A stretch of DNA of 64,000 bases from Gammaproteobacteria bacterium (GTDB taxonomy: Bacteria; Pseudomonadota; Gammaproteobacteria; UBA4575): contig OZ244849.1 in NCBI GenBank assembly GCA_965220875.1, forward strand, positions 585,791 through 649,790, read 5' to 3'. The position numbers were made by a program, and so were the translations under genes. This document shows positions 1-64,000 of this stretch, in pieces. Every line of letters starts with the position of its first letter. Positions within the stretch are counted from its first letter, which is position 1. A model generated the notes under the pieces. The model had not been told where the DNA came from. It made no database searches and saw only the letters and a list, made by a program, of their open reading frames with translations.

Positions 1-670
1 GGAAATCGACCGCCCGTGTCCCGTCGCGCCAGTCGAGAACGGTATCGATTATGGTCGACCACCTGGATTCAGAGAATGCCAAGCTATTCAGGGAAAAGGG
101 AGAATAGCTGTCAGGTGTGCCGGAGGTCGGAATGGCAAACATCACCATATCTGCTCCCCAGGCCACACCATGCCCGGCACTCATAAAGTCGGCCAAGCGT
201 GGGGCGGCCGCCACGCTGGCCACGGAGGTCCCGTGGGAAAACTGGCTGCCATCTTCGTCAGCCTTGCCGAACAGAAACACCTCGTCGATGGCTGCCCCAT
301 CCAGCAACAAGTGGTCCTGGTCGATGCCGGTGTCGACAAATCCGATCGTCACACCTGTTCCTGGCGCAATGTCCTGTCCCTTGATCAGTTCAACGTGGGC
401 ATAGGCGCGGTCTGCATGGATGGCCGACAGCCCCCACTGGTTTTTGAAGTTCCTCTGTTCACGGTAGTCTTCTGCATGGAGGTCCGCCTCGTCCTGGTAC
501 ACATCCGGCTCAAGGCAGCCCATGTCGTGGGTGCGGATGCAGGCTGGAAGATCTGGTGGTGCACTTACGATTTCGCTTCCGCTTCCTCCTCCGCCGCCTC
601 CGCCACCGCAGGCAGAAAGGGACACCACCAGGACAATCAGTACGGCAACGCAGATCTTCTCAGGCGGCAG
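1..670 (-). CDS. subtilisin-like (S8) serine protease lipoprotein, 5' portion only; the gene runs off the window start
   Basis: Hand translation of the minus strand gives a lipoprotein signal (KICVAVLIVLVVSLSAC), then a GGGGGGGSGS linker, then the subtilase Asp box (GFVDTGID) and His box (SHGTSVAS). No canonical ATG lies just upstream of the signal peptide: in-frame candidates are CTG at 670 and TTG at 736, and the nearest ATG is at 853. The start is therefore uncertain. This gene is not in the supplied ORF track. Confidence 0.6.
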   Translation of the reverse strand, partial: MPPEKICVAVLIVLVVSLSACGGGGGGGGSGSEIVSAPPDLPACIRTHDMGCLEPDVYQDEADLHAEDYREQRNFKNQWGLSAIHADRAYAHVELIKGQDIAPGTGVTIGFVDTGIDQDHLLLDGAAIDEVFLFGKADEDGSQFSHGTSVASVAAAPRLADFMSAGHGVAWGADMVMFAIPTSGTPDSYSPFSLNSLAFSESRWSTIIDTVLDWRDGTRAVDF

Positions 671-1394
671 AGCCTGGCCTGGATACCCCGATTGCCGGCA
701 AGGCCTGCGTGAAACCGAAGTGCCCGGCCGTTGCAATGCAAGTGGATTTCCAAGGAACCCTGATGCGGTTGCGTTGTTCCGGTCCCGGGCAGGCGGAGAC
801 CCGGTGCCTGTATGCGATGCTATCCATGCGCGAGCACTTCCGGTCCCGGGCATGACAGGGCTTCTCGAGTATCGAGATGCGGTCCTGCCCGCCGTTTTAC
901 CCCGCTTTGCGTTCATTCCGAAATATCCCGGCCATTGCTGAAAAATAACATCACCGACGGGTTGAACAGTCCGTAACGGTACCCCTTCAGAGGGAGCTTC
1001 ACCTGATCGGGCTGCACCACACACCGGCTGCTTCATGCACAGGATGTTCTCCTGGCGATGCTTCGGGTCATTATAGAGCACTCGGGGAAAGAGGTGTCAT
1101 GCCATGTTTTGATAACCTGACGCTTTCAAGCGTTCGTCGATGTACTGACGGGTACGCGACGGCTTCATGCTCCATGGCAGACAATGTGCGCGCGTAGGTT
1201 CCGGAACCGGTTGCTTGACCTGTCTTCGCAGTGGACCCCCTGCACGGTTCCGTAAAGTCACCCTGTGCCGCGATCAGCATGCCTGATCATCCTTTATAGT
1301 ATGATGGAGGTGGATCTGTACAGACCGGGTTGTCCTAGAATTCCAAATCATTCCAGAAACCCTTACTTGCACCAGCCAGCCGAGCATCAATGCC

Positions 1395-2243
1395 ATGAAC
1401 TGCCCTGCAGATGAGAGAACCCCTGCACGCGACCCGCACCGGTTCATCAACGATCTCGAACCCGAGATGATTGATCGCCTGGTGGAAAGGCTGGAGAGCC
1501 GTGGCAAGGACCGGGTATTCACCCGCCTGTTCGACAACTATTCATCCAGGCTTGGTTTGCAAAGTAACGCACAGGTGCTTGAGATCGGGTGCGGGACCGG
1601 TGTCGTGGCCCGTGCGCTGGCCCGCAAGAGCGATGCTGACATTCACGTCACGGGCATCGATCACAGCCCGGCACTCATCAGGGTGGCGTATCGGCTTGCC
1701 GACGAGGAAGGGGTTGCCAACCGGCTCACGTTCGAGGTCGGCGACGCGCATGCGCTTCCCTTCCGGGACGCCTGCTTTGATGCAGTGATCCTGCACACCG
1801 TGATCAGTCATGTCGGCGAGCCCGCCACCGTGCTCGAAGAGGCGAGAAGGGTGCTGTGCCCAGGCTGCACGCTGGTGGTGTTCGACGGCGATTACGCCTC
1901 GCTTACCTACGGATACCCGGACGTCGAGATGGGGCGCAAGATGGACTGGGCCCTGGCACGAGCGGCGTTCAACAATCCCGTTGTCATGCGTGAGTTGCCC
2001 CGGTTGCTGGCTTCCACCGGCCTCGACCTGCATGACACCCTGGCTGACGTGGTATCCGAAATCGGTCAGGCCAGTTATTTCCGTGGCCTGGCAGAAACCT
2101 ATGCACCGCTGATCGCACCGGCCGGACTGGCACGGCAGGCCGAAGTGGATGCCTGGATGGATGTGCAACGCAGGGCCATGCAGGAGAATCGCTTCTTTGC
2201 CTCCTGCAACTATTACAGTGTCCTGGCCCGACGGGCAGGCTAG
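1395..2243 (+). CDS. class I SAM-dependent methyltransferase
   Basis: 282 aa ORF with methyltransferase motif I (LEIGCGTGVVARAL) and an acidic post-I motif. The start may be an internal Met. Confidence 0.7.
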   Translation: MNCPADERTPARDPHRFINDLEPEMIDRLVERLESRGKDRVFTRLFDNYSSRLGLQSNAQVLEIGCGTGVVARALARKSDADIHVTGIDHSPALIRVAYRLADEEGVANRLTFEVGDAHALPFRDACFDAVILHTVISHVGEPATVLEEARRVLCPGCTLVVFDGDYASLTYGYPDVEMGRKMDWALARAAFNNPVVMRELPRLLASTGLDLHDTLADVVSEIGQASYFRGLAETYAPLIAPAGLARQAEVDAWMDVQRRAMQENRFFASCNYYSVLARRAG

Positions 2244-2477
2244 ACCACCCGGTGATGCCCGCCAGCCGACCAGGCTGGCACCCGGATGACCTTTGCCACC
2301 TGCTGACCGGAACAGGGTTTTTCAGGCAGGATGAGTGGGCTGGCCGACGCGATGGACCTCTTCTGGACCCGGGGTGAAGCCAGGGTGCGTGCAGTCAGGA
2401 TGAGCCTTTGACCACCTCGTCCAGGGCTTTTTCCGCATCGTGGAAGATTTCCTGCAGAATCTGCATGCGCTTGAGCT

Positions 2478-2687
2478 TCAGCCCTCGGCCTGGTGCCACA
2501 ATACCTCCTTGATCTTTTCGACCACCGCACTGCGCATCTCGGGCGAAAGGGTCTGGCCACTCCTGTATTCGTGCTTTTCGATCACGTAATCGGCAATGCC
2601 GACGATGTTGTCCGCCACGATGCTGAAATCGACAGACTCCCTGACAGCCTCCAGCATGTCGTCCTCGTTCTTATCCTGTTCTACCAT
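2478..2687 (-). CDS. small acidic hypothetical protein (69 aa)
   Basis: The ORF begins MVEQDKNEDD and is preceded by a strong SD (AGGAGA) 6 nt upstream. No recognisable domain. Confidence 0.4.
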   Translation of the reverse strand: MVEQDKNEDDMLEAVRESVDFSIVADNIVGIADYVIEKHEYRSGQTLSPEMRSAVVEKIKEVLWHQAEG

Positions 2688-2909
2688 TTTATTCTCCTGG
2701 TTTGGCTGCATTCATGCAGGCCCGATGCGTTCACCGACCGAATTTCAGACAGCCGTGCCGGCCACACTCCGCCCGTTACCTGCAAAGTTTTTTCTGTAAC
2801 CGGGTAGCACATTCTGCTACAAGAGGTGTCTGGCAGCAAACGGGAACAGGCTGTCACCGAACCTGAACCGGTGCCGGATTCAAAACTCTCATGAATGAAA
2901 GCCGCATCC

Positions 2910-3740
2910 TCACTGCCTCGCTCCCCCGTATGCGCCCTGCAACCCCTGGGGGTGATCGAACACCCCGCCCACTTCCTCGTGGTCAGGACCGTAGAACGCA
3001 CCCGATAACCGGTTGTTGTCGGCATGGTAACGGCTGAACTGCCCGTCCTCTACCGGCATGTTCTCAAAAATCATGTCGGTATAGGCCTGTCCGGTGGTGG
3101 TATTGGCCATGCCCGTCAAATGCACGTCCGCCAATACCTGGGTACCTATGGTCACGGAAATACTGGCATCGCCCGTCACGACGGATTCGAGATCACTTGC
3201 AATATTGTGATCCCTTGCCGTTGCAAAGCCTGTCCAGGTGGCCTCCACCTCGGGATTGGTATTCGTTGCGTTCCCGGCAATGGTGCCGTAGGTTTGGATG
3301 ACCCCCTGGTCCGGGTCAGTTTCATGCTTGTAAAGTACGACTGTCGATGCAAAGAAACTGTATTCCATCCAGCCTCCGTAACTATGCAGGTCATTGAACC
3401 TGCCGATGACATACTCCACCGCCGTATTGATGCTGTTGGTATCCGGCAGCACTATCGTCTCCTCAGGCAATAACCTGAAAACCTTGTTTGCACGCAGGAA
3501 AGCCGTGTAGCCCACGGAACAGAACAGGCCCCTGCATTCCACGGAAACACGTACCGGCTCTGTTTGGCCGGGCACCCAGTTGATCCTGTCCGTGGAAAGC
3601 AGAAGATTGGCATTCGAGGCGATCCGCTCATAGTCCTGTATCGCAACATATTCAGGTGGAGGAACGGGGACATCACTGGACCCCCCGCCCATGCAGCCAG
3701 TGACAAGCATGCACAGTGCGAGCGTGATGCAGTATTTCAT
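2910..3740 (-). CDS. TbpB-family surface lipoprotein (C-lobe-like 8-strand barrel)
   Basis: Lipoprotein signal MKYCITLALCMLVTGC is followed by a GGGSS tether. The C-terminus LSGAFYGPDHEEVGGVF...GAYGGARQ matches the TbpB/LbpB/fHbp barrel motif (GxFYGPxAEExGG...FGAKxQ). Confidence 0.7.
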   Translation of the reverse strand: MKYCITLALCMLVTGCMGGGSSDVPVPPPEYVAIQDYERIASNANLLLSTDRINWVPGQTEPVRVSVECRGLFCSVGYTAFLRANKVFRLLPEETIVLPDTNSINTAVEYVIGRFNDLHSYGGWMEYSFFASTVVLYKHETDPDQGVIQTYGTIAGNATNTNPEVEATWTGFATARDHNIASDLESVVTGDASISVTIGTQVLADVHLTGMANTTTGQAYTDMIFENMPVEDGQFSRYHADNNRLSGAFYGPDHEEVGGVFDHPQGLQGAYGGARQ

Positions 3741-4054
3741 TCCAAAGCCCCCAGAATCCGGAAGCCGAACGGGAAGCCTCAAGCTGAACATCGGTTGGGA
3801 TTACCCTGTTATTATTGAATCGGGTTTCTGTCCACGCAGCATCTTACCAGATTGCAAAACAGACAGGTACGGGTAGTGCTCCCTGATCCCGCCAACGTGA
3901 TTTTGCACGATGCCTGGACCAGGCTGGGAAGAGACGGTCACCCTGTCGTGTACAATCCATGTCGAAACACCGGGTTCTCTCTCGCGGTGTTCGCCTGTCG
4001 CACAAGCCAGGTCGGGACGTTGCCGTAGCGCGGGAAACAAGCAAAGAAAGGCCA

Positions 4055-4597
4055 ATGAACCGCTTTCTGTATTTTGCCTACGGGTCCAACCTGTTAACCG
4101 CAAGACTCGCGGACAGGTGCCCCTCGGCACGATATCATGCAACTGCATGCACCGATGATCTTGCAATCGAGTTCTCCAAGGAAAGCAGGGATGACGGATC
4201 AGGGAAGGCAACGCTCGTGCCGTCTCACGGGCATCGCCTGTACGGTGTCGTGTACGAGGTGGAGCTGGGTGAACTCGAAATCCTGAACCGGGTCGAATCG
4301 GGCTACGACCTGAGGCATGACTTCAAGGTGACCCTGCCGGATACGGATACCCCCTTGACCGTAAAAACCTATATCGCACCCGAACAGAGCAGAAAGCCTA
4401 GTCTGAAACCGTTCGACTGGTATCTCGCACTGATCGTTGCCGGGGCCATCGAGCATGGATTTCCCCAAGCCGAGATCCGTGCCTACCAAAACATGGAATT
4501 CCGGACCGACAATGAGGGAGAAAACAAGTACGAGGCCTTGAGGCAGCTCAACGAGGCAGGGTTTGAGAGCATAGAACAGGTATTGAATCGAAAATGA
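4055..4597 (+). CDS. gamma-glutamylcyclotransferase-like (AIG2/GGCT fold) protein
   Basis: YFAYGSNL motif at the N-terminus. An RBS-like AAAGAAAGG lies upstream of the Met at 4055. Confidence 0.6.
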   Translation: MNRFLYFAYGSNLLTARLADRCPSARYHATACTDDLAIEFSKESRDDGSGKATLVPSHGHRLYGVVYEVELGELEILNRVESGYDLRHDFKVTLPDTDTPLTVKTYIAPEQSRKPSLKPFDWYLALIVAGAIEHGFPQAEIRAYQNMEFRTDNEGENKYEALRQLNEAGFESIEQVLNRK

Positions 4598-4656
4598 TCT
4601 GTCACGGTTTTCAGATTGGCCGGTGTGGCATCCGGCACCGAGACAGATCGTAGCCT

Positions 4657-6201
4657 TTAGCTGCCGTTGTACGGCACCAGCAGCGAGTTGCCCGTCATCG
4701 ACCTGGGCTGGCGGATTCCCATGAGCTGCAGGATGGTGGGAGCCACGTCGCTCAGGCCCCGGCCGTTCGCCAGGTCCCAGGGCTCGCCGTCCATCACCAG
4801 GCAGGGAACCGGGTAGGTGGTGTGCTGCGTATGCGGCTCACCGGTATGCGGATCGATCATCTCGTCACAATTGCCATGGTCCGAGGTCAGCACCACGGAT
4901 ACGCCCTGCTCCTCTGCGGCATCCAGCACCCTCCCGGTATGAAAATCCATGGCTTCCAGGGCGGCAATCACGGCATCCTGCTTGGCCGTGTGGCCCACCA
5001 TGTCGGCGTTGGCAAAGTTGGTGACGATCAGGGCATAGGCCTTGTTGCGCAGGGCCTTGATCACCTCGTCGGCTACTTCCTCGGCACTCATCTCCGGCTG
5101 CAGGTCGTAGGTTGCCACCTTGGGGGAGGGTACGATCTTGCGATCCTCTCCCTCGTAGGCACCGTCGAAACCGCCGTTCAGGAAGTAGGTTACGTGAGGG
5201 TATTTTTCCGTCTCCGCACAGTGAAACTGGTGCAGCCCTGCCTTGCTGATGATTTCAGACAGGTTGGTTTCCGGCCTGCGGGGCGGAAAGGCCACGGGAC
5301 CGAGAAACCGCTTGCTGTACTTGGTCATTTTGGTAAGCCTGACCGGCCGGTACTCCGGACCCCGGTCAAAGGCGTCGAACTCCTTCTGCGCGAGCGCCTT
5401 GCTGAGCTGCAGCGGCCGGTCGCTGCGGAAATTGCAGAAGATCACCTCGGACTGGGCGGTCATGGGCTGCGCCGCATGCAGCACGGTGGGCAGGATGAAC
5501 TCGTCCGTCTCGCCCCGGGCATAGGCGTTGCGCACGGCATCCAGGGCCGTCCCCGCGCGCCTGCCCTCCAGCTGCACGAGTGCCTGCCAGGCGAGGAACG
5601 TGCGTTCCCACCGGCGGTCACGGTCCATCGCGTAATACCGCCCCATCACGGTGGCAATGGTGCCACCGGCCTGTTTCAGGTGCGGGTTGAGAATTTTGAT
5701 GTACTTTCGCACGCTCTTCGGCGGCGCATCGCGCCCGTCGGCGATGACGTGCACCAGGGGGCGGACCCCGTGCTCCTGGCACAGCTTCACCAGCGCGATG
5801 ATGTGGTTGATGTGCGAGTGCACACCGCCGTCCGACAGCAGGCCGATCAGATGCAGGTGGCCGTCGCCGTCCTCGGCTTTCTTGACGGCACGCACCAGGG
5901 GTGAGACCTCGAACAGGCTGCCGTCTGCAATGGCATCGTTGATGCGGATCAGGTCCTGCCGGATGACCGCTCCGCAGCCGATGGTCATGTGCCCGACTTC
6001 CGAGTTTCCCATCTGGCCTGCAGGCAGGCCCACCGCCTCGCCGGAGGCTTCCAGCACCGTGTGCGGATAGCGTGAGAAGTACTCGTCCAGGCGCGGAGTG
6101 CGGGCCCTCAGCACGGCATTGTTGGCCTTGCTGGGATTGACGCCGAACCCGTCCAGGATGACGAGTGCGACGCGTTTACGGATTTTTGTTTTCTTGGGCA
6201 C
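4657..6201 (-). CDS. gpmI: 2,3-bisphosphoglycerate-independent phosphoglycerate mutase
   Basis: 514 aa, iPGM-like throughout (VALVILDGFG, metal-binding His/Asp regions). Confidence 0.9.
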   Translation of the reverse strand: MPKKTKIRKRVALVILDGFGVNPSKANNAVLRARTPRLDEYFSRYPHTVLEASGEAVGLPAGQMGNSEVGHMTIGCGAVIRQDLIRINDAIADGSLFEVSPLVRAVKKAEDGDGHLHLIGLLSDGGVHSHINHIIALVKLCQEHGVRPLVHVIADGRDAPPKSVRKYIKILNPHLKQAGGTIATVMGRYYAMDRDRRWERTFLAWQALVQLEGRRAGTALDAVRNAYARGETDEFILPTVLHAAQPMTAQSEVIFCNFRSDRPLQLSKALAQKEFDAFDRGPEYRPVRLTKMTKYSKRFLGPVAFPPRRPETNLSEIISKAGLHQFHCAETEKYPHVTYFLNGGFDGAYEGEDRKIVPSPKVATYDLQPEMSAEEVADEVIKALRNKAYALIVTNFANADMVGHTAKQDAVIAALEAMDFHTGRVLDAAEEQGVSVVLTSDHGNCDEMIDPHTGEPHTQHTTYPVPCLVMDGEPWDLANGRGLSDVAPTILQLMGIRQPRSMTGNSLLVPYNGS

Positions 6202-6246
6202 TGTGAAACCGGTTGTTTCTACGCGCGCGATTATGCACCAATTGGA

Positions 6247-7167
6247 TCAGCGTGTCCCCCCGTCCTTCTCATCCCCGTCGTCTTCGGGCTTTTTGAGGGG
6301 TTCGCCTTCGCCCATTTCCTTCGCCTGTTCCTCGGCAGACAGCGGGACCTGGGACGCTTTCTTGCGCCAGGACCGCCTCGGCTTGCGGGCTGGTTTTTCC
6401 CCGGCTGCATCCTCGTCCTCCTCTAGGGACCTGGGCACCCACAGGCGCGACAGCAGCAGGCCGATCTCGAACAGCAGCCATACCGGGATGGCCAGCAGCA
6501 CCTGGGAGATCACGTCCGGCGGTGTCAGCAGCATGCCGACGATGAAGGCCACCACGATCACGTAGGGGCGCTTGGAGGCCAGCTTTTTCGGCGTGGTCAC
6601 GCCCAGCCTGACCAGCACCAGGGTCACTATCGGTACCTCGAACGCAGCCCCGAAGGCGATGAAGATCTTGATCACGAAATCCAGGTAGCGCCCGATGTCC
6701 GTCATCACCGCCACCCCTTCCGGGGCCACCCTCGTGAAGAAGCCGAACACCAGGGGGAAGACGATGAAGTACGCGAAGGCCATGCCCACGTAAAACAGGA
6801 TCGAACTGGACACGAGGAGCGGGAACACCAGCCGCTTTTCGCTGCCGTACAGGCCCGGTGCGACGAAGGCCCAGGCATGGTAGAGGATGATCGGGATGGC
6901 CAGCACGATGCTGAGCAGGAACACGAGCTTGAACGGGGTGAGGAAGGGCGAGGCCACTTCGATCGCCACCATCGAGCTGTCCTCCGGCAGGTGCGCCATC
7001 AGCGGGCCGGCCAGCCAGGCATACAGGGTGTTGGCAAACGGGAACAGGCCCAGCATGACGGCCAGCACGCTGCCCGTCACCCACAGCAGCCGGCTGCGCA
7101 GCTCGAACAGGTGCGACAGTAGGGATTCCTGCTTGGCCTCGGGGTCCCCGGAGTCAGTCGGCTTCAT
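6247..7167 (-). CDS. tatC: twin-arginine translocase subunit TatC
   Basis: N-terminus LLSHLFELRSRLL and six-TM architecture. Downstream of tatA/tatB. Confidence 0.9.
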   Translation of the reverse strand: MKPTDSGDPEAKQESLLSHLFELRSRLLWVTGSVLAVMLGLFPFANTLYAWLAGPLMAHLPEDSSMVAIEVASPFLTPFKLVFLLSIVLAIPIILYHAWAFVAPGLYGSEKRLVFPLLVSSSILFYVGMAFAYFIVFPLVFGFFTRVAPEGVAVMTDIGRYLDFVIKIFIAFGAAFEVPIVTLVLVRLGVTTPKKLASKRPYVIVVAFIVGMLLTPPDVISQVLLAIPVWLLFEIGLLLSRLWVPRSLEEDEDAAGEKPARKPRRSWRKKASQVPLSAEEQAKEMGEGEPLKKPEDDGDEKDGGTR

Positions 7168-7522
7168 TCTTTTCAGGCCCCGGCTTCACCGGTTTTTCCC
7201 TGGCGGATTCGATCTGTTCCTCGACGGCCTTGACCAGCGTGTCATCCCCGTCGTCGTCCAGCTCCTGCTCGATCTCCCGCTGCGTGCCTTTCAGGATTTC
7301 CTTCAGCTCACCGATTTCGTTCTGCTGCTTGTCCAGGATTTCCTTCAGCTCGGCCGCGCGGATCTCGGACTCGATATCCGCACGGAAGGCCTCGAACATG
7401 CGCCGGGCCTTGCCTACCCACCTTCCGGCCTGGCCCGCCAAGCGCGGCAGCTTTTCCGGCCCGACCACCAGCAGCACGACCACCATGATGAGGGTGAGCT
7501 CCCAAAAGCCGAAATCAAACAT
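7154..7522 (-). CDS. tatB: twin-arginine translocase subunit TatB
   Basis: MFDFGFWELTLIMVVVLLVVGPEKLP N-terminus, then an amphipathic helix and an acidic tail. Confidence 0.85.
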   Translation of the reverse strand: MFDFGFWELTLIMVVVLLVVGPEKLPRLAGQAGRWVGKARRMFEAFRADIESEIRAAELKEILDKQQNEIGELKEILKGTQREIEQELDDDGDDTLVKAVEEQIESAREKPVKPGPEKNEAD

Positions 7523-7534
7523 GGTTCGAGAAGG

Positions 7535-7717
7535 CTACTCTTTCGTCGAGGGCTCATCCGTCTTTGAATCTTCGGGCTCGCTTTCATCTTTCACGGACTT
7601 GCGGAAATTCTTGACCGCGCTGCCGATGTCACCACCCATGTTGCGTAGTTTCTTCGTGCCGAAGATCAGCAGTATGATCAGCAGTATGATCAGTAACTGC
7701 CAGGGGCTGATTCCCAT
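7535..7717 (-). CDS. tatA: twin-arginine translocase subunit TatA
   Basis: 60 aa: [28 protein letters not shown]. Confidence 0.9.
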
Positions 7718-7753
7718 AACGTCTACTCCCGTTCAGTAAATAAGTCTCTGCGG

Positions 7754-8083
7754 TCAACCTGCGGACTTGCGTTGGGCTTTCTCCACGAGCCCCGAGACGC
7801 CGAAACGCCCGGCCAGCTCGTCCAGTACCGCCTCGTGGCCCAGGCCCTTGTAGGCCAGCAGCACCATGCAGTGAAACCACAGGTCCGCCACCTCGTGGAC
7901 CAGGTGTTCGAGGTCCTCCCCGCCACCCGCCTCCACGGTTTCTTCCGCTTCCTCGCTGATTTTAGCAAGAATCTTCTCGAGTCCGCCTGCATACAGCCCT
8001 GCCACGTAGGACTCCCCGACCGGAGCCCCCTTGCGCTGATCCAGGATCTCGGTGATCTGGTGCAGGATATCCTCAGTGCTCAT
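7754..8083 (-). CDS. hisE: phosphoribosyl-ATP pyrophosphatase
   Basis: HisE-like (ILHQITEILDQRK...LWFHCMVLLA). Start chosen at MSTEDIL. No hisI domain is present. Confidence 0.8.
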   Translation of the reverse strand: MSTEDILHQITEILDQRKGAPVGESYVAGLYAGGLEKILAKISEEAEETVEAGGGEDLEHLVHEVADLWFHCMVLLAYKGLGHEAVLDELAGRFGVSGLVEKAQRKSAG

Positions 8084-8142
8084 TATCTTTATCCACCCGT
8101 TGTCCGCCAGCATCTACAGTACCACATGCCGGGCCCGAATCC

Positions 8143-8940
<798 letters not shown>

Positions 8941-9007
8941 GGGCGGGTGGAGGAATGTTCAGTGGTTCAGGCCGATCCCGGGACCGGCCGTTCAGCGGTG
9001 TTGCATC

Positions 9008-9751
9008 TCATGCCTCGCCGGTCGCATCATCCGCCAGCGCCTGGGCCTGTTCCAGCTTGATGGTTCCCTCGTACAGGGCTCGCCCGACGATGACCCCGAC
9101 GATGCCTTCCTCGTCACACTCGCACAGCCTGCGGATGTCGGCCTCGTCGGTGACGCCGCCCGATGCGATCACCGGGATGTGCACGGCGCCTGCAAGCTCT
9201 GCGGTCGACTCGACGTTCAACCCCTGCATCATGCCGTCGCGGCTGATGTCCGTGAACACGATGGCCGCCACCCCGTCGGCCTCGAAATGCTGTGCCATGT
9301 CGATGGCGTCGTGGTGGGACAGCTTGGACCAGCCGTCGATCGCCACCTTGCCGTTGCGCGCATCCAGCCCGACGATGATGTGCCCCGGGAATTCCAAGCA
9401 CAGGTCGTTGACGAAATGCGGGGTGCTGATGGCACGCGTGCCGAGGATCACGTACTGCACGCCGATGTCCAGGTAGTTTTGCACGGTATCCTCGTGGCGG
9501 ATGCCGCCGCCGACCTGGATCGGCAGATCGGGGTGTTTGGAGGCGATGGCCTCGACGATCCCGGCATTCTGCGGAGTGCCTTTGGAAGCTCCGTCCAGGT
9601 CCACGATGTGCAGGCGCCTGGCACCGGCCTCGACCCAGGTGTCCGCGACGCTGACCGGGTCATCGGAGAACACCGTGACATCATCCATGGCACCCTGGCG
9701 GAGGCGCACGCATTTGCCGTCCTTGAGGTCGATGGCTGGAATGACGATCAT
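9008..9751 (-). CDS. hisA: ProFAR isomerase
   Basis: MIVIPAIDLKDGKCVRLRQG. Confidence 0.95.
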   Translation of the reverse strand: MIVIPAIDLKDGKCVRLRQGAMDDVTVFSDDPVSVADTWVEAGARRLHIVDLDGASKGTPQNAGIVEAIASKHPDLPIQVGGGIRHEDTVQNYLDIGVQYVILGTRAISTPHFVNDLCLEFPGHIIVGLDARNGKVAIDGWSKLSHHDAIDMAQHFEADGVAAIVFTDISRDGMMQGLNVESTAELAGAVHIPVIASGGVTDEADIRRLCECDEEGIVGVIVGRALYEGTIKLEQAQALADDATGEA

Positions 9752-9778
9752 CTTCCGGTTCTTCGTATCTGTGCGGCC

Positions 9779-10420
9779 CTATCCGTCCCAGTGCATGAAG
9801 TTGCTGAGCAGCCGGAGACCTGGGTCCGCGCTTTTTTCGGGATGGCACTGCATGGCGAACACGTTGTCCTGCGCGATCACGGAGGCGAACGGGATGCCGT
9901 AGTCGGTCGTGCCTGCAACCAGGTCCGGCCGGGTACACTGCACGAAGTAGCTGTGCACGAAGTAGAAATAGCTGGACTGCGGGATGCCGGCCCAGAGCGG
10001 ATGATCCTGCTCCTGGCGGATGCTGTTCCAGCCCATGTGCGGAATCTTGTAGCGCCCCTCGCCTGCGCCCGCGGATATGTGGTTGCCGAAGTACTTCACC
10101 CTGCCGTCATACAATGCCAGGCATCCGGTGCCTTCATTTTCCTCGCTGTCCTGCATGAGCACCTGCATTCCCATGCAGATCCCCAAGAACGGTTTTTGCC
10201 GGGCCGCCTCCCTCACGGCATCGAACAGGTCCAGTGCATGCAGGGCGCGCATGCAGTCAAGTGCCGCACCCTGACCCGGGAATACCACCTTGTCACTTGT
10301 GGCGATTTCTTCTGGATTCGATGCGACCCGCACGCGGTCTGCAGGCCCCGCAACATGCTCGACCGCCTTTATTACAGAATAAAGGTTTCCTATTCCGTAA
10401 TCAATTATGGCAAGGCGCAT
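9779..10420 (-). CDS. hisH: imidazole glycerol phosphate synthase glutaminase subunit
   Basis: Starts MRLAIIDYGIGNL. The track ORF extends falsely upstream to 10609. Confidence 0.9.
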   Translation of the reverse strand: MRLAIIDYGIGNLYSVIKAVEHVAGPADRVRVASNPEEIATSDKVVFPGQGAALDCMRALHALDLFDAVREAARQKPFLGICMGMQVLMQDSEENEGTGCLALYDGRVKYFGNHISAGAGEGRYKIPHMGWNSIRQEQDHPLWAGIPQSSYFYFVHSYFVQCTRPDLVAGTTDYGIPFASVIAQDNVFAMQCHPEKSADPGLRLLSNFMHWDG

Positions 10421-10469
10421 GGAAGTGACGGTCGGTACACGGGCCTGCTCGCAGGCACAGGAAGCGGGT

Positions 10470-11063
10470 TCAGAGGCTGCCCTTGGTCGACGGGATCTCT
10501 CCTTGCATGCGGGGGTCGTCTGTGACGGCGATGCGCAGTGCACGGCCGAAGGCCTTGAACACGGTCTCGGCGATATGGTGCGAGTTGGACCCCGACAGGT
10601 TGTCCACATGCAGGGTCACGTTCGCATGGTTGACAAATCCCTGGAAGAACTCGTGGATGAGATCGACATCGAAATCGCCCACCCGCGCACGCGGGAACTG
10701 CACCCGAAATTCAAGACCCGGGCGCCCGGAAAAATCAATCACCACCCGGGAAAGCGCTTCGTCCAGCGGGACATAGGCATACCCGTACCGGTAGATGCCC
10801 TGCTTGTCGCCAATGGCCTGTGCAAAGGCTTGCCCCAGCGTGATGCCGACGTCCTCGACGGTATGGTGCGCATCGATTTCCAGGTCCCCCTTGGCATGCA
10901 GGTCAAGATCCAGCCTCCCGTGGCGGGCCACCTGGTCCAGCATGTGCTCGAAAAAGGGCAGACCGGTGTCGAGTTTCGCCTGACCGCTGCCGTCCAGGTT
11001 CAACTGGATCACAACCTGAGTTTCCTTGGTATTGCGTTCAATGCTTGCAGTTCGCGTGCTCAT
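10470..11063 (-). CDS. hisB: imidazoleglycerol-phosphate dehydratase
   Basis: [16 protein letters not shown]...FEHMLDQ. Confidence 0.95.
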
Positions 11064-11113
11064 GGCTGCGGGGTGATCGGGGTTTCAGTTCATGCGTTTT
11101 CGTATCCCGGCGG

Positions 11114-11551
11114 TTACAGCTGCAGCCAGAAGGTCACCGGGCCGTCATTGACCGAGTGCACCTGCATGTGCGCACCGAACACACCGGTCTTCACTCTACC
11201 ATATTTCGACTTCAGGTGGTCTGCAAACCGCTCGAACAGTGCTTTCGCACGTTCGGGGGAAGCCGCCTGCGAGAAGTTCGCACGCAGCCCCTTGCGGGTA
11301 TTGGCGGCCAGCGTGAACTGCGGGACCAGCAGCACCTCGCCCTTGGCCTGTTCGACACCGAGGTTCATGCGGTCTACATCGTCTGCGAAGACCCGGTAGG
11401 CGAGCACCCGCTCGCCCATGCGCACGAGGATGGCCTCGTCGTCCTGCGGCTGCAACGCAACATACACCAGGAGTCCTGAACCGATTGCAGCGACGATTTC
11501 ATTCTCAACACTCACGCTTGCCGAGGCTACGCGTTGCAGCAGCGCGATCAT
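11114..11551 (-). CDS. dtd: D-aminoacyl-tRNA deacylase
   Basis: MIALLQRVASASV...SVNDGPVTFWLQL. Internal start at the Met corresponding to 11551. ATGA overlap with pip. Confidence 0.9.
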   Translation of the reverse strand: MIALLQRVASASVSVENEIVAAIGSGLLVYVALQPQDDEAILVRMGERVLAYRVFADDVDRMNLGVEQAKGEVLLVPQFTLAANTRKGLRANFSQAASPERAKALFERFADHLKSKYGRVKTGVFGAHMQVHSVNDGPVTFWLQL

Positions 11552-12504
11552 GCAACCTCTCCCATGAATTGTTGTGTGGCCCGAATCAGGGCATCGATGA
11601 TTTCGGGTTCGGTTGCAGAGTGCCCCGAGCACGGTGCGACCTTGAGTTCTGATCCGGGCCAAGCCCGGTGCAGCACCCAGGCCTGCTCGATGGGACACAC
11701 CATGTCATAGCGCCCGTGCACGATCACACCGGGAATGCCTTCGAGACGGTGGGCCTCCTCGAGCAGCTGGTTGTCGCGAAGGAAGGAATCGTGCATGAAA
11801 TAGTGGCACTCGATCCTCGCCAGGCTCAGGGCGGTGGGCTCGTGTTCAAAATGATCCAGCACCGAGGGCTTGGTGACCAGGTTGGAGGTAGCACCTTCCC
11901 AGACCGACCAGGCGCGTGCGGCGGCAAGCCGCACATTTGCATCGTTCGAGGTCAGGCGCCGGTAATAGGCACCGACCATGTCGTGGCGTTCACCCTCGGG
12001 GATGATGCGCACGTACTCTTCCCACAGCTCCGGGTGGATCTTGCCCGCACCCTCCTGGTAGAACCACTGGATGTCCTGCCTGCGACACAGGAAGACGCCG
12101 CGCAGGATAAGTCCTGTGACCCGCCCGGGGTACGCCTCGGCATAGGCCAGTCCCAGCGTGGAACCCCACGAGCCGCCGAACACCAGCCACCGGTCGATAC
12201 CCAGATGTTCGCGGATGCGCTCGATGTCGGCGACCAAGTCTTGGGTCGTGTTCTCGCGCAATTCCGCATGCGGGGTGGAACGCCCACAGCTGCGCTGGTC
12301 GAACAGGATAATCCGGTAGTGCTTGGGGTCGAAGAACCTTCGATGAAATGCCTCGCATCCTGCACCCGGCCCGCCATGCAGAAACAAGACGGGGGTGCCG
12401 TCCGGGCTGCCGCATTCCTCGACCCAAAGCGAGTGCAGCCCGGACACCTTTAACATGAACGTTTGGTACGGTTCGATTTCAGGATAAAGGGGCAGGTATT
12501 TCAT
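11548..12504 (-). CDS. pip: proline iminopeptidase (alpha/beta hydrolase)
   Basis: MKYLPLYPEIEPYQ...GGSWGSTL nucleophile elbow. Confidence 0.85.
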   Translation of the reverse strand: MKYLPLYPEIEPYQTFMLKVSGLHSLWVEECGSPDGTPVLFLHGGPGAGCEAFHRRFFDPKHYRIILFDQRSCGRSTPHAELRENTTQDLVADIERIREHLGIDRWLVFGGSWGSTLGLAYAEAYPGRVTGLILRGVFLCRRQDIQWFYQEGAGKIHPELWEEYVRIIPEGERHDMVGAYYRRLTSNDANVRLAAARAWSVWEGATSNLVTKPSVLDHFEHEPTALSLARIECHYFMHDSFLRDNQLLEEAHRLEGIPGVIVHGRYDMVCPIEQAWVLHRAWPGSELKVAPCSGHSATEPEIIDALIRATQQFMGEVA

Positions 12505-13349
12505 GACTGAATTTTGGGAGGAGTGTTGACCAATGTTTCCCGAGTGTGAATCGCTGAAAGTATACCGCAGCATACCCGTTGATCTGTCCGGATACTGATG
12601 TGCCTTTAATGCTCTCAAATCGTATGTGTGATTACTTTTACATTTCATAACACCCTGCTACAGAATTTGAAGATTCGCGGGTGTCGTGTCCGGTTTCTTT
12701 TTTGACTGACTGGTCATGACGCCTGATATTCCACCGACAATAGACTCAAGCTATGGACACGATAGCTAATACCTGTTCCTGAATGTCGATCCCGTCTACA
12801 TTACCCAGACATCGTTGACGTACCGAATGCTGACCAGTGCATGGTGTTCTGTTACCTCTTCAGCCGCAACCTGTCTGCAACCACTGGCAAGCATTCAGTG
12901 ACAGTAGCTTTCATCGTCTTCCCAGGTGCTAATTTCATTCCTTGTCCTGAAATTTCCATGCATTTCAATTGTGTAAACAGCCGTTGTCGTTCTTTGCAAG
13001 GTTTCTTAAAAGGAATGATGACGAATGGATTCATAGTGCCGGTAAGCTGTGATATGATGTATCTACCTTGTCTACAGGTTGGAGGAGCAGCACATGGGTG
13101 TTGCGTTCATGCAACGAGGCATGCCCATAAACCCGCCCGGAATGACACTAATAGCGTGTTTTATAAGCGGTTTGTTTCAGGAAACTTTCACAAAAAAGTT
13201 GTTGCAGTCTGTTTGGAGACCATGTAGATTTGGCATAAAATCATACAGGCACGCTTATCGTTTGATGCAAGTCAGGCGAGAGTGTGTATGCTTTTACTAA
13301 CGTTAGGTTAAATTCAAGGCCTATTATTTTAGGAAGGGAGCTTCGAAAG

Positions 13350-15122
13350 ATGTCTACACTATCTAAGAAATTGGTGGCGCTTTTCGCGGTCATCATATTT
13401 TCCATGGCGATGTATGGATGCGGCGGCGGCGGCAGTAGCGGCCCTGCGACAATGACGCCGACTGAACCGACTGAGCCAACTGAACCGACTGAACCGACTG
13501 AACATACTGTTGACATAGGTGGTCTCACAGTTGCAGCTGGTGAATATGAAGTTCCGGCAGGCGGCACTCTTGATGTGGGAGAGGGTGAAACCGAGGTTAC
13601 GCTTTCATGCCCAGGGGATACAGCCTGTACAGTAACAGTAGCAGATGACGGTACCGCCACTTCAACCGGTGGCGCAGTCACTGCGGCATTGTCAGCAGCT
13701 GCCATGCAAGCCATTGCTGATCGGGAAGAAGCAGAGAGAATGGCTGCTGTAGAAGCTGCTACTAAAGCGGCTGGAACGAAGAGAATGGCCATCGCGGCCG
13801 AGGCAGCGCAATCGGCTGATGCCGGTCTTGGTGGCAGTGACCATGTGAATACAGACGGCACACCTGGCAATGCAGATGATCCTTATAGCTTGGCTATCAC
13901 CCGTGACAGGGATGGAACAGAGATCAAGATTACTGATCACGGGATGACGGGCGATGATGATCCGAAGTTCACACAGGCCATGGATTTAGGTGGCGGACGC
14001 ACCATGCACACGCGCGCGATGGAAGCCGATGACGAAGGTAATGTTGAGGATGAAGTCGTGATCGTCAGCACTGACATTGAAGGGCCCAAAGGGGTAGCGT
14101 TCGCGATGTGGCAGAATGCAGCTGGCGATACGCCTCAAACACTGGCCGTCAGCAGCGTCACCGGCTCAGCTGCCGATACGGCAGCAGGCCAGACTAACAA
14201 TGCTCTGACTATCGCGGAGGACACAACTCTTACCGGAGATGCGAATACAAATCTGATGTTTGCGCGCTCCACCACGGATGGAGCTCTCAACTACACCGTC
14301 AACGACACGAGTACCGCGGGTACGGATGAGGCTTTGCACGACGGCACCTATAACGGGGCTGAGGGTACATATCGCTGCACCGGTACTACAATTTGCACCG
14401 TCACCTTCAACGACAAGGGTATGGTTGTTGGCAACACTGGTGGTTGGGTCTTCGTTCCAGATAAGGGCGCCACCTCAGACCAGCCGGACTACGACTACCT
14501 GCACTACGGCGTCTGGCTCAAGAGGACCACCGATAAAGATGGTGCAGTTACTTACAACGAGGTCGAGACCTTTGCTGGTTCATCGCTTGCTGCTTCCGAC
14601 GGGAGCGAGCTCAACTCAGTCGAAGGTAGTGCGTCGTACGAAGGTGGTGCCACGGGCGTGTATGTACACGAAGTGCGTAATCCGGACGGCACGGAAGCAT
14701 CAGCCACTTTCGGCCACTTTACTGCGGATGTCTCACTGACGGCGTATTTCGCTCAGACTGGAGATAACCCTGAAACAACAGGCGTCACCGAAGCGGGGAC
14801 TGTCGCGCCGAACTTGCTCAACACCGTCAGTGGCTCGATCAACAACTTCATGTTATCTGGGGGAGAAGCCAACACGTGGTCGGTAACCGTACAGGCCAGC
14901 CGTGCAGGTAGTGCAAACACTTTCTCCGGTACGGCCAAGGGCGGATCGCCCAGCAACGATGGGTCGATTAGCGGAACTTACCACGGCCCAACGCCTGAGA
15001 CTACGGCTACTAATGACCCTACAACTGCCAGAACGGCTCCGGGTTCGATGGTCGGCGAGTTCAATTCCTTCTTCACCAACGGCTCTGTAGCCGGTGCCTT
15101 CGGGGCGAGAAAGGACGAATGA
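13350..15122 (+). CDS. large TbpB-family surface lipoprotein with PTE repeats (candidate Slam substrate)
   Basis: Good SD (AGGAAGGGAG). Signal MSTLSKKLVALFAVIIFSMAMYGC, then a GGGGSSG tether and (PTE)x5. An internal duplicated motif CPGDTACTVTVADDG / CTGTTICTVTFNDKG. C-terminus GTYHGP...SVAGAFGARKDE is the TbpB-like barrel ending. Confidence 0.7.
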   Translation: MSTLSKKLVALFAVIIFSMAMYGCGGGGSSGPATMTPTEPTEPTEPTEPTEHTVDIGGLTVAAGEYEVPAGGTLDVGEGETEVTLSCPGDTACTVTVADDGTATSTGGAVTAALSAAAMQAIADREEAERMAAVEAATKAAGTKRMAIAAEAAQSADAGLGGSDHVNTDGTPGNADDPYSLAITRDRDGTEIKITDHGMTGDDDPKFTQAMDLGGGRTMHTRAMEADDEGNVEDEVVIVSTDIEGPKGVAFAMWQNAAGDTPQTLAVSSVTGSAADTAAGQTNNALTIAEDTTLTGDANTNLMFARSTTDGALNYTVNDTSTAGTDEALHDGTYNGAEGTYRCTGTTICTVTFNDKGMVVGNTGGWVFVPDKGATSDQPDYDYLHYGVWLKRTTDKDGAVTYNEVETFAGSSLAASDGSELNSVEGSASYEGGATGVYVHEVRNPDGTEASATFGHFTADVSLTAYFAQTGDNPETTGVTEAGTVAPNLLNTVSGSINNFMLSGGEANTWSVTVQASRAGSANTFSGTAKGGSPSNDGSISGTYHGPTPETTATNDPTTARTAPGSMVGEFNSFFTNGSVAGAFGARKDE

Positions 15123-15161
15123 TCGTTTGAAGATAGGCTGACTTCTTACTCAAGCTCCCAA

Positions 15162-15196
15162 AAGAGGGTGGCAGATTTGCCACCCTCTTTTTTTTG
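15162..15196 (+). terminator. rho-independent terminator after the lipoprotein gene
   Basis: AAAGAGGGTGGCAGATTTGCCACCCTCTTTTTTTT: a perfect 11-bp stem followed by a T-run, 40 bp after the stop. Confidence 0.55.
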
Positions 15197-15441
15197 CTCG
15201 GCAAAAAATTGGAGCCCTGTCCGAATGGTACCCCTGATCAGATGCGGCAGACAATGACATCCAGACGAAACTTCAGTCACAATGTCCCTTCCCCTGAAAC
15301 GGAAAACTATCTCCCCCTTAGAACCAACCCGTCGTTCACACATACAACAATTCAGTCTTACATGTGTAAGAAGCACACATATGCGTTGATTCATGACATG
15401 TGAACTGACCGGATACGGTTGGCAAAGGTTTTCCATCGAGG

Positions 15442-16062
15442 TCATCCAGTCCAGAGCGCAGTGAGGACAGAAGTAGTTGTAGAAGTGCTATCCGGCCAGT
15501 GCGGGTGCGCATCCCAGACGGTGAGGCGGACGGGACAGAGGTTCCAGAACTCGGTTCTTGAGTTGTCGTTAGCCCGTTCGATAATGCCGTTGATCTGTGG
15601 GCTTTTCGGTAGCAGCACGGCTAGCGGGAGGTCGAACACTTCACAGGTAGCCTTGAAGTCCGCCCGGAACTCATTGCCGTCGACCTGGACCGAGCGTAGC
15701 GGATACGGCAGGTCTTCACGGACGGCCTCAAGAAAGCGTCTGGTGTTGCGGGCCATAACCTGAGAATAGACCCGTGTCGCCATCTGTTTCCCGACGGAAC
15801 AGGTGCCTTGACTTCTTTCAGTGTGTTACCCTCGCGCAAGACCGACATGTGATCGATCTGCGCCAGTTCGCCCAGGGTGCGTGCCTTTGCACCGTACTTC
15901 CAGTTGTACAGGCTGCTCTAGGGCGCCGGCCTCGCTGCTGCCTGGAGCCCGAAGCTGGTTATAGGCTTGCAGGGTGCGGTGGCGCTCGACCGCAAACTCG
16001 GCAACGGCTTCGACCACCTTGAAGCTTTTGTACGATTGAACGCGAAGCGATTTAATATGCAT
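15442..16062 (-). mobile_element. degraded IS481-like (rve/DDE) transposase, frameshifted fragments
   Basis: Fragment 15783..15442 has FLEAVRED...VQVDGNEF...PKSPQINGIIERANDNSRTEFWN, matching the rve TDNGxEF and SPQxNGxxER motifs. Fragment 16062..15826 has HRTLQAYNQLRAP, similar to the YNxxRPH C-terminal motif. Fragments are broken by an in-frame stop and are out of order, so this is a relic. Confidence 0.55.
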
Positions 16063-16452
16063 GGCTGGGTCTCTTCCTTGTGAACGGCTTACTCATTGAA
16101 GGCTACCCGATCCGGTGCAGAGGGGGAAATACCCCTGCACCACCTCATTCAAGACAACGGCCCATCTCCGCTGAAAAGTGCCAAAGCTGAACCTGTACAG
16201 AAATCCTGTTCAGATCTCGTTTTCCCTGTATCATTCTGCAAACAGGATCACAAGTGTGTCAAAAGTTGAATAAGCTGTAGCAGACCAGTGCTGTCCGGCT
16301 TGCTCCTTGATTGAAGGAAACCCAATCACAAAAATAGATTATTATGAATGTACAAACAGAGACAGCCAAGTTCTGCCTGAGTCCGGAATCAGCGTGTCCT
16401 GTATAAGTGTTGAATTCACTTCTACATCTTCGTTTCTCAGGTCCCATGACTT

Positions 16453-17817
16453 ATGAAAAAAATACCGGTTAGCCGCTTTCTTGTATCCATCACTCTGCTG
16501 TCGCTGTCGGCTATGGGGACTGCATTTGCCAGCAGCGCAGAACTTCAGCCATCGCACGCAGATGAAAGCAAGGCCCGGGCACTGCTCAATAACCGGCAAT
16601 TTGACGAGGCTCTGACAATTTTACGCCCCCTGGCAAAAGCACATCCCGAGCACATCAACCTTCACTTCCTGCTCGGTCTGGCTGCCATCGAACGCTCCCG
16701 CCTGGCACAAACTTCGAAGGAAGAGCAGGAAGCCCTGCTGGATGAAGCCATTGCCACCCTGCACAGGCTACTGGTCAATCATCCAAAGCTTGAACGCGTA
16801 CGGCTTGAGCTCGCCCGTGCATTCTTCTACAAGAAAGAGGATTCCCTGTCGCGCAAGCATTTCAAGCGGGTGCTGGCTGGAGATCCACCGCCCCCCGTGG
16901 CGGAAAATATCCAGCGCTTCCTCAACGAAATCCGGGCCAGAAAGCGCTGGTCGGTGTATCTCGGCAGCACGCTCAAGCCCAGCTCCAACATCGGCCGAAA
17001 TTCCGAGACCGAGATCATCAACATTTTCGGTCTGCCCTTTCGCCGCGATGAGGTTGAAAAGAAGAAATCAGGGGTCGGTCTTTCTGTCTGGGCCGGTGGC
17101 GGCTACTGGCATCCCCTGGCCGAGCGCCTTCGGCTTCGCTTTGGCACCGATCTCGCCCGCGAGGAATACCCGGGAAAAGAGGAGGACCAGTCCTTCCTGG
17201 GAGTACACGCCGGCCCTGAATGGCTCGTCAATGCAAGAACCAGTGTCAGCCTGCTCGCCGATGCGCGGCATCTCTGGCGCATCACCTCACCCTATTACCT
17301 TGACTTCGGGGTACGCTCGGAAATCAAGCACCGGGTGAACCGGCGCCTCTGGCTGAAAGGGCAGGCCTCCTGGCATGACCGCGACTACCGGAAGCTCGAC
17401 TACCTGGATGGCTCGACCATGAATCTATCGTTGAACGGGACCTGGATCGCCTTGCCCACCGTGCGACTGGAGGGTGCCCTTGGCTATGCCGATGAGCACA
17501 CGAAATCCAAGACCTGGCGCCATGACACCCGCTGGGGCCGTATCGGCACGCTGGTGGCCCTGCCACGCGGCTTTACCGTGGGCGGCAGTGCCGAGATTCG
17601 AAGAACCCGCTACGAGGGGAACTGGTTCCCATTTACCAGCGGCGTCCCCCGCAAGGATCGCACCAATATCTATCGCGCCTCGGTATACAACCGGGCTTTC
17701 ACGCTGTACGGGTTCAGCCCTCAATTCGTGATCACCCACGAGGAAAAGGATACCAACTCGCAGGTCTACGGCTATGACAGCACCGGCGGCGAGATACGGT
17801 TCGTGCGCCAGTTCTAG
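16453..17817 (+). CDS. TPR plus DUF560-like outer-membrane beta-barrel; putative Slam surface-lipoprotein translocon
   Basis: 454 aa. Sec signal (MKKIPVSRFLVSITLLSLSAMGTAFA), about 150 aa of TPR-like helices, then about 300 aa with alternating beta-strand character ending in an aromatic C-terminus (RFVRQF). The size and architecture match Slam, and the gene sits next to a TbpB-like lipoprotein. DUF560 membership was not checked by HMM. Confidence 0.65.
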   Translation: MKKIPVSRFLVSITLLSLSAMGTAFASSAELQPSHADESKARALLNNRQFDEALTILRPLAKAHPEHINLHFLLGLAAIERSRLAQTSKEEQEALLDEAIATLHRLLVNHPKLERVRLELARAFFYKKEDSLSRKHFKRVLAGDPPPPVAENIQRFLNEIRARKRWSVYLGSTLKPSSNIGRNSETEIINIFGLPFRRDEVEKKKSGVGLSVWAGGGYWHPLAERLRLRFGTDLAREEYPGKEEDQSFLGVHAGPEWLVNARTSVSLLADARHLWRITSPYYLDFGVRSEIKHRVNRRLWLKGQASWHDRDYRKLDYLDGSTMNLSLNGTWIALPTVRLEGALGYADEHTKSKTWRHDTRWGRIGTLVALPRGFTVGGSAEIRRTRYEGNWFPFTSGVPRKDRTNIYRASVYNRAFTLYGFSPQFVITHEEKDTNSQVYGYDSTGGEIRFVRQF

Positions 17818-17897
17818 AATCCAGACCCGGCGCATACAAGCCCCGAGGCTGACCCTTTGCTTCCAGCCTCCCAGTCATAAATCGTCCCGCCCTGTTT

Positions 17898-18479
17898 TCA
17901 GCGCCTCTGTGCCACCAGCCAGGCCGTATCCCGCACGCCCTGGCCGGTATCCCCGACGCGGCCCAGTTCCCGGTAGGCCAGTACATGCAGCGGTGCGAAC
18001 AGTTCCAGCAACTCGTTGGCACCCAGCCGGTATGCAGGATTGCTTGGACCCTCATCGGAGACCTTTTCATGAATGAAGGTCTGGTAGTACAGCAAACCAT
18101 TTGGCCTCAATGCCTCGGTGATCGCACCGCACAGCCCGCGCTCCAGGTAAAAACTGATACAGATCACATCGAAGGTGCCCGGTGCAGGCGGGGATTCCTG
18201 CACGTCTCGAACCTCAGTCTGTAGGCAAAGCCCCTCGGACTCGGCCTTGCGTGCAAGGGTCTCGATCGCCTCCCCGGAGATGTCCCAGGCATGCGCATGC
18301 AGCCCCCGCCGGGCCAGGAACAGCGCATTGCCGCCGCGCCCGCAGGCCAGATCCAGGGCCGTGCCGGTTTCAGGCAACAGGAAGGTGTATTCCCTCAAGA
18401 CCGCGCACGCGCCCGGCTTTCCCGCGGGGGCCTCCCTGTACCTCCGGTTCCACTTCCCGCGGGCCTGCTCATCGGCCAT
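17898..18479 (-). CDS. SAM-dependent methyltransferase (TehB-like)
   Basis: LDLACGRGGNALFLA motif I, 193 aa. Confidence 0.7.
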   Translation of the reverse strand: MADEQARGKWNRRYREAPAGKPGACAVLREYTFLLPETGTALDLACGRGGNALFLARRGLHAHAWDISGEAIETLARKAESEGLCLQTEVRDVQESPPAPGTFDVICISFYLERGLCGAITEALRPNGLLYYQTFIHEKVSDEGPSNPAYRLGANELLELFAPLHVLAYRELGRVGDTGQGVRDTAWLVAQRR

Positions 18480-18488
18480 GACCGGTCC

Positions 18489-19940
18489 CTACCTGCGCCA
18501 GAACGCGGGGGTCAGCACCACCAGCAGGGTGAAGATCTCGAGGCGCCCCAGCAGCATGGCCAGGCACAGGATCCACTTGCTCAGGGCATTGATGCCGGTG
18601 TAGTTCGCACCCACCTCGCCCAGGCCCGGGCCCAGGTTGTTGAGGGTGGCGGCCACCGCGGAGAAGGCCGTGACCTCGTCGAGCCCCGTGGCCATGAGCA
18701 GCAGGATCATGAACATGAAGATGGCGATGTAGGCAAAGAAGAATCCCCACACCGCCTGCATCACTCGCCCGTCCACGGGCCGGGGCCCGATCTTCACCGC
18801 GATCTTCGCGCTCGGGTGGATCAGGCGCATCATCTCCCGCATGCCCTGCTTGAACAGCAGCAGCACGCGGATCACCTTGAGCCCGCCGCCGGTCGAGCCC
18901 GCACAGCCCCCGATGAAACTTGCAAACAGCAGCAGCCACGGCAGGAAGCCCGGCCACAGGTGGAACTGCGACGTGGTGAAACCCGTGGTGGTGCCGATCG
19001 ACACCGCGTGGAAGACGGCCTTGCCGAAGGCGTGATCCCACACGGGATAGACCTGCGCGAGGCGCAGGAACAGGAATGCGATCAAGGTGATCGCTAGCAG
19101 CACCAGGACGTAGGTCCTGAATTCCGCATCCTGCAGGTAGTGGCGCACCTTGAGGGACTTCCAGGTGATGAAATGCAGCCCGAAGTTGGCCCCCGCCAGC
19201 AGCATGAACACGATCGCGATCGTCTCGATCGCGGCACTGTTGAAATAGCCGAGGCTCGCATCGTGCGTGGAAAACCCGCCGATGGCCACGGTGGAGAAGC
19301 TGTGCGAGACCGCATCGAAGAGGCTCATGCCGGCCAGCCAGTAGCTGAACGCGCAGATCACGGTCAGCAGCAGGTAGATGAACCACAGCGCCTTGGCCGT
19401 CTCCTTGATGCGCGGCGTCAGCCGGTTGTCCTTGACCGGCCCCGGGGTCTCAGCCTGGTACAGCTGCATGCCGCCGACGCCGAGCATCGGCAGGATCGCC
19501 ACGGCCAGCACGATCAGTCCCATGCCCCCCAGCCACTGCAGGGTCTGGCGGTAGAACAGGATCGACCGCGGCAGGGTGTCGAGCTGGGTGATGACGGTGG
19601 CACCGGTCGTGGTCAGCCCGGAGATGGACTCGAACACCGCATCGGTGAGGCCGAGTGCGAGTGGCTTGCTGAACAGGAAAGGCAGCGCCCCGAAGCTGCC
19701 GAGCACGGTCCAGAACAGGACCACCACCAGGAACCCGTCCCGAAGGTGCATGTCGTCCCGTGAGTCGCGCACCGGGTACCACAGGGCCAGCGCGCAGGCC
19801 AGGGTGATGAGCACGGAGAGCACGAACGGAACCGCCGACTCGTCCGGGTAGAGCAGGGTCACCGCGATCGGGGGCAGCATGGTGAGGCTGAACCCCCCCA
19901 GCAGGATGCCCAGTATTCGCTGTACGACCTGTCGCTGCAT
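18489..19940 (-). CDS. trkH: Trk potassium uptake membrane subunit
   Basis: 483 aa polytopic protein with repeated TrkH pore-loop GGxS motifs. Confidence 0.9.
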   Translation of the reverse strand: MQRQVVQRILGILLGGFSLTMLPPIAVTLLYPDESAVPFVLSVLITLACALALWYPVRDSRDDMHLRDGFLVVVLFWTVLGSFGALPFLFSKPLALGLTDAVFESISGLTTTGATVITQLDTLPRSILFYRQTLQWLGGMGLIVLAVAILPMLGVGGMQLYQAETPGPVKDNRLTPRIKETAKALWFIYLLLTVICAFSYWLAGMSLFDAVSHSFSTVAIGGFSTHDASLGYFNSAAIETIAIVFMLLAGANFGLHFITWKSLKVRHYLQDAEFRTYVLVLLAITLIAFLFLRLAQVYPVWDHAFGKAVFHAVSIGTTTGFTTSQFHLWPGFLPWLLLFASFIGGCAGSTGGGLKVIRVLLLFKQGMREMMRLIHPSAKIAVKIGPRPVDGRVMQAVWGFFFAYIAIFMFMILLLMATGLDEVTAFSAVAATLNNLGPGLGEVGANYTGINALSKWILCLAMLLGRLEIFTLLVVLTPAFWRR

Positions 19941-19974
19941 GTGCGCCTGCCTGAAATCAGTGCCGGTACGGACC

Positions 19975-21348
19975 CTAGACGAACGTGGCGCTCACCTGGA
20001 AGAGCTTTTCCGCTTCCTTGATCCCGCCCTTGTCGGCCAGGAACACGATCACGTGGTCCTCGGACTCGATCACCAGGTCCTCGTCGGCCAGGATCATCTC
20101 GCCGCCGCGCGCGATGGCGCCGATGGTGGCCCCTTTCGGCAGGTCGATCTCCCCGATCCTGCGCCCGACCACCTTCGAGGTGTGCTTGTCGCCGTGGGCG
20201 ATGGCCTCGATGGCCTCCGCAGCCCCCCGGCGCAGCGAGTGCACCGCCACCACGTCGCCCTTGCGCACGTGCGCCAGCAGCGTGCCGAGCGTGATGTGAT
20301 GTGGCGAGATCGCCACGTCGATGTCGTGGCTTTCCACCAGGTCCACGTAGCTCGGGCGGTTGATCAGCGTCATGACCTTTTTCGCCCCCCGGCGCTTGGC
20401 CAGCATGGCCGACAGGATGTTGGCCGCATCGTCGTTGGTGAGCGCGCAGAAGACGTCGGTGTCCTGGATGTTCTCCTGCAGCAGCATGTCCTCGTCGGCC
20501 GCGTCCCCCTGCAGCACGATGGCCTTGTTCAGCGATTCGGACAGGAACTTCGCGCGGGCCGGGTTGTGTTCGATGATCTTGAGCTGGTACCGGTTCTCCA
20601 GCGACACCGCCAGATGGAACCCGATGTTGCCGCCGCCGGCCAGCACGACGCGCCGGTACCGCCTGCGCGAGCGGTGCAGCTGCGTCGTCAGGTCCACCGA
20701 GTCCCGGGCCGAGGTGAGGAAGAACACCTCGTCCCCGGTGTTGAACACGGTCGTGTCCTCGGCCGGGATCGGCCGGTTGTCCCGGTACACGGCGACCACC
20801 CGGGCCTCGACCTCCGGCACCAGCTCCCAGATGTCCTTCAGCTGCTTGCCGTGCATGGTTTTTCCCGCGCGCATCACCAGCAGCTTGATCTGGCCACCGA
20901 CGAAATCCCGCACCTGCAGGGAGTTGGGGTGTTCGATCAGTTTCTGGATGGATTGCGAGATCAGGTATTCCGGGCTGATCAGCACGTCCACCGGCAGCGC
21001 CTCCTGCACGAACAGGTTGTTGTACCCGAAATAGTCCACCGCGCGCACGCGCGCGATCTTGGTGGGGGTGTGGAACAGCGAGTAGGCGACCTGGCAGGCG
21101 ACCATGTTGGTCTCGTCGCTGTCGGTCAGCGCGATCACCATGTCGGCATCCTGCGCCCCGGCATGCTCCAGCACGGTGGGATGCGAGGCCTCGCCGACCA
21201 GGGTGCGCAAATCGGCCCGCCCCTGGATCTCGCGCAAGACCCGCGGATCGTAATCCACCAGGGTGATGTCATGCGCCTCGTTCGCCAGGCTCAGCGCCAG
21301 CGAGGAGCCGACCTGGCCGGCCCCCAGAATGATTATCTTCATAGCCAC
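19975..21348 (-). CDS. trkA: Trk system NAD-binding subunit
   Basis: MKIIILGAGQVGSSLA plus a second Rossmann domain (VVLAGGGNIG). Confidence 0.9.
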   Translation of the reverse strand: MAMKIIILGAGQVGSSLALSLANEAHDITLVDYDPRVLREIQGRADLRTLVGEASHPTVLEHAGAQDADMVIALTDSDETNMVACQVAYSLFHTPTKIARVRAVDYFGYNNLFVQEALPVDVLISPEYLISQSIQKLIEHPNSLQVRDFVGGQIKLLVMRAGKTMHGKQLKDIWELVPEVEARVVAVYRDNRPIPAEDTTVFNTGDEVFFLTSARDSVDLTTQLHRSRRRYRRVVLAGGGNIGFHLAVSLENRYQLKIIEHNPARAKFLSESLNKAIVLQGDAADEDMLLQENIQDTDVFCALTNDDAANILSAMLAKRRGAKKVMTLINRPSYVDLVESHDIDVAISPHHITLGTLLAHVRKGDVVAVHSLRRGAAEAIEAIAHGDKHTSKVVGRRIGEIDLPKGATIGAIARGGEMILADEDLVIESEDHVIVFLADKGGIKEAEKLFQVSATFV

Positions 21349-21432
21349 GCCTCATCTGCCCGAACCTGCGGACAGGTGGTTTGCAGGCGGGCAAGCATAG
21401 GGGAAGTGCCGCCGCCGGGCAAGGGTTTTTCC

Positions 21433-22791
21433 TCAGGGTTCCTTGGGAGTGATCCCGAGGGCGCGCAGCTTGCGGTACAGGTGAGTGCGTTCCAGGCCCA
21501 CCCTCCTCGACAGCTTGCTGATATTGCCCTCCACCAGCCGCAGCTGGTGCAGCAGGTAGTCCCGTTCGAACGATTCGCGGGCCTCGCGCAGGGGCAGCTG
21601 GTAGAGACGTTGCCGCCAGGTCGCCTCAGGCCCTTCCTGCGGGGCGTTCTCGTCCAGGGCGGCCTCGACTTCCCTGACCGAGATTTCGTCCGAAATACCC
21701 AGGATGAGCAGCCTCTGGACCAGGTTGCCCAGTTCCCGCACGTTGCCGGGCCAGTCGTAGTGCAGCAGCAGGTTCTGCGCGGCGATGGAGAACTTCCGGT
21801 AGGGGTAGTTTTCCCGCGTGCAGTAGAGGTCGGTGAAATGGTGCAGCAGCCCGGGCACGTCCTTCAGGTGTTCACGAAGCGCCGGCACGTGGATCGGCAC
21901 GGCGTTCAGTTGGAAATACAGGGTGGCGTCGAAGCGCCCGGCCTGGACCTCGGTCTGCAGGTTGCACCGGGTCGTCACCATGATGCGCGACTCGAGACTC
22001 TGCTGCCCCTGCCCCCCGATGCGGCTGTACTGCCCGCGCTCGAGCAGCCTCGACAGGATCTTCTGGTCCTGCACGGGGATGCTGGCCACGCCGTCCACCA
22101 GTACCGTGCCGCCGCGGCACTGCTCCAGGATCCCGGGGGTCACGGCCCCGTCCGATTCGCTTCCGAACAGCTCCCGTGCCAGCCCCCTGTCACTGAAGTC
22201 GCCCTCGCTCAGGACGATGAACTCGTGCCCATGGCGTGCGCTGACGGCATGCACGTAGCGGGCGAAGGTTTTCTTGCCGGCGCCGCTTTCCCCCGCGATC
22301 AGCACGACGTTGTCATGCTGGGCCAGTTTCCGGGCCTGTTCGCGAAGGGTCCGCATCTGCACGCTCATGCCGACCGGCTCCTCGACCACGAAGCGCTTGC
22401 GGGTCTGCTGCATCCTTTCCTGGGAATGCTCGAGTGCATCGCGCACGCTCGCCAGCAGCTTGGCCGTGGTCAGGGGTTTTTCGATGAACCCGTAGGCCCC
22501 CAGGCGGGTCGCCTCGACGGCCGTCTCCACGGTGCCGTGCCCGGACATCATGACCACCGGGCAGTCTATGTCCTGGTTGCCCTGCCAGTCCTTCAGCAGG
22601 CTGATCCCGTCCTCGCCGGGCATCCAGATATCGAGCAGCACCAGGTCGGGCGGCTCGGCATGGGCATGCTGGCGTGCCGCGGCCGTGTTCTCGGCCACCT
22701 GCACCGCGTAGCCCTCGTCAACCAGGATTTCCTGCACCAGGTTGCGGATGGCGGGCTCGTCGTCGACGATCAGGATGCTTTCCCGGCTCAT
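21433..22791 (-). CDS. ntrX: NtrC-family response regulator NtrX
   Basis: REC domain (ILIVDDEP...DLVLLDIWMP), an AAA+ module with variant Walker A GESGAGKK and a degenerate GAFTGA, and a C-terminal HTH. Paired with ntrY. Confidence 0.8.
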   Translation of the reverse strand: MSRESILIVDDEPAIRNLVQEILVDEGYAVQVAENTAAARQHAHAEPPDLVLLDIWMPGEDGISLLKDWQGNQDIDCPVVMMSGHGTVETAVEATRLGAYGFIEKPLTTAKLLASVRDALEHSQERMQQTRKRFVVEEPVGMSVQMRTLREQARKLAQHDNVVLIAGESGAGKKTFARYVHAVSARHGHEFIVLSEGDFSDRGLARELFGSESDGAVTPGILEQCRGGTVLVDGVASIPVQDQKILSRLLERGQYSRIGGQGQQSLESRIMVTTRCNLQTEVQAGRFDATLYFQLNAVPIHVPALREHLKDVPGLLHHFTDLYCTRENYPYRKFSIAAQNLLLHYDWPGNVRELGNLVQRLLILGISDEISVREVEAALDENAPQEGPEATWRQRLYQLPLREARESFERDYLLHQLRLVEGNISKLSRRVGLERTHLYRKLRALGITPKEP

Positions 22792-24998
22792 GCGCGCGTC
22801 TCCTCACCCGGGCTGGCTTCCCGTGAGTCGATGACCGGCAGGCGGATGCGGATGCGTGCCCCGCGGGCCGGCGCATTCTCGGCCCGGATCGAGCCGCCGT
22901 GCTCTTCGACGATCTTCTTCACGATCGCCAGGCCCAGCCCGTTGCCCTTGACCTTGGTCGTGACGTAGGGCTCGAACAGGCGTTCCAGCAGCCGATACGG
23001 AATGCCCGGTCCGTCATCCACGACGACCAGGCTGACAAACGCCACGCCCCGGATGTCGAAACATTCCGTGATGACCTCGATGCACGCCCCCTGCTTGCGC
23101 TGCTCGTGCATGGCCTCGAGCGCGTTCTTGAGCAGGTTGTGCAGCACCTGGCGCATGCGGGTACTGTCCCCCCGGATGCGCGGTGCGCCCGCATCCAGCC
23201 GGGCCGTGATTTCAATCTGGTCGGTGTTGTCGCGGTACAGCTCGATGACTTCCGTGACCAGCCCGTTGAGGTCCAGGGGGACCGCCTCGACCTGCACGGC
23301 CCGGGCATAGTCCGCAAAGGCGTTGACCATCTCCTTCATCGATTCCACCTGCTGCACGATCGTGCGCGTGGCCCGGTCCACGATGCCTGCCTGGTCCTTG
23401 CCCAGGCCCGGCAGGATCTTGCTGCTGAGCCGCTCCGCGGACAGCTGGATGGGCGTCAGCGGGTTCTTGATCTCGTGCGCCAGGCGCCGTGCGACCTCGC
23501 CCCAGGCCGAATCCCGCTGGGCGCGGATCAACTCGGTCACGTCCTCGAACACCAGCACATGACCCCCCGCCTGCCCGGCATCGCCCGGCAGCATCACTCC
23601 CCTGCACATCAGGATTTCTCCCTCGTCCGCAAGCTTGATGTCCGTCTGCCAGTGACCGGCACTGCTCTGCATCAGCGGCTCGAGCTGCTCGAAAAACCGC
23701 CTCACGTTCTCGCCTCCCCCGGACAACTGCGAGAGGTTGTGGCCGACGAAGCGGTTGAGGTCCTCGTCCAGGATCTGCGAGGCCGTCGGGTTGACCGTGC
23801 GGATCACCTGGTCCGGATCCAGGCTGATCACCCCGGAGGACAGGTTTTCCAGGATGGTCTGCAGGTAGAGGCGCTGGTTGTCGATCAGGCGCTGGCTGGA
23901 CTTGGCCTCGTCGTGGGCCAGGGCCAGCTGCTCCGTCATCTGGTTGAAGGAAGCCACCAGCATGCCCAGGTCATCCTGCTGATCCACCGGAAGCTTCTTG
24001 TGGTACTGGCCGGCCGCCACGGCCTGGGTGCCCTGCGCCAAGTCCCGGATCGGTGCGGCCAGCCGGCGCGCCGAGTAAAAGGCCGCCCAGACCGCGAACA
24101 GTACCCCCAGCAGCAGCACCAGCGTCAAGATCAGGTTGAAGTTGCGCTTCAGGGGCTCGCGCAGGAAGCGCAGCTGGTTGTACTTGCTGAACCCCTCCTG
24201 CACGTTGAGCGCGAGGTTGCTGATATGCCCGGAAATCGGGTACATCACCTGCACCATGCGCGGCCCGGAACCCAGCGGGTCGGTCGGTACCGGGAACACC
24301 AGGTGCACGTGCATGCCGGACTCCCGCATCGGGTCCAGCCCCACGTAGGTCTCCCCCTGGCTGACCATGCGCATGACGGCCTCGCCCGGCAGCTGCGGCA
24401 TCACCGTGGCCCCCATTTCGCCCCCCGAGGCGATGATCTGGCTGTTCTGGTCGAACAGCACGATTTCCGCCATGTCGCTGCGGCGCATCAGGTCGTTGAT
24501 CACCAGCGGGGCGTCCTCGGCCGTGGTCTCGGACAGTTCCGCGATCATCGGCTCGGTCTCCTGCAGCAGCTTGCGCATGTGCAGGTCCAGGGACGAGCGG
24601 CTGAGGTCCACCGAGTCCTGCAGCACCTGCTCCACGTCCACGTCAAACCAGCTGTCCACGCCTTCCTGCAACAACCAGATGGAAAACGAGTACACGATCC
24701 CGACCGGCAGGATCGCCAGCAGCACGAACATGACCAGCATGCGAAGCGTCAGCCTGGAACCCGGCTTCTGGCGCACGACCTGCAGCACGAGGCGCACCAC
24801 GTTGAACACGATCAGGACCAGGAAGACGCTGAGCAGGAACAGGTTGAACGGCAGCAGCCAGTGATGCAGCCGTTCGAAGCCCGTCTCGTTGCGCGTGGCA
24901 TCGGCGATCAGCAGCAGCGAGCCCATCAGCGGCACCAGCAGCACGACCGGCCAGTAGCGAACGAAAAAATACCGGTCTACAGCGGCCATTCGTGCCAC
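22788..24998 (-). CDS. ntrY: sensor histidine kinase NtrY
   Basis: 736 aa: N-terminal TM block, HAMP, PAS, HisKA (HEIKNPL) and HATPase. 4-bp overlap with ntrX. Confidence 0.8.
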   Translation of the reverse strand: MARMAAVDRYFFVRYWPVVLLVPLMGSLLLIADATRNETGFERLHHWLLPFNLFLLSVFLVLIVFNVVRLVLQVVRQKPGSRLTLRMLVMFVLLAILPVGIVYSFSIWLLQEGVDSWFDVDVEQVLQDSVDLSRSSLDLHMRKLLQETEPMIAELSETTAEDAPLVINDLMRRSDMAEIVLFDQNSQIIASGGEMGATVMPQLPGEAVMRMVSQGETYVGLDPMRESGMHVHLVFPVPTDPLGSGPRMVQVMYPISGHISNLALNVQEGFSKYNQLRFLREPLKRNFNLILTLVLLLGVLFAVWAAFYSARRLAAPIRDLAQGTQAVAAGQYHKKLPVDQQDDLGMLVASFNQMTEQLALAHDEAKSSQRLIDNQRLYLQTILENLSSGVISLDPDQVIRTVNPTASQILDEDLNRFVGHNLSQLSGGGENVRRFFEQLEPLMQSSAGHWQTDIKLADEGEILMCRGVMLPGDAGQAGGHVLVFEDVTELIRAQRDSAWGEVARRLAHEIKNPLTPIQLSAERLSSKILPGLGKDQAGIVDRATRTIVQQVESMKEMVNAFADYARAVQVEAVPLDLNGLVTEVIELYRDNTDQIEITARLDAGAPRIRGDSTRMRQVLHNLLKNALEAMHEQRKQGACIEVITECFDIRGVAFVSLVVVDDGPGIPYRLLERLFEPYVTTKVKGNGLGLAIVKKIVEEHGGSIRAENAPARGARIRIRLPVIDSREASPGEETRA

Positions 24999-25549
24999 CC
25001 GCTCTCAAGTCTCCAGCTGGGGGAAAAGAAGCTTTCCATGCGCAGCGGCAGCGGCAGCCTGCCGACCAGCAGGCGCGAACGCAGCTGCACGACGTGTGTG
25101 CGGTCCCGGTCCAGGCTGGAGGTGCTGGCAATGTGCATGGATACGATGCGCCCCTGGTACATGAGTGCCGACTGCAGGTCCGGAAAGGCCGTCATGCTCG
25201 ATGCGTTCAGGTCTTCCAGAAGGTACTGCCCGCTGAGCGCATGGTAGCTCAGCAGATGTACCTGCCTGGAACCGGCCACCGTGCGGTCCCGGGCCCACCT
25301 ATGTACGGATTTTACACGCACTTCGAGCTCAAAGGGCATGGGAATTCCGTTTTCCAGGGCTTCCAGGACCGGCGCGCTCAGCCCGTAATGGATCTTTGCA
25401 TGCAGGCGCAGCTCGTCCTTGAGGGTGACGACCTGCACCTCGTCGATGCGGAAAGCCTTGCCGGTCGCGCCCGCCTCGAATGCGAACAGGAGGGTGCAGG
25501 CCATCATGACGGCCGACCAGGGATACAGGCTGCGGAAATACCGGCTCAT
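24977..25549 (-). CDS. DUF4390-like periplasmic protein that usually accompanies ntrY
   Basis: 190 aa starting MSRYFRSLYPWSAVMMAC (signal peptide). ATGA overlap with the fmt stop. Confidence 0.55.
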   Translation of the reverse strand: MSRYFRSLYPWSAVMMACTLLFAFEAGATGKAFRIDEVQVVTLKDELRLHAKIHYGLSAPVLEALENGIPMPFELEVRVKSVHRWARDRTVAGSRQVHLLSYHALSGQYLLEDLNASSMTAFPDLQSALMYQGRIVSMHIASTSSLDRDRTHVVQLRSRLLVGRLPLPLRMESFFSPSWRLESGWHEWPL

Positions 25550-26493
25550 CCCGGCATCCCGCTGCCGAAGCACCGCCCCTGCAGGTCATGGGCGTTGAGG
25601 AACTCGCGTGCCGGGAGGCGCCGTGCACCGGGAAGCTGCAGCGCCGTCACCCCCAGTATCCCGTCACCCGTCGCCACCTCGATGCCCGCACGGGCATCCA
25701 GGACCGTGCCCGGTGCCTGCGCGGTGTCCCCGGGCGCGACGTGCGCCTCCCACACACGCACCCGGCGTTCGCCCAGCCAGGTGTACGCCACCGGCCAGTC
25801 GTTGAACGCGCGGACCTTGCGCGCGATGAGGGATGCGCTCTCGCTCCAGTCTATGCCGGCTTCGGACTTGTCCACCTTTTTCGCGTAGGTGATCCCCCCG
25901 CTCGCCTGGGGCTCCGGCACCAGCCGGTTTTGCGCCAGCGCATCGAGCACCTCCCCGATTCTCGCGCCCGCCAGATCAGCCAGGCGTGCCTGCAGGGTCA
26001 CGGCAGTCTCCCCGGCCAGGATCTCGCACGCCTCGCGATACAGCACCGGCCCGGCGTCCAGCGCCTCGACCATCCGCATGATGCAGATCCCGGTCCGGGT
26101 ATCCCCGGCCAGGATGGCGCGCTGCACCGGGGCCGCTCCACGCCAGCGCGGCAACAGCGAGGCGTGTACATTGATGCAGCCCAGTCTCGGGATGCCGAGC
26201 GAGGCACCGGGCAGCAGCAGCCCGTAGGCATAAACCAGCATCACGTCCGCATCCAGCGCCTCGAGATCCCGGCAGGCCCGGTCGTCAAACCGCCGCGGCT
26301 GCAGGACGGGAATGCCGGCCTGTTCGGCCACCGTCTTGACCGGGCCCGGACGTACCTTGCGGCCCCGGCCCGCGGGCCGGTCGGGCTGGGTATACACGCC
26401 GATCACCCGGTGGGGGCTCTCGAGCACGGCTTGCAGGAGCGTGGCGGCTACCGCGGGCGTGCCCGCGAATGCCACCCTGAGGCCTTCAGACAC
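25546..26493 (-). CDS. fmt: methionyl-tRNA formyltransferase
   Basis: MSEGLRVAFAGTPAVAA...HASLLPRWRGAAPVQRAI. Confidence 0.95.
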   Translation of the reverse strand: MSEGLRVAFAGTPAVAATLLQAVLESPHRVIGVYTQPDRPAGRGRKVRPGPVKTVAEQAGIPVLQPRRFDDRACRDLEALDADVMLVYAYGLLLPGASLGIPRLGCINVHASLLPRWRGAAPVQRAILAGDTRTGICIMRMVEALDAGPVLYREACEILAGETAVTLQARLADLAGARIGEVLDALAQNRLVPEPQASGGITYAKKVDKSEAGIDWSESASLIARKVRAFNDWPVAYTWLGERRVRVWEAHVAPGDTAQAPGTVLDARAGIEVATGDGILGVTALQLPGARRLPAREFLNAHDLQGRCFGSGMPG

Positions 26494-26525
26494 GGTGGAT
26501 TGAAACAGCCGGGCCCGGAAGGGGG

Positions 26526-27062
26526 CTAGCCCGCATGACTGGGGCGGGATGCGGAATCGATGCGCTCGGCTTTCTGCACCTTGAGCAGCTTCTTCTCGAT
26601 GCGCTGTCGCTTGAGGGGAGACAGGTAATCGACGAACAGCTTTCCTTCGAGATGATCGATTTCATGCTGAATACAGATGGCCAGCAGGCCGTCCGCATCC
26701 AGCGTCATGGGCTGGCCTTCCAGGTCGAGGGCCTCGACCCGGATCCTTTCGGCACGCAGCACGTTCGCGAACACGCCCGGTACCGACAGGCACCCTTCCT
26801 GCCTGGACTCCTCGCCTTCCCGTTCAACGATCCTCGGGTTGATCAGGCAGCGGGGCTCGTTTCTTTCCTCCGAGACATCGATCACGGCAATCTGCTGCAG
26901 GATGTTCACCTGGGTGGCCGCCAGCCCGATGCCACGGGCGGCGTACATGGTCTCGAACATGTCCTCCACGGTGCGGCGCAGCACATCGTCCACCCCCTCG
27001 ACCGGACGGGCCTGGCGGCGCAGCCGCGGATCGGGAAAGTTCAGGATCTCAAGTAGTGCCAT
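26526..27062 (-). CDS. def: peptide deformylase
   Basis: [17 protein letters not shown] and HEIDHLEG motifs. Confidence 0.9.
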
Positions 27063-27253
27063 GGCGCTGTCATTCAACCTTTGCGGCTGTCCGGGCAGAC
27101 TTCATGCGGCCCCGCAACAGCCGGGAAAACGGGATTCCGGCTCCCTGACAGTCTAGCAAAAATAGCCCTGTGGAGACACACCGCTTGCGGGCGCAAGCCC
27201 CCGGTGCAAGGGAACAGGCAGCGCCCGGGCGCCACCTGTTCCGGCGCGGACGG

Positions 27254-28219
27254 TCAGAACTGGTACTTGAGGTTCATGCTGATGGCGAACATCTCGATGT
27301 CGTCGAGCTCGATGCGCCCGCCCACATGTTCCCGGTCACCCCCGGCGGCCTGCGCCGGGGTTCGAAGGTAGGGCGGATGCCCGCGCAGCGGGTTCCACTC
27401 CACTCCACCGTCCTTGAAGGAATCATAGTCGACCCAGCGACCCTTTACCCCCAGCATCAGCGAGTCGGTCAGTTCGTAATCCACCCCGAACAGCAACTGG
27501 TAGCCAAACAGCGTATCGTCCAGCTCCGTGTCGGCATGACTGGAGGTGCTGGCGAGGTTTTCCCTGATTTCCGTCGCGTTCGGCAGGCCTTCCCCGGTCG
27601 TGATCCTGGAGGCGTCGTCGTTTCTCGCCCACAGGCTGCCGTACTCCGCTTCGGTAAACCCGAAACCGACGCCCACGCCGATGTACGGGGTGAACTTGCC
27701 TTCGGTCTCGAAATCCATGTACACGTTCGCAAACAGGTTGTGCGAGGTGAGACTGCCGAGACGGTCAATCGTCCTCACAAGCTCCTGTTCGAGCTTGTCG
27801 CCGCTTTCCCCCGAGGCACTGTATACGTCCGCCGTGTCGTCGTACCCGGTGTCACGGTAGAAATACTCCAGCTCCAGGCGGAAGCGGGAGTCCCGCATGC
27901 GATAGCCGATCGCCGTGCCGAACAGCACCCCCTCGTCGGAACTGAAGCTGTTGTGCCAGTCACCGGTGGCCCCGCGGTTCGGGCCCGTGCAGTTGTAGCT
28001 CTCGTACCCGGCCGTGCCCTCGACTTCGGCGTAGCGGGGATTGATATAGCCGTCACACACGCTGGCCCGGTCATTGCTCTTGCCGGTCATGTCCACTTTC
28101 TCACCGAAATTCATGCCGAGCTCGCCGCTGACATAGAATCCTTCCGCCTGGACCGGCACCGCCATGCAGTACATGACCAAGACGGCCACCGCTGCGTAAA
28201 CTGAAAAATACCTGCTCAT
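27254..28219 (-). CDS. outer-membrane beta-barrel protein (paralog A)
   Basis: Signal MSRYFSVYAAVAVLVMYCMAVPVQA and mature AEGFYVSGELGMNF. Conserved Cys pair (SVCDGYINPRY...YNCTGPNRG). C-terminus MNLKYQF. SD GGGGGTGAAATC. Confidence 0.75.
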   Translation of the reverse strand: MSRYFSVYAAVAVLVMYCMAVPVQAEGFYVSGELGMNFGEKVDMTGKSNDRASVCDGYINPRYAEVEGTAGYESYNCTGPNRGATGDWHNSFSSDEGVLFGTAIGYRMRDSRFRLELEYFYRDTGYDDTADVYSASGESGDKLEQELVRTIDRLGSLTSHNLFANVYMDFETEGKFTPYIGVGVGFGFTEAEYGSLWARNDDASRITTGEGLPNATEIRENLASTSSHADTELDDTLFGYQLLFGVDYELTDSLMLGVKGRWVDYDSFKDGGVEWNPLRGHPPYLRTPAQAAGGDREHVGGRIELDDIEMFAISMNLKYQF

Positions 28220-28408
28220 GATTTCACCCCCCTGACTTGTGGCTGCAGTACCCAGCGTTACAGCCCTGCTAGCCAGCTGCCGGACAGGCATGACGCATGC
28301 CCGGTGAGAGTCGCCCCGATACTGCATGAATTGCTATACGAGCCAGTATACCCCCGCCTGATGGCACTGTATACGCACCGCCATGCCGGGCCCACTACAG
28401 CCGGATGC

Positions 28409-29368
28409 CTAGAACCGGTACTTGAGGTTCAGGCTGATCCCGAACATCTCGATGTCATCCGTTTTGATGTCGTACACCACGGTCTCGCCGCCGTCCCCAC
28501 GCAGGTTGGACGGGTGGCTGCGCAGTTGGTCCCATTCATCCTTGTCCTTGAAGGAGTCGTAGCTGACCCAGCGGCCCTTCACCCCGAGCAGCAGCGAATC
28601 GGTCAGCGTGTAGTCCACGCCGAACAGCAGCTGGTAGCCGAATAGCGTGTCTTCGAGGTCCTCGCTTTCGGTGGTGGTCGTGCCGGCCAGGTTCTGCTGG
28701 ATCTGGGCCGCGTTGGGCAGCGCCTGTCCGCCCGCCGGGGCATTGCCGGTGGTGATACGGGCCGGGTCCACGTCGCGTGCAAACACGCCGCTGTATTCCA
28801 GCTCGGTAAAGCCGAAACCGATGCCCACCCCGATGTACGGGGTGAACTTGCCGCCGGTCTCGAAATCCATGTACACGTTCGCGAACAGGTTGTGCGAGCT
28901 GACATCCCCGATGCGCTCTTCGGCCCGCACGATTTCCTGCACCAACTTGCTGAGCACCTGCCCGCCGCCCACGATGGTTTCCGAGGCCTCGTCATGGCCG
29001 GTATCGCGGTAGAAGTATTCCAGTTCGACCCGGAAGCGGGAATCCGCGATGTGGTAGCCGAGGGCCGAGCCGAACAGGACCCCCTCGTCGGAGCCGAACC
29101 GGTTCTCCCAGACGCTGTCCGAACCCCGGTTCGGACCGGTACAGTTGGTGTTCTCCCAGCCTGGCGTGTCGTTGACCGTCATGAACCGGGGGTTGATGTA
29201 CTCGTCACAGACACTGGACCGGTCGGTGTCATGCCCGTCCGTCTTCAGGGCATCGGCGAAATTCATGCCGAGCTCGCCGCTGACATAGAATCCTTCCGCC
29301 TGGACCGGGCCGGCCGTCCAGGCGATCAGTGCGGCCGCGATCACGGCCATTGGAAAATATCTGCTCAT
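28409..29368 (-). CDS. outer-membrane beta-barrel protein (paralog B)
   Basis: About 60-65% identical to paralog A by eye, with the same Cys pair and a C-terminus LNLKYRF. SD GGGAGG. Confidence 0.75.
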   Translation of the reverse strand: MSRYFPMAVIAAALIAWTAGPVQAEGFYVSGELGMNFADALKTDGHDTDRSSVCDEYINPRFMTVNDTPGWENTNCTGPNRGSDSVWENRFGSDEGVLFGSALGYHIADSRFRVELEYFYRDTGHDEASETIVGGGQVLSKLVQEIVRAEERIGDVSSHNLFANVYMDFETGGKFTPYIGVGIGFGFTELEYSGVFARDVDPARITTGNAPAGGQALPNAAQIQQNLAGTTTTESEDLEDTLFGYQLLFGVDYTLTDSLLLGVKGRWVSYDSFKDKDEWDQLRSHPSNLRGDGGETVVYDIKTDDIEMFGISLNLKYRF

Positions 29369-29780
29369 GCCTTCATACCTCCCTCGTGGTGGGCACCCTG
29401 GGGTGCGGGATTGTCACGACAGCCTCGGGCATCCGGGAGGTGAATCCTGACACCATTCCCTGCAGCGCCCCCGAAAGGAACATACCGGGCCTCGCCTGGC
29501 GAAACCCCGATACCCGTGTCCCTTGAAAACTGAACCACAGTCTGGCCAGTTCCGTGAAAATGCGTGGTTGTCCCCAGTATACTCGAGCGCCATCTACCCT
29601 GTCAGGCATGCGCAGGCGGTGCAGGCCCTGGCAGAACCGGCCACGATAAAGTTGCAAAAATTATTTACAAAAGCATCATAACGGCGTATTAGTTTGCCGC
29701 CTATATGCCTGTTCCGAACCGCCAGCAAGTGAAAACAACCCTGAACAAACGCTGCGAAGCGCATTGGCCCGGACTGTGAA

Positions 29781-32192
29781 ATGAGCAAGAACCTGGTCAT
29801 CGTGGAATCCCCGGCCAAGGCCCGCACCCTGGAGAAATACCTGGGCCGCGAGTACGCCGTGCTTGCATCCTACGGGCATGTGCGGGACCTGGTGCCCAAG
29901 GACGGCGCGGTCGATCCGGACCAGGATTTCGCCATGCGTTACGAGGTCATCAAGAAGAACGGGAAGCATGTCACCGCCATCGCGCGTGCCCTCAAGACTT
30001 CCACCGCCCTGTACCTCGCCACGGACCCGGACCGGGAAGGCGAGGCCATCTCCTGGCACCTGTTCGAACTGCTGAAAGACCGGGGCGTGCTGGACGGGAA
30101 ACCCGTGCACCGGGTGGTGTTCCATGAAATCACCCGGCGGGCCGTGCAGGATGCGATCGAGCACCCGCGCAGCCTTTCCAATGCGCTGGTCAATGCCCAG
30201 CAGGCACGCCGGGCCATGGATTACCTGGTCGGCTTCAACCTCTCCCCGCTGCTGTGGAGAAAGATCAAGCCCGGCCTGTCGGCCGGGCGGGTGCAGAGCC
30301 CGGCCCTGCGGCTGATCTGCGAGCGCGAGGACGAGATCGAGAAATTCGTGGCACGCGAATACTGGACCCTCGAGGCGGACTGCGAGAAGGACAGCCAGGC
30401 CTTCACCGCGAAACTGGAACGCTACCGGGACCGCAAGCTCAAGCAGTTCGATCTCGACAACGAGCAGGATGCCACCGAGGCCCGGTCGGAACTCGAGCGG
30501 CTGGCCGGTGAACAACAGGATGCCAACAACGCCGGGGGAAATCTCGAACCGCCCGACGGTCGACAGCTGCTCGTCGCTTCGGTCGAGAAAAAGCAGCGCA
30601 ACCGCAATCCCGCCCCGCCGTTCACCACCTCGACCCTGCAGCAGGAGGCCGTGCGCAAGCTCCGGTTCTCCGCCTCCAGGGCGATGCGGGTCGCACAGCA
30701 GCTGTACGAGGGCATCGACCTCGGGGAGGGGCCGGTCGGCCTGATCACCTACATGCGCACGGATTCCGTGGCCCTGGCGCGCGAAGCGGTCCAGGAGCTG
30801 CGCGAGTACATCGCAGACCAGTACGGCCCCGGTGACCTGCCGGAGCGGCCGCGGGCCTACCGGACCCGGTCCAAGAACGCGCAGGAGGCGCACGAAGCGA
30901 TCCGGCCCACGTCCTGCCGGCGAACGCCCGAACAGGTGCGCAAGTTCCTGTCCGAGGACCAGTACCGGCTGTACAGCCTGATCTGGAAGCGGGCCGTGGC
31001 CTGCCAGATGATCCATGCCACCCTGAGCCTCGTGGCCGCGGAACTGGCCTGCGGGGAAGGCAATGCCTTTCGCGCCACCGGGTCCTCCATCAAAAACCCC
31101 GGTTTCATCAAGGTCTACCAGGAGGGGCTCGACGACACCCGGCGCAGCACGGACGAGCGCATGCTGCCGCCACTGGAAAAGGGAGACTGGGTCCGGCTGC
31201 ACGCCATCCGGGCCGAACAGCATTTCACCGAGCCGCCGCCCCGCTTCACGGAGGCGTCCCTGGTCAAGACCCTGGAGGAATTCGGGATCGGGCGGCCCTC
31301 GACCTACGCGAGCATCATCTCGACGCTGCAGAGCCGCGAGTACGCCGAGCTCGAGAGCCGGCGTTTCACGCCGACCGACATGGGCCGGCTGGTCAACGGG
31401 TTCCTGACCCAGCATTTCACGCAGTACGTCGACTACGACTTCACCGCACACCTGGAAGACGACCTGGACGAGATCGCCCGGGGCGAGAAGGAATGGGTGC
31501 CCGTGGTGCGCGCCTTCTGGGAGCCCTTCAGCACGCGCGTCAGCGAAAAGTCCGAGAGCGTGAGCCGGCAGGAGGCCGTGCAGGCGCGCGAACTCGGGAC
31601 CGACCCCGCCTCAGGCAAGCCGGTCAGCGTGCGCATGGGCCGCTACGGCCCGTTCGTGCAGATCGGCACCCGGGACGATGACGAAAAACCCCGCTTCGCC
31701 GGCCTGCGTGACGGGCAGAAGATGACCGGGATCACCCTCGAGGAGGCACTGGAACTGTTCCGGCTGCCGCGCGAACTCGGGGAGAACGCACAGGACGAAC
31801 CGGTACAGGCCGGCACCGGCCGCTACGGCCCGTTCGTGAAGTGCGCGGGGAAGTACGTCTCCATCCCGGATGACGACCCGCACACCATCAGCCTGGAGCG
31901 CGCCCTCGAGGTCATCGCGGAACACCAGGCCAGGGAGGCCAACCGGGTCATCCAGGCATTCGAGAAGCAGGGAATCCAGGTCCTGAACGGCCGCTTCGGG
32001 CCCTACATCACCAACGGCAAGAAGAACGCGAGGATCCCGAAAGACCGGGACCCCTCGACACTCACCCTGGAGGAGTGTGAAGCGCTGATCGCCGCCGCCC
32101 CGCAGAAAAGAAAGGCGGCCAGGAAAACCACCCGCAACAAGGCAGGCCGGCGCAAGACGGCCGGGAAACGGGCGAAGACCAGACCGTCCTGA
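29781..32192 (+). CDS. topA: DNA topoisomerase I
   Basis: MSKNLVIVESPAKARTLEKYLG Toprim domain, 803 aa with a C-terminal Zn-ribbon/basic tail. Confidence 0.95.
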   Translation: MSKNLVIVESPAKARTLEKYLGREYAVLASYGHVRDLVPKDGAVDPDQDFAMRYEVIKKNGKHVTAIARALKTSTALYLATDPDREGEAISWHLFELLKDRGVLDGKPVHRVVFHEITRRAVQDAIEHPRSLSNALVNAQQARRAMDYLVGFNLSPLLWRKIKPGLSAGRVQSPALRLICEREDEIEKFVAREYWTLEADCEKDSQAFTAKLERYRDRKLKQFDLDNEQDATEARSELERLAGEQQDANNAGGNLEPPDGRQLLVASVEKKQRNRNPAPPFTTSTLQQEAVRKLRFSASRAMRVAQQLYEGIDLGEGPVGLITYMRTDSVALAREAVQELREYIADQYGPGDLPERPRAYRTRSKNAQEAHEAIRPTSCRRTPEQVRKFLSEDQYRLYSLIWKRAVACQMIHATLSLVAAELACGEGNAFRATGSSIKNPGFIKVYQEGLDDTRRSTDERMLPPLEKGDWVRLHAIRAEQHFTEPPPRFTEASLVKTLEEFGIGRPSTYASIISTLQSREYAELESRRFTPTDMGRLVNGFLTQHFTQYVDYDFTAHLEDDLDEIARGEKEWVPVVRAFWEPFSTRVSEKSESVSRQEAVQARELGTDPASGKPVSVRMGRYGPFVQIGTRDDDEKPRFAGLRDGQKMTGITLEEALELFRLPRELGENAQDEPVQAGTGRYGPFVKCAGKYVSIPDDDPHTISLERALEVIAEHQAREANRVIQAFEKQGIQVLNGRFGPYITNGKKNARIPKDRDPSTLTLEECEALIAAAPQKRKAARKTTRNKAGRRKTAGKRAKTRPS

Positions 32193-32201
32193 CCACTCGC
32201 C

Positions 32202-32759
32202 GTGCTGACCCGCCGCATCCAGCAAGCCCGGACAGTGATTGAACAGGGCGGTGTCATTGCCTATTCTACGGATACCGTGCTGGGACTGGGCTGTGACCCG
32301 CACAACCGCAAGGCGGTTGAAAAAATCCTGTGGCTGAAATCCCGCGGCGCGGAAAAGGGGCTGATCCTGCTGACCGAAAACCTCGAGACCATGCAGCACT
32401 ACACGCAACCGCTGACCGCCGGGCAAAGCGACCAGATCACTGCGGCCCTGAAGGGACCCCCCACGACCTGGGTACTGCCCGCCAGCGGGAACGTCCCGGC
32501 CTGGATCACGGGCCGTCATGAAGGCGTGGCCCTGCGCATCCCGCAGCATCCGCTTGCAAGTGCGCTGTGTGCGGCCGTGCAGACCCTCGTCTCCACCAGC
32601 GCAAACCTCTCCGGCTATCCCACGGCAACCGGCCCCGATCAGCTTCGTGACTGGTTCGGGCCGCACCTGGACTACGTGCTCCTGGGCCCGGAAGGAACCG
32701 GGGTGGCGAGCGAAGTGCGCGAACTGATGAGCACGAAGGTACACCGCAGGGGGGTTTAG
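32202..32759 (+). CDS. tsaC: threonylcarbamoyl-AMP synthase (YrdC/Sua5 family)
   Basis: [16 protein letters not shown]...STSANLSG. Confidence 0.85.
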
Positions 32760-32763
32760 TAAA

Positions 32764-33675
32764 ATGCCGCCGATCCTCAAAGACGTGCTGCAGTACCTGA
32801 AGGACCTGCAGGCAGAAATCTGCAGGCAGCTGGAAGAGGCGGACGGGAGTGCGGCATTCGCAGCAGACTCCTGGGTGCGCGACGGTGGCGGCGGCGGTCT
32901 CACGCAGATCCTGCGGGACGGGCAGGTGTTCGAGCAGGCGGGCGTCGGCTTCTCGCACGTGCACGGCGATCAGCTGCCTCCCTCGGCCAGCAGGCTGCGC
33001 CCCGAGCTGGCCGGTTGCAGCTTCCAGGCTACCGGGGTATCCACCGTGATACACCCGCTGAACCCGTACGTGCCCACGGCCCATTGCAACGTGCGCTTTT
33101 TCATTGCCGCAGGTCCGAACGGATTGCCCGTATGGTGGTTCGGCGGGGGCTTTGACCTGACCCCGTACTACGGGTTCAGGGAAGACGCCGTAGCGTGGCA
33201 CCGCACGGCAAGGAAGGCCTGCGATGCCATCGGCAAGGACCTGTATCCGCAGTTCAAGAAAAACTGCGACAAGTATTTTTTCATCCGGCACCGCAACGAG
33301 GCCCGCGGCATCGGGGGCCTGTTCTTCGACGACTACAACAGCGGTGACTACGAGCAGGACCTGCGGCTGCTGAAGAGCGTGGGGAATCACTTCATGCAGG
33401 CCTACCTGCCGATCGTCGAACGGCGCAAGCATCACGGCTTCGGCGAACGGGAGCGCAACTTCCAGCACTACCGGCGCGGCCGGTACGTCGAGTTCAACCT
33501 GGTGCACGACCGCGGCACCCTGTTCGGCCTGCAGTCCGGCGGGCGCGCGGAGTCCATCCTGATGTCCCTGCCGCCACGGGTGCGCTGGGAATACGACTGG
33601 CAACCCGAGCCCGGCAGCGCCGAAGAGAAGCTGTACACGGAGTTCCTTCCGGCACGGGACTGGCTCGCATCTTGA
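32764..33675 (+). CDS. hemF: oxygen-dependent coproporphyrinogen III oxidase
   Basis: Near-collinear with E. coli HemF (NVRFFIA...[14 protein letters not shown]...[10 protein letters not shown]). Confidence 0.95.
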
Positions 33676-33792
33676 CCTGTCCGACACGCTGCGGGGCAAG
33701 CACACTGTTTTTGACCCGGCATAAAGGATTCGGCCTTATCCGGCGGCCGGATTCACAGCAGGATTCGAACGGGCCGGCTGCCGTACCCTGAC

Positions 33793-34665
33793 CTAGGACT
33801 CGAGCAGTTGGCTCAGCGGTTGCTGCCTGACCTCCTCAGTGGGGCGCGACAGGAAAAATTCTGCCACGAGGTTCCCGTCCGCCTCCTGCCCTGAAGGATC
33901 GATGTTGCGATCCCTGAGCTGCCTGATGACCTTTTCCTGTTCATCGGAGGAAGCCATCCTGCGCTGCAGGAAGGTTCTGTCCTCAAGCTTTTCCGTCTCG
34001 TATCCCCATGATGCCAGGCAATCCTGGATCGGCTGGTAGGGAAATATGCGAAGCACGAAATTGGCGATCCATGCGGGCGGTTCCCGGGAGATCGCCGGCA
34101 TCAGGCGGTCAAAGCTTTTCTCCGTCACGTACCCCACGCAACCGGTGGACATCAGCAGGTCGGTGGAAGCCAGGCCGTCCTCGACAGGCTCCGAGATGGG
34201 CTCTGATTCCAGGTCCACGGCAAGTCCCGTATCCACCAGCCCCGTTTCCTCGGCAAAGTTGACCGCATTCCTGGCCGGATCAATCCCGATGATCTCCAGC
34301 TTGCCGGCCTGATACAGGTTCTCGAAAAATTCCTGGTCCGAGTGGATGATCTCCCTGCACGAATCCTCTGCACGGTGATCCATGTCCCAGCGCGCATACA
34401 GGTCCTCCATCGACAGGTCGTACCGCAGCAAGGCGGCATTGATCCCGTAGGAGCAACCCAGGTCGACGACGTGCACGGTGTCACGATTCCGGACCCCGCG
34501 CAGCTGTTCTATCAGCGCCTGGCAGATCAGCTTGGCGCTGTCGGGGATGGAGTAGTTCAGATTTTCAAGCGTGGAGCAGTAAAGCCGCGGGTCACAGTGA
34601 TCATAGATATGATCCATCCTGTGCTTGGCCTCATTGATGCCCGAAAAGTCGGAGCCGCTTTGCAT
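33793..34665 (-). CDS. putative class I methyltransferase-fold protein
   Basis: Start MQSGSDFSG with SD GGGGAGG. VVDLGCSYGINAALL motif I-like. The track ORF is spuriously extended to 34935. Confidence 0.55.
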   Translation of the reverse strand: MQSGSDFSGINEAKHRMDHIYDHCDPRLYCSTLENLNYSIPDSAKLICQALIEQLRGVRNRDTVHVVDLGCSYGINAALLRYDLSMEDLYARWDMDHRAEDSCREIIHSDQEFFENLYQAGKLEIIGIDPARNAVNFAEETGLVDTGLAVDLESEPISEPVEDGLASTDLLMSTGCVGYVTEKSFDRLMPAISREPPAWIANFVLRIFPYQPIQDCLASWGYETEKLEDRTFLQRRMASSDEQEKVIRQLRDRNIDPSGQEADGNLVAEFFLSRPTEEVRQQPLSQLLES

Positions 34666-35000
34666 CGGGGCCTCCCCTGATTCGAGGGCTGGTTCAGGTC
34701 CCTCGGTTATGCTCAGTTTCCGTGCGCTGCCTGTGCCCGGTGACGCAGGACTTTCCGAGTGCGGCGCACGACAGCGGCAGACCCTAACATGCCAGCACAA
34801 GCGCTTCAAGTTCAGACCTGGGAGTAGACTGCCACCGGGTATCCCGATACAGCACAAGCAGCGGGGTAAAGTGCTACACTCGCACCCGGCGGATGGGAAG
34901 CGTCCGTCCTCCAGGCAATGGGCTCCTGCAGGCATTCAGCGGACCCTGCATCCTGGTACTCCCAACACCAGACTGACAACCGGAACCGACCGCAACGACA

Positions 35001-35324
35001 ATGGCTACCCGACATGCAGACCCCGGTGAGAGGGTGAATCTCGAGACCTGGGCCGATGACCTGCCTGAAGCCCGCACGAAGGTCATTGCAAAGACCGACC
35101 GGATGGAGCTGATCCGGCTGTTCCTGCCAGCCGGGAAGGAGCTTTCCAGCCACAAGGTCACCGGACCCCTGACCGTGCACTGCATCCGGGGCAAGGCCGA
35201 GTTCACGGCCATGGGTGCTACACAGACTCTCGCATCCGGCCAGTTGCTGTACCTCATGCCACAAGAACTCCATGCAGTGAAAGCGCTAGAGGACACGGTC
35301 ATCCTGCTCACCCTGATTTTCTGA
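35001..35324 (+). CDS. cupin-domain protein
   Basis: 107 aa, small beta-barrel pattern (LTVHCIRGKAEF...). Confidence 0.55.
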   Translation: MATRHADPGERVNLETWADDLPEARTKVIAKTDRMELIRLFLPAGKELSSHKVTGPLTVHCIRGKAEFTAMGATQTLASGQLLYLMPQELHAVKALEDTVILLTLIF

Positions 35325-35338
35325 AAGAGGAGACGGAA

Positions 35339-35788
35339 ATGGAAAACGTAAGCGAAGAGACAAGAAAGATCCTGAGGGAAACCGAGCACGTGTTCTGGAG
35401 CCGGCAGTCGGAAGTCACCGGGCGCATGTACGAGATCCTGTTCGAGAAATACCCGCAAACCCGGGATCTGTTCGAGGATTTCAAGCCGCACCAGCCCAAC
35501 GTGTTCGCCACGGCCCTGATGGCGCACATGCTGAGCCTGGATGATCCCGACACGTTGCTGAGCTTCCGGGTAGGCATCGCACGCAAGCATGTCAGGGCGG
35601 GGGTCAGGGAAGAGCACTATCCCATGATGGCGGATGCCCTGATCACGGCCATGCGGGAAATGCTCGGCGAGCAGATGGACGAGAAAACGATTGCGGCATG
35701 GGAGGCATGGTATCAATTCCTGGCCGGCCTGCTGATCGAAAGGGAGCGTGACCACTACCAGGGCACAAGGCGGCTGTTTCCCGAATAG
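35339..35788 (+). CDS. single-domain globin (Hmp-like)
   Basis: MYEILFEKYPQTRDLF (B/C helices) and KHVRAGVREEHYPMMADALITAMREMLG (proximal His region). Collinear with the flavohemoglobin globin domain. Confidence 0.65.
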   Translation: MENVSEETRKILRETEHVFWSRQSEVTGRMYEILFEKYPQTRDLFEDFKPHQPNVFATALMAHMLSLDDPDTLLSFRVGIARKHVRAGVREEHYPMMADALITAMREMLGEQMDEKTIAAWEAWYQFLAGLLIERERDHYQGTRRLFPE

Positions 35789-35839
35789 GGCTTTCTTGCT
35801 GCAGCCCCAGACCGGCCTGTGGCCCGAGGCAGGCGAGGC

Positions 35840-36667
35840 TCAGCCTGCGGCCGGGGGTCCCTCTTTTTCGTGCAGGGCTCTCTCGATCTCTGAAATGACA
35901 GACCGCGCCACGTCGTTAGGGCGAGCGGCACCGGTGACCGGACGGCCCACCACCAGGTAGTCGGCCCCGTAGCGGATCGCCTGGTACGGGCTCAGTGAAC
36001 GTTTGTGGTCGTCGCGGGCGGCCGCCTCGGGGCGGATGCCCGGGGCCACGATCAGGAACTGCCGGTCCCTGAAATGTTCGCGCAGGTCCCGCACCGACTC
36101 ACCGGAAGCGATCAGCCCCTCGCAGCCCGCATCCAGCGCCATCCGTGCCCGAAGCCGGATCACGTCGGCCAGGGTGTTACCCTCGTGACCGCCGGGATAC
36201 AGGTCCTCGAGATCGGCACCGTCCATGCTCGACAGCACGGTCAGCATGAGCAGCCAGGGCCGGGTCCTTTCTCCGCGACCGGCCACCGCGGACTGCACCG
36301 TGGCCCGCCCGCCCTGCAGGGTCAGCATTTCAAGCCGGCCGGCAAAACGGTCGGGCATGTTGCCGACCGCAGCGCGCACCGTATTCCCGATGTCCCCAAT
36401 TTTCAGGTCCAGGAACACCTTTTTGCCGGCCTCCAGCAAGTCTTCCACGAACGGCCACCCCGCACCGAGGAAAAGCTGCCAGCCGACCTTGTAAAACCCG
36501 ACCGTATCGCCCAGCCCGTCGACGAGCGAACGGGCCTCCCCGTCCGTATCAAAATCCAGTGCCACAATCAGGCGCTCCGATGCAGCGATCTCTACCGGAA
36601 GGTTCACGGACCTGCGCTCCCTTACCCCTGTTGGTTTACATGAAATCACGGTCAGGACAGCCACCAT
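35840..36667 (-). CDS. pyrF: orotidine 5'-phosphate decarboxylase
   Basis: LIVALDF...VFLDLKIGDIGNTV...VAPGIRP...LVVGRPV. Confidence 0.8.
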   Translation of the reverse strand: MVAVLTVISCKPTGVRERRSVNLPVEIAASERLIVALDFDTDGEARSLVDGLGDTVGFYKVGWQLFLGAGWPFVEDLLEAGKKVFLDLKIGDIGNTVRAAVGNMPDRFAGRLEMLTLQGGRATVQSAVAGRGERTRPWLLMLTVLSSMDGADLEDLYPGGHEGNTLADVIRLRARMALDAGCEGLIASGESVRDLREHFRDRQFLIVAPGIRPEAAARDDHKRSLSPYQAIRYGADYLVVGRPVTGAARPNDVARSVISEIERALHEKEGPPAAG

Positions 36668-36923
36668 CCACTATATACTGTACCTGCCACGGGCCATGAT
36701 ACAACATGCCGTGGTAGGCGGTGCACAGTCCATGCACGGTCGGCCGCTAGTCCGCAGCGTTGTGCCGGATACTAACACGTCACTTCCGGCAGACACGAGG
36801 GTTCTAGCAATAAGGGCCTCCTACAAGGGGATAATTACCTGCCCGGCGGAATGCGGGACAATCCGCACCTCGTACGGGCCGCCTTGGCCCGACCTCCTGA
36901 ACCTGAAGCCATGGTGAACTGAC

Positions 36924-37364
36924 ATGCAAAACTTTCCTCATCATTACACGGCCCGTGCCGAAGGCCAATCCACCGGTTCGGTCGCCACCCGCGCAGAGGG
37001 TCTCGAAACCCTCGAGATCGCCGCGCCCAGGCAGTTTGACGGTCCCGGAGACAAGTGGTCCCCCGAGGACCTGCTGGTCGCCTGTGCAGCCGACTGCCTG
37101 ATCCTGACGTTTCGTGCCGTGGCGAATGCCTCGAAGCTGAATTGGGAGACCCTGGCCTGCGAGGTCACGGGAACCCTGGACCTGGTTGACCGGGTCGTTC
37201 AGTTCACGGAGTTGCAGGTCCATGCCACGCTCACGATCGACCCGCAGGAAAATGCAGACAAGGCGAGACGTGTACTGGAAAAGGCAGAGAAAAACTGCCT
37301 GATCACCAACTCCCTGACCGCCAGGACACGACTGGAAACGACCGTCTCCCCTTCCGGCAGCTGA
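36924..37364 (+). CDS. OsmC/Ohr-family peroxiredoxin-like protein
   Basis: 146 aa with the two conserved Cys (VACAADCL...EKNCLITNS). Confidence 0.8.
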   Translation: MQNFPHHYTARAEGQSTGSVATRAEGLETLEIAAPRQFDGPGDKWSPEDLLVACAADCLILTFRAVANASKLNWETLACEVTGTLDLVDRVVQFTELQVHATLTIDPQENADKARRVLEKAEKNCLITNSLTARTRLETTVSPSGS

Positions 37365-37545
37365 CTCCCGGGCGGACAGGTTTTCAGCGTCCTGACTACC
37401 CTTGACGGGCTAAAGTGAGTCACGGCATGACCCCCCATTCGGGTCACTTGCCCGGATCCTGGAATTTGAATACCCTATGCGGCCCATTCCAATACGCGCC
37501 ATATTTCGCGCGACCTGAAACTGCGTGTCCATGCAAGGGGGATAG

Positions 37546-38229
37546 ATGATGAACATTTCACGCTGGCTTGGAACCGGGCTGCTCTCACTGGGGCTGTGCA
37601 TGGCCTCGGCGGTGCTGGCCGAGAACGAGGCGCCCGCATCACCGGACGTCGAGCACAAGTTCGAACTGGCCAAGAAGTACTACGGCGAGTGCGCCGCGAC
37701 CGAGGCGGCCGAATTCGAAAACATCCGGCCGTACCTGAAGGCGTTCACCGACATCGACGTGATGACCGACACCCTGGCCGACCCGGCCCGCATGGCACAG
37801 CTGATGGCCATCGTCTCGGACCCCCGCACCATCCACGTCATGAGCAAGTGCGCGACCGAACCGGTGATGTGGGACACCTGGATGCGCGGCGTGACCGACT
37901 GGCAGGGCACAATGCGGGCCATGATGAAATTCACCAACCCGGCCATCTACATGAACTGGATGATGGCGCCGATGAACCCGGCCACCTACCAGCCCATGAT
38001 GCAGATGATGCAACCGAACTGGTACGGGCGCTGGATGACCGCCATGATGAACCCGACGTTCTACCAGCCCATGTTCTCAATGGCCGATCCGAACTGGTAC
38101 ATGCCGAGAATGGCCTGGATGATGAACCCGTCTTCCTTCCAGCCCATGTTCAACGCCATGGCCTTCCCGGGATACCCCGTGCAGCCCGCCCCGATGGCAC
38201 AGCCCAAGCCGGCACAACCGGAAGAATAG
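37546..38229 (+). CDS. secreted Met/Trp-rich repeat protein (possible Cu(I)/Ag(I)-binding or oxidant-sink protein)
   Basis: Signal MMNISRWLGTGLLSLGLCMASAVLA, then about 3.5 repeats of NPxx(Y/F)QPM(F/M)xxMxxPNWYxxxMxxMM. Confidence 0.6.
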   Translation: MMNISRWLGTGLLSLGLCMASAVLAENEAPASPDVEHKFELAKKYYGECAATEAAEFENIRPYLKAFTDIDVMTDTLADPARMAQLMAIVSDPRTIHVMSKCATEPVMWDTWMRGVTDWQGTMRAMMKFTNPAIYMNWMMAPMNPATYQPMMQMMQPNWYGRWMTAMMNPTFYQPMFSMADPNWYMPRMAWMMNPSSFQPMFNAMAFPGYPVQPAPMAQPKPAQPEE

Positions 38230-39354
<1,125 letters not shown>

Positions 39355-39394
39355 AGGAGGCCCTGCTGCCTGAACGGCTACGCCTCCCGGGAAA

Positions 39395-40501
39395 TCAGGC
39401 CGGGACGGCCCTCATGTTCCTGAGCATGGCAGGATTCACCGAGTTGGAAGGGGAAATTGCATTGGTCGGGCACTGATGCACGCAGGCCAGGCAGCGTATG
39501 CATTCATCCTCATCGATGTACAGCGAGTTGTAGTACAGGCCGGAAGTTCGTGCCGGGTTCACGCGCAGGTAATCCTCCACCCCGTCGTTCTTGTCGAGCA
39601 CGAAGCCCGATGCCTCGACAATGCAGTTTTGAATCGGCTTGACCAGCAGGCATTCATCACACAGCACGCATTTTGAATTGTCGATGACGGGCGCAGGCGA
39701 ACTCGCGTCCTCGAACTTGTCGTAATAGATCCGCCCGGGTGCCATGCCGCTGTCCACCAGCACGGACACCGCGGCATCCACCATCGGCGGGGGGCCGCAC
39801 AGGTAAGCCCGCGAGTTGCCGGTACCGGATTTTCCGCCCTGGACGTAGGCGCTTTCAAAATACTCGGTCACCAGCCCCCTCGCGCCGGGCCAGTCGCTGT
39901 CTTTCGGCTCCATCGAAAGAACGTTCGCGTATTCAAACCGGTAGTCTGCGTTCCATTTCCGCCTGATCGATTCGATCTCGTCCTGGCAGTAGAGGTCTGC
40001 CTGGGTCCTGGCCCCGTACAGGAAAAGGGCGTCCCGCTTCACGGACCGGTTCGCGGCATGTTCAAGGATGGCCTTGATCGCGCTCATGCCGCTGCCGCCG
40101 GCAATGCACACCATCGGGTCAGCGGAAGAATCGAGAACAAACTGCCCGAGCGGGCCGGTCAGGGTGATGGGCTCTCCGGTCCGGTCCGCCCTGAACAGCC
40201 ACCCTGAAAACTCGCCGCCGTGAATCAGTTTGACGAAGAACGTATGCTGGCCGGCCTCTTCGTTCTCGGGCGCCGTGGCAAACGAGTAGGCGCGCGGCTT
40301 GCTCAGGCTCGGTGTCGCCAGGATCGCATATTGCCCGGCCGTGCCGCTCAACGGGGTGGAGGCCGGATCGCACTGCACCACCAGTTCCATCGTGTCGTAC
40401 GTGAGTTTCCGGGTGCCGGTGATGACTCCCTGGCTGACCCGAACCCGGCTGTTTTGAATTCGAGGATCCGCCGCAGGCAGACTTCGAAATTGCACAGACA
40501 A
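39395..40501 (-). CDS. FNR-like FAD/NAD(P) oxidoreductase fused to a C-terminal 2x[4Fe-4S] ferredoxin
   Basis: RAYS FAD motif, GGSGMSAI NAD motif, CGPPPM. Two Cys clusters follow: CVLCDEC and CIRCLACVHQCP. Confidence 0.75.
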   Translation of the reverse strand: MSVQFRSLPAADPRIQNSRVRVSQGVITGTRKLTYDTMELVVQCDPASTPLSGTAGQYAILATPSLSKPRAYSFATAPENEEAGQHTFFVKLIHGGEFSGWLFRADRTGEPITLTGPLGQFVLDSSADPMVCIAGGSGMSAIKAILEHAANRSVKRDALFLYGARTQADLYCQDEIESIRRKWNADYRFEYANVLSMEPKDSDWPGARGLVTEYFESAYVQGGKSGTGNSRAYLCGPPPMVDAAVSVLVDSGMAPGRIYYDKFEDASSPAPVIDNSKCVLCDECLLVKPIQNCIVEASGFVLDKNDGVEDYLRVNPARTSGLYYNSLYIDEDECIRCLACVHQCPTNAISPSNSVNPAMLRNMRAVPA

Positions 40502-40515
40502 TCTAACCTCCTAGT

Positions 40516-42684
40516 CTAGGGTGTTGCCGGCGGGTCCTGCTCGATCTGCGCTTTTTCCACCTGTGCCAAGCATGAATAAAACGAGGGGCTCCAGCCGATA
40601 TCCGTCAACTCCTCCGATATCAGCGCATTCGCATTCACTCCCCCGGGCGTATTGCTGCCCTTGAACTGTTTCTGGGTACTGCAGACCCCGGGGAGCAGCC
40701 CGTCGATGATCACGGCATGGGCATAGGTCTCGCCACGGTCGTTGTAAAGGCGGCACAGGTCACCATCCTCGATGCCCCGCTCGAAGGCGTCTTCGGGACA
40801 CAGCTCCACGGTGGGCCTCGACATCATCGCCTGCAGCCTAGGCACGGACTGGAACGAATCACCGATGAAGTAATGCGGTGCGTTGCTCAGTACCTGCAGC
40901 GGGTACTTCTTCCTCCGTTCGTAGTTTTCCTGGCCTTCCTCTTCCGGCACGTACGTGGGCAGGGGGGACTGCCCCTGGTTCTTGACATCCTCGGACCAGA
41001 TGTTGATCTTGCCGGTCTCGGTCGGCCAGCCGTGTTTCAGCCGGTCCCGGTTCGGCGAGTCGACATTGCAGCGCATCCAGCCGTTCTGCTTGAGCCCTTC
41101 AAGCGTGATGCCCTCCATGCCCGGGTGTCCCTCGTCGCAGATGATTTCCTTGATCATGTCCTCGTCAGACTGCCTGAACGCATCCTCGTCATACCCCATC
41201 TTCCCGGCCAGCATCCTGAACAGTTCCGAGTTGCACACGCTCTCCCCGAGCGGCTTGATGCACGGCTGGCTCAGGTTGTAGATATAGTGACCCCAGGGGG
41301 CATGCAGGTCCCAGCGTTCCAGCTGCGTGTCGGCCGGCAGCACGATGTCTGCATACAGGCAGGTGTCGGTCCAGACCACGTCATGCACCGCCACGAAAAG
41401 ATCGTCACGCATCAGGCCCTTGCGCACGTTGTTGGTGTTCGGTGCACAGTTCGCGGGGTCCGAGTTGTATACGAAAAGTGACTTGATCGGCGGACTGAGC
41501 GAGTCCCCGTTCATGTCCTGGTTATCCGCCAGGGCCTTTCCGATCTGCACCATGTTGATGGTCCGCTTGGACGCCCGGTCGCCCAGGTCCGGCCGCTGCA
41601 GCTTGCCCAGTTGCAGCCGCATCCAGTTTTCCTCGCCGGTCCAGCTCAGGCAGCCCCCGCATTTTTCACGCCAGGCCCCGGTGATGCAGGGCAGCAGCAT
41701 GACAGCCCGGCAGGTCTGGCCCGAGTTCTTGTGCCGGTTGAGGCCCCAGCCGGTCCGGATATTCGTTTTCTTGCTCGCGGCAAACGCCAGGGCAAACTTT
41801 TCGATTTCCGCAGCCCCGATTCCCGTGATGCGGGCCACTTTCTCCAGCGGCCACTTCGGAAGTTCGTCCTGGATCAACTGCTCCCAGCCGTGCGTGTATT
41901 CCCGCAGGAACGCCTCGTCATGCAGCCCGGCGTCCACGATGAGTTTCATCATCCCCAGCGCCAGGGCCGCGTCCGTGCCCGGGCGTGGCTGGATGTGCCA
42001 GTCCGCAAACTCGGTGGTCCGGGTTTTCCTCGGATCCACCGCAACGATCGTGGCGCCCCGGTCCCTCGCCTCCTGGACGAACGGGATCAGGTGCACGCCC
42101 GTGCTGACGATGTTGTTCGCCCACAGAATCACCATGTCCGCATCCGGGATGTCTTCCGTACTCGGCCCGTCCGCCAGCCCGTAGGTGTAGATATGGGTCC
42201 AGATCCCGGCCCATGCACAGATGGACTGGTCAAGCCTTGCGGCTTCCATCCTGTTCCAGAACCGCTGGTCCATGCCCCAGAAATGGATCAGTCCCAGGGT
42301 GCCTGAATACGAATACGGCTGGACCGCTTCGGGTCCGTGCTCGTCGATGACCGACTTGAAATTGTCCGTGACCGTGTCCAGTGCCTCGTCCCAGGAGATT
42401 CTCTCGAATTTCGCGCCGGGCCCTTTCGGCCCGATTCGCTTGTGGGGGTACAGCACCCGGCTGTCGTTGTACACAAGATCCAGGTAATGGTTGACCTTGT
42501 TGCACAGGTAGCCCCGGGTAATGGGATTGCTGGGATCGCCTTCCACCCTGGTGGCCTTGCCGGTGTCCTCATTCACCGTGACGAGCATCGAGCAGCCGTC
42601 CGGGCAGTCATGGGGGCATACCACGTGGTGCTGGGTATGGCCGGGCGGAGGCTCGGGTCGGTCAGCGATCGTTTCCATGGCCAT
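40516..42684 (-). CDS. cytoplasmic molybdopterin (bis-MGD) oxidoreductase, MopB superfamily, unclassified
   Basis: 722 aa with no Tat signal. N-terminal Fe-S motif CPHDCPDGCS...C (Cx3Cx3C rather than CxxCxxxC). MGD-binding segments throughout. Confidence 0.8.
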   Translation of the reverse strand: MAMETIADRPEPPPGHTQHHVVCPHDCPDGCSMLVTVNEDTGKATRVEGDPSNPITRGYLCNKVNHYLDLVYNDSRVLYPHKRIGPKGPGAKFERISWDEALDTVTDNFKSVIDEHGPEAVQPYSYSGTLGLIHFWGMDQRFWNRMEAARLDQSICAWAGIWTHIYTYGLADGPSTEDIPDADMVILWANNIVSTGVHLIPFVQEARDRGATIVAVDPRKTRTTEFADWHIQPRPGTDAALALGMMKLIVDAGLHDEAFLREYTHGWEQLIQDELPKWPLEKVARITGIGAAEIEKFALAFAASKKTNIRTGWGLNRHKNSGQTCRAVMLLPCITGAWREKCGGCLSWTGEENWMRLQLGKLQRPDLGDRASKRTINMVQIGKALADNQDMNGDSLSPPIKSLFVYNSDPANCAPNTNNVRKGLMRDDLFVAVHDVVWTDTCLYADIVLPADTQLERWDLHAPWGHYIYNLSQPCIKPLGESVCNSELFRMLAGKMGYDEDAFRQSDEDMIKEIICDEGHPGMEGITLEGLKQNGWMRCNVDSPNRDRLKHGWPTETGKINIWSEDVKNQGQSPLPTYVPEEEGQENYERRKKYPLQVLSNAPHYFIGDSFQSVPRLQAMMSRPTVELCPEDAFERGIEDGDLCRLYNDRGETYAHAVIIDGLLPGVCSTQKQFKGSNTPGGVNANALISEELTDIGWSPSFYSCLAQVEKAQIEQDPPATP

Positions 42685-42703
42685 GCCTCCTTCTTACGTG
42701 TGA

Positions 42704-43882
42704 TCAGGCCGAAGCCATGCGTCGGGGTGTGAAATTCTCCAGTTCCTTGATCCCGCTTTCCTGGTTTTCCTTCCGGGTGAGTTCCAGCTCCGCAGCCGTG
42801 GCGTATTTTTCATCCCACTCCTTGAGCATGGGAACGATCACCTTGAAGAACAGGGGTGGGATCCATGCAATGACCGTCATCGTCAGGTACCCGAAGGGAC
42901 ACTGCGGATCGTCCTTGTATGCCCTGAGATCCTGGTAGCGGCTGTTGTCCGCATGATGCGCACCGTGACGGCCAAGATTGAGCAGAATCCAGTTGCCCCA
43001 GGCATTGTTGCTGGAAAAGGTCACGCGCGGAGTAATCGGCTGTCCTTTTTCCCGGACCAGCCCGTAGTGGGAGAAGAAGTTGAGTCCCTCCAGAATGAAT
43101 TTGGCATAGCAGATGGCCAGGAAGTAATACAGGAAGCAGACCCAGCCGCCGCCGGCCAGCACCAGTGCCATCACGATCCCGCCCCGCAGCCAGGCCTGCA
43201 CGATCCGGTTCTCCAGTGAGAGTACAGACTTGCCTGCGTCGTTCAGGCGCCTCTTCTCGACATCCCAGCCACTTTTCCACTGGGTCCAGGTCCCGACCGT
43301 CTGGAACTGGTAGAAGTGGCTACCCCGGATTGGCGTGACCGCATCATGCTCGGGATATCCCAGGTTCTTGTGATGCCCGTATACATGCTCGACGGCAAAG
43401 TTCGTTCCGAACATCAGGGCGAACACCAGCTCGCCGATCCTCGTGTCCACGGCGTCCTCGGTGCGTGAGACCAGTTCATGCCCCATGACGATGCCCTGCA
43501 CGCCCAGTGTGATCCCCATGGACAACGCCGCACCCGTATAGTGATACCAGGCGTTTTCACCGCGTGCGGCCAGGGCGTCATACCCGAACTGTTGTGCGAA
43601 GGCCCCGATGCCCAGCAGGTCAACCCCGCTGAACGCCCAGACGAAAGTGATCAGGGATACGAGCAGGAACAGGGATACCGTGTATATGATCCAGTCGTAG
43701 ATCCAGCCAAAGCTGTAACCGGGTTCCGAGTTATCCTCCTTGCTGAGGAGCTCGCCTCCGACCCCTATAATGAACATGAAACCGACGCCGAACCACATCC
43801 ACCAACCGCCCAAGACAAAGCTGACGGCGGTACCCAGGGTCACGATCCAGTTCAGCCACCCAAACTTCAGATATTTCCACAT
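42704..43882 (-). CDS. AlkB-family integral-membrane di-iron hydroxylase (alkane 1-monooxygenase-like)
   Basis: Histidine boxes GHELVSR, EHVYGHHKNLG and LGRHGAHHADNSRYQDL, plus the NFFSHYGL (NYxEHYGL) motif. SD GAGGG before MWKYLKF. 20-bp gap to the Mo-enzyme gene. Confidence 0.8.
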   Translation of the reverse strand: MWKYLKFGWLNWIVTLGTAVSFVLGGWWMWFGVGFMFIIGVGGELLSKEDNSEPGYSFGWIYDWIIYTVSLFLLVSLITFVWAFSGVDLLGIGAFAQQFGYDALAARGENAWYHYTGAALSMGITLGVQGIVMGHELVSRTEDAVDTRIGELVFALMFGTNFAVEHVYGHHKNLGYPEHDAVTPIRGSHFYQFQTVGTWTQWKSGWDVEKRRLNDAGKSVLSLENRIVQAWLRGGIVMALVLAGGGWVCFLYYFLAICYAKFILEGLNFFSHYGLVREKGQPITPRVTFSSNNAWGNWILLNLGRHGAHHADNSRYQDLRAYKDDPQCPFGYLTMTVIAWIPPLFFKVIVPMLKEWDEKYATAAELELTRKENQESGIKELENFTPRRMASA

Positions 43883-44067
43883 AGCCGTACCCTCAAACCA
43901 GTCAATGACACACTTCCACAGCGCCAAAACCATGTTCTCGCCGCTTTTCTTGCACCTTCCTGGTCTGATAGCAGGGTGATCAGCACCCTTCTCAAGATCT
44001 GTCGATTTATTTTAGGCGCTACTTTCATCGTAGCAACGCGGTGCCAGCAATGTCAAATTCAGCATGG

Positions 44068-44108
44068 ATATACTAAGATTAGTTTTCTCCTGAAAACTGT
44101 ATACTAAT
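44068..44108. promoter_or_regulatory. direct repeat ATATACTAA x2 (31-bp spacing) in the divergent intergenic region
   Basis: GATATACTAAG at 44068-44077 and GTATACTAAT at 44099-44108, in the AT-rich gap between the AlkB operon and the ABC transporter. Confidence 0.3.
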
Positions 44109-44149
44109 AACTTGTCGAGTACGGCCAAGAATTCTTATATGCAGAGTAC

Positions 44150-44965
44150 TTGTCAAATGGAGGGGTTCTGATGCCCGAAGACCTGCCCGCTGGCAAAGAG
44201 GCGCTTTTGGAAATCCATGAGATTTCCCTGTCGTTCAAGGGAGTGAAGGCGCTCTCCAACGTCAGCATGAAGGTCCAGCAGGGCGAAATCTGCGCGCTCA
44301 TCGGCCCGAACGGTGCGGGAAAGAGTTCACTGCTCAATGTGATCAACGGGGTCTACCGGCCGCAACATGGCGAAGTGGTCTTCGACGGCAGGCATTTCCA
44401 GAAAATCACCCCGTTTGATGCGGCGCGGCGCGGGATCGGAAGGACGTTCCAGCACAATGCGCTGTTTGAAAGGCTGACGGTCCTGGACAACATCCTGGCA
44501 GGCCTTGCGCGTCACGGGAAAACCACGTTCTGGGAGAACATATTCCATATCGGACGCGACCGCGCCGAAAACCGGCAATTCCTTGCCTGGGCCGGCAAGG
44601 TCATCACCTTCCTCAAGCTCGAGGAACACGCCGGCGCCATCGTTTCGACCCTCCCGTTCGGCATCCAGAAACGGGTGGACCTTGCACGGGCGCTGGTCTC
44701 GGAGCCCAGGCTGCTGCTGCTCGATGAACCCATGGCGGGAATGAACCAGGATGAGAAGCAGGAAATGAGCCGCATCGTCTCGGAGGTGAACTCGCATTTC
44801 AAGACCACGATCGTGCTCATCGAACATGATATCGGTATCGTCATGGGGCTGGCGCATCGCATCGTGGTACTGGACTACGGCAGCAAGATTGCCGATGGCA
44901 TGCCCGAACAGGTACGAAACGACCCGGGCGTGATCAAGGCTTACCTGGGAGAAGTGTATGAATAA
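44150..44965 (+). CDS. HAAT-family ABC transporter ATP-binding protein (LivG-like)
   Basis: GPNGAGKSS Walker A and a LivG-type insertion. Confidence 0.85.
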   Translation: MSNGGVLMPEDLPAGKEALLEIHEISLSFKGVKALSNVSMKVQQGEICALIGPNGAGKSSLLNVINGVYRPQHGEVVFDGRHFQKITPFDAARRGIGRTFQHNALFERLTVLDNILAGLARHGKTTFWENIFHIGRDRAENRQFLAWAGKVITFLKLEEHAGAIVSTLPFGIQKRVDLARALVSEPRLLLLDEPMAGMNQDEKQEMSRIVSEVNSHFKTTIVLIEHDIGIVMGLAHRIVVLDYGSKIADGMPEQVRNDPGVIKAYLGEVYE

Positions 44966-44981
44966 CAGGACGGGGGCGTAG

Positions 44982-45857
44982 GTGTTTCTTGAGGTGCTGC
45001 TGGGGGGGCTGCTTGCCGGAGTGATGTACTCCTCCGTGGCGCTCGGCTTCGTCCTCATCTACAAGGCGTCGGGCGTGTTCAATTTCGCCCAGGGTTCCAT
45101 GGTGCTGTTCACCGCGCTGATGTATGTGACGTTTGTGGAGGCAGGCATTCCGTTCTGGATCGCGTTGCTCATCGTGATGGTCGTCATGGTGATCTGTGCC
45201 GTGCTCATCGAGCGGATGATGCTTCGCCCCATGGCGAATCGTGACCCGATGATACTGTTCGTGGCCACCCTGGGGCTGAGTTTCATGATCGAAGGAATTG
45301 CGCAGCTGGCGATGGGCACCGATGTGCATATCCTGGAGCTCGGTGTGGCGGACGGCACCCTGCAGATCGGTGACCTGTGGTTGAGCGAGTTTGACCTGTT
45401 TGCAACCGCCATGGCCATTCTCATGGTGGTCGTCATTTCGTTCGTCTTCAACACCACGCGCATCGGCATCTCGCTGCGCGCGGTGGCCGACGATGTGCTG
45501 GCGGCGCAATCGATCGGCATCAAGCTTCCGCAGGTGTGGCGGATTGTGTGGAGCGTGGCAGGATTTGTGGCCCTGGCCGCCGGGCTTCTCTGGGGAGCGC
45601 GCCAGGGGGTCCAGTTTTCGCTGACCCTGTCCGCCCTCAAGGCGTTACCGGTGCTCATCATCGGGGGCTTCTCGTCCATGATCGGCGCCATCGTGGCAGG
45701 CCTGCTGGTCGGGGCGACCGAAAGCCTGGCCGACTTCTACCTGGGCCCCATCCTCCGGGGCAGCGTATCCGCCTGGTTTGCCTACATCCTGGCTGTATTC
45801 TTTCTCCTGATCAAGCCTGCCGGCCTGTTCGGTGAACGCGAGATCGAACGGGTCTGA
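44982..45857 (+). CDS. HAAT-family ABC permease (LivH-like)
   Basis: 291 aa polytopic protein with LivH-like N-terminus (YSSVALGFVLIYKASGVFNFAQG). Confidence 0.85.
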   Translation: MFLEVLLGGLLAGVMYSSVALGFVLIYKASGVFNFAQGSMVLFTALMYVTFVEAGIPFWIALLIVMVVMVICAVLIERMMLRPMANRDPMILFVATLGLSFMIEGIAQLAMGTDVHILELGVADGTLQIGDLWLSEFDLFATAMAILMVVVISFVFNTTRIGISLRAVADDVLAAQSIGIKLPQVWRIVWSVAGFVALAAGLLWGARQGVQFSLTLSALKALPVLIIGGFSSMIGAIVAGLLVGATESLADFYLGPILRGSVSAWFAYILAVFFLLIKPAGLFGEREIERV

Positions 45858-45860
45858 GCC

Positions 45861-46934
45861 ATGCCGGAGATTCAGACCTCACCGCGCGCGGACATGCTCC
45901 CGCTCTCCCAGCGTTCCGGCCTGGTCAAGCCGGGCATCATCGGGGCACTGATGATCGCTGCACTGGCCGTGCCGCTCAGCTTCAACGATTACTGGATCAA
46001 CTCCATCATGATCCCGATGCTGGTGATGGGCATCGCGGGCGTCGGCCTCAATTTGCTGATGGGATTCACCGGGTGCGTCTCGATCGGCTCGGCGGCCTTC
46101 ATGGCAGTGGGGGCCTTCTCGGCCTACAACCTGCTGTTGCGGGTACCGGTGCTTCCCCTGCCGGTTGTGATCATCCTGGCCGGCCTGATCGCAGCGGTAT
46201 TCGGTGTCCTGTTCGGACTGCCAAGCTTGCGGATCAAGGGGTTCTACCTCGCGGCATCCACCCTCGGGGCACAGTTTTTTTTCGAGTGGCTGTTCACCAA
46301 TTTTTCCTGGTTCTGCAACGATAACCTGTCCTTGACCATCACCGCTCCGCGACTTGAGCTCTTCGGCATGGACCTCAAGTCGGTGCATGGCCGCTACATG
46401 ATCGTCAGCGTGACCACCCTTGCGCTGGTTGCGCTCGCGTACAGCATCGTGCGCAGCCGCATTGGCCGGGAATGGATTGCGGTAAGCGACATGGAGACCT
46501 CGGCCACCGTCATTGGCATCAAGGTGCGCGCCCGCAAGCTTCTGGCATTTGGCATCAGTTCCTTTTACTGCGGCATCGCGGGTGTGCTCTGGGGATTCTG
46601 CTACCTGCAGACGAGCAATGCCCACTCCTTTGATCTTGACAAGTCCTTCGAGATCCTGTTCATCGTGATCATAGGCGGCACGGCAAGCATATTCGGAAAC
46701 TTCATCGGCGCCGCCTTTATCGTGCTGACACCGATTTTCCTCAACCTGGCTGTGGTCGGCCTTGGACTGACCGAACATGTGAACATCGGAATCACTACAA
46801 ATCTGCAGCGAGTGCTATTCGGTGCTATGATTGTTTACATCCTGATCAAAGAGCCGGATGGCCTTTACAAGTTGCTTCAACGGGCTGCAACTGCTTTGAG
46901 TGGAGCGTGCAGGCGGCTTCGCGCTACAGCGTGA
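45861..46934 (+). CDS. HAAT-family ABC permease (LivM-like)
   Basis: 357 aa polytopic protein; the ORF immediately follows the first permease. Confidence 0.85.
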   Translation: MPEIQTSPRADMLPLSQRSGLVKPGIIGALMIAALAVPLSFNDYWINSIMIPMLVMGIAGVGLNLLMGFTGCVSIGSAAFMAVGAFSAYNLLLRVPVLPLPVVIILAGLIAAVFGVLFGLPSLRIKGFYLAASTLGAQFFFEWLFTNFSWFCNDNLSLTITAPRLELFGMDLKSVHGRYMIVSVTTLALVALAYSIVRSRIGREWIAVSDMETSATVIGIKVRARKLLAFGISSFYCGIAGVLWGFCYLQTSNAHSFDLDKSFEILFIVIIGGTASIFGNFIGAAFIVLTPIFLNLAVVGLGLTEHVNIGITTNLQRVLFGAMIVYILIKEPDGLYKLLQRAATALSGACRRLRATA

Positions 46935-47108
46935 TCTCACGCCGGGTGCCGAATCCGTCCAGACCGGTACGGATCCATCGGCCTTTGGGGATAGGTTGTT
47001 CAGGAACAAGAATCGCAGGAGGTGATGCCATGCATATTTAGGTCTGCACCCGCTCAGGAGCAGGCCTTGAATAAGTGCACAAAATAATAACTATAGGAGG
47101 AAATTACA

Positions 47109-48452
47109 ATGTATTTACGTCAACTAAGCTATGCGCTGCTTGCCGCCGTACTGGCTTCGGCGGGCTTGCAGACGGCCTTTGCAGCCGGTGCGCATGAAGG
47201 GGAGCAGTTCTATCCCCTGTTTACGTACCGTACCGGACCTTACGCCAATGTGGGGACCTCGATCGTAGCCGGGCAAAAGGACATGCTGGATTACCTCAAC
47301 GAAACCGAGGGTGGCGTGAATGGAGTTCTCAACTACATGGTGGAGTGTGAAACTTCATACGACATCGACAAGGGCATCGAGTGCTTCGACCGTTACGTCG
47401 GGGGACACCAGGGTGCACCCACCGCTACCATCACGGGGATGTCATCGGGACTCTTCGCGGCGACAGTAGAGAGAAATCGCAAACACAAGATGCCGCACAT
47501 GACACCCGGCGGCGGTACCGCAACGGCCATTGACGGGCGATTCAACGAATACCAGTTCTCGGTGATGTTTGACTACTGGAGAGAAGCGCAGATTGTGGTC
47601 GAGTATATCGCCCAGCGCCTCGGGGGTCATGACAAGCTCAAGGACCAGGTGATCGTGACGCTGTACCATGATTCCGGATACGGCCGAGAAACCATCACCC
47701 CGATGAAGATGCTGTCCGAGCAGTACGGATTCAAGGACGTGCAGATTCCGGTGGCACATCCGGGAATCCAGCAGGAGGCCCAGTGGCAGCGCATTCGCAA
47801 CGAAAAGGCCGACTGGGTATTCTTCCGCAGCTGGGGGGCAATGACCCCGGTAGGCATCAAGACGGCCAAGCGCACGGGCTTTCCGGTCGACCACATCATC
47901 GGTGACATCTGGGCGACTTCGGAAGACGACGTACGCCCGGCAGGCGATGCCGCGATCGGCTACACCGGAGTCAACATCTTCCCGCCGGGAACCGATTATG
48001 AGCTTCTCAAGAGAATCAAGGAAACCCTGTATGACAAGGGCAAGGGCGACCTGAAGGAAATGGAGCGGTTCGGCACGGTCTACTACAACTTCGGCGTGAT
48101 CACGTCGCTGATCTATTCCGAGGTCCTGAGAACCGGCCACACGAAGTTTGGAAACAGGCCGATTACCGGTGAAGAAGCCAAGTGGGCCTATGAGAACCTG
48201 AACATCGATCAAAAACGGCTCGAAGATATCGGTGCTGTCGGGCTGCTGGCCCCGCTGAAGCTCTCGCGCTGTAACCATCAAGGTGAGAGCATCCAGGCGA
48301 AGGTCATCCAGTGGGCCGGCGACGGATGGGATTCAACGGACTGGATCGAGATCGACACACAGCTGTTCGTGCCCATCTTCACTGCCAAGGCAGAGGAGCT
48401 TGCGAAAGAGCAGGGCGTCCCGAAACGCGACCTGCCCGAGTGCGAAGTGTAA
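47109..48452 (+). CDS. periplasmic substrate-binding protein (type I PBP, LivK/amide-binding-like), unusually long at 447 aa
   Basis: Signal MYLRQLSYALLAAVLASAGLQTAFA. The gene sits inside the HAAT transporter cluster. Confidence 0.8.
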   Translation: MYLRQLSYALLAAVLASAGLQTAFAAGAHEGEQFYPLFTYRTGPYANVGTSIVAGQKDMLDYLNETEGGVNGVLNYMVECETSYDIDKGIECFDRYVGGHQGAPTATITGMSSGLFAATVERNRKHKMPHMTPGGGTATAIDGRFNEYQFSVMFDYWREAQIVVEYIAQRLGGHDKLKDQVIVTLYHDSGYGRETITPMKMLSEQYGFKDVQIPVAHPGIQQEAQWQRIRNEKADWVFFRSWGAMTPVGIKTAKRTGFPVDHIIGDIWATSEDDVRPAGDAAIGYTGVNIFPPGTDYELLKRIKETLYDKGKGDLKEMERFGTVYYNFGVITSLIYSEVLRTGHTKFGNRPITGEEAKWAYENLNIDQKRLEDIGAVGLLAPLKLSRCNHQGESIQAKVIQWAGDGWDSTDWIEIDTQLFVPIFTAKAEELAKEQGVPKRDLPECEV

Positions 48453-48471
48453 GTGAACAGCGGGCACCGTC

Positions 48472-49224
48472 TTGAGCACTGGCGATTTTCTCAAGGTTGA
48501 AAATATCCAGGTTCACTACGGGCAGGCAATACTAGCCCTGCAGGATGTAACGATAGTCGTCGAACAGGGATCAATCGTGTCCCTGTTCGGCGCCAACGGC
48601 GCCGGAAAAACCACGACCCTCAAGGCAATCTCCAAGCTCCTGGGACAGGAGCGCGGTGAAATCACCAAGGGCAGAATCACCTGGCAGGGTGAGTCGATCG
48701 AGCGCTTTTCCGCCTCCGACCTCGTAGCCAAGGGCATCGTCCAGGTGCTGGAAGGCAGGCATGTGTTTCCTCAACTGACCGTAGAGGAAAACCTGATGGC
48801 CGGCGCCTTCGTGCGCCAGCCAAACCGTGCCAGGATGGCTTCAGACCTGGAACAGGTGTACGAGTGGTTTCCACGCCTCAAGCTGCGGCGCAAAAGCCGG
48901 GCGGGACTCGCTTCGGGCGGTGAGCAGCAAATGCTCGCGATTGGTCGCGCGCTCATGACAAAGCCCATCCTGGTCCTGCTGGACGAGCCCTCAATGGGAC
49001 TGGCACCGGTAATCATCCAGGAGATCTTCGAAATCATCAAGTCGATGAACCGGGAGAATAACGTCAGTTTTCTGATCGCCGAGCAGAACATCAACCTTGC
49101 CATGAAGTATGCCAACTACTGCTACGTGTTGGAAAACGGAAATGTCGCCGTGTCCGGAAAAGCCGACGAGCTGTCCGTGCGCGACGACATCAAGGAATAT
49201 TATCTCGGCTCGGGCAATGCCTGA
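48472..49224 (+). CDS. HAAT-family ABC transporter ATP-binding protein (LivF-like)
   Basis: GANGAGKTT Walker A, LSGGEQQMLAIGRAL signature. Confidence 0.85.
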   Translation: MSTGDFLKVENIQVHYGQAILALQDVTIVVEQGSIVSLFGANGAGKTTTLKAISKLLGQERGEITKGRITWQGESIERFSASDLVAKGIVQVLEGRHVFPQLTVEENLMAGAFVRQPNRARMASDLEQVYEWFPRLKLRRKSRAGLASGGEQQMLAIGRALMTKPILVLLDEPSMGLAPVIIQEIFEIIKSMNRENNVSFLIAEQNINLAMKYANYCYVLENGNVAVSGKADELSVRDDIKEYYLGSGNA

Positions 49225-49317
49225 ATCTTCCCCATGCACTGAACGGTCGTGCTGAAAAGCCGATTGCGGGTGCTCTACATCCCGCGGGCCGCTGCGATGA
49301 CGGCGGCAGTCTCCGGG

Positions 49318-50361
49318 TCAGCTTGACTGAAGCGCCTCAGACAAAAAACCGTTTATCAGGTCAAAGTCCTCCTGGGCCAGACCCAGCATGCCAAAATGGC
49401 CCCACAGGGTGGGGACCTGCCTCAGTTCACTGCCCGGAATCATCTCCTGTTCATATCTGCAGTCCGTGAGCGGGATGAACATGTCCTGCGTGAATGCAAT
49501 GACAAAGACTTTCGCCCTGATGGACCCCAGCGTGTCCTTCAGGCTTTTTCCCGAAACCGCGCACACGTCCCCCCGTTTCCATTTCGAGGCCATGCACAAC
49601 AGGTTGTTCGGATCCATGGGCTTGAACCAGGTTTCCCAAAAACCGCACAGGTAATCGTCCAGCGAGGCAATCCCCAGATCGGTCCACTTTTCCTGCCGGT
49701 AGAATTCCGTGCAGTTGCCCATCAGGGCAAACACGTGTGCAAGCCGCTTCAGGCCCAGTTCCACTGCATGGGGCTGCGTGTACCGGCCGTGTTCCCAGGC
49801 CGGATCAGACTTTAGCGCCTCACAGAACACCTCCACGTACAGGGAGTCATGCGGGGTGGTTCTGGCAGTCCCCCCTATCGGGGCGGCACGCTTGACCATA
49901 TCCGGATACCTCACGCACCATTCGTACGTCTGCTGCGCACCCATGGACCAGCCAAGCACCAGGTCTATGCTTTTTACGCCGAACTTTTCGGTCAGCAGCC
50001 GGTGCTGTGCACGAACGTCATCCCCGATCGAGATTTCCGGAAAGTCAGGACCCTCATCGGGCGGGGGAGCATTATGAGGCGAGGTCGACAAGCCGCTGCC
50101 CAGCTGGTTCGGTACGACGATGAAGTATTTCTCGGGATCCAGCGCCAGGCCCTTTCCGATGTATTTTTCCATGGCCTTGTTGGTCCCTGAAAACATGACC
50201 GTAAACACGATGGCATTGGTCTTTTCCGGATTCAGTTCGCCGAAACACGAATACGCCAGCTGGCAGTTTGCAAGCGTCCTGCCGCATTCAAGCTGGAAAT
50301 CGCCGAGTTCAAACAGTGAATACGGGCCGTGGTTTTCCTGGGAATAATACTCGTTTTCCAC
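49318..50361 (-). CDS. MetX-like alpha/beta hydrolase (homoserine O-acetyltransferase family)
   Basis: GWSMGAQQ nucleophile elbow, 347 aa. Confidence 0.7.
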   Translation of the reverse strand: MENEYYSQENHGPYSLFELGDFQLECGRTLANCQLAYSCFGELNPEKTNAIVFTVMFSGTNKAMEKYIGKGLALDPEKYFIVVPNQLGSGLSTSPHNAPPPDEGPDFPEISIGDDVRAQHRLLTEKFGVKSIDLVLGWSMGAQQTYEWCVRYPDMVKRAAPIGGTARTTPHDSLYVEVFCEALKSDPAWEHGRYTQPHAVELGLKRLAHVFALMGNCTEFYRQEKWTDLGIASLDDYLCGFWETWFKPMDPNNLLCMASKWKRGDVCAVSGKSLKDTLGSIRAKVFVIAFTQDMFIPLTDCRYEQEMIPGSELRQVPTLWGHFGMLGLAQEDFDLINGFLSEALQSS

Positions 50362-50543
50362 TTGAGAGCCCCCTCAACCTTGCATGGATAATTGTTGTAA
50401 GTAGTTGTCTGGCAGGCAGGCAGCGCCTGGAAAGGCAAGGCGGCCACGTACGTCTGCCGTACGATGCATGTTGGTTGACAATTAGTCACACAGCATTACC
50501 ATTGAATCAATCTAGTGTCAACTCAAAGCATGGTTATAAGAAA

Positions 50544-51956
50544 ATGTCAAAACAAATTCACATGAATGCTTTCACCATGTGCTCCATCTGCTTTCATTCG
50601 AAGGGCCAATGGAAACACCCCCTTGATCAATCCTCGCTGGGCTACAAGGACGTGAACTACTGGGTTGATATCGCCAAGACCCTGGAACGCGGCTGCTTTG
50701 ACAGCCTGTTTCTGGCGGATGTGCATGGGACCTACAACGTCTACAAGGGGTCGCGCGATACCGCAGTGCGGCACAGCACACAAATCCCCAGCAACGACCC
50801 TACCCTAGTGATCTCCGCAATGGCCTATGCCACCAGGCATATCGGTTTTGCCTGCACATTCTCCACGAGTTATTTCCCCCCCTACCAGACAGCCAAGCTG
50901 TTCTCCACCCTGGACCACCTGACAAACGGGCGCATCGCGTGGAATATCGTCACCTCCTACCTGCCGGACGCCAACGAGAATTTCGGCATCGGTGAACAGA
51001 TGGAGCATGACGAACGCTATGACCGGGCGGATGAATACATGGACGTGGTGTACAAGCTGTGGGAACACTCATGGGAAGAGGACGCCGTCATCCGTGATGT
51101 CGAGAAAGACATCCACACCGACCCTGCCAAAGTGCATGAGATCAATCACGAGGGCAAGTACTTCAATGTCCCGGGACCGCACATGTGCGAACCGTCCCTG
51201 CAACGCACGCCCGTCCTGTTTCAGGCGGGCGGTTCAGGCCGGGGGATCGAGTTTGCGGCACGCCACGCCGAGGCAATCTTTGCGATCCACCCGAACATGG
51301 AGGTCTCCAAGAATATCATCCGGTCCACCCGCGAAGTCATCGCCAGGCAGGGCCGCAACCCGAACGAGGTAAAGATCTTTCCCGGCATTTCCGTAATCGT
51401 CGCACCGACTGACGAAGAAGCCCGTCTGAAATTCGAGACCTGCAAGAAATACAGAAGCCCCGAAGGGGCTCTGGCACTGTACTGCGGCTGGGTGGGGGTG
51501 GACCTGTCCAAGATCGATGTCAATGAAAAGCTGGCAAATGCCGAGACCAATGCAATCCAGGGGCTGCTGAGTTATTTCGCTGAAGCGGATCCGGACCGCG
51601 ATTGGACCCTGCAGGAAGCGGCCGAGTTCATCTCGATCGGCAGTGTGATGCCAAAATTCATCGGCAGCCCGGCAACGGTTGCAGACGAACTGGAACGCTG
51701 GATGGAAGTGACAGACTGTGACGGGTTCAACCTTGTCGTGGCCAACCACCCCACGGGGTATATCGATTTCGTGAACCTGGTCGTGCCCGAACTGCAGCGA
51801 CGCGGCCGCATGCGCACGCATTACGATACGAGCACCTTGCGTGAACACTATTTCGGCACCGGGCGCCGGCGGCTTTCGAAGGACCACCAAGCGTTTCGGT
51901 CATTGCCCAAGTGGAAACTGTCTGGCGAACCCAGGAAAGCGGCAGCTACAGCCTGA
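50544..51956 (+). CDS. LLM-class flavin-dependent monooxygenase (NtaA/SnaA/DszA/LadA family)
   Basis: About 470 aa starting MSKQIHMNAF. TIM-barrel luciferase-like pattern. The track ORF is falsely extended upstream to 50268. Confidence 0.75.
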   Translation: MSKQIHMNAFTMCSICFHSKGQWKHPLDQSSLGYKDVNYWVDIAKTLERGCFDSLFLADVHGTYNVYKGSRDTAVRHSTQIPSNDPTLVISAMAYATRHIGFACTFSTSYFPPYQTAKLFSTLDHLTNGRIAWNIVTSYLPDANENFGIGEQMEHDERYDRADEYMDVVYKLWEHSWEEDAVIRDVEKDIHTDPAKVHEINHEGKYFNVPGPHMCEPSLQRTPVLFQAGGSGRGIEFAARHAEAIFAIHPNMEVSKNIIRSTREVIARQGRNPNEVKIFPGISVIVAPTDEEARLKFETCKKYRSPEGALALYCGWVGVDLSKIDVNEKLANAETNAIQGLLSYFAEADPDRDWTLQEAAEFISIGSVMPKFIGSPATVADELERWMEVTDCDGFNLVVANHPTGYIDFVNLVVPELQRRGRMRTHYDTSTLREHYFGTGRRRLSKDHQAFRSLPKWKLSGEPRKAAATA

Positions 51957-52058
51957 CGGCCCTGGAACCCTTTCAGGCTCCAGCACTTGACAGGCACCCG
52001 GCTCGCCGGGATTCCGTGCGGGCCTGTATCGCCTGGGATGAACGGCCCCGCAGGGCTG

Positions 52059-52454
52059 CTACCGGTAGGCGCCGTGTCTTTGCAGGACTTCTATTTCGTA
52101 TCCGTCCGGGTCTTTGATAAAGAAGAATTTTGCGAGCAGTTCCCCTCCAGGACTGAATGAAACAATGTCCTGAGGCTCGTAGCCAAGGGACTGGATGCGG
52201 TCATGTTCCGCCTCCAGGTCATCGACACACATCGCAATATGTCCGTAACCGTTGCCATGTGTGTAAGGCTCAGTCTGGCCTTTGTTTAGGGTCAACTCAA
52301 TCTCGACATCATTCTCATCATTGCCCAGGTATACCAGGGCGAAGTCGTCAAAATCCAGGTAGCGCTTTTCTTTTATGTTAAATACGTTCTCATAAAAGCT
52401 TTTGGAGCGCTCCACGTCCAGCACGCGAATCATCGAATGAATTATTTTAGCCAT
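52059..52454 (-). CDS. VOC-family glyoxalase I-like protein
   Basis: Collinear with GloA (HSMIRVLD...GYGHIAMCVDD...DPDGYEIE). Confidence 0.75.
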   Translation of the reverse strand: MAKIIHSMIRVLDVERSKSFYENVFNIKEKRYLDFDDFALVYLGNDENDVEIELTLNKGQTEPYTHGNGYGHIAMCVDDLEAEHDRIQSLGYEPQDIVSFSPGGELLAKFFFIKDPDGYEIEVLQRHGAYR

Positions 52455-52686
52455 GTTCAGTCACTCGCTAACATGTACAAACCGTCTCGTTTGCCCGATA
52501 TGCAGCCATTTTCTGGCCTTCGGGCAGGTCCATTGTAAGATTTTGCCTAAAAAGTGTCCATAGGATGCACAGGGTCAGGCAGCAGTCTGCACACGGCCTG
52601 CAACTTTCACCGGAACACTGTATCTCCGGGCTGTTTCCTGCTATACAGGAGGCCTCCTCAAACACCATTTTAGGCAGCAGGCCAGC

Positions 52687-53523
52687 GTGAAAGACATGAC
52701 CGACCGGTATGGCGTCATCGGCAACCCGATCGCGCACAGCCGATCCCCCGACATTCACCGCCTGTTTGCCGAACAGACGGGTGAACGCATCACCTACGAG
52801 AGGATCCTCGCCACGCGACAGGACTTCACGCAGGTCGTGAAGCAGTTTCAGGACGACGGGGGCAAGGGCCTGAACGTGACCCTGCCGTTCAAGCACGATG
52901 CCTGCGAACTCGTGGACCAGATCACGGAGCTTGCCGACCACGCCGGGGCCGTAAACACCCTCCTTCTGCAGGACGACGGGACCCGCATCGGTGCGAACAC
53001 GGACGGGATCGGCCTGCTGCGCGACCTGAAAAAGTCCCTGCAGCTGCCGCTGCACGCACGCAAAATCCTGGTGCTGGGCGCCGGAGGCGCCACGCGGGGC
53101 ATCATCGAGCCCCTGCTCGGGGAACGGCCCGACATCCTGCTGATCGCAAACCGGACCAAGGCGAACGCCCGGGCCATCGCGGACACCTTCCAGGAAGCCG
53201 GCCCCGTATGGGGCTGCGGCCTGGACGAGATCCCGTCCAGACCGTTTGACCTGATCCTGCACGCCACCTCGGCAGGCCTGCAGCACCGCGAGCTGGCCCT
53301 GCCCGAGGGCCTGGTCGGCCCGCACACCTGCTGCTACGACCTGATGTACGGCGATACCCCCAGCCCGTTCATGCAATGGGGCCGGGAGCAGGGCGCTGAG
53401 CGGGTGGTGGACGGGTTCGGGATGCTGCTCGAACAGGCCGCGGAATCCTTCTACCTGTGGCGGGGCAAGCGCCCGGATACCGCGATGGCCTGCCGGTGCC
53501 TGCGCCCGCAGCCTCCCGCATGA
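52687..53523 (+). CDS. aroE: shikimate dehydrogenase
   Basis: YGVIGNPIAHSRSPDIH...GGKGLNVTLPFK. Confidence 0.9.
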   Translation: MKDMTDRYGVIGNPIAHSRSPDIHRLFAEQTGERITYERILATRQDFTQVVKQFQDDGGKGLNVTLPFKHDACELVDQITELADHAGAVNTLLLQDDGTRIGANTDGIGLLRDLKKSLQLPLHARKILVLGAGGATRGIIEPLLGERPDILLIANRTKANARAIADTFQEAGPVWGCGLDEIPSRPFDLILHATSAGLQHRELALPEGLVGPHTCCYDLMYGDTPSPFMQWGREQGAERVVDGFGMLLEQAAESFYLWRGKRPDTAMACRCLRPQPPA

Positions 53524-54416
53524 CGCGCCCCGCGGCTTCCATCAAGCCCCCCGGCAGGCTGGTCCTGTACGCCAGGCTGGTGCGCCTGGACAAGCCGGTC
53601 GGCACCTTCCTGCTGCTCTGGCCCGCCCTCTGGGCCCTGTTCCTGGCATCCGGCGGCAGGCCGGACCACGTTATTCTTGCGGTCTTCGTCGCGGGCGTGG
53701 TGCTGATGCGCGCGGCCGGCTGTGCGATCAACGATTTTGCCGACCGGGACATCGACCCGCACGTGGCCCGTACCCGGGACCGCCCGCTGGCCAGCGGGGC
53801 GCTGGCCCCGCATGAGGCCCTGCTGGTGGCGTGCGTGCTGGCCGGGGTGGCGTTCGCGCTCGCGGTGCTGCTGCTGAACTCCCTGACGCTCCGGTTCGCC
53901 CTGGCCGCGGCCGTGCTCGCCGCCAGCTACCCGTTCATGAAAAGGCTGCATGCCCTGCCGCAGGTGCATCTTGGCGTGGCCTTTGCCTGGTCCGTGCCGA
54001 TGGCGTACACGGCCACGACCGGCAACAGCCCACCGCCGGCCGCGTGGCTGCTGTTCGCCTGCTCGGTGCTCTGGACCGTGGCCTACGACACCATGTACGC
54101 CATGGCCGACCGCGAGGACGACCGCAAGCTCGGCGTGAAGTCCACGGCCCTCCTGTTCGGTGCGGCCGACCGGCTGGCGGTCGGGCTGATGCAGGGGCTG
54201 GTGCTCGCCGGACTCGCTGCGACGGGCTGGCTTGCGGGGCTGGGCTGGCCCTACCACGCCGCGCTGGGCGCGGGCGCCGGCCTGTTCCTCTACCAGCAGG
54301 CGCTGATCCGCAACCGGGAAGCCCCGCGCTGCCTGCGCGCCTTCCTGAACAACCAGTATTTCGGGCTGGTGATCTTCTTCGGAATCCTCGCCTCGTACCT
54401 GGTCCGGGCGGCCTGA
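53520..54416 (+). CDS. ubiA: 4-hydroxybenzoate polyprenyltransferase
   Basis: NDFADRDID motif. ATGA overlap with aroE. Confidence 0.9.
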   Translation: MTRPAASIKPPGRLVLYARLVRLDKPVGTFLLLWPALWALFLASGGRPDHVILAVFVAGVVLMRAAGCAINDFADRDIDPHVARTRDRPLASGALAPHEALLVACVLAGVAFALAVLLLNSLTLRFALAAAVLAASYPFMKRLHALPQVHLGVAFAWSVPMAYTATTGNSPPPAAWLLFACSVLWTVAYDTMYAMADREDDRKLGVKSTALLFGAADRLAVGLMQGLVLAGLAATGWLAGLGWPYHAALGAGAGLFLYQQALIRNREAPRCLRAFLNNQYFGLVIFFGILASYLVRAA

Positions 54417-54546
54417 TGCGGTGGCAGGACAGGCCGGGCATGCAGGGGAGTAATTCCGGCCCGGGCGTTCGGTGAAGTTGACACCCCGGTGCAACCGGCT
54501 AGACTTGCACGGCAGGGACAGAAATTTTCTATCCGGGACCTTTTGA

Positions 54547-55533
54547 TTGAATACCATTGAGCCTCCCCGAAACGACTGGCAGCTGGAAGAGGTGCTGGCG
54601 CTGTACGCGCTGCCGTTCAACGACCTGCTCTACCGGGCCCACCAGGTCCTGCGCGCCTGGCATGACCCCAACCGGGTACAGGTGTGCACCCTGCTCTCCA
54701 TCAAGACCGGGGCCTGTCCCGAGGATTGCGCCTACTGCCCGCAAAGCGGCCATTACGATACCGACATCGAGCCGGAGCGCCTGCTGTCGCTCGAAGAGGT
54801 CGAACAGACCGCCACCGCCGCCCGGGCCGGCGGCGCTTCCAGATTCTGCATGGGTGCGGCCTGGCGCAACCCGACGGACCGCCATCTCGATCACGTCGTG
54901 GAGATGATCCGCGTGGTGCGCGATGCGGGGCTCGAGACCTGCATGACGCTCGGGATGCTCACGCAAACCCAGGCGCAGCGGCTGCACACGGCCGGGCTCG
55001 ACTACTACAACCACAACCTGGACACCTCGCCGGAGTTCTACGGCAGCATCATCACGACCCGCACCTACCAGGACCGGCTGGACACCCTGGAGCACGTGCG
55101 CGAGGCAGGCATCCGTGTGTGCTGCGGAGGCATCATCGGCATGGGCGAGTCCCGCGAGGACCGCGCCGGCCTGCTGCTGCAGCTGGCCTGCCTTCCCCGG
55201 CATCCGGAATCCGTGCCGATCAACATGCTGATCCGGATCAAGGGCACCCCCCTGTACGATGCGGAGAAACTGGACCCGTTCGAATTCATCCGCACCCTCG
55301 CCGTGGCCCGCATCATGATGCCGAAATCGTTCGTGCGCCTGTCCGCCGGGCGCGAGGACATGAACGAGCAGACCCAGGCGCTGTGCTTTTTTGCCGGTGC
55401 CAACTCGGTCTTCTACGGCGACACCCTGCTTACGGCCGGCAACCCGGCCCCGGAAAAGGACCGCCTGCTGTTTTCCCGTCTCGGCATCGAGGCCGACCGG
55501 CTCACTGCCTCACGCGCACCCGGGCAGGCCTGA
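54547..55533 (+). CDS. bioB: biotin synthase
   Basis: [10 protein letters not shown] radical-SAM motif. Confidence 0.95.
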
Positions 55534-55544
55534 CCCGGGCCTGC

Positions 55545-56729
55545 ATGGACGACCTGCCCACGGAGCTTGAGCGGCTGCAGGCCGGGCACCTGCTGCGCAC
55601 CCGGCACGTGCGGTCTTCCGCCCAGGGGATCGAACCGGTGATCGACGGCAGGAAGGTGCTGTCGTTCTGCAGCAACGACTACCTCGGGCTGGCCAGCCAT
55701 CCCCGGATCATCGAGCGCCTGGTGCGCACCGCCGGCGAGTCCGGCGTGGGCAGCGGGGCCTCGCACCTGATCACCGGCCATCACACGAGTCACCATGCGC
55801 TGGAAGAGGAGCTTGCGGAGTTCATGGGCTGCGAGCGGGCCCTGCTGTTTTCCACGGGGTACATGGCCAACCTGGGGGTCGTGGGGGCCTTCGCCGGGCG
55901 CACGTCCGTCGTGTTCGAGGACCGCCTCAACCATGCATCGCTGATCGATGCGGCCGTGCTGGCCCGGGCCCGGCTGCAGCGTTACGGTCACCTGGACACG
56001 AAGGAGCTGCAGCAGAAGCTGGAAGCGGCATCGGGTCATCCCGGGCTGATTGCAAGCGACGGCGTGTTCAGCATGGACGGGACCGTCTGCCCGGTGGAGT
56101 CCCTGCAGGAGATCGCCCGGGCCTGCGGCGCCAGGCTCGTCATCGACGATGCACACGGCATCGGCGTGCTGGGCGCGCACGGGAAGGGCTGTACGGAGGG
56201 CCGGCTCGAAAAGGACACGCTCGTCGTCGGCACCCTGGGAAAGGCCTTCGGCACCTTCGGCGCATTCGTCGCCGGCCCGGGGGACAGCATCGAATGGTGC
56301 ATCCAGCGGGCCCGCAGCTATGCCTACACCACGGCCCTGCCGCCGTCCCTGGCCGAGGCGGCCCGTGCCGCCCTGCAACTGGTCCGCGAGGAAGCCTGGC
56401 GCAGGGAAAGGCTGCAGGCGCTGGTCGGCCATTTCCGCAAGTGTGCAGCAGAACAGGCCCTGCCGGTCGCCGCATCGGGCACCCCGATCCAGCCCGTGAT
56501 GGCCGGTTCGGCGGATGCAGCGCTCAGGATCAGCCGGACCCTGCACGAACAGGGCATCCTGGTGCCCGCCATACGCCCGCCGACCGTCGCCAGGGGGCAG
56601 TCCCGCCTGCGGGTGACGTTTTCCGCCCTGCACACCGAGGGGCACGTCGAGCGCCTGGTCGAGGCCCTGGCGAAGGCCTTGCGGCCTGCCCGGGCCGGCA
56701 ACGGCAGGACGGGCCATTCGGCCGGTTGA
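55545..56729 (+). CDS. bioF: 8-amino-7-oxononanoate synthase
   Basis: PLP-dependent class II aminotransferase, LVVGTLGKAFG lysine motif. The track merged this gene with an out-of-frame upstream ORF (54684..). Confidence 0.9.
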   Translation: MDDLPTELERLQAGHLLRTRHVRSSAQGIEPVIDGRKVLSFCSNDYLGLASHPRIIERLVRTAGESGVGSGASHLITGHHTSHHALEEELAEFMGCERALLFSTGYMANLGVVGAFAGRTSVVFEDRLNHASLIDAAVLARARLQRYGHLDTKELQQKLEAASGHPGLIASDGVFSMDGTVCPVESLQEIARACGARLVIDDAHGIGVLGAHGKGCTEGRLEKDTLVVGTLGKAFGTFGAFVAGPGDSIEWCIQRARSYAYTTALPPSLAEAARAALQLVREEAWRRERLQALVGHFRKCAAEQALPVAASGTPIQPVMAGSADAALRISRTLHEQGILVPAIRPPTVARGQSRLRVTFSALHTEGHVERLVEALAKALRPARAGNGRTGHSAG

Positions 56730-56792
56730 CCCGGGTACGGGCCGGCCCGCCGCACGGCATCCAGGCCGCGTCGAATCTGGTAAACTGGCCCC

Positions 56793-58049
56793 ATGTCACT
56801 TGCCAACAAGAACATCCTGCTGGGCGTGACCGGCGGCATCGCGGCCTACAAGAGCGCGGAACTCGTGCGCGAACTGGTGGAGGCCGGCGCCCGGGTGCGC
56901 GTAGCCATGACCTGCAAGGCGCAAGAATTCGTCACCCCGCTGACTTTCCAGGCCCTGTCCGGACACCCGGTGGCCACGGACGAGGCGGATTTCTCCCAGG
57001 CCGGGCATGGCATGGACCATATCGCCCTGGCACGCTGGGCCGATGCCGTGCTGATTGCCCCGGCCAGCGCCAACACGATTGCCAAGCTCACCCATGGCAG
57101 GGCGGATGACCTGTTGAGCACCGTCTGCCTGGCGACCCGCGCCCCGATCGCCCTGGCCCCGGCCATGAACCAGGCCATGTGGTCCCATCACGCCACCCAG
57201 AGCAACTGTGAGACGCTTGAAAAGCGCGGGGTCACGCTGCTGGGTCCGGCATCCGGCAAGCAGGCGTGCGGGGAGATCGGGGAAGGCAGGATGTTCGAGG
57301 CGCACCAGCTGCTGCTTTCGCTCAGCGGGCTTTTCAGCACCGGCGAACTCGAGGGGCTCAACGTGCTGGTCACGGCCGGGCCGACCCGGGAGCCCATCGA
57401 CCCGGTACGCTACCTCAGCAACCGCAGTTCCGGGCGCATGGGCTACGCGCTGGCCGAGGCGGCACGCGATGCCGGTGCCACCGTGGAACTGGTTTCAGGC
57501 CCGGTGGCCCTGCAGGCCGGCGAAGACATCCGTTGCAGGCACGTCGACACGGCACAGGAAATGCTGGAGGCCGTGCGGGAAGCCATCGCGCGCCAGCACG
57601 TCTTTATCGGCTGCGCGGCCGTCGCGGATTACCGGCCGGCATCCAGGCAGCCTGAGAAGATCAAGAAACTGCAGGATGCCCTGTCCCTGCCGCTGATGCG
57701 CAACCCGGACATCATTTCCGAGATCACCCAGCTCGAGGACCGGCCCTTCGTGGTCGGCTTTGCCGCCGAAACCCGGGCGCACGAAAAGAACGCGCTGCAG
57801 AAACTGGCCAGCAAGCAGCTCGACATGATCGCCTGCAACGACGTGACGGACCCCCGATGCGGGTTCGACAGCGAGGAAAATGCGCTGGAAGTCTACTGGC
57901 CGGGCGGGCACCGCTCGCTGGCGCAGGACACCAAACCCAAGATCGCGCGCGCACTGGTCAGCGTGATTGCCAAACGTTACGCCAGCACGCACAAGCGGGG
58001 CAATGTCACAGTCCTTAAAAAAGTCAAAGACCGAAGTCAGAATTCTTGA
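56793..58049 (+). CDS. coaBC: phosphopantothenoylcysteine decarboxylase / phosphopantothenate-cysteine ligase
   Basis: [13 protein letters not shown] flavoprotein N-domain plus a CoaB C-domain. Confidence 0.95.
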
Positions 58050-58476
58050 TGACCGCATCGGCAGGGAGATTCCCCTTCCTGCCTACGCCACCTCCGGCTC
58101 GGCAGGCATGGACCTGCGCGCCTGCCTGGACAGGCCCGTGTGCCTGGCACCCGGTGAAACGGTCCTGGTCCCGACCGGAATTTCCATCCATATCCGGGAC
58201 CCCGGCCTGACGGCCACGATCCTGCCGCGTTCCGGGCTGGGACACAAGCACGGGATCGTGCTGGGAAACCTGGTGGGCCTGATCGACTCCGACTACCAGG
58301 GCCCGCTCATGGTCTCCCTCTGGAACCGCGGCACACGCCCGTTCGACGTGAACATCGGAGACCGTATCGCCCAGCTGGTCATGCTCCCGGTCGTGCACAC
58401 CGAGTTCGAGATCGTGGAGGCGTTCACCGCATCCGAGCGTGGCACCGGCGGTTTCGGCCACTCGGGCATCAAGTAG
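58003..58476 (+). CDS. dut: dUTP diphosphatase
   Basis: [13 protein letters not shown]...GLIDSDYQG. Overlaps the coaBC 3' end, as in E. coli dfp-dut. Confidence 0.9.
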
Positions 58477-58495
58477 GCCCCGCTCGCCTTCCCCG

Positions 58496-59869
58496 ATGCT
58501 GCCCGTCAACCCGCACATCTTCCGCGCCTATGACATCCGTGGTGTGGTGGAGACCGACCTGACACCGGATGTGGTGCAGCAGATCGGACTGGCGCTGGGC
58601 ACCCTGTACCCGGCCAGCAGGACGGTCGTGGTCGGGCGGGACGGGCGGCTGAGCAGCCCGATGATGGCCCGGAACCTCGGCCAGGGGCTGCAGGCCAGCG
58701 GCCGCCGGGTCATCGATATCGGCGAGGTGCCCACGCCCGTGCTGTACTACGCGACCCACTTCCTGGATACCGGGGCCGGCGTGATGGTCACCGGCAGCCA
58801 CAACCCGCCCGAGTACAACGGCCTCAAGATCATCATGGACGGCAAGACCCTGCACGGAGAAGCGATCCAGGCCATTTGCCGGCGTATCACGACCGGGCCC
58901 CTGCATACGGCCACCGGAAGCCTGCACCGGGAGGAGATGCTGGAATCCTATCTCGCGCGCATTCTCGAGGACGTGCACCTGGACCGGACGCTGCGGGTCG
59001 GAGTCGACTGCGGCAACGGGGTCGCCGGGCCTGCCGTGCTGCGGCTGCTCGCCGGGCTGGGTTGCGAGGTCACCGGCCTGTACTGCGAGGTCGACGGAAA
59101 CTTCCCCCATCACCACCCCAATCCCAGCGACCCGGAAAACCTCCGGGAACTGATCCGCTGCGTGCAGGACCACGCGCTGGACCTGGGCCTGGCATTCGAC
59201 GGGGACGGGGACCGCCTCGGCGTGGTCGACGACCGGGGAAGGATCCTGTGGGCGGACCGCCAGATGATGCTGTACGCCCGGGACGTGCTGGCGGAAAACC
59301 CGGGTGCCCAAGTCATTTTCGACGTGAAATCCTCGAAAAACCTGCGTGACGTGATCGAACAGGCCGGCGGCAGGGCCGTGATGTGGAAGACCGGGCACTC
59401 TTTCATCAAGAACAAGATGGCCGAGACCGGGGCGCTGCTCGCCGGCGAGATGAGCGGCCATGTCTTCTTCGGGGACCGCTGGTACGGCTTCGACGATGCG
59501 CTGTACACGGCGTCGCGCCTGCTGGAAATCATCGCCGGGCAACCGCTTTCGGGCAGCGAGCTGTTCGCCTCGCTGCCCGATGACCTGTGCACGCCCGAAA
59601 TCTACGTGCACCTGGAGCAGGACGGAGCCCAGCACGCCTTCATGCAGGCGTTCTGCCGCCAGGTCCGCTTGCCGGGCGCGCAGATCTCGACCCTGGACGG
59701 GGTCCGTGCAGAGTATCCGCAGGGCTGGGGGCTCGTGCGTGCCTCCAACACCACGCCCTCCCTGGTCATCCGCTTCGAGGCCCGCACGACCGGTGCCATG
59801 GAAGCCATCCAGGCCGCTTTCAGGGAACAGCTCCTGAAGACGGATTCCGGTCTGGACTTGCCTTTTTAG
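58496..59869 (+). CDS. algC: phosphomannomutase/phosphoglucomutase
   Basis: IFRAYDIRG...[11 protein letters not shown] active-site loop. Confidence 0.85.
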
Positions 59870-59924
59870 GCATTTTCCCCTACAAACCGTTACCATTCGC
59901 CGGAATTCCAGCCACACGAAGCCG

Positions 59925-60809
59925 ATGCAATCCGAAAATGCAGCCAACATTGCCAAGGTCCTGATCGAGGCCCTGCCCTACATCCAGAAGTTCACGGGGA
60001 AAACCATCGTGATCAAGTACGGGGGCAACGCCATGGTCGACGAAGCGCTCAAGAGCAGCTTCGCTCGCGACGTGGTGCTGCTCAAGCACGTGGGGATCAA
60101 CCCGATCATCGTGCACGGGGGCGGGCCCCAGATCGGTAAACTGCTGGAGAAAACTGGCAAGCCCAGCCGCTTCGTGGACGGCTTGCGGGTGACGGACAAG
60201 GAGACCATGGACATCGTCGAAATGGTGCTCGGGGGGCTGGTCAACAAGGAAATCGTCCAGTTGATCAACCAGCACGGCGGGCGGGCCACCGGGATTACGG
60301 GCAAGGACGGCGGGATGGTCTATGCCAGGAAGCTGACCCTGACCCGGGATGCGCCCGCATCCGGGACATCCGAAACCATTGACCTCGGGCACACGGGGGA
60401 AGTGATCGGCGTGGATCCCTCGTTGCTGCACCACCTGACCGAGGAGCAGTTCATCCCGGTCATCGCACCGACGGCGAGCGATGCCAGCGGCAACACGCTG
60501 AACATCAACGCCGACTCGGTCGCAGGCAAGATCGCCGCGGTGCTACAGGCAGAAAAGCTGATCCTGCTGACCAACACCGTCGGCGTGCAGAAGGACGGCC
60601 AGCTGCTGACCGGGCTGGACTACCGTGAAATCGAGGCGCTTATCTCAAGCGGCGTCATCCGGGAAGGCATGCGGCCCAAGGTGATGTGTGCCTGGGATGC
60701 CGTGGCCTCGGGCGTGAAGGCCGTTCATATCATAGACGGCAGGGTCCAGCATGCCGTGCTGCTGGAACTGTTTACCAGCGAGGGGGTCGGCACCCTGGTG
60801 CATCGCTGA
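59925..60809 (+). CDS. argB: acetylglutamate kinase
   Basis: [10 protein letters not shown]...VHGGGPQI. Confidence 0.95.
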
Positions 60810-60825
60810 ACCGGATGCGCGCGGT

Positions 60826-61476
60826 TCAGGAAGCCAGGCCCCCGAAACGCTTCATGTACTCGCGGATCTGTTCGACCGGCTTGCGGTAACGCGGGTTGGA
60901 TGCCGCGTACTGGATCAGGTCCTGGACATCTGCCACGGCAATCACCTCGATCCCGTGCTGCTGCCTGACTTCCTCCACCGCGGACAGCTCCTGCGATGTC
61001 CCCCACTCCATGCGGTCAAAGGCGATGACCAGCCCCAGCGGCTCGGCGCCGTGCTCGCGGATGACTGCTATCGACTCCCGAACGGCCGTGCCGGCCGTGA
61101 TGACGTCGTCCACGATCAGCACCCGGCCCTGCAGGGGAGCGCCGATCAGGCTGCCGGTGTCCCCGTAGTCCTTGCGCTCCTTGCGGTTGAACGCGTAGGG
61201 CAGGTTCACGCAATGCCGGCTGGACAGGGCCGTGGCCACCGTGGTGACCAGCGGGATGCCCTTGTAGGCGGGCCCGTACAGCATGTCCGCCTGGATGCCT
61301 GACTGGTTGATGGCCTGGGCGTAAAACCGGCTCAGCCGGTCCAGGGACTGGCCGTCGTTGAACAGTCCGGTATTGAAGAAATAGGGGGCCACCCGCCCGG
61401 ACTTGAGCGTGTGCTCGCCGAACAGGATGACCTTCTTCTCTACGGCAAACCGGATGAATTCCTGGCTGTTAGTCAT
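60826..61476 (-). CDS. pyrE: orotate phosphoribosyltransferase
   Basis: VLIVDDVITAGTA PRPP motif. Start at MTNSQEF. Confidence 0.9.
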   Translation of the reverse strand: MTNSQEFIRFAVEKKVILFGEHTLKSGRVAPYFFNTGLFNDGQSLDRLSRFYAQAINQSGIQADMLYGPAYKGIPLVTTVATALSSRHCVNLPYAFNRKERKDYGDTGSLIGAPLQGRVLIVDDVITAGTAVRESIAVIREHGAEPLGLVIAFDRMEWGTSQELSAVEEVRQQHGIEVIAVADVQDLIQYAASNPRYRKPVEQIREYMKRFGGLAS

Positions 61477-61643
61477 GTACCGGCCGGTTCTCGGCCTCCT
61501 CCCTGTGCGCACTGCCTGCCCGCAACCTTCTCCTGCAGGCGGCGACGATTGATGTTCCGGGCGAAAGGATACCGCACTGGATGCAAAAGTGCCTGCGAAA
61601 ATTCCGGGACCACGGGCCGCCCGCAGAAGGCGCGCCCCGGGGC

Positions 61644-62603
61644 TCAGTGATACCGTTCGACATAGGCGTCCAGCTCGGCAAGCCGGGCGGCCTTGGAAGC
61701 TTCATCGAGAAAGGAGCCGGTGAACGAGTTGCGCGCGATGCGATGCAGCTCCCCGCCCGTCAGCCCTAGCGCCTCCTGGACCGCGGCATAATTGTCATTG
61801 ATGTAGCCGCCGAAATAGGCCGGGTCGTCCGAGTTGACGGTCACGGCAAGCCGCACGTTCGACAGGGGACACACCGTGAGCACCTTGCCCTCCCGGGCCA
61901 GGCGCCGGGTCAGCTCCGGGTCATCGAGGGCGGCGTTGCCATGGTCGATCCGGTCGACGCCCAGCACCTCGACGGCTTCCCGGACATAGGATGCCGGGCC
62001 CTCTTCCCCGGCATGGGCCAGCAGCCTGTAGCCCTGCTCGCGGGCACGCCGGTAGACGCCGGCAAACTTGCCCGGCGGGTGGCCCCGTTCCGCCGCATCC
62101 AGGCCCACGCCGGTGATCCCTTCACGGAAAGGGGCGGCCGCCTCCAGCACCTCCAGCGCCTCCCGTTCGGACAGGTGGCGCCAGAAACACATGATCAGTT
62201 CGGACGTGATGCCGAACACCTTTCCGGCATCGACACGGGCCTGCTGGATGCCCTGCATGAAGGTCTCGAACGCGATCCCGCGGGAAGTGTGTCCCTGCGG
62301 GTCGAAGAAGATCTCCGCGTGGCGCACGCAGTCGCCATGGGCCCGCTCGAAATAGGCCCAGGTCAGGTCGTAGAAATCCTGCTCGCTGCGCAGCACCGCC
62401 ATGCCCTGGAAAAAGAGATCCAGAAACTCCTGCAGGCAGCCGAAGCGGTAGGCGGCACGCGTCTCCTCCACCGAGCCGAAGCGCAGGCGCACGCCGTTGC
62501 GCTCGGCCAGCGCGAACATCATCTCCGGCTCAAGACTGCCCTCGACATGCATGTGCAGTTCTGCCTTGGGAAGGCCGTCGATAAATGGCCTCATTTCATT
62601 CAT
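61644..62603 (-). CDS. add: adenosine/adenine deaminase family hydrolase
   Basis: KAELHMHVEGSL metal-binding motif, ...HAGE...SDDP. Confidence 0.8.
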   Translation of the reverse strand: MNEMRPFIDGLPKAELHMHVEGSLEPEMMFALAERNGVRLRFGSVEETRAAYRFGCLQEFLDLFFQGMAVLRSEQDFYDLTWAYFERAHGDCVRHAEIFFDPQGHTSRGIAFETFMQGIQQARVDAGKVFGITSELIMCFWRHLSEREALEVLEAAAPFREGITGVGLDAAERGHPPGKFAGVYRRAREQGYRLLAHAGEEGPASYVREAVEVLGVDRIDHGNAALDDPELTRRLAREGKVLTVCPLSNVRLAVTVNSDDPAYFGGYINDNYAAVQEALGLTGGELHRIARNSFTGSFLDEASKAARLAELDAYVERYH

Positions 62604-62798
62604 GTCGCTCCTCCGAGCCTCGTGGTACCGCCGCAACCGGCGCCCCGAGTGTACCGTCCTGCAGGACAAACCGTAAAGGGTGCGTTGCCGGCTCGAGCCC
62701 GCCGCTTCGTCCTGGACCGGGCCTTGCGGCTGGACAAAGCCCCGCAGCCGTGCACAATGTGCGTAAAACCTGATCCACTACCCGACGGCGACTTCCCG

Positions 62799-63497
62799 AT
62801 GAACTACACGCTCGGTCCCTTTCTTGCCGCCTCGCTGGCGCTGGCTGAGGCTGCCACGGAGCGCCCGGCCCTGCCGGACGGCTTTGTCTACCTGGACCAG
62901 GCCATACCCGACCTGGTCATCGAGTTGCGTTATGCCACCCCGGACAACTTTGTCGGGCAGCCGGTCGACGGCTACCGGCATGCCCAGGCGGTCCTGGCCG
63001 CACCCGCAGCGGAAGCACTGGCCGGGGTCCAGGCCGCACTGCGGCCATTCGGCCTGAGGCTCAAGGTCTTCGATGCCTACCGCCCCCAGCACGCGGTCGA
63101 TCACTTCGTGCGCTGGGGCAGGGACCTGCAGGACCAGCGGGCCAAGCCGGAGTATTATCCCGATGTCGCGAAGGAGGACCTGTTCAAGCTGGGCTATATC
63201 GCTGCCCGCTCCAGCCACTCGCGGGGCAGCACGGTGGACCTGACGATCGTCTACCGGGACCGTGCCGGCCGGGTCCGAGAGCTGGACATGGGCTCTCGCT
63301 TCGACTTCTTCGGCAAGCGGTCCTGGCCGGCCAACCCCGCGATCCCGGCCGCACAGCGCGCCCACCGCATGCTCCTGCAGAACCTGATGAAGGCGCACGG
63401 CTTCGTTCCCTACGACCAGGAATGGTGGCATTTCACGCTTCGCGACGAGCCCTACCCGGACACGTACTTCGACTTCCCGATCCAGGGCTCTCCATGA
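62799..63497 (+). CDS. ddpX: D-Ala-D-Ala dipeptidase (VanX/DdpX, M15 family)
   Basis: SSHSRGSTVDLT and EWWHF motifs. The track ORF is fused to upstream antisense sequence. Confidence 0.8.
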   Translation: MNYTLGPFLAASLALAEAATERPALPDGFVYLDQAIPDLVIELRYATPDNFVGQPVDGYRHAQAVLAAPAAEALAGVQAALRPFGLRLKVFDAYRPQHAVDHFVRWGRDLQDQRAKPEYYPDVAKEDLFKLGYIAARSSHSRGSTVDLTIVYRDRAGRVRELDMGSRFDFFGKRSWPANPAIPAAQRAHRMLLQNLMKAHGFVPYDQEWWHFTLRDEPYPDTYFDFPIQGSP

Positions 63498-63574
63498 TGC
63501 ACCGTATTGCCGGGCGGGGCGGGGAGAGCCCCCCGGCCGTGCATTACAGGGCCGCAGCCATTATGCTTGCATCC

Positions 63575-64000
63575 CATGCGCATCATCACCCTGAACGTGA
63601 ACGGCATCCGTGCGGCCGCCCGCAAGGGATTTTTCGCCTGGCTGGCCCGGCAGGATGCGGACCTGGTCTGCCTGCAGGAAACCAAGGCGCAGCGACACCA
63701 GCTGGAGCAGGATACGACCTACTTCCCTGCCGGATACCACTGCCATTACGTGGATGCGCTGAAAAAAGGCTACAGCGGGGTTGCGGTGTACAGCCGCCAC
63801 CGGCCGGAGCGGATCCTCAGCGGCTACGGTGACCGCGAATTCGACGAGGAGGGACGCTATCTGGAACTGCAGTTCGGCGCCCTCGCGGTGGTTTCCGTGT
63901 ATGCGCCCTCCGGGTCTTCCAGCGATGCACGCCAGCAGGCCAAGTACCGCTTCATGGACAGCTTCATGCTGCACCTGAAAAAGCTCAAGCGCCGGCGCAG
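63575..64000 (+). CDS. xthA: exodeoxyribonuclease III, N-terminal portion; continues past the window end
   Basis: Hand translation gives MRIITLNVNGIRAA...DLVCLQETK...YSGVAVYSR. Absent from the ORF track because there is no stop before the window end. Confidence 0.8.

Follow-up and report, generated by a model that had tools for sequence, protein, structure and literature searches.

A single-lobe lipoprotein with a TbpB/hemophilin-type fold, encoded outside a Slam island, as a predicted surface cargo of type 11 secretion

The gene at 2910–3740 of the 64-kb stretch of DNA analysed here (the window) encodes a 276-aa lipoprotein, the target, which, judging from its sequence and structure model, is likely to belong to the Slam / type 11 secretion (T11SS) cargo as a surface lipoprotein with one lobe. 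Given its lipobox, the protein would be exported via Sec, lipidated at Cys16 and transferred by the Lol pathway to the inner leaflet of the outer membrane. Its C-terminal 8-strand barrel would then be recognised by the Slam protein encoded in the window, which would carry the target across the outer membrane, as suggested by the fold and by gene linkage in relatives. At the surface, its lipid and a short tether of Gly, Ser and Pro would anchor the protein, with the variable handle and the N-terminal sub-domain forming the putative ligand-binding face. Further probable substrates of this Slam are the lipoprotein of the Slam island and at least three paralogues encoded at other places in the genome. 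Coordinates of all features are listed in Table 1.

Table 1 Features of the target gene, of the Slam island and of the homologous cluster in OY759361.1 (locus L015)
Sequence	Feature	Position	Strand	Description	Basis
Window	Target gene	2910..3740	-	276-aa single-lobe TbpB/hemophilin-fold lipoprotein (predicted); stop codon 2910-2912	ORF and translation
Window	Lipoprotein signal peptide, aa 1-16	3693..3740	-	MK, hydrophobic core, lipobox V-T-G-C16	Sequence reading
Window	Flexible tether, aa 17-27	3660..3692	-	MGGGSSDVPVP; low-complexity Gly/Ser/Pro; pLDDT <50-55	
Window	N-terminal sub-domain, aa 28-83	3492..3659	-	Helix 29-43, short strands, C69-x4-C74 hairpin	AlphaFold, pLDDT 45-55
Window	Handle ("pedestal") sheet, aa 84-160	3261..3491	-	Strands 95-101, 104-112, 116-124, 128-137, 148-156	AlphaFold
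Window	Barrel, aa 161-276	2913..3260	-	Ends GxFYGPxHEEVGGVF...GAYGGxR	AlphaFold pLDDT 75-95, PF01298, TbpB/LbpB profile matches
Window	Island cargo lipoprotein, 590 aa	13350..15122	+	Lipobox MYG-C, GGGGSS tether, extra N-terminal domains	Translation
Window	Transposase remnant between cargo and Slam	15442..15783	-	Weak rve_3 match, E 0.029	
Window	Slam / type 11 secretion outer-membrane protein, 454 aa	16453..17817	+	TPR_16/TPR_14, sub-threshold TPR_Slam	PF04575 E 4.9e-22
L015	Cargo2	6346-8355	-		
L015	Family copy	8997-9842	+		
L015	Family copy, 84% identical to target	9986-10831	+		
L015	Slam, 65% identical to that of the window	11087-12454	-		
L015	Cargo1	13110-14924	-		

The open reading frame and its reading as a lipoprotein agree with the initial annotation, which had given a length of 277 aa; translated from the MKY start, the protein has 276 residues. 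An in-frame ATG upstream, at 3791, would add 17 residues (293 aa), and the MKY start was favoured because orthologues begin with MK/MR-YC. The N-terminus, MKYCITLALCMLVTG-C16-MGGGSSDVPVPPP, comprises a short positive n-region, a hydrophobic core, the V-T-G-C lipobox and a Gly/Ser/Pro tether. Lipobox and Gly/Ser tether had been described before as LVTGC-GGGSS, a string that needs one correction, namely a Met between the lipobox Cys and GGGSS. The protein contains the internal string HSYGGWM and ends with LSGAFYGPDHEEVGGVFDHPQGLQGAYGGARQ, followed by the stop codon. Signal peptide and lipobox were assigned by rule; C16 was kept in at least 90% of 33 aligned family members, and the pattern [LVI][ASTV][GAS]C was present in all orthologues. 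Residue +2 of the lipoprotein is Met or Gly, not Asp. The target thereby carries the Sec/SPII signal peptide with lipobox Cys that is characteristic of lipidated T11SS cargo, and the tether of the island cargo (C-GGGGSSGP) is of the same kind.

A search of 5.8 billion proteins returned 61 homologues with 53–99% identity, nearly all full-length ones being 261–317 aa long and all of them, wherever the source names them, being called "hypothetical protein". In an exhaustive profile search against 1.84 billion cluster representatives, 1712 clusters were matched at E ≤ 1e-3 and 975 at E ≤ 1e-10. For the target, dN/dS against the orthologue in L003 was 0.24, compared to 0.047 for the iPGM gene; the target is under purifying selection and is evolving faster than iPGM. 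The lower GC content proposed for this region was found, as a modest effect (0.557 vs. a window mean of 0.617, sd 0.048; 12th percentile of gene-sized windows). At third codon positions (GC3), the target (0.675), the Slam gene (0.71) and the island cargo gene (0.54) lie below the neighbouring housekeeping genes iPGM and TatC (0.83–0.88). Promoter and terminator scans around the target gave no signal above shuffled expectation, and no tRNA was found in 1–20 kb of the window. An 18-nt inverted repeat with 83% complementarity (2869–2886 / 4623–4640) brackets the target and the gene of a GGACT-like protein; it may be due to chance.

The TbpB-like C-terminal barrel named in the initial annotation was recovered by profile and structure searches alike. 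The Pfam model PF01298 (TbpB_B_D) matched aa 225–275 of the target with E 2.9e-5 and 25.0 bits, 1 bit short of the gathering score of 26 bits, the match spanning the last ~50 aa only. The same model matched all 33 aligned family members at E ≤ 1e-3 (best 6e-8), with no other Pfam family being found, and distant relatives at L059, L036 and L025 passed the gathering score with 30–33 bits; the PF01298 signal is well above chance. When the family profile was compared with 177,635 PDB sequences, significant E-values were obtained for TbpB/LbpB only (best E 1e-5), and the match was limited to the ending GxFYGPxxEExGGxF...GAFGA, i.e. the last ~35–50 residues. The NCBIfam equivalog model NF041636 ("slam_lipo") was also considered, and membership was rejected at 17 bits vs. 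a cutoff of 80 (E 0.0056, aa 165–275 only).

The AlphaFold model of the target (mean pLDDT 68.7, pTM 0.67) shows a helix and a Cys69-x4-Cys74 hairpin, followed by a 5-strand sheet at aa 95–156 and an 8-strand barrel at aa 168–275 (strands 168–177, 187–198, 202–213, 223–231, 234–237, 245–250, 256–263 and 267–275). Both structural marks of T11SS cargo, the barrel and a preceding handle sheet, are thus seen in the model. Confidence is high for the barrel (pLDDT 75–95), moderate for the handle strands (60–78 at aa 95–156) and low for residues 24–100 (~45–55). Foldseek comparison against the PDB yielded 41 matches at E ≤ 1e-3, each of which is a known Slam/T11SS cargo. The best was the hemophilin of A. 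baumannii (7re4; E 1.5e-6, TM-score 0.45–0.51), and further significant matches were to the TbpB C-lobe 5kkx, full TbpBs, LbpB N-lobes and fHbp; the hemophilin of H. haemolyticus (6om5) came just beyond this limit, at E 1.2e-3. Alignments to hemophilin and to the TbpB C-lobe cover about 250 columns. The low model confidence at aa 24–100, the TM-score of only 0.45–0.5 to solved cargo, the sub-threshold Pfam match over the last ~50 aa and the low score with "slam_lipo" are points against the cargo reading. Given the Pfam, profile, AlphaFold and Foldseek evidence, the target was taken to be a single handle-plus-barrel lobe.

Conservation within the close family follows this division. Mean column entropy was highest in the handle (1.30), intermediate in the N-terminal sub-domain (1.00) and lowest in the barrel (0.67), with 0.58 in the last three barrel strands. 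C69, C74 and the motif STDRINWVPG are nearly invariant, and G123-W124-M125 of the handle sheet is invariant. All Slam-dependent lipoproteins share an 8-strand C-terminal barrel (PMC5449769), and in T11SS cargo it is this barrel that directs secretion, the effector being the N-terminal part (bioRxiv 10.1101/2023.03.15.532718; PMC12282271). The conserved barrel and variable handle of the family match this published arrangement.

The island cargo was modelled in the same way (pLDDT 77.9) and ends in a C-terminal handle and 8-strand barrel, the barrel strands lying between residues 427 and 588. Its best Foldseek matches were the TbpB C-lobe, TbpBs and hemophilin (best E 5.7e-5); it has 522 homologues and no Pfam match. 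From these Foldseek/PDB matches, both proteins appear to be of the cargo type, with the target nearer to the TbpB barrels, as had been claimed. The further claim of a motif shared by the two (xHSYGGWM/LHYGVWL) fared less well: both strings are present, and the relationship between them is weakly supported. BLASTP of target against cargo was not significant (E 1.2), the family HMM did not match the cargo, and a full-length hhalign comparison aligned only the signal peptide/lipobox region. Restricted to the lobes, hhalign produced a collinear alignment of 193 columns (E 1.4e-3, probability 17%) that pairs CRGLFC with CTGTTIC, HSYGGWM with LHYGVWL, ATWTGF with ASYEGG, LSGAFYGP with ISGTYHGP and GAYGGARQ with GAFGARKD. 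At these values, the YGGWM/YGVWL pairing is the best alignment to hand and statistically insecure, and direct homology of target and cargo was rejected as a line of evidence.

Among characterised systems, the hemophilin/HphA/HrpC proteins (7re4, 6om5) resemble the target in having a single lobe of about 240–280 aa with an N-terminal handle and a C-terminal 8-strand barrel, which in hemophilin directs secretion by the cognate Slam/T11SS protein (bioRxiv 10.1101/2023.03.15.532718); sequence identity to the target is 14–17%. TbpB and LbpB of Neisseria, Moraxella and Pasteurellaceae share with the target lipidation, a Gly-rich anchor peptide, the handle-plus-barrel lobe and the GxFYGPxxEExGGxF...GAFGA ending; they depend on Slam1, and their genes can be distant from slam1 (PMC5449769). 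They differ in having two lobes (500–720 aa) and a TonB-dependent receptor (TbpA/LbpA), so the target, with one lobe in 276 aa and no receptor partner, is not a TbpB/LbpB. HpuA (Neisseria Slam2) and PM1514/PmSLP (Pasteurella multocida) are small, single-lobe and lipidated like the target, and they are Slam-dependent and usually Slam-adjacent (PMC5449769), as is the homologue of the target in L015, whereas the target itself is not Slam-adjacent. The PDB sequence search revealed no detectable similarity of the target to HpuA or PmSLP; the ligand of HpuA is haemoglobin, and no counterpart of the HpuA or PmSLP ligands is indicated for the target. fHbp and NilC, two lipidated T11SS cargo proteins with an 8-strand barrel at the C-terminus, bind host factors and do not feed a transporter. 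Structures of fHbp are among the Foldseek matches of the target and the host-associated lifestyle is comparable, while the N-terminal domain architecture differs and the target has no match to PF08794 (lipoprotein C). By analogy and from its model, the target would work like HpuA/PmSLP and looks most like a lipidated hemophilin.

This resemblance leads to the alternative that the target is a lipid-anchored, haemophore-like protein (of the "lipidated hemophilin-like group 2" type), which would take up haem, porphyrin or a metal at its handle and hand it over to a TonB-dependent receptor whose gene lies elsewhere. Slam would remain the export route, so this differs from the cargo reading above in the ligand only. 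The two hemophilin structures among the Foldseek matches, one of them the best, speak for it, as does the prediction of lipidated hemophilin-like cargo (PMC12282271); the TM-score to hemophilin of only about 0.5 speaks against it. Characterised hemophilins are soluble, secreted and usually encoded beside a TonB-dependent receptor, while the target is lipidated, and neither a linked receptor nor a conserved haem-ligand residue in the handle was found for it. No TonB-dependent receptor, haem or iron gene was present near the target, where the window encodes GGACT-like, iPGM, TatC and TrkH proteins and methyltransferases, nor among 128 ORFs flanking family members at 67 loci. No Fur-box-like site was detected in the upstream regions of the target gene and 12 close homologues (best 9–12/19 bases, equal to background), and in the family alignment neither His nor Tyr is invariant at any position of the handle or the N-terminal sub-domain (aa 28–160). 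Together, the absence of a receptor, of haem/iron genes, of a Fur box and of an invariant handle His/Tyr speaks against a classical role as a haemophore or in the manner of TbpB, and we regard the haemophore alternative as unlikely.

As a best guess, the target would bind a macromolecule or a small ligand that comes from the host or the environment and matters for life in an animal (sponge) host, in preference to classical TonB-coupled iron/haem piracy. The genomes bearing the family are MAGs with names pointing to sponge or coral holobionts, and Candidatus Spongiihabitans, one of the genera concerned, occurs in sponge-microbiome papers; a literature search on Slam surface lipoproteins and sponges retrieved nothing relevant. 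Considering the names of the MAGs, the several paralogues per genome and the variable handle, we lean towards a surface protein for interaction with the host or the environment.

The Slam gene named in the initial annotation is real (Table 1), and proteins 96% identical to its product are named "surface lipoprotein assembly modifier" by NCBI. It is the only Slam gene in the window, and the distance of 10 kb formerly given for the target is approximate, the start of the target lying 12.7 kb from the Slam start and 9.5 kb from the island cargo. The linkage to a DUF560/SlipAM (PF04575) gene that marks the cargo class is thus present. Loci of relatives were compared for this arrangement. Locus L003 (OZ242278.1) is collinear with window positions 582–12620 at 92% nucleotide identity, and the order of target, housekeeping block and cargo is repeated both there and in a Thiotrichales MAG (L008). 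The L015 cluster is compact, with five genes within 9 kb (cargo2, two family copies in tandem, Slam and cargo1), and is flanked by homologues of window regions 17898–23857 and 11565–12504; the transposase remnant of the window is not present in it. Within this cluster, the 84%-identical homologue of the target ends 256 bp from the orthologous Slam gene. In more distant relatives, Slam lies directly downstream at L029, L036, L043, L053, L059, L064 and L070 (PF04575 being confirmed at L029, L043 and L059) and 7 kb away at L037. Most family loci have no Slam gene within 10 kb, namely about 17 of the 21 close ones and all Nitrospirales ones. Chromosomes of ~2 Mb carry several family clusters each (e.g. 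P0006, P0028 and P0049 on a contig of 2,045,000 bp, and four loci in OZ242278.1), and among the best 120 Slam homologues one Slam cluster was found per ~2-Mb chromosome. This pattern fits a single Slam with several dispersed substrates. Fold and comparative genomics (L015 and the seven Slam-adjacent relatives) thus favour the proposal that a second, single-lobe Slam substrate is encoded off the island, as a prediction from sequence and model.

A second alternative holds that the target is an outer-membrane lipoprotein with a TbpB-like barrel that faces the periplasm or uses another exporter, the Slam of the window acting only on the adjacent island cargo. The barrel largely sets T11SS specificity, and a T11SS can be highly specific for its cognate barrel (bioRxiv 10.1101/2023.03.15.532718). 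Given this specificity, and with the two barrels barely alignable, it is not guaranteed that one Slam handles both target and cargo. The wide divergence of the target barrel from that of the island cargo and the position of most paralogues away from any Slam gene are in line with this alternative. The same applies to the paralogue group L017–L022, where the next gene in every case encodes a conserved secreted protein of ~390 aa that has no known family and does not resemble Slam. This ORF was considered as a divergent Slam and rejected (no Pfam match; hhalign against the Slam alignment, E 0.21). Against the periplasmic or other-exporter reading stand the solved structural neighbours, which at significant E-values are Slam/T11SS cargo without exception, the location of the closest homologue in OY759361.1 inside a Slam cluster, the pairing of distant relatives with Slam at no fewer than seven other loci, and the conservation maximum at the barrel end, as expected of a targeting signal. 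As a precedent for the cargo reading, Neisseria Slam1 displays TbpB, LbpB and fHbp, and tbpB and lbpB are not near slam1 (PMC5449769). Export by Slam, the better supported part of the functional reading, was retained as the likely route for the target, and a periplasm-facing or otherwise exported lipoprotein was judged quite improbable.

That the gene is a chance frame or decaying pseudogene with a coincidentally TbpB-like C-terminus, for which the sub-threshold Pfam score of the target copy and the label "hypothetical protein" on all homologues might be cited, is refuted by the conservation data (61 full-length homologues, 1712 cluster representatives, a dN/dS of 0.24, an intact frame with conserved lipobox, Cys pair and barrel motifs) and the confident barrel model, and was given practically no weight.

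On this reading, the target is one more ordinary protein, so far without annotation, in a known class of secretion cargo that has multiplied in uncultured marine symbionts. The proposal of a multi-substrate Slam is sound and not novel, Neisseria Slam1 being a known case (PMC5449769); that a Slam can serve substrates encoded at several places is textbook knowledge for Neisseria, so the finding is confirmatory rather than surprising. A more novel angle, outside the finding proper, is the spread of the cargo family across phyla, with Slam, in marine-invertebrate symbionts, including multi-lobe giants. The target could conceivably belong to an extensive superfamily of Slam-type cargo, so far without annotation and confined to sponge/coral holobionts. 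The family would then have spread horizontally across Gammaproteobacteria, Alphaproteobacteria, Nitrospirales, Acidobacteriota/Terriglobia and Binatia, accompanied by a bona fide Slam in at least one Terriglobia chromosome. It would have grown to 3–4 paralogues at scattered loci of a 2-Mb genome and to giant tandem arrays, with as many as 14 lobes in one lipoprotein of 4105 aa, and its members would serve as variable surface proteins for interaction with the animal host. We hold this wider reading to be tentative and rather doubtful. If it were true, T11SS would be a general symbiosis system well beyond Proteobacteria.

For the window itself, a "hypothetical protein" becomes a predicted surface-exposed lipoprotein, and the Slam island would be only part of a larger Slam cargo repertoire in a small symbiont genome. 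To our knowledge, work on Slam/T11SS cargo has been confined almost entirely to animal pathogens and a single nematode symbiont. The target family would extend this cargo class to uncultured symbionts of marine invertebrates, in which such surface proteins would be candidates for host recognition or nutrient capture.

In the genome contig carrying locus L015, a compact five-gene Slam cluster was found, comprising a 669-aa cargo paralogue, two tandem lipoproteins of the target family, a Slam gene and a 604-aa cargo. This arrangement appears to be the undispersed form of the genes that are spread across 13 kb in the window. The island cargo of the window yielded 522 homologues, in MAGs labelled Nitrospira, Deltaproteobacteria, Defluviicoccus and Caldilineaceae, and Pfam annotation was nearly absent from them, with one match, to an unrelated domain, among 120 listed of the 522. 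Its structure is predicted to consist, from N- to C-terminus, of a beta domain, a 37-residue helix, a second beta domain, a handle and a barrel. GC dips were located at 12.3–13.5 kb (0.44–0.50) and 15.9–16.8 kb (0.49), and a transposase-like remnant is situated between the cargo and Slam genes.

Features in the window and at loci of target homologues
Feature	Locus	Coordinates	Strand	Remarks
18-nt inverted repeat, arms	window	2869-2886 / 4623-4640
GGACT/AIG2-like gene	window	3959-4597
Island cargo	window	13350-15122	+
Transposase-like remnant	window	15442-15783	-	weak rve_3 match, E 0.029
Outer-membrane beta-barrel protein	window	27254-28327	-	signal peptide; tandem paralogue of next
Outer-membrane beta-barrel protein	window	28409-29368	-	signal peptide; tandem paralogue of preceding
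Compact five-gene Slam cluster	L015	6346-14924		OY759361.1
Gene of ~390-aa protein (example)	L017	10677-11999
PF01298 lipoprotein	L059	9371-10468		OZ244973.1, 4.04-Mb chromosome-level MAG titled Terriglobia bacterium
Slam	L059	10338-11870		OZ244973.1

The site of the target itself appears prone to rearrangement. Together with the GGACT/AIG2-like gene, the target forms a low-GC two-gene module, which is flanked by an inverted repeat whose arms are 83% complementary, a match that may be due to chance. The GGACT-like gene accompanies the family gene in the window and in L003 (OZ242278.1) only; in L005, L008, L013 and L016 the family gene adjoins iPGM in opposite orientation, without the GGACT-like gene.

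Beside family genes elsewhere, further neighbours were encountered. In the paralogue group L017–L022 (53–56% identity to the target), the family gene is always directly followed downstream by the gene of a conserved ~390-aa signal-peptide protein, for which neither a Pfam match nor profile similarity to Slam was obtained, and which could be a partner. At Nitrospirales loci (e.g. L027, L028, L035, L061, L072 and L075), an AAA_5/CbbQ-NorQ-type ATPase recurs upstream of, and divergent from, the lipoprotein gene, AAA_5 being matched in 12 of the 128 ORFs flanking family members; this pairing may simply be conserved synteny inside the order. The tandem beta-barrel proteins of the window, ending in ...NLKYQF and ...NLKYRF, respectively, have homologues in L012 and L009, where these lie near further paralogues of the target family.

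Outside the window, the handle-plus-barrel lobe was also found in multiples. P0302, a predicted lipoprotein of 4105 aa (N-terminal ...LAALAAC-GSAS), contains 14 tandem lobes of the family type, with E values of 1e-20 to 1e-32 per lobe. At least 650 aa were reached by 33 of the 149 best cluster representatives, with one to five matched lobes each, mostly two or more. Described cargo is not known to carry more than two to three lobes.

With taxonomy taken from record titles only, family members were assigned to Nitrospirales genomes, at three to four copies each, as well as to Binatia and Alphaproteobacteria MAGs. At L053 and L070, on contigs titled as Acidobacteriota MAGs, the family relative has a Slam gene directly behind it. 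In its literature, the T11SS is portrayed as a proteobacterial system (PMC5449769; bioRxiv 10.1101/2023.03.15.532718). At L059, in a genome that its title, Terriglobia bacterium, places in the Acidobacteriota, a PF01298 lipoprotein (32.9 bits) is directly followed by a PF04575 Slam (52.7 bits).

Follow-up and report, generated by a model that had tools for sequence, protein, structure and literature searches.

We found that the 64,000-nucleotide stretch of DNA analysed here (the window) carries a gene for a predicted Slam (type 11 secretion, T11SS) outer-membrane translocon together with a gene for its predicted surface lipoprotein cargo (SLP). We consider it likely that the two form a T11SS module in which Slam and the ends of the lipoprotein gene are inherited vertically, the lipoprotein body is replaced by recombination, and SLP binds a ligand at the cell surface. 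The system is of a known kind; its cargo belongs to a new, large, recombining family.

An AT-rich locus holds the two genes

The features of the locus are as follows (L001 and L005 are related loci; L001 encodes a Slam protein 96% identical to the one in the window).

2910..3743, minus strand: small TbpB-like lipoprotein, 277 aa
11548-12648, minus strand: pip (Abhydrolase_1), left flank
12649..13349, plus strand: AT-rich spacer from pip to the lipoprotein gene, 87% identical to L001 over its full length
13160-13349, plus strand: conserved promoter/leader region, the last ~190 nt of this spacer, with invariant Shine-Dalgarno and start context GGGAGCTTCGAAAGATG
13350..15122, plus strand: SLP, 590 aa, predicted Slam cargo (ORF, predicted model and gene order)
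13350..13421, plus strand: SLP signal peptide and lipobox, MSTLSKKLVALFAVIIFSMAMYGC, with predicted lipidated Cys24 at 13419-13421
13449..15048, plus strand: replaceable body of the SLP gene between two recombination break points (alignment to L001)
13458..13503, plus strand: 9-nt tandem repeat, 5.1 copies, encoding a Pro-Thr-Glu linker (Tandem Repeats Finder)
14628..15113, plus strand: predicted SLP C-terminal 8-stranded beta-barrel, aa 427-588 (DSSP assigns it eight long strands in the model)
15160..15191, plus strand: intrinsic terminator of the SLP gene (14-bp stem, then a T run), kept in L001 and L005
15442..15783, minus strand: IS481-family transposase fragment
16453..17817, plus strand: predicted Slam/T11SS outer-membrane protein, 454 aa (PF04575 SlipAM, full profile)
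16555-16941, plus strand: Slam TPR helices, aa 35-163, after the signal peptide
16948-17814, plus strand: Slam 14-stranded barrel, aa 166-454 (predicted model)
17898-18479, minus strand: methyltransferase gene, right flank

A sequence-only reading of this DNA had described a drop in composition between pip and the methyltransferase gene, which windowed GC confirmed, and had placed both ORFs exactly. The deepest GC dip of the whole window at the 1-kb scale lies at 12-17 kb. Mean GC of the window is 0.617 and that of the flanking genes 0.60-0.68, as against 0.445 in the pip-lipoprotein spacer (minimum 0.42 in 400-bp windows); two parts of the lipoprotein-Slam spacer, 15123-15441 and 16063-16452, each have a GC of 0.467, and the lipoprotein and Slam ORFs have 0.558 and 0.588. 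GC3 is 0.54 in the lipoprotein gene, 0.71 in Slam, 0.75 in pip, 0.83 in gpmI and 0.93 in trkH and trkA. Only positions 13160-13360 of the pip-lipoprotein spacer are kept (73-80% nucleotide identity) in five syntenic gammaproteobacterial relatives, and this leader contains a possible promoter with candidate elements TTGCAG (-35) and TAGATT (-10).

The downstream gene encodes a predicted Slam translocon

The 454-aa protein matches SlipAM (PF04575) at E 4.9e-22 and 79.2 bits (curated cut-off 22) over profile positions 1-288 of 288, and TPR_16 and TPR_14 are also matched. Its structure model has an N-terminal TPR domain, with 7 helices and 14 long beta-strands in all, and the nearest solved fold is the 14-stranded OmpG (TM 0.66); the C-terminal residue is F. 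NCBI names a 96%-identical protein 'surface lipoprotein assembly modifier'. Profile and model thus both identify the gene as Slam, and the earlier assignment to Slam (DUF560), including the barrel of 14 strands that it led one to expect, was borne out. Compared with L001, Slam has a dN/dS of 0.19, which argues for a working gene.

The lipoprotein has a TbpB-type barrel at the level of its predicted structure

The Cys-polyGly tether read from the sequence is present: the signal peptide ends in ...FSMAMYG and is followed by C24GGGGSS, and Cys24 is kept in 90% or more of the 61 family members. After the Gly/Ser tether come a (PTE)5 linker, a small beta domain (aa 51-114), a long helix (116-153), a beta-rich region (180-315), a handle (329-411) and the 8-stranded barrel. 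The model is confident (pLDDT 87.7) and qualifies the statement that the protein has no recognisable N-lobe, since it shows ordered domains ahead of the handle.

When the model was searched with Foldseek, the top 12 matches were all TbpB, and the best fold matches also include LbpB, HpuA and haemophilins. The earlier claim of a TbpB-type C-terminal barrel thus stands for the modelled fold, but the expected PF01298 match is absent even at E 10. PF01298 is reached by only 1 of the 61 family members (E 3.7e-4), the family profile found no TbpB-like chain among PDB sequences, and by sequence SLP matches none of the known cargo domains, so the assignment as cargo rests on predicted structure and gene order.

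Conservation in the family peaks at the end of the barrel, in its last two strands (P..VGEFN..F.NGSVAGAFGA[RK]), with invariant columns at P564, G569, E570, F571, F575, G578, G582 and G585. Because the cargo C-terminus carries the 'specificity motif' of the published Slam model (PMC9090332), and conservation in this family is also highest there, these two strands are a probable candidate for the region that Slam recognises.

The small lipoprotein at 2910..3743, ~13 kb from Slam, may be a second cargo served in trans. The PF01298 match proposed for it was found over aa 226-276, at 25.0 bits just under the cut-off of 26, and about half of its 61 homologues have a precomputed PF01298 match.

Related lipoproteins are coupled to Slam in several phyla

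Slam and SLP are coupled across loci. Of 59 loci of related lipoproteins whose sequence extends 2 kb or more downstream, 35 have a Slam gene as their immediate downstream neighbour in the same orientation, including loci from Nitrospirota, Nitrospinota and Thermodesulfobacteriota, and an adjacent Slam is missing in 24. The labels of the 59 loci comprise Gamma-, Alpha- and Deltaproteobacteria, Nitrospirota, Nitrospinota, Thermodesulfobacteriota and Binatia, among others. None of the three Binatia loci has a directly adjacent Slam, and two of them have one within 6 kb. For one Nitrospira neighbour gene, the precomputed Pfam call is also SlipAM.

The SLP family is large and unnamed, spans several phyla, and is found in uncultured genomes only (72 of 72 genomic loci are metagenome bins), many of them from marine sponges. 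Sponge origin is confirmed by sample labels or a paper for several loci, and a wider distribution in sponges is read from bin names and sample labels for some loci. Recurrent neighbours of the loci are tyrosine integrases and ankyrin-repeat genes. These neighbours, the multi-copy variable family, the partly sponge origin of the bins and the lack of a TonB-dependent receptor within 6 kb in a single-query search of 72 loci tentatively suggest that SLP binds a host or environmental ligand, in the manner of an adhesin or evasin, and make an iron-receptor accessory less likely.

As such an accessory, SLP would be one half of a nutrient-capture system of the TbpB/TbpA, HpuA/HpuB or haemophore type, taking a metal, haem or a protein-bound nutrient and passing it to a TonB-dependent receptor encoded elsewhere. 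We regard this as unlikely. In its favour, the best fold matches include TbpB, LbpB, HpuA and haemophilins, and L005 has a Plug/TonB_dep_Rec gene past trkH and trkA, on the downstream side of Slam and ~4.6 kb from it. However, BLASTP with that L005 receptor as the single query found no TonB-dependent receptor within 6 kb across the 72 loci, receptor families are absent among the recurrent neighbours, and none was noted in the examined parts of the window. Moreover, fHbp, NHBA and PmSLP have the same fold and bind host proteins, and many variable paralogues per genome would be unusual for a single-ligand receptor.

A terminator and an old IS relic separate the genes

SLP and Slam are not obviously co-transcribed because a strong terminator and an IS relic lie between them. 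In 16063-16452, immediately before Slam, a consensus scan detected no plus-strand promoter. Two transposase relics had been proposed for this spacer. One was verified as an IS481 fragment, with an NF033577 match at E 4.7e-10 over profile positions 163-245 of 284 and a Pfam rve_3 match no better than E 0.029. The second was not: neither of the ORFs next to the fragment, 15621-15848 and 15826-16062, has an NCBIfam match, and 15826-16062 has none in Pfam or plasmid records either. The fragment is shared with L001 and is therefore old; L005 lacks it and has a 550-bp spacer.

The 14-bp-stem terminator, the relic and the lack of a consensus plus-strand promoter in 16063-16452 would all fit a historical adjacency, in which IS insertion and terminator uncoupled the genes and SLP stays in the outer membrane facing the periplasm. 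We find this improbable, since the window and L001 each have both ORFs intact despite the old, shared relic, dN/dS is 0.19 for Slam and 0.24 for the lipoprotein (vs L001), the terminator is also present in L005, which is without the IS, and known Slams serve unlinked cargo genes. Neisseria Slam1 is an example (background in Hooda et al., 2017, PMC5449769), and separate transcription is therefore normal for such systems.

The locus is old and the lipoprotein body is replaced by recombination

The sequence-only reading had the pair horizontally acquired as an island, which the comparison with relatives does not support. The order pip-lipoprotein-Slam-methyltransferase-trkH is kept in five relatives in which Slam identity falls from 96% to 65%, and therefore the locus is old; the composition of Slam is near-native, and the foreign-looking part is the lipoprotein body only.

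The SLP body is a cassette exchanged by recombination. Compared with L001, the flanks are ~92% identical and the body aligns only in patches at 66-70%. SLP residues 1-33 are identical to L001 (dN = 0) and the remainder is about 55% identical; dS is 1.45 for SLP as compared to 0.10-0.34 in six flanking genes. The SLP of the window is 56-60% identical to Nitrospirales proteins, 58% to a Defluviicoccus protein and 68-75% to the non-syntenic paralogues of one relative, and just 51-53% to syntenic copies. In paralogues from the same genome, 5' ends are 88-90% and 3' ends 91-94% identical, with divergent middles. Rapid diversification in place, through positive selection or a targeted mutator such as a diversity-generating retroelement, could also leave SLP ~45-49% different from the syntenic copy beside a 96%-identical Slam, but it is very improbable given the saturated synonymous sites, a dN/dS not above 1, sharp divergence borders at 13449 and 15048, nearest relatives that are non-syntenic paralogues and proteins of other phyla, and no reverse transcriptase seen on inspection of the ORFs from 10 to 20.5 kb.

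A model for export and exchange

Following the published Slam pathway, the 590-aa precursor would be exported by Sec and lipidated at Cys24, and Lol would carry it to the outer membrane while a periplasmic holdase keeps it unfolded. Slam may then recognise the conserved C-terminal barrel strands, and SLP would be threaded through the 14-stranded Slam barrel to fold on the cell surface, with its lipid and the Gly/Ser-(PTE)5 linker as tether. Slam would be inherited vertically, as would both ends of the SLP gene: on the 5' side the leader, signal peptide and tether, and on the 3' side the final two strands of the barrel with the terminator. The body would be replaced by homologous recombination with other members of the multi-copy family, a donor family common to uncultured genomes of several phyla, many from sponges.

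Comparison with known systems

As in Neisseria Slam1 and Slam2 (Hooda et al., 2016, 2017; Huynh et al., 2022), the translocon combines TPRs with a 14-stranded DUF560/SlipAM barrel, and, like TbpB, LbpB, fHbp and HpuA, the predicted cargo lipoprotein has both a handle and an 8-stranded barrel at its C-terminus. In Neisseria, too, the cargo gene adjoins the Slam gene and the cargo varies among strains. In contrast, SLP is not similar in sequence to TbpB_B_D or to the C domain of fHbp, had no TonB-dependent partner noted nearby and carries extra N-terminal domains; its family has several paralogues per genome with homogenised ends, and its hosts are uncultured genomes, many from sponges, rather than vertebrate pathogens.

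The T11SS cargoes predicted by Grossman et al. (2025; PMC12282271) include Pls-like cargoes, cargoes with a disordered N-terminus, and surface proteins of Sphingomonas and Psychrobacter that carry PT or PTD repeats. These cargoes share with SLP a three-part layout, in which a variable N-terminal effector is followed by a beta 'pedestal' and then by a C-terminal 8-stranded barrel. Also shared are a Pro-Thr-rich repeat linker after the lipid anchor and, in some family members, a long alpha-helix that precedes the handle, and mobile elements often lie close by. However, they were identified because BLASTP showed them to resemble known cargo domains, a resemblance that the SLP family does not have, and that survey covered Proteobacteria only, whereas the SLP family is also beside Slam in Nitrospirota, Nitrospinota and Thermodesulfobacteriota. 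SLP is unrelated in sequence and N-terminal architecture to Xenorhabdus NilB/NilC and Pasteurella PmSLP/fIbp, which are host-colonisation and complement-evasion cargoes.

Borrelia Vsp/Vlp and Mycoplasma Vlp/Vsa are multigene families of variable surface lipoproteins. They differ from SLP in fold, export route and organisms. What they share with SLP is a near-identical 5' leader and signal peptide, conserved 3' ends and divergent bodies, a pattern consistent with recombination-driven replacement.

Gene layout and base composition of the locus

The window carries a lipoprotein gene followed, after a 1.3-kb spacer, by a gene for Slam, the outer-membrane translocon of type 11 secretion (T11SS). 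Both open reading frames (ORFs) lie at exactly the coordinates that the sequence-only reading of this DNA had assigned to them, and the locus is laid out as follows:

11548-12648, minus strand: pip, flanking the pair
13350-15122, plus strand: lipoprotein, 590 aa, N-terminus MSTLSKKLVALFAVIIFSMAMYG-C24-GGGGSS
16453-17817, plus strand: Slam, 454 aa, C-terminus ...RFVRQF
17898-18479, minus strand: class I methyltransferase, flanking the pair, with trkH and trkA next

No second copy of either gene of the pair was found in the window by tblastn. The pip ORF as listed encodes 366 aa, as compared to 316-318 aa for the gene called in relatives; translation probably begins near 12504, and the AT-rich spacer would then be ~140 nt longer.

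The composition drop reported between pip and the methyltransferase is real. GC averages 0.617 over the window and is 0.60-0.68 in the flanking genes, as compared to 0.445 in the spacer between pip and the lipoprotein gene (12649-13349; down to 0.42 in 400-bp windows). It is 0.467 in each part of the lipoprotein-Slam spacer (15123-15441 and 16063-16452), 0.558 in the lipoprotein ORF and 0.588 in the Slam ORF, and at the 1-kb scale 12-17 kb is the deepest GC dip of the 64 kb. GC3 sets the genes of the locus apart more sharply than overall GC, with values of 0.54 for the lipoprotein, 0.71 for Slam, 0.75 for pip, 0.83 for gpmI and 0.93 for trkH and trkA. A second, milder low-GC stretch (0.53-0.59) at 43000-53000 holds ordinary metabolic genes (fatty-acid desaturase, branched-chain amino-acid ABC transporter, alpha/beta hydrolase, luciferase-like monooxygenase and glyoxalase).

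The downstream gene encodes a Slam translocon

The proposed Slam/DUF560 identity of 16453-17817 is borne out by a full-length domain match, TPR helices and a 14-strand model. PF04575 (SlipAM, formerly DUF560) matches residues 166-454 over profile positions 1-288 of 288, the whole domain, with an E value of 4.9e-22 and 79.2 bits against a cut-off of 22. The N-terminal TPR domain is matched by TPR_16 (6.4e-9) and TPR_14 (8.1e-8), both above their cut-offs; the Slam-specific model TPR_Slam (PF24575) scores only 27.4 bits, under its cut-off of 35.2. The AlphaFold2 model, made from 50 homologues (pLDDT 78.5; barrel mostly 80-97), has 7 helices in residues 35-163 and 14 long strands between 166 and 453. 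Its nearest PDB fold is the 14-stranded porin OmpG (TM 0.66), followed by the TPR-plus-barrel exporters PelB, BcsC and PgaA; no solved Slam chain is among the matches. Read by eye, the protein begins with a signal peptide (MKKIPVSRFLVSITLLSLSAMGTAFA/SS) and ends in an aromatic residue (F, in ...RFVRQF). These two features together are expected of a BAM substrate. A 96%-identical protein already carries the NCBI name 'surface lipoprotein assembly modifier'.

The lipoprotein is predicted to have a TbpB-type fold and belongs to a large family

The lipoprotein has a signal peptide with a lipobox (...SMAMYG-C24-GGGGSS), and Cys24 is kept in at least 90% of 61 homologues. We found no Pfam family that matched it even at E 10, PF01298 (TbpB_B_D) included, only a noise-level match in NCBIfam, and no match among PDB sequences with phmmer. 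A profile of the 61 homologues found no TbpB, fHbp or NHBA chain among PDB sequences, and only one of the 61 reached PF01298 (3.7e-4). Having no sequence match, the protein is not placed in TbpB_B_D or in the fHbp C-terminal domain family (Lipoprotein C, IPR014902).

With every sequence search empty, structure comparison alone placed the lipoprotein. The AlphaFold2 model (pLDDT 87.7, pTM 0.79) is divided as follows:

Residues 51-114: small beta domain
Residues 116-153: long helix
Residues 180-315: beta-rich region
Residues 329-411: handle
Residues 427-588: eight long strands (barrel)

The model thus contains a C-terminal 8-stranded barrel with a beta 'handle' ahead of it. All of the top 12 PDB matches found by Foldseek are TbpB, spanning 98-184 residues, and the integral 8-stranded membrane barrels NspA, PagL and OmpW score lower. 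The modelled structure therefore shows a known cargo fold; the 'TbpB-type C-terminal barrel' of the sequence-only reading stands at the level of fold and fails as membership of the TbpB_B_D sequence family.

A word-indexed search returned 522 homologues, and an exhaustive profile search over 50%-identity cluster representatives returned 858 at E ≤ 1e-30 and 2672 at E ≤ 1e-10. Almost none of the homologues has a Pfam domain, and the few named by their source are called 'hypothetical protein'. In the window protein, a 9-nt repeat of 5.1 copies (13458-13503) codes for a (PTE)5 linker. Some family members carry the handle-plus-barrel module (profile positions ~316-565) in many tandem copies, with 18 matching stretches in a protein of 1532 aa (P0325), 7 in one of 883 aa (P0359) and 5 in one of 723 aa (P0367).

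The window also encodes a small lipoprotein of 277 aa at 2910-3743 on the minus strand (MKYCITLALCMLVTGC-MGGGSS; GC3 0.67). Its C-terminus falls just under the TbpB_B_D cut-off (25.0 bits vs 26), and precomputed annotation assigns PF01298 to about half of its 61 homologues. Three paralogues of it (86, 63 and 59% identical) lie on the same 2.045-Mb contig as a Slam that is 100% identical to ours, so its family looks multi-copy and variable too. By BLASTP, the two window lipoproteins resemble each other only in the tether; the small one is possibly another cargo, which Slam would serve in trans.

Lipoprotein and Slam genes are linked across phyla

A scan of species-representative genomes for the lipoprotein family gave 72 loci, all in metagenome-assembled genomes (MAGs), labelled Gamma-, Alpha- and Deltaproteobacteria, Nitrospirales, Nitrospinota, Binatia and Thermodesulfobacteriota. 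Chloroflexi and Acidimicrobiia appear as labels on a few contigs of 3-6 kb, which may be binning errors and which we did not count as evidence of spread. Using an HMM made from the Slam alignment, we found a Slam gene within 6 kb in 44 of the 72 loci. It lies immediately downstream on the same strand in 35 of the 59 loci that have at least 2 kb of downstream sequence, and the median ORF gap in directly adjacent loci is ~125 nt. On a Nitrospira contig, precomputed Pfam annotation independently labels the neighbour of the lipoprotein SlipAM. The two genes adjoin on complete MAG chromosomes of Nitrospirales (2.26 Mb) and Thermodesulfobacteriota (5.0 Mb), where a binning artefact does not apply, and a 4.3-Mb Binatia chromosome has a Slam gene no more than 6 kb from one lipoprotein copy, though not directly next to it. 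The linkage is conserved, and the frequency with which gene order is kept across phyla is strong evidence for a cargo-translocon relationship.

In almost all of 68 loci, lipoprotein GC3 is below that of the adjacent Slam (for example, 0.54 vs 0.81 and 0.69 vs 0.93). Correlation with flanking GC is r = 0.62 for the lipoprotein and r = 0.88 for Slam. A shared foreign GC pool for the lipoproteins is too simple an account, because their GC partly tracks the host genome.

The lipoprotein body has been exchanged at an old locus

The order pip-lipoprotein-Slam-methyltransferase-trkH-trkA was found again in five relatives, whose Slam proteins are 96% (L001), 77% (L005 and L030), 76% (L072) and 65% (L034) identical to that of the window. 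These relatives' loci indicate that the pair was not recently inserted here. There is no tRNA in the window, and the sole mobility gene at the locus is a decayed IS fragment within the spacer. For these reasons, the horizontally acquired 'island' of the sequence-only reading does not hold as a recent genomic island: the pair is old by synteny, and foreign composition is found in the lipoprotein body only.

When we compared the window with its closest syntenic relative, L001, we found that the flanks are ~92% identical DNA (9008-13448 and 15049-21500, with the AT-rich spacer and IS relic among them) and that 13449-15048 aligns patchily at 66-70%. Residues 1-33 of the lipoprotein (signal peptide, lipobox and tether) are identical in the two, and the rest is ~55% identical. 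Divergence of each gene was as follows:

Synonymous divergence (dS) and dN/dS between the window and L001 (Nei-Gojobori)
Lipoprotein: dS 1.45; dN/dS 0.24
Slam: dS 0.10; dN/dS 0.19
trkH: dS 0.11; dN/dS 0.12
trkA: dS 0.13; dN/dS 0.14
hisB: dS 0.20; dN/dS 0.22
Methyltransferase: dS 0.31; dN/dS 0.25
pip: dS 0.34; dN/dS 0.15

Saturated synonymous divergence together with ordinary purifying selection indicates that the lipoprotein was replaced by an anciently diverged allele or paralogue. The same two values (saturated dS, dN/dS of 0.24) speak against hypermutation or fast evolution in place and against a diversity-generating retroelement.

Slam identity falls with relatedness, from 96 through 77 to 65% in the lineage and to 41-54% in the other loci scanned. 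The window lipoprotein is 51-53% identical to the syntenic copies of L001 and L005, 56-60% to Nitrospirales proteins, 58% to a Defluviicoccus protein and 68-75% to non-syntenic paralogues in the genome of L005; these protein identities are consistent with replacement. On a database contig with a 100%-identical Slam (P0121), the best lipoprotein match covers 75% of the length at just 78% identity, which points to replacement as well.

The same mosaic pattern is seen within a single genome, CBDBDH01, which has three lipoprotein paralogues (L010, L012 and L013), none with a Slam within 6 kb. Their DNA is 88-90% identical from about -300 to +103, including the signal peptides (MKSTDKFVLVLVASLFLL...), and 91-94% identical over the last strands and ~330 nt downstream; the middles are 73-83% identical or unalignable. 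In the window, the break points coincide with the best-conserved blocks of the lipoprotein family, which are plausible homology arms. Taken together, these data show that the cargo body was replaced by recombination and that the translocon was inherited vertically.

In L072, which is labelled Thiotrichales, the syntenic lipoprotein gene (5686-7299) is broken into three ORFs, probably because it is a pseudogene or was misassembled. One of its segments is 85% identical to the window lipoprotein, closer than the intact syntenic copies.

The spacer carries an IS relic and the lipoprotein gene a conserved leader

Of the two transposase fragments claimed for the spacer, one remains: 15442-15783 (minus strand) matches an IS481 transposase model (4.7e-10, profile 163-245 of 284). 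The second falls away, as the neighbouring ORFs match nothing: neither ORF adjoining the fragment has an NCBIfam match, and 15826-16062 has no Pfam match and no protein match in plasmid records. A nucleotide search of 15442-15848 against plasmids gave no match, and no intact copy of the IS was found in the window or in 81 loci. The relic is present in L001 and absent from L005, where the lipoprotein-Slam spacer is 550 bp; the IS therefore entered after the split from L005 and before the split from L001.

A strong terminator with a 14-bp stem (15160-15191), conserved in relatives, follows the lipoprotein gene, so lipoprotein and Slam are probably transcribed separately or via read-through. Just past it lies a non-coding block at 15200-15380 that is kept in L005 (84% over 15051-15256). 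In the more distant L034 the block is ~60-70% conserved in all six frames, that is, as nucleotide sequence. One possibility is that this block is what is left of the Slam gene's original promoter or leader, moved out of place when the IS inserted.

Upstream of the lipoprotein gene, the AT-rich 190 nt before the start (13160-13349, plus strand) are 73-80% conserved in five other syntenic genomes, in which the coding body diverges, and hold an invariant ribosome-binding context (GGGAGCTTCGAAAGATG). As this leader is conserved to the same degree as the coding flanks, it is probably regulatory. It contains a candidate promoter (TTGCAG-17-TAGATT) and a small hairpin (CGTTTGA...TCAGGCG) with two compensatory changes. 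TGTAGAT is also predicted to pair at long range with the first codons behind the ATG; this pairing involves invariant positions only, where covariation speaks neither for nor against it. Pairs in the leader consensus fold are mostly invariant and give no real covariation evidence, and Rfam returned nothing meaningful over 12400-17900.

Proposed export route, function and habitat

From the published Slam pathway (PMC9090332, PMC5449769), we infer a route by which the lipoprotein would reach the surface via Slam. It would be exported by Sec and lipidated at Cys24, then carried by Lol transport and a holdase chaperone. Slam would recognise a C-terminal motif of the lipoprotein, which would pass through the Slam barrel and fold outside.

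As to function, nutrient capture by the lipoprotein is a live but less likely alternative, since no TonB-dependent receptor is linked to it within 6 kb in the 72 loci, as judged by BLASTP with a single, moderately sensitive query, the L005 receptor. None was noted among the window ORFs from 1 to 20.5 kb either, and the arrangement of bipartite TbpA/TbpB-type systems, a receptor gene adjoining the lipoprotein gene, was not found. We lean towards a role in interaction with a host or the environment, given the lack of a linked receptor, the multi-copy and variable family, its recurring neighbours and the sponge samples. These neighbours are tyrosine integrases, a DDE transposase and ankyrin-repeat genes. 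Integrases occur in ~12 loci, not 17, because single-linkage clustering drew in antisense shadow ORFs of pip. One Deltaproteobacteria MAG, obtained from a sponge sample, has the lipoprotein gene flanked by a tyrosine integrase on one side and a DDE transposase on the other, with no Slam nearby (L008 and L009; 6193-7611 and 11042-11620). In 13 loci, ankyrin-repeat genes are found no more than a few kb upstream of the lipoprotein gene, frequently together with a DUF169 gene (L011, L025, L029, L037, L044, L049, L053, L058, L068, L070, L071, L075 and L077); many of these look like the synteny of one lineage and are not independent observations.

Where a source sample can be traced, it is a sponge metagenome; the sample labels are ROBB21 and ENGE20. 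SB06xx bins are listed as sponge-associated (PMC7883664), and the sponge species are listed in PMC8163846. More tentatively, and with the sponge-specific part drawn partly from bin names, the family (at least 858 50%-identity clusters at E ≤ 1e-30) might be specific to the microbial communities of sponges, and perhaps of other marine invertebrates. It would have spread with Slam beyond Proteobacteria (Nitrospirota, Nitrospinota, Thermodesulfobacteriota and Binatia) and have its diversity maintained by cassette-like recombination among paralogues and between lineages, serving as a shared, exchangeable surface coat that governs host recognition, for example in phagocytosis escape, mesohyl attachment or phage escape. 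We consider this reading less likely than not; if it is true, type 11 secretion would be a main surface-display route in symbionts reported to be poor in classical secretion systems.

Comparison with known type 11 secretion systems

Nearly all work on type 11 secretion concerns vertebrate pathogens and nematode symbionts. Three published surveys treat the system as proteobacterial (PMC5449769, PMC8406197, PMC12282271), and a large sponge-microbiome survey reports that classical secretion systems are few and makes no mention of lipoproteins (PMC8163846). In the literature searched, we found no paper that connects Slam, T11SS or TbpB-like lipoproteins with sponge symbionts. Nor did we find there a cargo family that has a known cargo fold without sequence similarity to known cargo domains, the pairing of this family with Slam outside Proteobacteria, or its mosaic, recombining, multi-copy organisation. 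For the sponge field, the module is a concrete and testable candidate for the means by which symbionts display variable proteins to the host.

The module itself is a T11SS (Slam) of known kind, whose translocon was already named by automated annotation. Its cargo family is new, with a known fold and no detectable sequence similarity, so that searches with TbpB or fHbp domains miss it; it could become a Pfam-style model. The host range is wider, with the cargo-then-Slam order on contigs as well as complete MAG chromosomes that bear the labels Nitrospirales, Nitrospinota and Thermodesulfobacteriota, and the module sets a mobile cargo, its body exchanged by recombination, on a fixed, vertically inherited Slam.

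Follow-up and report, generated by a model that had tools for sequence, protein, structure and literature searches.

NHBA is a lipoprotein with one C-terminal barrel and a long N-terminal region that is largely disordered and carries an Arg-rich heparin-binding motif. For TbpB, the exposed part is reported to vary strongly between alleles. Surface lipoproteins (SLPs) with the TbpB fold that are handled by Slam, the outer-membrane protein of type 11 secretion (T11SS), combine a lipobox and an adjacent DUF560/TPR Slam gene with a variable N-terminal effector region and a beta 'pedestal' that lead into an eight-stranded C-terminal barrel (Hooda et al. 2017, PMC5449769; Grossman et al. 2025, PMC12282271). 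These papers describe Slam in Proteobacteria.

Here, we analyze a gene in the window, the whole 64-kb stretch of DNA under study, whose product has the predicted features of such SLPs. Judged from predicted structure and gene context, the product is probably a single-lobed SLP and the cargo of the neighboring Slam outer-membrane protein. For the window itself, the gain is chiefly one of annotation: an open reading frame without a Pfam family can be labeled as a surface lipoprotein and cargo of Slam/T11SS, and there is no further need for the idea of a bilobed duplication.

A lipoprotein gene beside a Slam gene

The open reading frame spans 13284-15122 on the + strand, with an ATG at 13350 and a GTG upstream of it as an alternative start. 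The features that define the gene and its surroundings are:

13332..13340, + strand: Shine-Dalgarno-like GGAAGGGAG, 9 nt 5' of the ATG, read from the sequence
13350..15122, + strand: surface lipoprotein coding sequence, 590 aa, stop codon included, from the ORF list and translation
13350..13421, + strand: lipoprotein signal peptide, aa 1-24, with a KK n-region, a hydrophobic core and the lipobox A-M-Y-G-C
15160..15201, + strand: intrinsic terminator with a 14-bp stem, a 4-nt loop and a T-run
15442..15783, - strand: integrase/IS remnant, with a weak similarity to rve_3 (E 0.029) that falls short of the Pfam threshold
16453..17817, + strand: Slam/T11SS outer-membrane protein, 454 aa, with a signal peptide, a TPR N-domain and a DUF560 barrel

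The product begins with MSTLSKKLVALFAVIIFSMAMYG, followed by Cys24 at the lipobox position (codon 13419-13421) and then by GGGG; family members commonly have a run of Gly behind this Cys. The N-terminus reads as a Sec signal peptide closed by the Cys of a lipobox, the latter judged by eye, and aa 2-21 form a helix in the AlphaFold prediction. Homologues have LAGC, LSGC or MYGC at the same position. The Tyr at lipobox position -2 is atypical. The mature protein is 14.8% Thr, 13.4% Ala, 13.1% Gly and 7.8% Asp, with 81 Asp and Glu residues against 25 Lys and Arg, which agrees with a preliminary description of the gene as encoding a highly acidic protein rich in Thr, Gly and Asp; the protein strings quoted in that description occur in the translation exactly as given.

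Searches by sequence matched the 590-aa protein to none of the Pfam families at E<=1 and to nothing relevant in NCBIfam, and the models by which barrels of this kind are named (the Pfam TbpB barrel, the fHbp/lipoprotein C domain) did not match it. Comparison with PDB sequences, by phmmer and with a family profile, returned nothing meaningful; matches to myosin-binding protein C and to a capsid protein were set aside as chance. Assignment to the Slam cargo is therefore made at the level of fold and context only. A tblastn search of the 64-kb window found no paralogue, and look-ups by exact sequence, of the window protein from either start codon and of P0002, returned no contig. With 54-57% GC the gene lies only a little under its flanks (59-65%), and this says nothing on a foreign origin.

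The context is a Slam gene 1.3 kb downstream, whose product matches PF04575 (SlipAM) over profile positions 1-288 of 288 (E 4.9e-22) and TPR_16 (E 6e-9). Together with the lipobox, this gene bears out the earlier labeling of the lipoprotein as 'cargo'. Between the two genes lie the terminator, whose palindrome is conserved in three related loci (L039, L040 and L011), and the IS remnant, in a region 80-90% identical in relatives; given this strong terminator and the remnant, the SLP and Slam genes are not expected to be co-transcribed. The gene order hisB-dtd-pip-SLP-Slam-methyltransferase-trkH-trkA is shared by the window and the syntenic loci L039 and L041. No TonB-dependent receptor is found among the called neighbors in these three loci, and no metal or haem uptake genes flank the window locus or its relatives. 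Across the family, a Slam homologue lies within ~6 kb of an SLP homologue, mostly directly downstream, in 24 of 37 genome loci drawn from Gamma- and Alphaproteobacteria, Nitrospirales and Binatia. Paralogues are mostly not adjacent to a Slam gene.

Domain architecture and fold

Following the signal peptide, the protein divides into a tether, a series of modules and a C-terminal barrel:

13422..13457, + strand: Gly/Ser tether GGGGSSGPATMT, aa 25-36, pLDDT <50
13458..13502, + strand: (PTE)5, aa 37-51, five 9-bp units, from Tandem Repeats Finder and the sequence
13503..13694, + strand: small N-terminal module made up of seven short beta strands only, aa 52-115, AlphaFold pLDDT 95-97
13599..13673, + strand: hairpin motif copy 1, aa 84-108, TLS-C87-PGDTA-C93-TVTVADDGTATSTGG, with strands 83-86 and 93-97 flanking the Cys pair in the model
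13695..13808, + strand: long single alpha-helix, aa 116-153, 38 residues, AlphaFold pLDDT ~96
13809..14099, + strand: flexible linker, aa 154-178, and conserved six-strand beta region, aa 179-250
14100..14354, + strand: hypervariable block, aa 251-335, mostly loops, with lower model confidence
14367..14441, + strand: hairpin motif copy 2, aa 340-364, TYR-C343-TGTTI-C349-TVTFNDKGMVVGNTG, in the family core
14445..14582, + strand: four-strand handle/pedestal sheet, aa 366-411, with GWxFxPD, DYLHYGxWL and YNEVETFAGSS
14628..15113, + strand: C-terminal eight-stranded barrel, aa 427-588, eight long strands in both AlphaFold models

The full AlphaFold model has a pLDDT of 89.1 and a pTM of 0.82, and a separate model of the C-terminal 266 aa has a pLDDT of 90.2. 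The N-terminal module of ~65 aa is optional or swappable: many family members lack it or have it replaced, and P0001 and P0003 carry two copies. The helix that follows is 11 residues shorter in the ortholog L041. The beta region carries the motifs RDRxGT, GDDDPKF, MDLGGGxTMHxR and ADDxGNV, and the fold given here for aa 155-335 is a model-based assignment. In the predicted model, a handle/pedestal sheet stands ahead of the barrel, as in known T11SS cargo; its strands (366-370, 375-378, 384-394 and 400-411) form a highly conserved region in which W366, F368, P370, Y386, G387 and W389 are invariant.

When the C-terminal model was searched with Foldseek, all of the top 20 matches were known Slam cargo (NHBA, TbpB, LbpB, fHbp and hemophilin), each with probability 1.00. 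The best was the NHBA C-domain (6cuj_B, E 1.8e-6, target-normalized TM 0.55), followed among others by the TbpB C-lobe (5kkx_A), fHbp (8bk2_C, target-normalized TM 0.54), LbpB and hemophilin (6om5); the TM-scores are modest (0.41-0.55, target-normalized) and refer to predicted models.

This result bears on the proposal that the protein is an ordinary outer-membrane lipoprotein that faces the periplasm and lies near a Slam gene by coincidence. The terminator and IS remnant that separate the two genes, the many paralogues without an adjacent Slam gene, and the absence of any sequence match to known SLP families would all fit such a protein. We nonetheless regard it as highly improbable, because the pairing with Slam recurs across several bacterial groups, because the top of the fold search for the C-terminal domain holds known Slam cargo only, and because exposed proteins typically have a long spacer and a hypervariable mosaic of this kind.

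A recurrent Cys-bracketed hairpin rather than a duplicated lobe

The mature protein has only four Cys residues, arranged as two Cx5C pairs within the related motifs C87-PGDTA-C93-TVTVADDG and C343-TGTTI-C349-TVTFNDKG. Counted from the ATG these lie at aa 87-102 and 343-358, and counted from the upstream GTG at aa 109-124 and 365-380. Both motifs are conserved across the family, and C343 and C349 are invariant in alignments of 91 and of 100 sequences. Self-BLASTP detects no internal repeat, and the hairpin is visible by profile-profile comparison only: copy 1 matches copy 2 with a probability of 85-94% (E 8e-8 to 6e-6), and a control with the sequence reversed gives E 0.095. The preliminary description had noticed a duplicated Cys motif of this kind and had made it depend on an internal repeat that profile-profile self-comparison can detect. 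The observation stands in substance, in that there are two related copies whose likeness is not due to chance; its details need adjustment, since the second copy ends in DKG rather than DDG and the position given for it, about residue 385, is somewhat off.

The same description took the two motifs as marks of an internal domain duplication and of the bilobed, TbpB-type design with two handle-barrel lobes. Several observations would fit such a design: whole TbpB chains head the Foldseek list for the full-length model, with alignments of 458-580 columns, the two Cys motifs are truly related, and aa 179-362 are rich in beta structure in the model. The detectable repeat, however, covers only 22-25 residues (aa 84-108 against aa 340-364), the length of a Cys-bracketed beta-hairpin and not of a lobe, and motif 1 sits in the 65-aa module that many members omit, replace or duplicate. 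A profile comparison of aa 155-365 with the barrel gives a probability of 0.1%, that is, no similarity, and the Pfam TbpB barrel model matches neither half of the protein. Foldseek E-values to TbpB are 3e-4 to 8e-4 for the C-terminal 266 aa and 1e-4 to 2e-4 for the full model, so that the N-terminal 324 residues add less than a tenfold gain, which is not as expected of a second handle-barrel lobe. A TonB-dependent partner gene is also absent nearby. We therefore consider a bilobed protein very unlikely. What survives of the TbpB comparison is the TbpB-like fold of the C-terminal part: structure prediction, which had been suggested as a check on the two lobes, gives a single recognizable eight-strand barrel, at the C-terminus.

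In place of a lobe duplication, we propose that the duplicated motif is a recurrent beta-hairpin of ~25 residues with a Cys-bracketed turn, most likely held by a disulfide staple, of which one copy lies in the optional N-terminal module and the other in the invariant core. A disulfide in each modeled hairpin is plausible because the Cys residues are always paired, bracket a beta-turn, and belong to an extracytoplasmic protein. The Cys pairs were also considered as a metal site, and this was rejected: there are two Cys per site, outside the cytoplasm, bracketing a hairpin turn.

The (PTE)5 tether

After CGGGGSSGPATMT, the repeat that precedes the N-terminal module reads PTEPTEPTEPTEPTE over aa 37-51 (nt 13458-13502). 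Tandem Repeats Finder reports a period of 9, 5.1 copies, 89% matches and a score of 78, and 43 of the 45 nt agree with the consensus unit; unit 2 ends in GAG and unit 3 starts with CCA, giving two synonymous differences, so the DNA repeat is not the 'perfect' one first described. The Gly/Ser and (PTE)5 stretch is predicted by AlphaFold to be disordered (pLDDT 43-65), with aa 21-39 forming the disordered stretch of the full model, and this fits the earlier suggestion of a flexible stalk.

It had further been suggested that the repeat is prone to slippage and variable in length, and a comparison of copy number in relatives was put forward as a check. We found five units in the window and exactly five in L041, the only ortholog with the repeat, where the synonymous variants fall in other units. 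Over aa 33-52 the two alleles differ with pS 0.48 and dN/dS 0.09, and synonymous divergence is ~0.8. P0121 and P0122 share the same N-module and join it to a non-repetitive, Pro-rich tether of 17 aa, PDPEPDPMPMPDPDPTP, of nearly equal length. Tethers differ between relatives by replacement of the whole segment, and no gain or loss of units is seen.

These data speak to the proposal that (PTE)5 is a contingency locus, in which slipped-strand changes of 9-bp units vary stalk length within populations. A five-unit tandem repeat of 9 bp is the kind of tract in which this could happen, the GAG and CCA variants lie one unit further along in L041 and could reflect unit turnover, and in other subgroups of the family the copy number of VEPTP or PGPTVEV differs between related proteins. 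Against this, copy number is equal in the only ortholog that carries the repeat despite a pS of 0.48, the repeat is short and imperfect, and in other alleles a tether of about this length is not repetitive at all. Unit changes would also be in-frame, and therefore could not switch expression. Two metagenome scans, with probes from the 3' flank of the repeat and from the end of the signal-peptide coding region, found no strain variants. Length variation by slippage thus appears to have little chance of being the explanation. PT and PTD repeats have been described in other T11SS cargo (PMC12282271), and by analogy we propose that (PTE)5 is most likely a stiff, hydrophilic and length-constrained spacer.

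Mosaic alleles in a widespread family

Comparison with the two syntenic loci reveals block-wise changes in similarity along the gene. Positions 13301-13400 are 100% identical in L039 and L041. Against L039, identity then falls to 41-76% from ~13445 to the stop codon and rises to 83-90% beyond it; against L041, identity switches between 90-98% and 49-70% from block to block. At synonymous sites, some blocks have diverged by 0.09-0.12, whereas others range from 0.8 to saturation: the alleles of L041 and the window, for example, share 96% identity over aa 156-250, with a synonymous divergence of 0.11 over aa 151-250. In the hypervariable block, nucleotide identity is 49-60% to L041 and 41-51% to L039, compared to 85-100% in the flanks, and synonymous sites are saturated; the best protein matches to this block are at 62-68%, one of them from Nitrospirales. 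The nearest relatives differ from segment to segment. Read from these sequence comparisons, the mature region is a mosaic whose segments have been exchanged with divergent family members, while the signal peptide and flanks were kept. An assembly artefact was considered and rejected, as the flanks are common to three independent assemblies and the breaks fall at or near predicted domain boundaries, both between the signal peptide and the mature region and between structured blocks.

The family to which these segments belong has at least 522 homologues in a 90%-identity protein database and at least 1366 clusters at 50% identity; it has no Pfam model, and the source records give it no informative name. 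Slam-SLP pairs occur in closed Nitrospirales chromosomes and also in Binatia MAGs, and thus outside the Proteobacteria of the cited literature. The hosts appear to be sponge symbionts, and a literature search combining Slam or surface lipoprotein assembly with sponge returned nothing relevant. Core identity across phyla (57-59%) is no lower than that to the ortholog found at the corresponding position of a related gammaproteobacterium (53%). Based on this inter-phylum identity, the Nitrospirales pairs and the Nitrospirales relative of the variable block, we tentatively raise the possibility, which we do not hold to be the likelier outcome, of a horizontally shared, recombination-diversified cargo family that circulates with Slam among distant sponge symbionts (Gamma- and Alphaproteobacteria, Nitrospirales, Binatia and Nitrospinota) as a variable host- or phage-facing determinant. 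If true, type 11 secretion would reach beyond the Proteobacteria, and a new class of symbiosis factor would be indicated.

Proposed export and role

By extension from TbpB, fHbp and related cargo, the SLP would be exported by Sec and then lipidated at Cys24, transferred to the outer membrane by Lol, and exposed on the cell surface in a Slam-dependent manner, with the C-terminal eight-stranded barrel as the part that Slam would handle. Moving outward from the anchor, the displayed protein would consist of a disordered spacer of ~27 residues (GGGGSSGPATMT plus (PTE)5), the beta module and the 38-residue helix, and beyond the helix the conserved beta region, the loop-rich hypervariable block, the four-strand pedestal and the barrel.

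The mosaic alleles suggest that, in the sponge-symbiont habitat, diversifying pressure acts on a protein exposed at the surface for binding or recognition. Mosaics that keep the signal peptide and barrel are typical of exposed proteins, making this SLP a candidate host or phage interaction factor in sponge symbionts. A protein using the same export route could instead capture nutrients, acting like a hemophore or metallophore on a lipid anchor, as hemophilin, HphA or TbpB do in binding their ligands. Several characterized Slam cargoes bind iron carriers or haem (PMC12282271), the fold search lists TbpB, LbpB and the haemophore hemophilin (6om5), and H220 and H456 are nearly invariant alongside conserved acidic motifs. 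Yet TonB-dependent receptor and metal or haem uptake genes are absent at the locus and in relatives, and lipidation sets the protein apart from group 1 haemophilin-like cargo, most of which is soluble (PMC12282271). NHBA, the TbpB C-lobe and fHbp all match better than hemophilin does, and block-wise replacement between close relatives would be unexpected for a surface that binds one fixed small ligand. We thus judge nutrient capture unlikely, though a possibility of some weight, and on these patterns of sequence and gene content we prefer a role directed at host or phage to one in nutrient uptake coupled to TonB.

Comparison with known systems

With TbpB and LbpB, the window protein shares a lipid anchor, a flexible anchor peptide and, as reported for TbpB, an exposed part that varies strongly between alleles, and their C-lobe handle-barrel is among its best structural matches. 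It has no sequence similarity to them. TbpB and LbpB are bilobed and are accompanied by the gene for a TonB-dependent receptor of the TbpA/LbpA type, whereas the window protein has one recognizable barrel and no such gene nearby. The C-terminal barrel of NHBA (PDB 6cuj, 2lfu) is the best single fold match (E 1.8e-6, TM 0.55); in contrast to NHBA, the window protein is folded over most of its length and strongly acidic (Asp plus Glu 81, Lys plus Arg 25). fHbp and hemophilin/HphA follow the same plan of one N-terminal beta domain and one C-terminal barrel, but the window protein, at 590 aa, is much larger and carries extra modules. It is also set apart from the soluble hemophilin/HphA proteins, which have an adjacent TonB-dependent receptor, by its lipobox and lipidation, by the absence of such a receptor nearby and by the lack of haem-uptake neighbors. 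Predicted T11SS cargo lipoproteins of Psychrobacter and Sphingomonas have the same kind of repeat, a tripeptide of Pro, Thr and an acidic residue that follows the signal peptide directly, with ~12 PTD repeats and two or three barrels in place of the five PTE units and one barrel found here (PMC12282271).

With the TbpB-fold Slam/T11SS SLPs, the window protein shares its lipobox, its adjacent DUF560/TPR Slam gene, its eight-stranded barrel and pedestal, and a variable N-terminal effector region. It differs from them in lacking a match to their Pfam and NCBIfam naming models, in the hosts of its family, which are sponge-symbiont MAGs that include Nitrospirales and Binatia, and in its new N-terminal parts, the Cys-hairpin module and the long helix, and would as such add a new architecture to the catalog of T11SS cargo.

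Results

The SLP gene and its sequence

The predicted surface lipoprotein (SLP) gene occupies an open reading frame (ORF) at 13284-15122 (+), with an ATG at 13350 and the ribosome-binding site GGAAGGGAG 9 nt upstream. It lies ahead of a gene for Slam, the outer-membrane protein of type 11 secretion (T11SS):

15160-15201 (+): intrinsic terminator, 14-bp stem with 7 G-C pairs and a T-run, 38 nt past the SLP stop codon
15442-15783, also 15146-15445 (-): 113-aa ORF with a weak rve_3 integrase-core match (E 0.029)
16453-17817 (+): Slam, 454 aa, matching the whole 288-position profile of PF04575 (SlipAM; E 4.9e-22), with TPR repeats in front

The terminator palindrome is conserved in the related loci L039, L040 and L011, and its strength implies that the cargo gene and Slam are separate transcription units. 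The minus-strand sequence between them, whose rve_3 match falls below the Pfam cut-off, has the appearance of an old IS remnant. The region is 80-90% identical in L039 and in L041, a locus from a close relative, so the insertion is not recent. On the other side of the SLP gene, the 700-bp spacer behind pip (12650-13350) is AT-rich (45-46% GC versus ~60% in the flanks), and its identity to L039 climbs from 73-78% at 12701-13000 to 94-100% near the SLP start. A 179-aa gene without Pfam matches is called there in L039; the window has only a 128-aa ORF (12841-13227) without a family match.

From its ATG, SLP comprises 590 aa and begins MSTLSKKLVALFAVIIFSMAMYG-C24-GGGGSSGPATMT-(PTE)5-HTV. The mature protein is rich in Thr, Ala, Gly and Asp and strongly acidic (81 D+E versus 25 K+R); Pfam has no family that matches it at E<=1, and NCBIfam gave no relevant match. 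The PTE tract is encoded at 13458-13503 by a 9-bp repeat (5.1 copies, 89% matches by Tandem Repeats Finder) with units, in order, CCGACTGAA, CCGACTGAG, CCAACTGAA, CCGACTGAA and CCGACTGAA. Besides the lipobox Cys, SLP contains four cysteines, as two Cx5C pairs:

Copy 1: C87PGDTAC93TVTVADDG
Copy 2: C343TGTTIC349TVTFNDKG

The preliminary description had quoted both motifs exactly, and its sequence observation stands apart from two details: the DNA repeat is not "perfect", since two synonymous differences separate its five units, and the second motif lies at C343/C349, not at about residue 385.

Predicted structure and internal repeat

Based on 91 family sequences, a full-length AlphaFold model (mean pLDDT 89.1, pTM 0.82) divides SLP as follows:

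aa 2-21: signal-peptide helix
aa 21-50: disordered tether (pLDDT <50 in aa 21-39, then 43-65 as far as aa 50)
aa 51-114: small seven-strand module (N-module)
aa 116-153: single long helix, then a flexible linker
aa 179-250: conserved six-strand beta region
aa 251-330: loop-rich stretch of lower confidence
aa 329-362: hairpins
aa 366-411: four-strand sheet
aa 427-588: eight long strands

Foldseek searches of the PDB with this model place TbpB on top (E 1e-4, probability 0.97-0.99), in a list that also holds the TbpB C-lobe, hemophilin and the NHBA barrel. With a separate model covering aa 325-590 (pLDDT 90.2), the top 20 matches, each at probability 1.00, are exclusively known Slam cargo, including the NHBA C-domain (6cuj_B, E 1.8e-6, target-normalised TM 0.55), the TbpB C-lobe (5kkx_A, E 6e-5), fHbp (8bk2_C, target-normalised TM 0.54), whole TbpBs, the LbpB N-lobe and hemophilin (6om5). 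These models predict a TbpB-type C-terminal barrel.

The two Cys motifs had been read as an internal domain duplication giving two TbpB-like lobes, and only a small part of this holds. BLASTP of SLP against itself finds no internal repeat. Profile-profile comparison of the N-module (aa 50-115) with the core aligns a single pair of segments, aa 84-108 with aa 340-364 (22-25 columns, probability 85-94%, E 8e-8 to 6e-6, compared with E 0.095 for a reversed-sequence control), and a longer alignment, when forced, gains nothing but zero-confidence columns. The duplicated element is a beta-hairpin of ~25 residues with a pair of Cys closing its turn; in the AlphaFold model both copies share the same spacing of strand, CxxxxxC, strand and two more short strands. 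Both C343 and C349 are retained without exception in alignments of 91 and of 100 sequences, and the N-module cysteines always occur together, separated by 3-8 residues. Nothing points to a second lobe: aa 155-365 do not resemble the barrel (probability 0.1%), and Foldseek E-values to TbpB for the whole protein (1.1e-4 to 3.3e-4) are hardly better than those for the C-terminal 266 residues (3.3e-4 to 7.9e-4), so the N-terminal 324 residues do not behave as a second lobe would. Having one lobe and no receptor partner, SLP is not a TbpB.

Length of the PTE tether

Two metagenome scans returned no near-identical strain. In the syntenic L041, an intact ORF (L041:7608-9335) encodes MPTEPTEPTEPTEPTEHMVD, again five units; compared with the window, its synonymous GAG and CCA variants are displaced downstream by one unit. 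Over aa 33-52, 48% of synonymous and 6.6% of non-synonymous sites differ (dN/dS 0.09), and this comparison indicates that the peptide and its length were retained while the DNA drifted. P0121 and P0122, family proteins with the same N-module and truncated ORFs, carry PDPEPDPMPMPDPDPTP at this position (17 aa versus 15 aa). Related proteins of other subgroups differ in how many VEPTP or PGPTVEV units they have, so tether repeats can change over evolutionary time. The proposal of a slippage-prone, length-variable tract is largely not borne out; the sequence evidence favours (PTE)5 as a length-constrained spacer instead of a slippage hot spot.

Mosaic alleles at a conserved locus

The order hisB-dtd-pip-[SLP]-Slam-methyltransferase-trkH-trkA is common to the window, L039, L040, L041, L011 and L037. 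Against L039 the flanks are 85-100% identical, and 13301-13400, with the signal peptide and ribosome-binding site, does not differ at all (100% identity); identity drops at ~13445, just ahead of the PTE tract, to 41-76% through the stop codon and returns to 83-90% right after it. Aligned with L041, the SLP gene reads as a mosaic, and synonymous divergence tracks the same blocks as nucleotide identity.

Divergence of the SLP gene from L041
13401-13800: identity 70-89%
13801-14100: identity 90-98%
14101-14450: identity 49-70%
14501-15100: identity 91-97%
aa 1-32: dS 0.09
aa 33-150: dS 0.8-1.2
aa 151-250: dS 0.11
aa 251-367: dS saturated
aa 368-590: dS 0.12

A tenfold change in dS between blocks of a single gene indicates recombination with divergent family members and not drift by point mutation. 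The nearest relative likewise differs by segment: for aa 156-250 and the barrel it is the L041 allele P0005 (96% and 93%), and for aa 251-335 the best matches reach only 62-68%, among them P0031 from a Nitrospirales chromosome (64%). Over aa 251-318 the syntenic alleles P0049 (L039) and P0005 reach 26% and 41%.

The positional ortholog in a Thiotrichales MAG (L037:6001-7293) matches SLP in three frames (6025-6405, 6426-6809 and 6808-7293), so either the gene is a pseudogene with frameshifts or the assembly contains errors. P0121 and P0122 are N-terminal ORFs that are truncated as well and finish in out-of-frame sequence.

A large family paired with Slam

SLP has at least 522 homologues in a 90%-identity protein database, none with an informative name and only one with a precomputed Pfam match; at 50% identity there are at least 1366 clusters at E<=1e-3 and 840 at E<=1e-10. 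The conserved core spans aa ~135-590, and the segment between lipobox and core is modular: some members carry the same 65-aa module with its Cys-bracketed hairpin (two copies in P0001 and P0003), others a CPEGQxGTPPNC mini-loop, and others 300-450 aa of helical repeats. Behind the lipobox Cys there is nearly always a Gly run and then P/T/E/D-rich low-complexity sequence, with exact tandem peptide repeats in only 7 of 121 proteins. Cys pairs also occur in other N-terminal modules (P0025, P0033 and P0035, of ~900 aa; P0049, P0055 and P0101-P0104), one type having four or five helical repeats LVDAAMCTxGTxxCVxAHQALVDA and another the mini-loop. Quite different mature regions follow one and the same signal peptide, MSTLSKKLVA...MYGC.

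Genome matches come from MAGs labelled Gammaproteobacteria, Thiotrichales, Alphaproteobacteria, Nitrospirales/Nitrospira, Binatia, Nitrospinota and Deltaproteobacteria, including several closed chromosomes. The SB06xx series derives from the sponge Ircinia ramosa, and the remaining labelled series are presumably sponge-derived too. In 24 of 37 loci a Slam homologue lies a few hundred bases to ~6 kb from the SLP homologue, mostly directly downstream. Pairs outside Proteobacteria, some on closed chromosomes, occur in Nitrospira/Nitrospirales (L006, L008, L009, L014) and Binatia (L012, L038); on Nitrospirales chromosome OZ241988.1, SLP (L006:5797-7356, lipobox LAGC) is followed by Slam (7454-8962). 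A second Slam homologue lies upstream in both L006 and L014. Several genomes contain multiple paralogues at scattered sites, mostly without a Slam neighbour; the gammaproteobacterial MAG CBDBDH01 has at least five (L001/L004, L002, L003, L005, L011), of which only L011 adjoins Slam, suggesting that several dispersed cargo genes there share one Slam.

Discussion

By fold and gene context, SLP has the defining features of Slam/T11SS-dependent surface lipoproteins; sequence models for this class do not recognise it. Established Slam cargo undergo Sec export, lipidation, Lol transfer and Slam-mediated surface exposure, with the barrel in targeting (PMC5449769, PMC9090332, PMC12282271). By analogy, we propose that SLP would be exported by Sec, lipidated at Cys24, transferred by Lol and exposed on the surface by Slam, with targeting through its barrel. 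The G/S-(PTE)5 stretch may be a spacer lifting the folded part off the membrane, and the loop-rich block at aa 251-335 a variable interaction surface. The obvious reading of the Cx5C pairs in an extracytoplasmic protein is as putative disulfide staples, here of exposed hairpins.

What the protein would do at the surface is the weakest part of our argument. A nutrient role like that of TbpB or a hemophore would be one reading of this fold; the absence of a nearby TonB-dependent receptor, the block-wise replacement of alleles and the multiple paralogues in symbiont genomes argue against it, and together favour a putative host- or phage-facing role.

Three aspects go beyond routine: the family is large and anonymous, a conserved chromosomal site carries a recombinational mosaic, and sponge symbionts outside the Proteobacteria have the family paired with Slam, a pairing that we found described in no paper in our literature search. 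In its overall design, SLP resembles known systems. T11SS cargo combine a barrel, a pedestal and a variable effector, and the SLP model shows this plan (PMC12282271, PMC5449769). T11SS cargo with Pro-Thr-type repeats after the signal peptide are likewise already known (PMC12282271), and SLP carries (PTE)5 at that position.

Follow-up and report, generated by a model that had tools for sequence, protein, structure and literature searches.

The window analysed here is a 64,000-nucleotide (64-kb) stretch of DNA, and at its centre of interest lie three co-directional genes encoding a membrane di-iron oxygenase, a molybdoenzyme (MopB_A) and a flavoprotein reductase (FNRfer). The host is a marine gammaproteobacterium that has not been cultured and whose genome measures about 2 Mb. 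Numbers such as L001 denote comparison loci. The features considered are:

42704..43882, minus strand: gene for an AlkB/XylM-like membrane di-iron oxygenase (392 aa, PF00487)
40516..42684, minus strand: gene for MopB_A, a MopB-superfamily Mo/W-bis(pyranopterin guanine dinucleotide) enzyme (722 aa, three Pfam domains)
39395..40501, minus strand: gene for FNRfer, an NAD(P)H oxidoreductase (368 aa, TTG start)
43883..44149: divergent intergenic region with the operon promoter (promoter scan)
44150..49224, plus strand: LIV-type ABC importer, comprising an ATPase, two permeases, a 447-aa Peripla_BP_6 binding protein and a second ATPase (Pfam)
49318..50361, minus strand: MekB/Cg0961-type alpha/beta-hydrolase, MetX-like esterase subfamily PRK07581 (NCBIfam NF005757, 448 bits, above cut-off)
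50268..51956, plus strand: NtaA/DmoA-family FMN-dependent luciferase-like monooxygenase (TIGR03860, 543 bits against a cut-off of 280)

The arrangement of the first three genes supports their reading as an operon-like unit, based on short gaps, strong Shine-Dalgarno sites and a single conserved promoter. An earlier note on this DNA had described co-directional genes with gaps of 20 and 14 bp; the shared direction and the 14-nt gap stand, but the first gap measures 19 nt. AGGAGG Shine-Dalgarno sites lie upstream of both the MopB_A and the FNRfer genes, in the second case 6 nt ahead of the TTG start, and for MopB_A the Shine-Dalgarno spacing favours an ATG at 42678, two codons inward, as the probable true start. 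The oxygenase start is placed at 43882 because homologues are 392-394 aa long and the upstream ATG is missing in L010, and a 409-aa reading of this open reading frame was rejected on the same grounds. The promoter scan places TTGACA-N18-TACGAT on the minus strand at 44056..44027, and the -35 and -10 elements are kept in L008, L009 and L010 together with a downstream block, TAGCGCCTAAAA. On the operon strand, the promoter and terminator scans gave no match in the gaps between the genes; the only other promoter-like match on the minus strand (39858-39829, 9/12) and a terminator-like match (42327-42315) both fall inside coding sequence and within the shuffle chance level. All three genes are under purifying selection, with dN/dS values of 0.06-0.16 (about 0.1 for the oxygenase).

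By homology, the oxygenase belongs to the Fd/FNR-dependent AlkB/XylM branch, where it is divergent, and is not a canonical AlkB. It carries an FA_desaturase domain (PF00487, E 3e-20) and the motifs HELVSR, EHVYGHH, NFFSHYG and LGRHGAHH, which occupy the same four positions as in the AlkB-AlkG-AlkT system (P. putida GPo1; FtAlkB 8f6t, 8sbb), and residues 106-354 match solved FtAlkB (8f6t) at E 5.5e-39. The idea that it is a bona fide AlkB with all three His boxes does not survive alignment, since box 1 reads HELVSR against HELGHK in solved AlkB, with Ser in place of the second His; eight of the nine AlkB iron-ligand His residues are kept (alignment to 8f6t and 8sbb). The HYG motif is there as described, but the Glu that precedes it in AlkB is also replaced by Ser. 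The box-1 Ser variant is conserved throughout the window oxygenase's clade and in a second clade. All nine His ligands of AlkB are reported to be invariant and indispensable (PMC10110569), and the absence of one of them suggests that the chemistry of this enzyme may differ from hydroxylation. None of the NCBIfam models, including that for alkane monooxygenase, matched at E <= 0.01, and identity to annotated plasmid alkB genes is about 29-35%, equal to the xylM level.

The donor side of the oxygenase points the same way. The rubredoxin and rubredoxin reductase of the AlkB-AlkG-AlkT system have no counterpart in the window, where a tblastn rubredoxin query came back empty; the earlier note had likewise seen neither of them, nor a regulator, next to the operon, and indeed no regulator is adjacent. 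Instead, an FNR-type gene (39395..40501) shares the oxygenase's operon, although its Fe-S domain is of the 2x[4Fe-4S] rather than the [2Fe-2S] type, and across the AlkB-like family at large an FNR-type reductase partner occurs in 41 of 73 loci. XylM/XylA of the TOL plasmid pWW0 similarly joins a membrane di-iron hydroxylase to an FNR-type NADH:acceptor reductase, XylA having a [2Fe-2S] cluster; XylM is 31-33% identical to the window oxygenase over about 67% of its length, no closer than AlkB, and XylMA differs in having no Mo enzyme partner. The closest systems are Fd-FNR-AlkB (ferr_ferrR_AlkB; Polaromonas naphthalenivorans pPNAP01 PNAP_RS20840), of the same branch with 35-36% identity over about 88% of the length (35.6% to the Polaromonas fusion), and, grouped with it, the unfused FNR and AlkB-like pairs of Thalassolituus and Marinobacter. 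These share with the window oxygenase the motif series HELxHR / EHVYGHH / xHYG / RHxxHH and an FNR-type flavoprotein donor in place of rubredoxin, with FNR cores 41-45% identical. The window system departs from them in the Ser residues at the box-1 His and at the Glu before HYG, in a reductase that has no N-terminal plant-type [2Fe-2S] domain but ends in a 2x[4Fe-4S] domain, in lacking an AlkJ/AlkH/AlkK-type downstream set, and in having a MopB gene between oxygenase and reductase. The fused Fd-FNR-AlkB class is catalytically active, with activity reported for the fused class only (PMC8918992).

MopB_A, in turn, belongs to the MopB superfamily without falling into a curated family. Its Molybdop_Fe4S4, Molybdopterin and Molydop_binding domains all score above their Pfam cut-offs, yet no curated NCBIfam model reaches its own. 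The earlier description of a 722-aa enzyme with a CPHDCPDGC cluster motif and no Tat signal is borne out: the N-terminus shows no twin-arginine motif, and CPHDCPDxC is the invariant form across 17 homologues. The full [4Fe-4S] motif is C23-x3-C27-x3-C31...C61, with all four Cys invariant, and its Cx3Cx3C spacing reflects a one-residue insertion relative to the CxxCxxxC of acetylene hydratase; an Asp directly follows the second cluster Cys in that enzyme, and invariant D26 and D29 flank C27 here but in a different register. Cys156, invariant in the 17 homologues as well, is by alignment the putative metal ligand, and corresponds to Cys141 of acetylene hydratase and Ser147 of DorA, although a profile alignment to acetylene hydratase shifts by two residues. 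The best solved relative is acetylene hydratase from Pelobacter acetylenicus (2e7z), a weak match at 183 bits with a single sequence and 232 bits with a profile. The two have in common a cytoplasmic location, monomer size, an N-terminal [4Fe-4S] cluster and, putatively for MopB_A, a Cys metal ligand, and differ in cluster spacing and in the dedicated NAD(P)H reductase partner of MopB_A.

Three familiar identities were considered for MopB_A and rejected. Assimilatory nitrate reductase models score far too low (NasC 215.7 bits against a cut-off of 1100, NasA 126 against 1000), as does formate dehydrogenase (Fdh-alpha, 241.5 against 666). Formate dehydrogenases have a Sec/Cys-His dyad in the active site, and the ligand position of MopB_A reads SIC156-A157-W. 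BisC/DorA/TorA enzymes resemble MopB_A as cytoplasmic, soluble MopB reductases, and a BisC-family enzyme holds the equivalent place in sister loci, but TIGR00509 gives 215.6 bits against 1017.6, an FeS cluster motif is present where those enzymes have no such cluster, and Cys stands at the position of DorA Ser147. On DMSO-reductase models generally, MopB_A scores no better than on those for formate dehydrogenase or acetylene hydratase.

The third protein, FNRfer, combines FAD_binding_6, NAD_binding_1 and Fer4 domains. That its C-terminus is a 2x[4Fe-4S] ferredoxin instead of a [2Fe-2S] domain is confirmed by eight Cys (CxxCxxCx8C ... CxxCxxCxxxCP) that are invariant in 26 homologues, and a Fer2 domain was not found. 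Its core resembles the oxygenase reductases BenC, MmoC and CarAd and is 45% identical to the XylA-type reductase downstream of the AlkB-like gene in L029; assignment to the class IB-type oxygenase reductases (BenC/XylA/MmoC) was nevertheless rejected, as the plant-type [2Fe-2S] domain is missing. A tblastn search found no second FNR within the 64-kb window, and all six loci with the complete trio are without a [2Fe-2S]-FNR, whereas in most non-trio loci such a gene immediately follows the AlkB-like gene. Since the trio lineage has no XylA-type [2Fe-2S]-FNR, FNRfer is most likely the reductase of the Mo enzyme and the di-iron oxygenase alike, which makes the dual role among the earlier suggestions (electrons to one enzyme, the other or both) the plausible one.

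Comparative genomics shows that the pairing of oxygenase and molybdoenzyme is a pathway link and not an accident. Five further loci (L001, L002 and L008-L010, 58-95% identity) have the trio in synteny, and a MopB gene lies within about 8 kb of the oxygenase gene in 20 of 28 lineages of the oxygenase clade, compared with 0 of about 45 loci of more distant oxygenase relatives (<=37% identity). The pairing occurs in several different gene orders, its MopB partners come from three MopB lineages, BisC-type included, and two further AlkB-like clades (L091, L088) adjoin MopB_A too. The earlier note had argued that the pairing is no artifact because every protein carries its full cofactor-motif set; the pairing is real and conserved, but the motif set of the oxygenase is incomplete. 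Pairing of an AlkB-like oxygenase with a molybdoenzyme has no described counterpart.

MopB_A and FNRfer also occur together without an AlkB-like gene, among housekeeping genes (L005-L007, L087, L089, L090, L097), in many marine genomes on contigs of 31-63% GC, and in the marine clade a dedicated NAD(P)H reductase gene always follows MopB_A. The pair is thus an autonomous module, and in the operon an oxygenase gene seems to have joined a two-component molybdoenzyme that already existed. The oxygenase of sister lineages has its own XylA-type [2Fe-2S]-FNR, accompanied by a BisC-type MopB and a MekB-type esterase, in the order AlkB-like / 2Fe2S-FNR / MopB_B / esterase (MopB_B of L029 matches TIGR00509 at 955 bits).

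The genes around the operon give some indication of its substrates. In the window, the LIV-type importer, whose binding protein matches PDB 4ru0 at 456 bits, is conserved beside the trio in L002, where it is co-directional, and in L008, L009 and L010. The MekB-type esterase (best PDB matches 5e4y, 361 bits, and 5d6o, 327 bits) recurs in 10 of 28 oxygenase-clade lineages, often directly downstream of the MopB gene. The luciferase-like monooxygenase is similar to LadA (3b9n, 487 bits) and to the DMS monooxygenase DmoA (6ak1, 468 bits); its open reading frame starts at 50268, and similarity to solved enzymes begins at about residue 93, near position 50544. Its position is taken by a type-I BVMO in L008 and L009, and tblastn found no BVMO within the 64-kb window. 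Elsewhere, L011 and L012 have an SBP56 methanethiol oxidase (MTO) and an SCO1/MauG fusion divergent to the module, and SQR is found there and in L029. FCSD occurs in L030, L039 and L052, and rhodanese-MBL in L052 and L091, the latter locus also having a SoxB-like gene. Compared with the DMS to methanethiol to sulfide route (DmoAB, MtoX with SCO1/MauG, SQR/PDO), sister loci have mtoX-SCO1/MauG, SQR, FCSD and PDO-rhodanese directly adjoining the AlkB-like/FNR/MopB module. Together with the DmoA/LadA-type monooxygenase, BVMO and MekB-type esterase, these neighbours suggest organosulfur or ketone catabolism, and the neighbourhoods fit better with MopB_A acting reductively, by removal of an oxygen atom, than with the two-step oxidation first envisaged.

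We propose that the operon may serve to degrade small oxidised sulfur or carbonyl compounds, and we assign a probability of roughly 35% to the proposal as a whole: an operon with a shared FNRfer, in which reduction of a sulfoxide-type compound is followed by hydroxylation of the resulting thioether. An oxygenase gene would have come to lie in front of the MopB_A and FNRfer pair, with FNRfer reducing both enzymes. Electrons would pass from NAD(P)H through the FAD of the FNR module and two [4Fe-4S] clusters to the [4Fe-4S] cluster of MopB_A and on to Mo ligated by Cys156. To judge from the neighbouring genes only, MopB_A would then take the oxygen atom off a small oxidised sulfoxide-type substrate, with DMSO or a methylsulfinyl compound as the leading candidate, and the di-iron enzyme would act on the reduced thioether by hydroxylating one of its methyl or alkyl C-H bonds, giving a product that collapses to thiol and aldehyde. 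A DmoA/LadA-type monooxygenase or BVMO, the MekB-type esterase and the ABC importer would belong to the same catabolic island.

Several observations count against this organosulfur proposal. Known S-/N-oxide reductases have a Ser metal ligand, and the Cys of MopB_A weakens the reading, as does the loss from the oxygenase of a His ligand that is reported to be indispensable in AlkB. The LIV-type importer suggests a polar, charged solute and not DMS or DMSO. Sulfur genes lie near only about 5 of 20 MopB-linked lineages, and none of the sulfur-oxidation genes, including mtoX, SQR and PDO, is found within the 64-kb window, where the DmoA-family monooxygenase is the point of likeness to the DMS route. 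Ketone or alkyl catabolism accounts just as well for the BVMO, MekB-type esterase, SDR and acyl-CoA synthetase genes nearby. Among DMS and DMSO pathways in the literature searched, none is described with an AlkB-like oxygenase or the MopB_A lineage.

A wider form of the organosulfur proposal, which we regard as doubtful, concerns Methylophaga thiooxydans, in which the first DMS-degrading enzyme is unknown (PMC6548844). During growth of this organism on DMS, a 'fatty acid desaturase' is induced about 136-fold and an 'NAD-binding oxidoreductase' about 51-fold. The oxygenase clade could represent an unrecognised membrane thioether (DMS-type) monooxygenase or demethylase, its MopB partners cytoplasmic NAD(P)H-driven sulfoxide (DMSO-type) reductases, and the missing M. 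thiooxydans enzyme a candidate of the same kind. If so, abundant uncultured marine Gammaproteobacteria would possess an aerobic route from DMSO through DMS to methanethiol and formaldehyde.

Unlikely, though the best placed of the alternatives, is a hydrocarbon, ketone or alkyl-chain island in which the AlkB-like enzyme hydroxylates an alkyl substrate whose carbon skeleton also undergoes a non-sulfur step at MopB_A, for example an acetylene-hydratase-like hydration or a water-dependent hydroxylation, with FNRfer keeping the enzyme reduced. A subterminal route would run through an SDR, a BVMO or luciferase-like monooxygenase and the MekB-type esterase, from ketone to ester to alcohol and acid. 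Relatives of 32-36% identity do sit in classic alkane-type operons, such as that of Polaromonas (AraC, GMC alcohol dehydrogenase, aldehyde dehydrogenase, acyl-CoA ligase, OmpW) and a Ca. Thiodiazotropha locus (GMC, ALDH, glyoxylate shunt), and the Fd-FNR-AlkB class is active (PMC8918992). The BVMO adjoins the esterase in L008 and L009, the esterase best matches 5e4y and 5d6o, the luciferase-like monooxygenase is slightly closer to LadA than to DmoA, and L168 holds hydantoinase/acetone-carboxylase-like and FMO-like genes. Acetylene hydratase is also the best solved relative of MopB_A, which has invariant Asp residues on either side of the second cluster Cys, but this similarity is weak, and the BisC-type MopB in the same module and the recurrent MTO, SQR, FCSD and PDO neighbours would be left unexplained. 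We know of no cytoplasmic MopB enzyme of this type in aerobic hydrocarbon or ketone pathways, and of no dedicated reductase partner for acetylene hydratase.

We also think it unlikely that the genes share a reductase and nothing else, the AlkB-like gene having been inserted upstream of an unrelated MopB_A-FNRfer pair (for instance a general cytoplasmic S-/N-oxide scavenger or an oxyanion reductase) to borrow FNRfer, with unrelated substrates. Many marine genomes of roughly 1.6-2.1 Mb do have a stand-alone pair surrounded by housekeeping genes, with no AlkB-like homologue among the matches listed, and every trio locus is without a XylA-type reductase; the window MopB is moreover 67-68% identical to stand-alone copies as against 58-63% to AlkB-linked copies of other clades. 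However, MopB_A-FNRfer still adjoins the oxygenase where that enzyme has its own [2Fe-2S]-FNR (L025, L028, L029, L032, L014, L027), the oxygenase operon in these same loci holds a second MopB (BisC-type or A'), and a one-off capture is hard to square with linkage in 20 of 28 lineages when none of about 45 loci of relatives shows it.

Improbable in our view is a Mo enzyme that serves as electron source, with MopB_A oxidising a co-substrate or product with water (sulfite to sulfate, or thioether to sulfoxide) and the ferredoxin domain of FNRfer relaying the two electrons either to NAD(P)+ or to the di-iron oxygenase, so that monooxygenation would need little or no NAD(P)H. MopB enzymes run in either direction, luciferase-like monooxygenases of related families release sulfite, and the tight three-gene coupling, a partner with a ferredoxin domain and the sulfur-oxidation neighbours would suit such a role. 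The similarity of MopB_A to SoeA/Ddh-type enzymes is, however, at superfamily level only, BisC-type partners are to our knowledge known only as reductases, and a P450 stands in for MopB in L003, L004 and L019, a poor fit to an electron donor.

The reading of MopB_A as a common assimilatory nitrate reductase or formate dehydrogenase that lies beside alkB in this genome by chance, as the Cys at the metal-ligand position and a cytoplasmic location like that of Nas and FdhF might have allowed, is effectively refuted by scores far below the cut-offs, by C156-A157 in place of the Cys/Sec-His dyad, by the absence of nitrate, nitrite and formate genes near the operon, and by linkage kept across 20 of 28 lineages. 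NAD(P)H-dependent assimilatory nitrate reductases, which pair a MopB catalytic subunit with a separate flavoprotein, are nonetheless alike in outline, with a cytoplasmic path from NAD(P)H through flavin and FeS to Mo-bisPGD with a Cys ligand; the window system is set apart from them by those scores, by the lack of nitrate and nitrite genes close by and by a reductase that joins an FNR core to 2x[4Fe-4S].

The three genes that encode the AlkB-like oxygenase, the molybdoenzyme and the reductase form an operon. ORF analysis of the window finds three minus-strand reading frames in 39395..43882, separated by gaps of 19 nt and then 14 nt:

42704..43882, minus strand: gene 1, AlkB-like oxygenase (392 aa, start at 43882)
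40516..42684, minus strand: gene 2, molybdenum (Mo) enzyme of the MopB_A lineage
39395..40501, minus strand: gene 3, FNRfer reductase

A 409-aa reading of gene 1 is an artefact, since homologues are 392-394 aa and the upstream ATG is missing from the closely related locus L010. AGGAGG precedes both downstream genes. The annotated ATG of the Mo enzyme (42684) lies 1 nt past this site and the next ATG (42678) 7 nt past; Shine-Dalgarno spacing thus favors a start two codons later, at 42678, probably giving a protein of 720 aa, and the enzyme's 99%-identical cluster representative is 719 aa. The TTG start of the reductase at 40501 lies 6 nt beyond its Shine-Dalgarno site. In a promoter scan, sigma-70-like matches on the operon strand group directly 5' of gene 1, the best being TTGACA-N18-TACGAT (44056..44027); a weaker match lies within the reductase gene (39858..39829), and none lies in the intergenic gaps. 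Because the region's three matches fall within the range of shuffled sequences (mean 1.7, s.d. 1.4), the scan by itself carries little weight. Relatives at 84-95% identity conserve the upstream -35/-10 pair. Neither gap contains an intrinsic-terminator-like site; the operon strand has one weak match, inside the Mo-enzyme gene (42327-42315), and the region's three terminator-like matches are no more than shuffles give (mean 4.0). Just 3' of the -35/-10 pair, within 43883-44149, the block TAGCGCCTAAAA is invariant in the window, L008, L009 and L010, and the direct repeat TTAGTATA, whose two copies start ~35 bp from each other, is confined to the window and L010; both are candidate operator sites. 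No regulator gene adjoins the operon, and an Rfam gathering scan of the whole window returned no riboswitch or other RNA, including the Moco riboswitch.

The linkage between oxygenase and Mo enzyme is conserved. The trio also occurs in L001, L008, L009, L010 and L002, with oxygenase identities of 84-95%, and of 58%; L008-L010 are chromosomes of ~2.0-2.1 Mb from uncultured Gammaproteobacteria. When the oxygenase family at ≥43% identity is grouped into 28 lineages (90% clusters), the fetched flanks contain a MopB gene in 20, an FNR-type gene in 21 and an esterase in 10, versus no MopB gene at any of ~45 loci of oxygenase relatives at ≤37% identity, a survey that bears out the AlkB-MopB pairing proposed in the earlier note. 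The genes take three arrangements: the co-directional trio; a MopB_A-FNRfer pair divergent from, or convergent with, the oxygenase; and a second module of AlkB-like, [2Fe-2S]-FNR, MopB_B and esterase genes. MopB_B, which scores 955 bits on TIGR00509, is an S/N-oxide reductase of the BisC family and lacks an FeS cluster. In L030, L039 and L052, a third MopB lineage, A' (38-39% identity), adjoins the esterase. MopB_A also has AlkB-like neighbors from two other clades, in L091 (33% identity) and L088 (28% identity); no consistent MopB link was found in the L091-type clade, as L168 and the locus of the homologous protein P0263 have no MopB gene. At L003, L004 (10001-12506) and L019 (8001-10503), a P450 follows the AlkB-like gene (51% identity to the window's, HELTHR) after 17 nt and replaces MopB; close by, these loci also encode a luciferase-like monooxygenase, an amidohydrolase, two PQQ dehydrogenases, a GST and a Rieske protein. 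L014, L027 (two adjacent AlkB-like genes) and L033 carry tandem or duplicated paralogues of the HELTHR and HELIHR types, adjoining [2Fe-2S]-FNR and MopB_A-FNRfer.

Gene 1 matches only FA_desaturase in Pfam and no NCBIfam model, and it aligns with the solved AlkB 8f6t at E 5.5e-39. The claim that it is a bona fide AlkB with all three His boxes fails at box 1: HELVSR sits opposite HELGHK of solved AlkB, so the second histidine is serine and the box is not canonical. The HYG motif reads NFFSHYG, with serine in place of the glutamate beside that histidine in AlkB. Guo et al. describe the nine histidines of AlkB as invariant and indispensable, and place E281 near Fe1 (PMC10110569). A pseudogene or decaying oxygenase is ruled out by a dN/dS of ~0.1 against four orthologues, and by the recurrence of the T-H to V-S replacement in another clade (~50% identity), with intermediate clades retaining HELTHR. 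A compensating ligand for the lost histidine was considered and set aside: the clade shows the specific changes R151E, T164V and G189H, and none of them could be assigned to the metal site from sequence. An AlkB-type enzyme under purifying selection with eight of nine 'indispensable' histidines is of mechanistic interest whatever its substrate.

Among annotated plasmid genes, gene 1 is equidistant from alkB and xylM (29-35%), and matches best a 752-aa Polaromonas protein (plasmid pPNAP01) annotated as 'fatty acid desaturase' (35.6% over 88%). This protein is a ferredoxin-FNR-AlkB fusion, a class noted by Nie et al. (PMC4021335) and reported to be catalytically active (PMC8918992), and its operon encodes AraC, GMC alcohol dehydrogenase, acyl-CoA ligase, aldehyde dehydrogenase and OmpW proteins. 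The AlkB-like genes of Thalassolituus, Marinobacter, Pseudomonas and Ca. Thiodiazotropha directly adjoin a [2Fe-2S]-FNR gene that is not fused to them. The fusion match and these FNR-paired relatives place gene 1 in the Fd/FNR-dependent branch of the AlkB/XylM family.

The Mo enzyme has three MopB domains in Pfam, the motif CPHDCPDGC and no twin-arginine leader. It reaches no curated NCBIfam family, scoring 261 bits against a cut-off of 778 for DmsA/YnfE, 242 against 666 for Fdh-alpha, 216 against 1100 for NasC and 216 against 1018 for BisC. Its closest solved relative is acetylene hydratase (183 bits with a single sequence, 232 with a profile), relative to which its cluster motif has a one-residue insertion; perchlorate, DMSO and TMAO reductases and formate dehydrogenases follow at similar scores. 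C23, C27, C31, C61 and C156 are invariant among homologues, and C156 falls opposite Cys141, the W ligand of acetylene hydratase, and opposite DorA Ser147 in alignments; known S-oxide reductases carry a serine ligand where MopB_A has cysteine. More than 571 metagenome stretches carry members of the very large CPHDCPD family. Soil homologues of MopB_A (~40% identity) have no FNRfer partner, and their heterogeneous neighborhoods give no functional clue.

Genes 2 and 3 form an autonomous two-component molybdoenzyme: in many genomes of marine Gammaproteobacteria the MopB_A-FNRfer pair stands by itself amid housekeeping genes, on contigs of 31-63% GC, and the long contigs with a stand-alone pair appear to coincide with none that bear a listed AlkB-like homologue. 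Gene 3 has an oxygenase-reductase core like those of BenC, MmoC and CarAd, and the eight cysteines of its C-terminus are invariant in 26 homologues. The [2Fe-2S]-FNR found elsewhere 3' of the oxygenase is missing in all six trio loci, and that reductase, as found in non-trio loci, shares 45% identity with the FNR core of gene 3; from these observations we infer that gene 3 serves both the Mo enzyme and the oxygenase. In the low-GC marine clade of L092-L094 and L096, MopB_A is preceded by an FNRfer homologue of much greater length (565-581 aa), which points to an extra domain.

The trio's neighbors in the window include a LIV-type ABC importer with a 447-aa binding protein (47109..48452), a MetX-like hydrolase (subfamily PRK07581) that among solved structures is closest to 5e4y and 5d6o, the MekB/Cg0961 acetyl-esterases, and an FMN monooxygenase of the NtaA/DmoA family that resembles LadA and the DMS monooxygenase DmoA to about the same degree. 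L008 and L009 have a type-I Baeyer-Villiger monooxygenase (BVMO) in place of this FMN monooxygenase, and L001 has the trio without the transporter. A Pfam census of 137 neighbor proteins from sister loci counts luciferase-like monooxygenases (8), Pyr_redox_2 (7), AMP-binding (4-5), SDR (4), ACAD-like (4), SBP56 (2), CCP_MauG (2) and FCSD (2) proteins. GC content is 0.57-0.59 over 42000-52000, the island of oxygenase, ABC transporter, esterase and monooxygenase, versus ~0.62-0.66 on either side, which fits a mobile or recently acquired catabolic island.

The conserved linkage suggests that oxygenase and Mo enzyme are coupled at the level of a pathway. We favor, with a probability of roughly one in three, a chemistry in which the Mo enzyme, driven by NAD(P)H, would abstract an oxygen atom from a small oxidised substrate of the sulfoxide type, the di-iron enzyme would act as a C-H hydroxylase on the reduced product, and the rest of the island would provide uptake and handle downstream products. 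Several points speak against this reading: sulfur-oxidation genes are absent from the window, MopB_A has cysteine where known S-oxide reductases have serine, an importer of this kind suggests a polar solute, and the BVMO, esterase, SDR and acyl-CoA-ligase neighbors suit a ketone or alkyl route equally well. Those same neighbors, together with the likeness to acetylene hydratase, would accommodate an island for hydrocarbon or ketone breakdown whose Mo enzyme resembles a hydratase; weighed beside the S/N-oxide reductase of the second module, we consider this doubtful, if the best of the alternatives. It is also unlikely that the oxygenase and Mo enzyme have the reductase in common and nothing more. 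In its favor is the autonomy of the MopB_A-FNRfer pair; on the other side is the recurrence of MopB genes beside the oxygenase family. That the Mo enzyme acts as an electron donor would fit the tight coupling of the three genes and is improbable; in L003, L004 and L019 a P450 takes the place of MopB. A Nas or Fdh enzyme neighboring by chance has a negligible likelihood, as both identities are ruled out by the curated cut-offs and by the lack of the active-site dyad. An 'intra-aerobic' oxygen supply by chlorate or NO dismutation was rejected, as cld and nod genes are absent and the cytoplasmic enzyme is linked to NAD(P)H.

The favored sulfoxide reading has a far-reaching form, in which the Mo enzyme and the AlkB-like enzyme would convert DMSO to DMS and then to methanethiol and formaldehyde; we regard this form as speculative and rather unlikely. 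Sulfur genes do occur in sister loci. L011 (2059-6229) and L012 (3523-7705) contain a methanethiol-oxidase-type cluster of SBP56, an SCO1/SenC-MauG fusion and DUF169, directly divergent from an operon of AlkB-like, [2Fe-2S]-FNR and BisC-type MopB genes; its SBP56 and SCO1/SenC-MauG genes match the methanethiol-oxidase arrangement of Eyice et al. (PMC5739008). SQR-like genes are present in L011 and L012, where they lie downstream, and in L029, FCSD in L030, L039 and L052, and rhodanese-metallo-beta-lactamase (PDO-like) genes in L052 and in L091, which also has a SoxB-like gene. [quoted passage not shown] The two may instead be an AlkB-like/FNR oxygenase pair; the matches of a search with the L091 AlkB-like protein included no Methylophaga entry. 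The sulfur-gene neighbors and the DMS-induced transcripts make directly testable a long-standing gap, the primary DMS-degrading enzyme of organisms without dmoA and ddhA.

The superfamilies of the parts are known; their combination and wiring are new. A limited search of the literature turned up no account of a pairing between an AlkB-like oxygenase and a MopB enzyme, which is weak evidence of novelty. If the linkage is functional, it represents a new wiring of a membrane di-iron oxygenase, in which one NAD(P)H-flavin-[4Fe-4S] reductase is common to the oxygenase and a cytoplasmic molybdoenzyme, and O2-dependent C-H hydroxylation is paired with Mo-dependent oxygen-atom transfer on one substrate family. 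Since the module is spread widely among uncultured marine Gammaproteobacteria with small genomes of 31-63% GC, it may be a quantitatively relevant sink.

Among further homologues, P0338 (474 aa) is a fusion of two domains, a metallo-beta-lactamase (PF00753) and an AlkB-like FA_desaturase. Elsewhere in the window, a stretch of low third-position GC (12841-17817) contains a 612-aa ORF without a Pfam match (13284..15122, plus strand) followed by a Slam surface-lipoprotein assembly modifier (16453..17817, plus strand), which could form a Slam-dependent surface lipoprotein pair, perhaps acquired horizontally.
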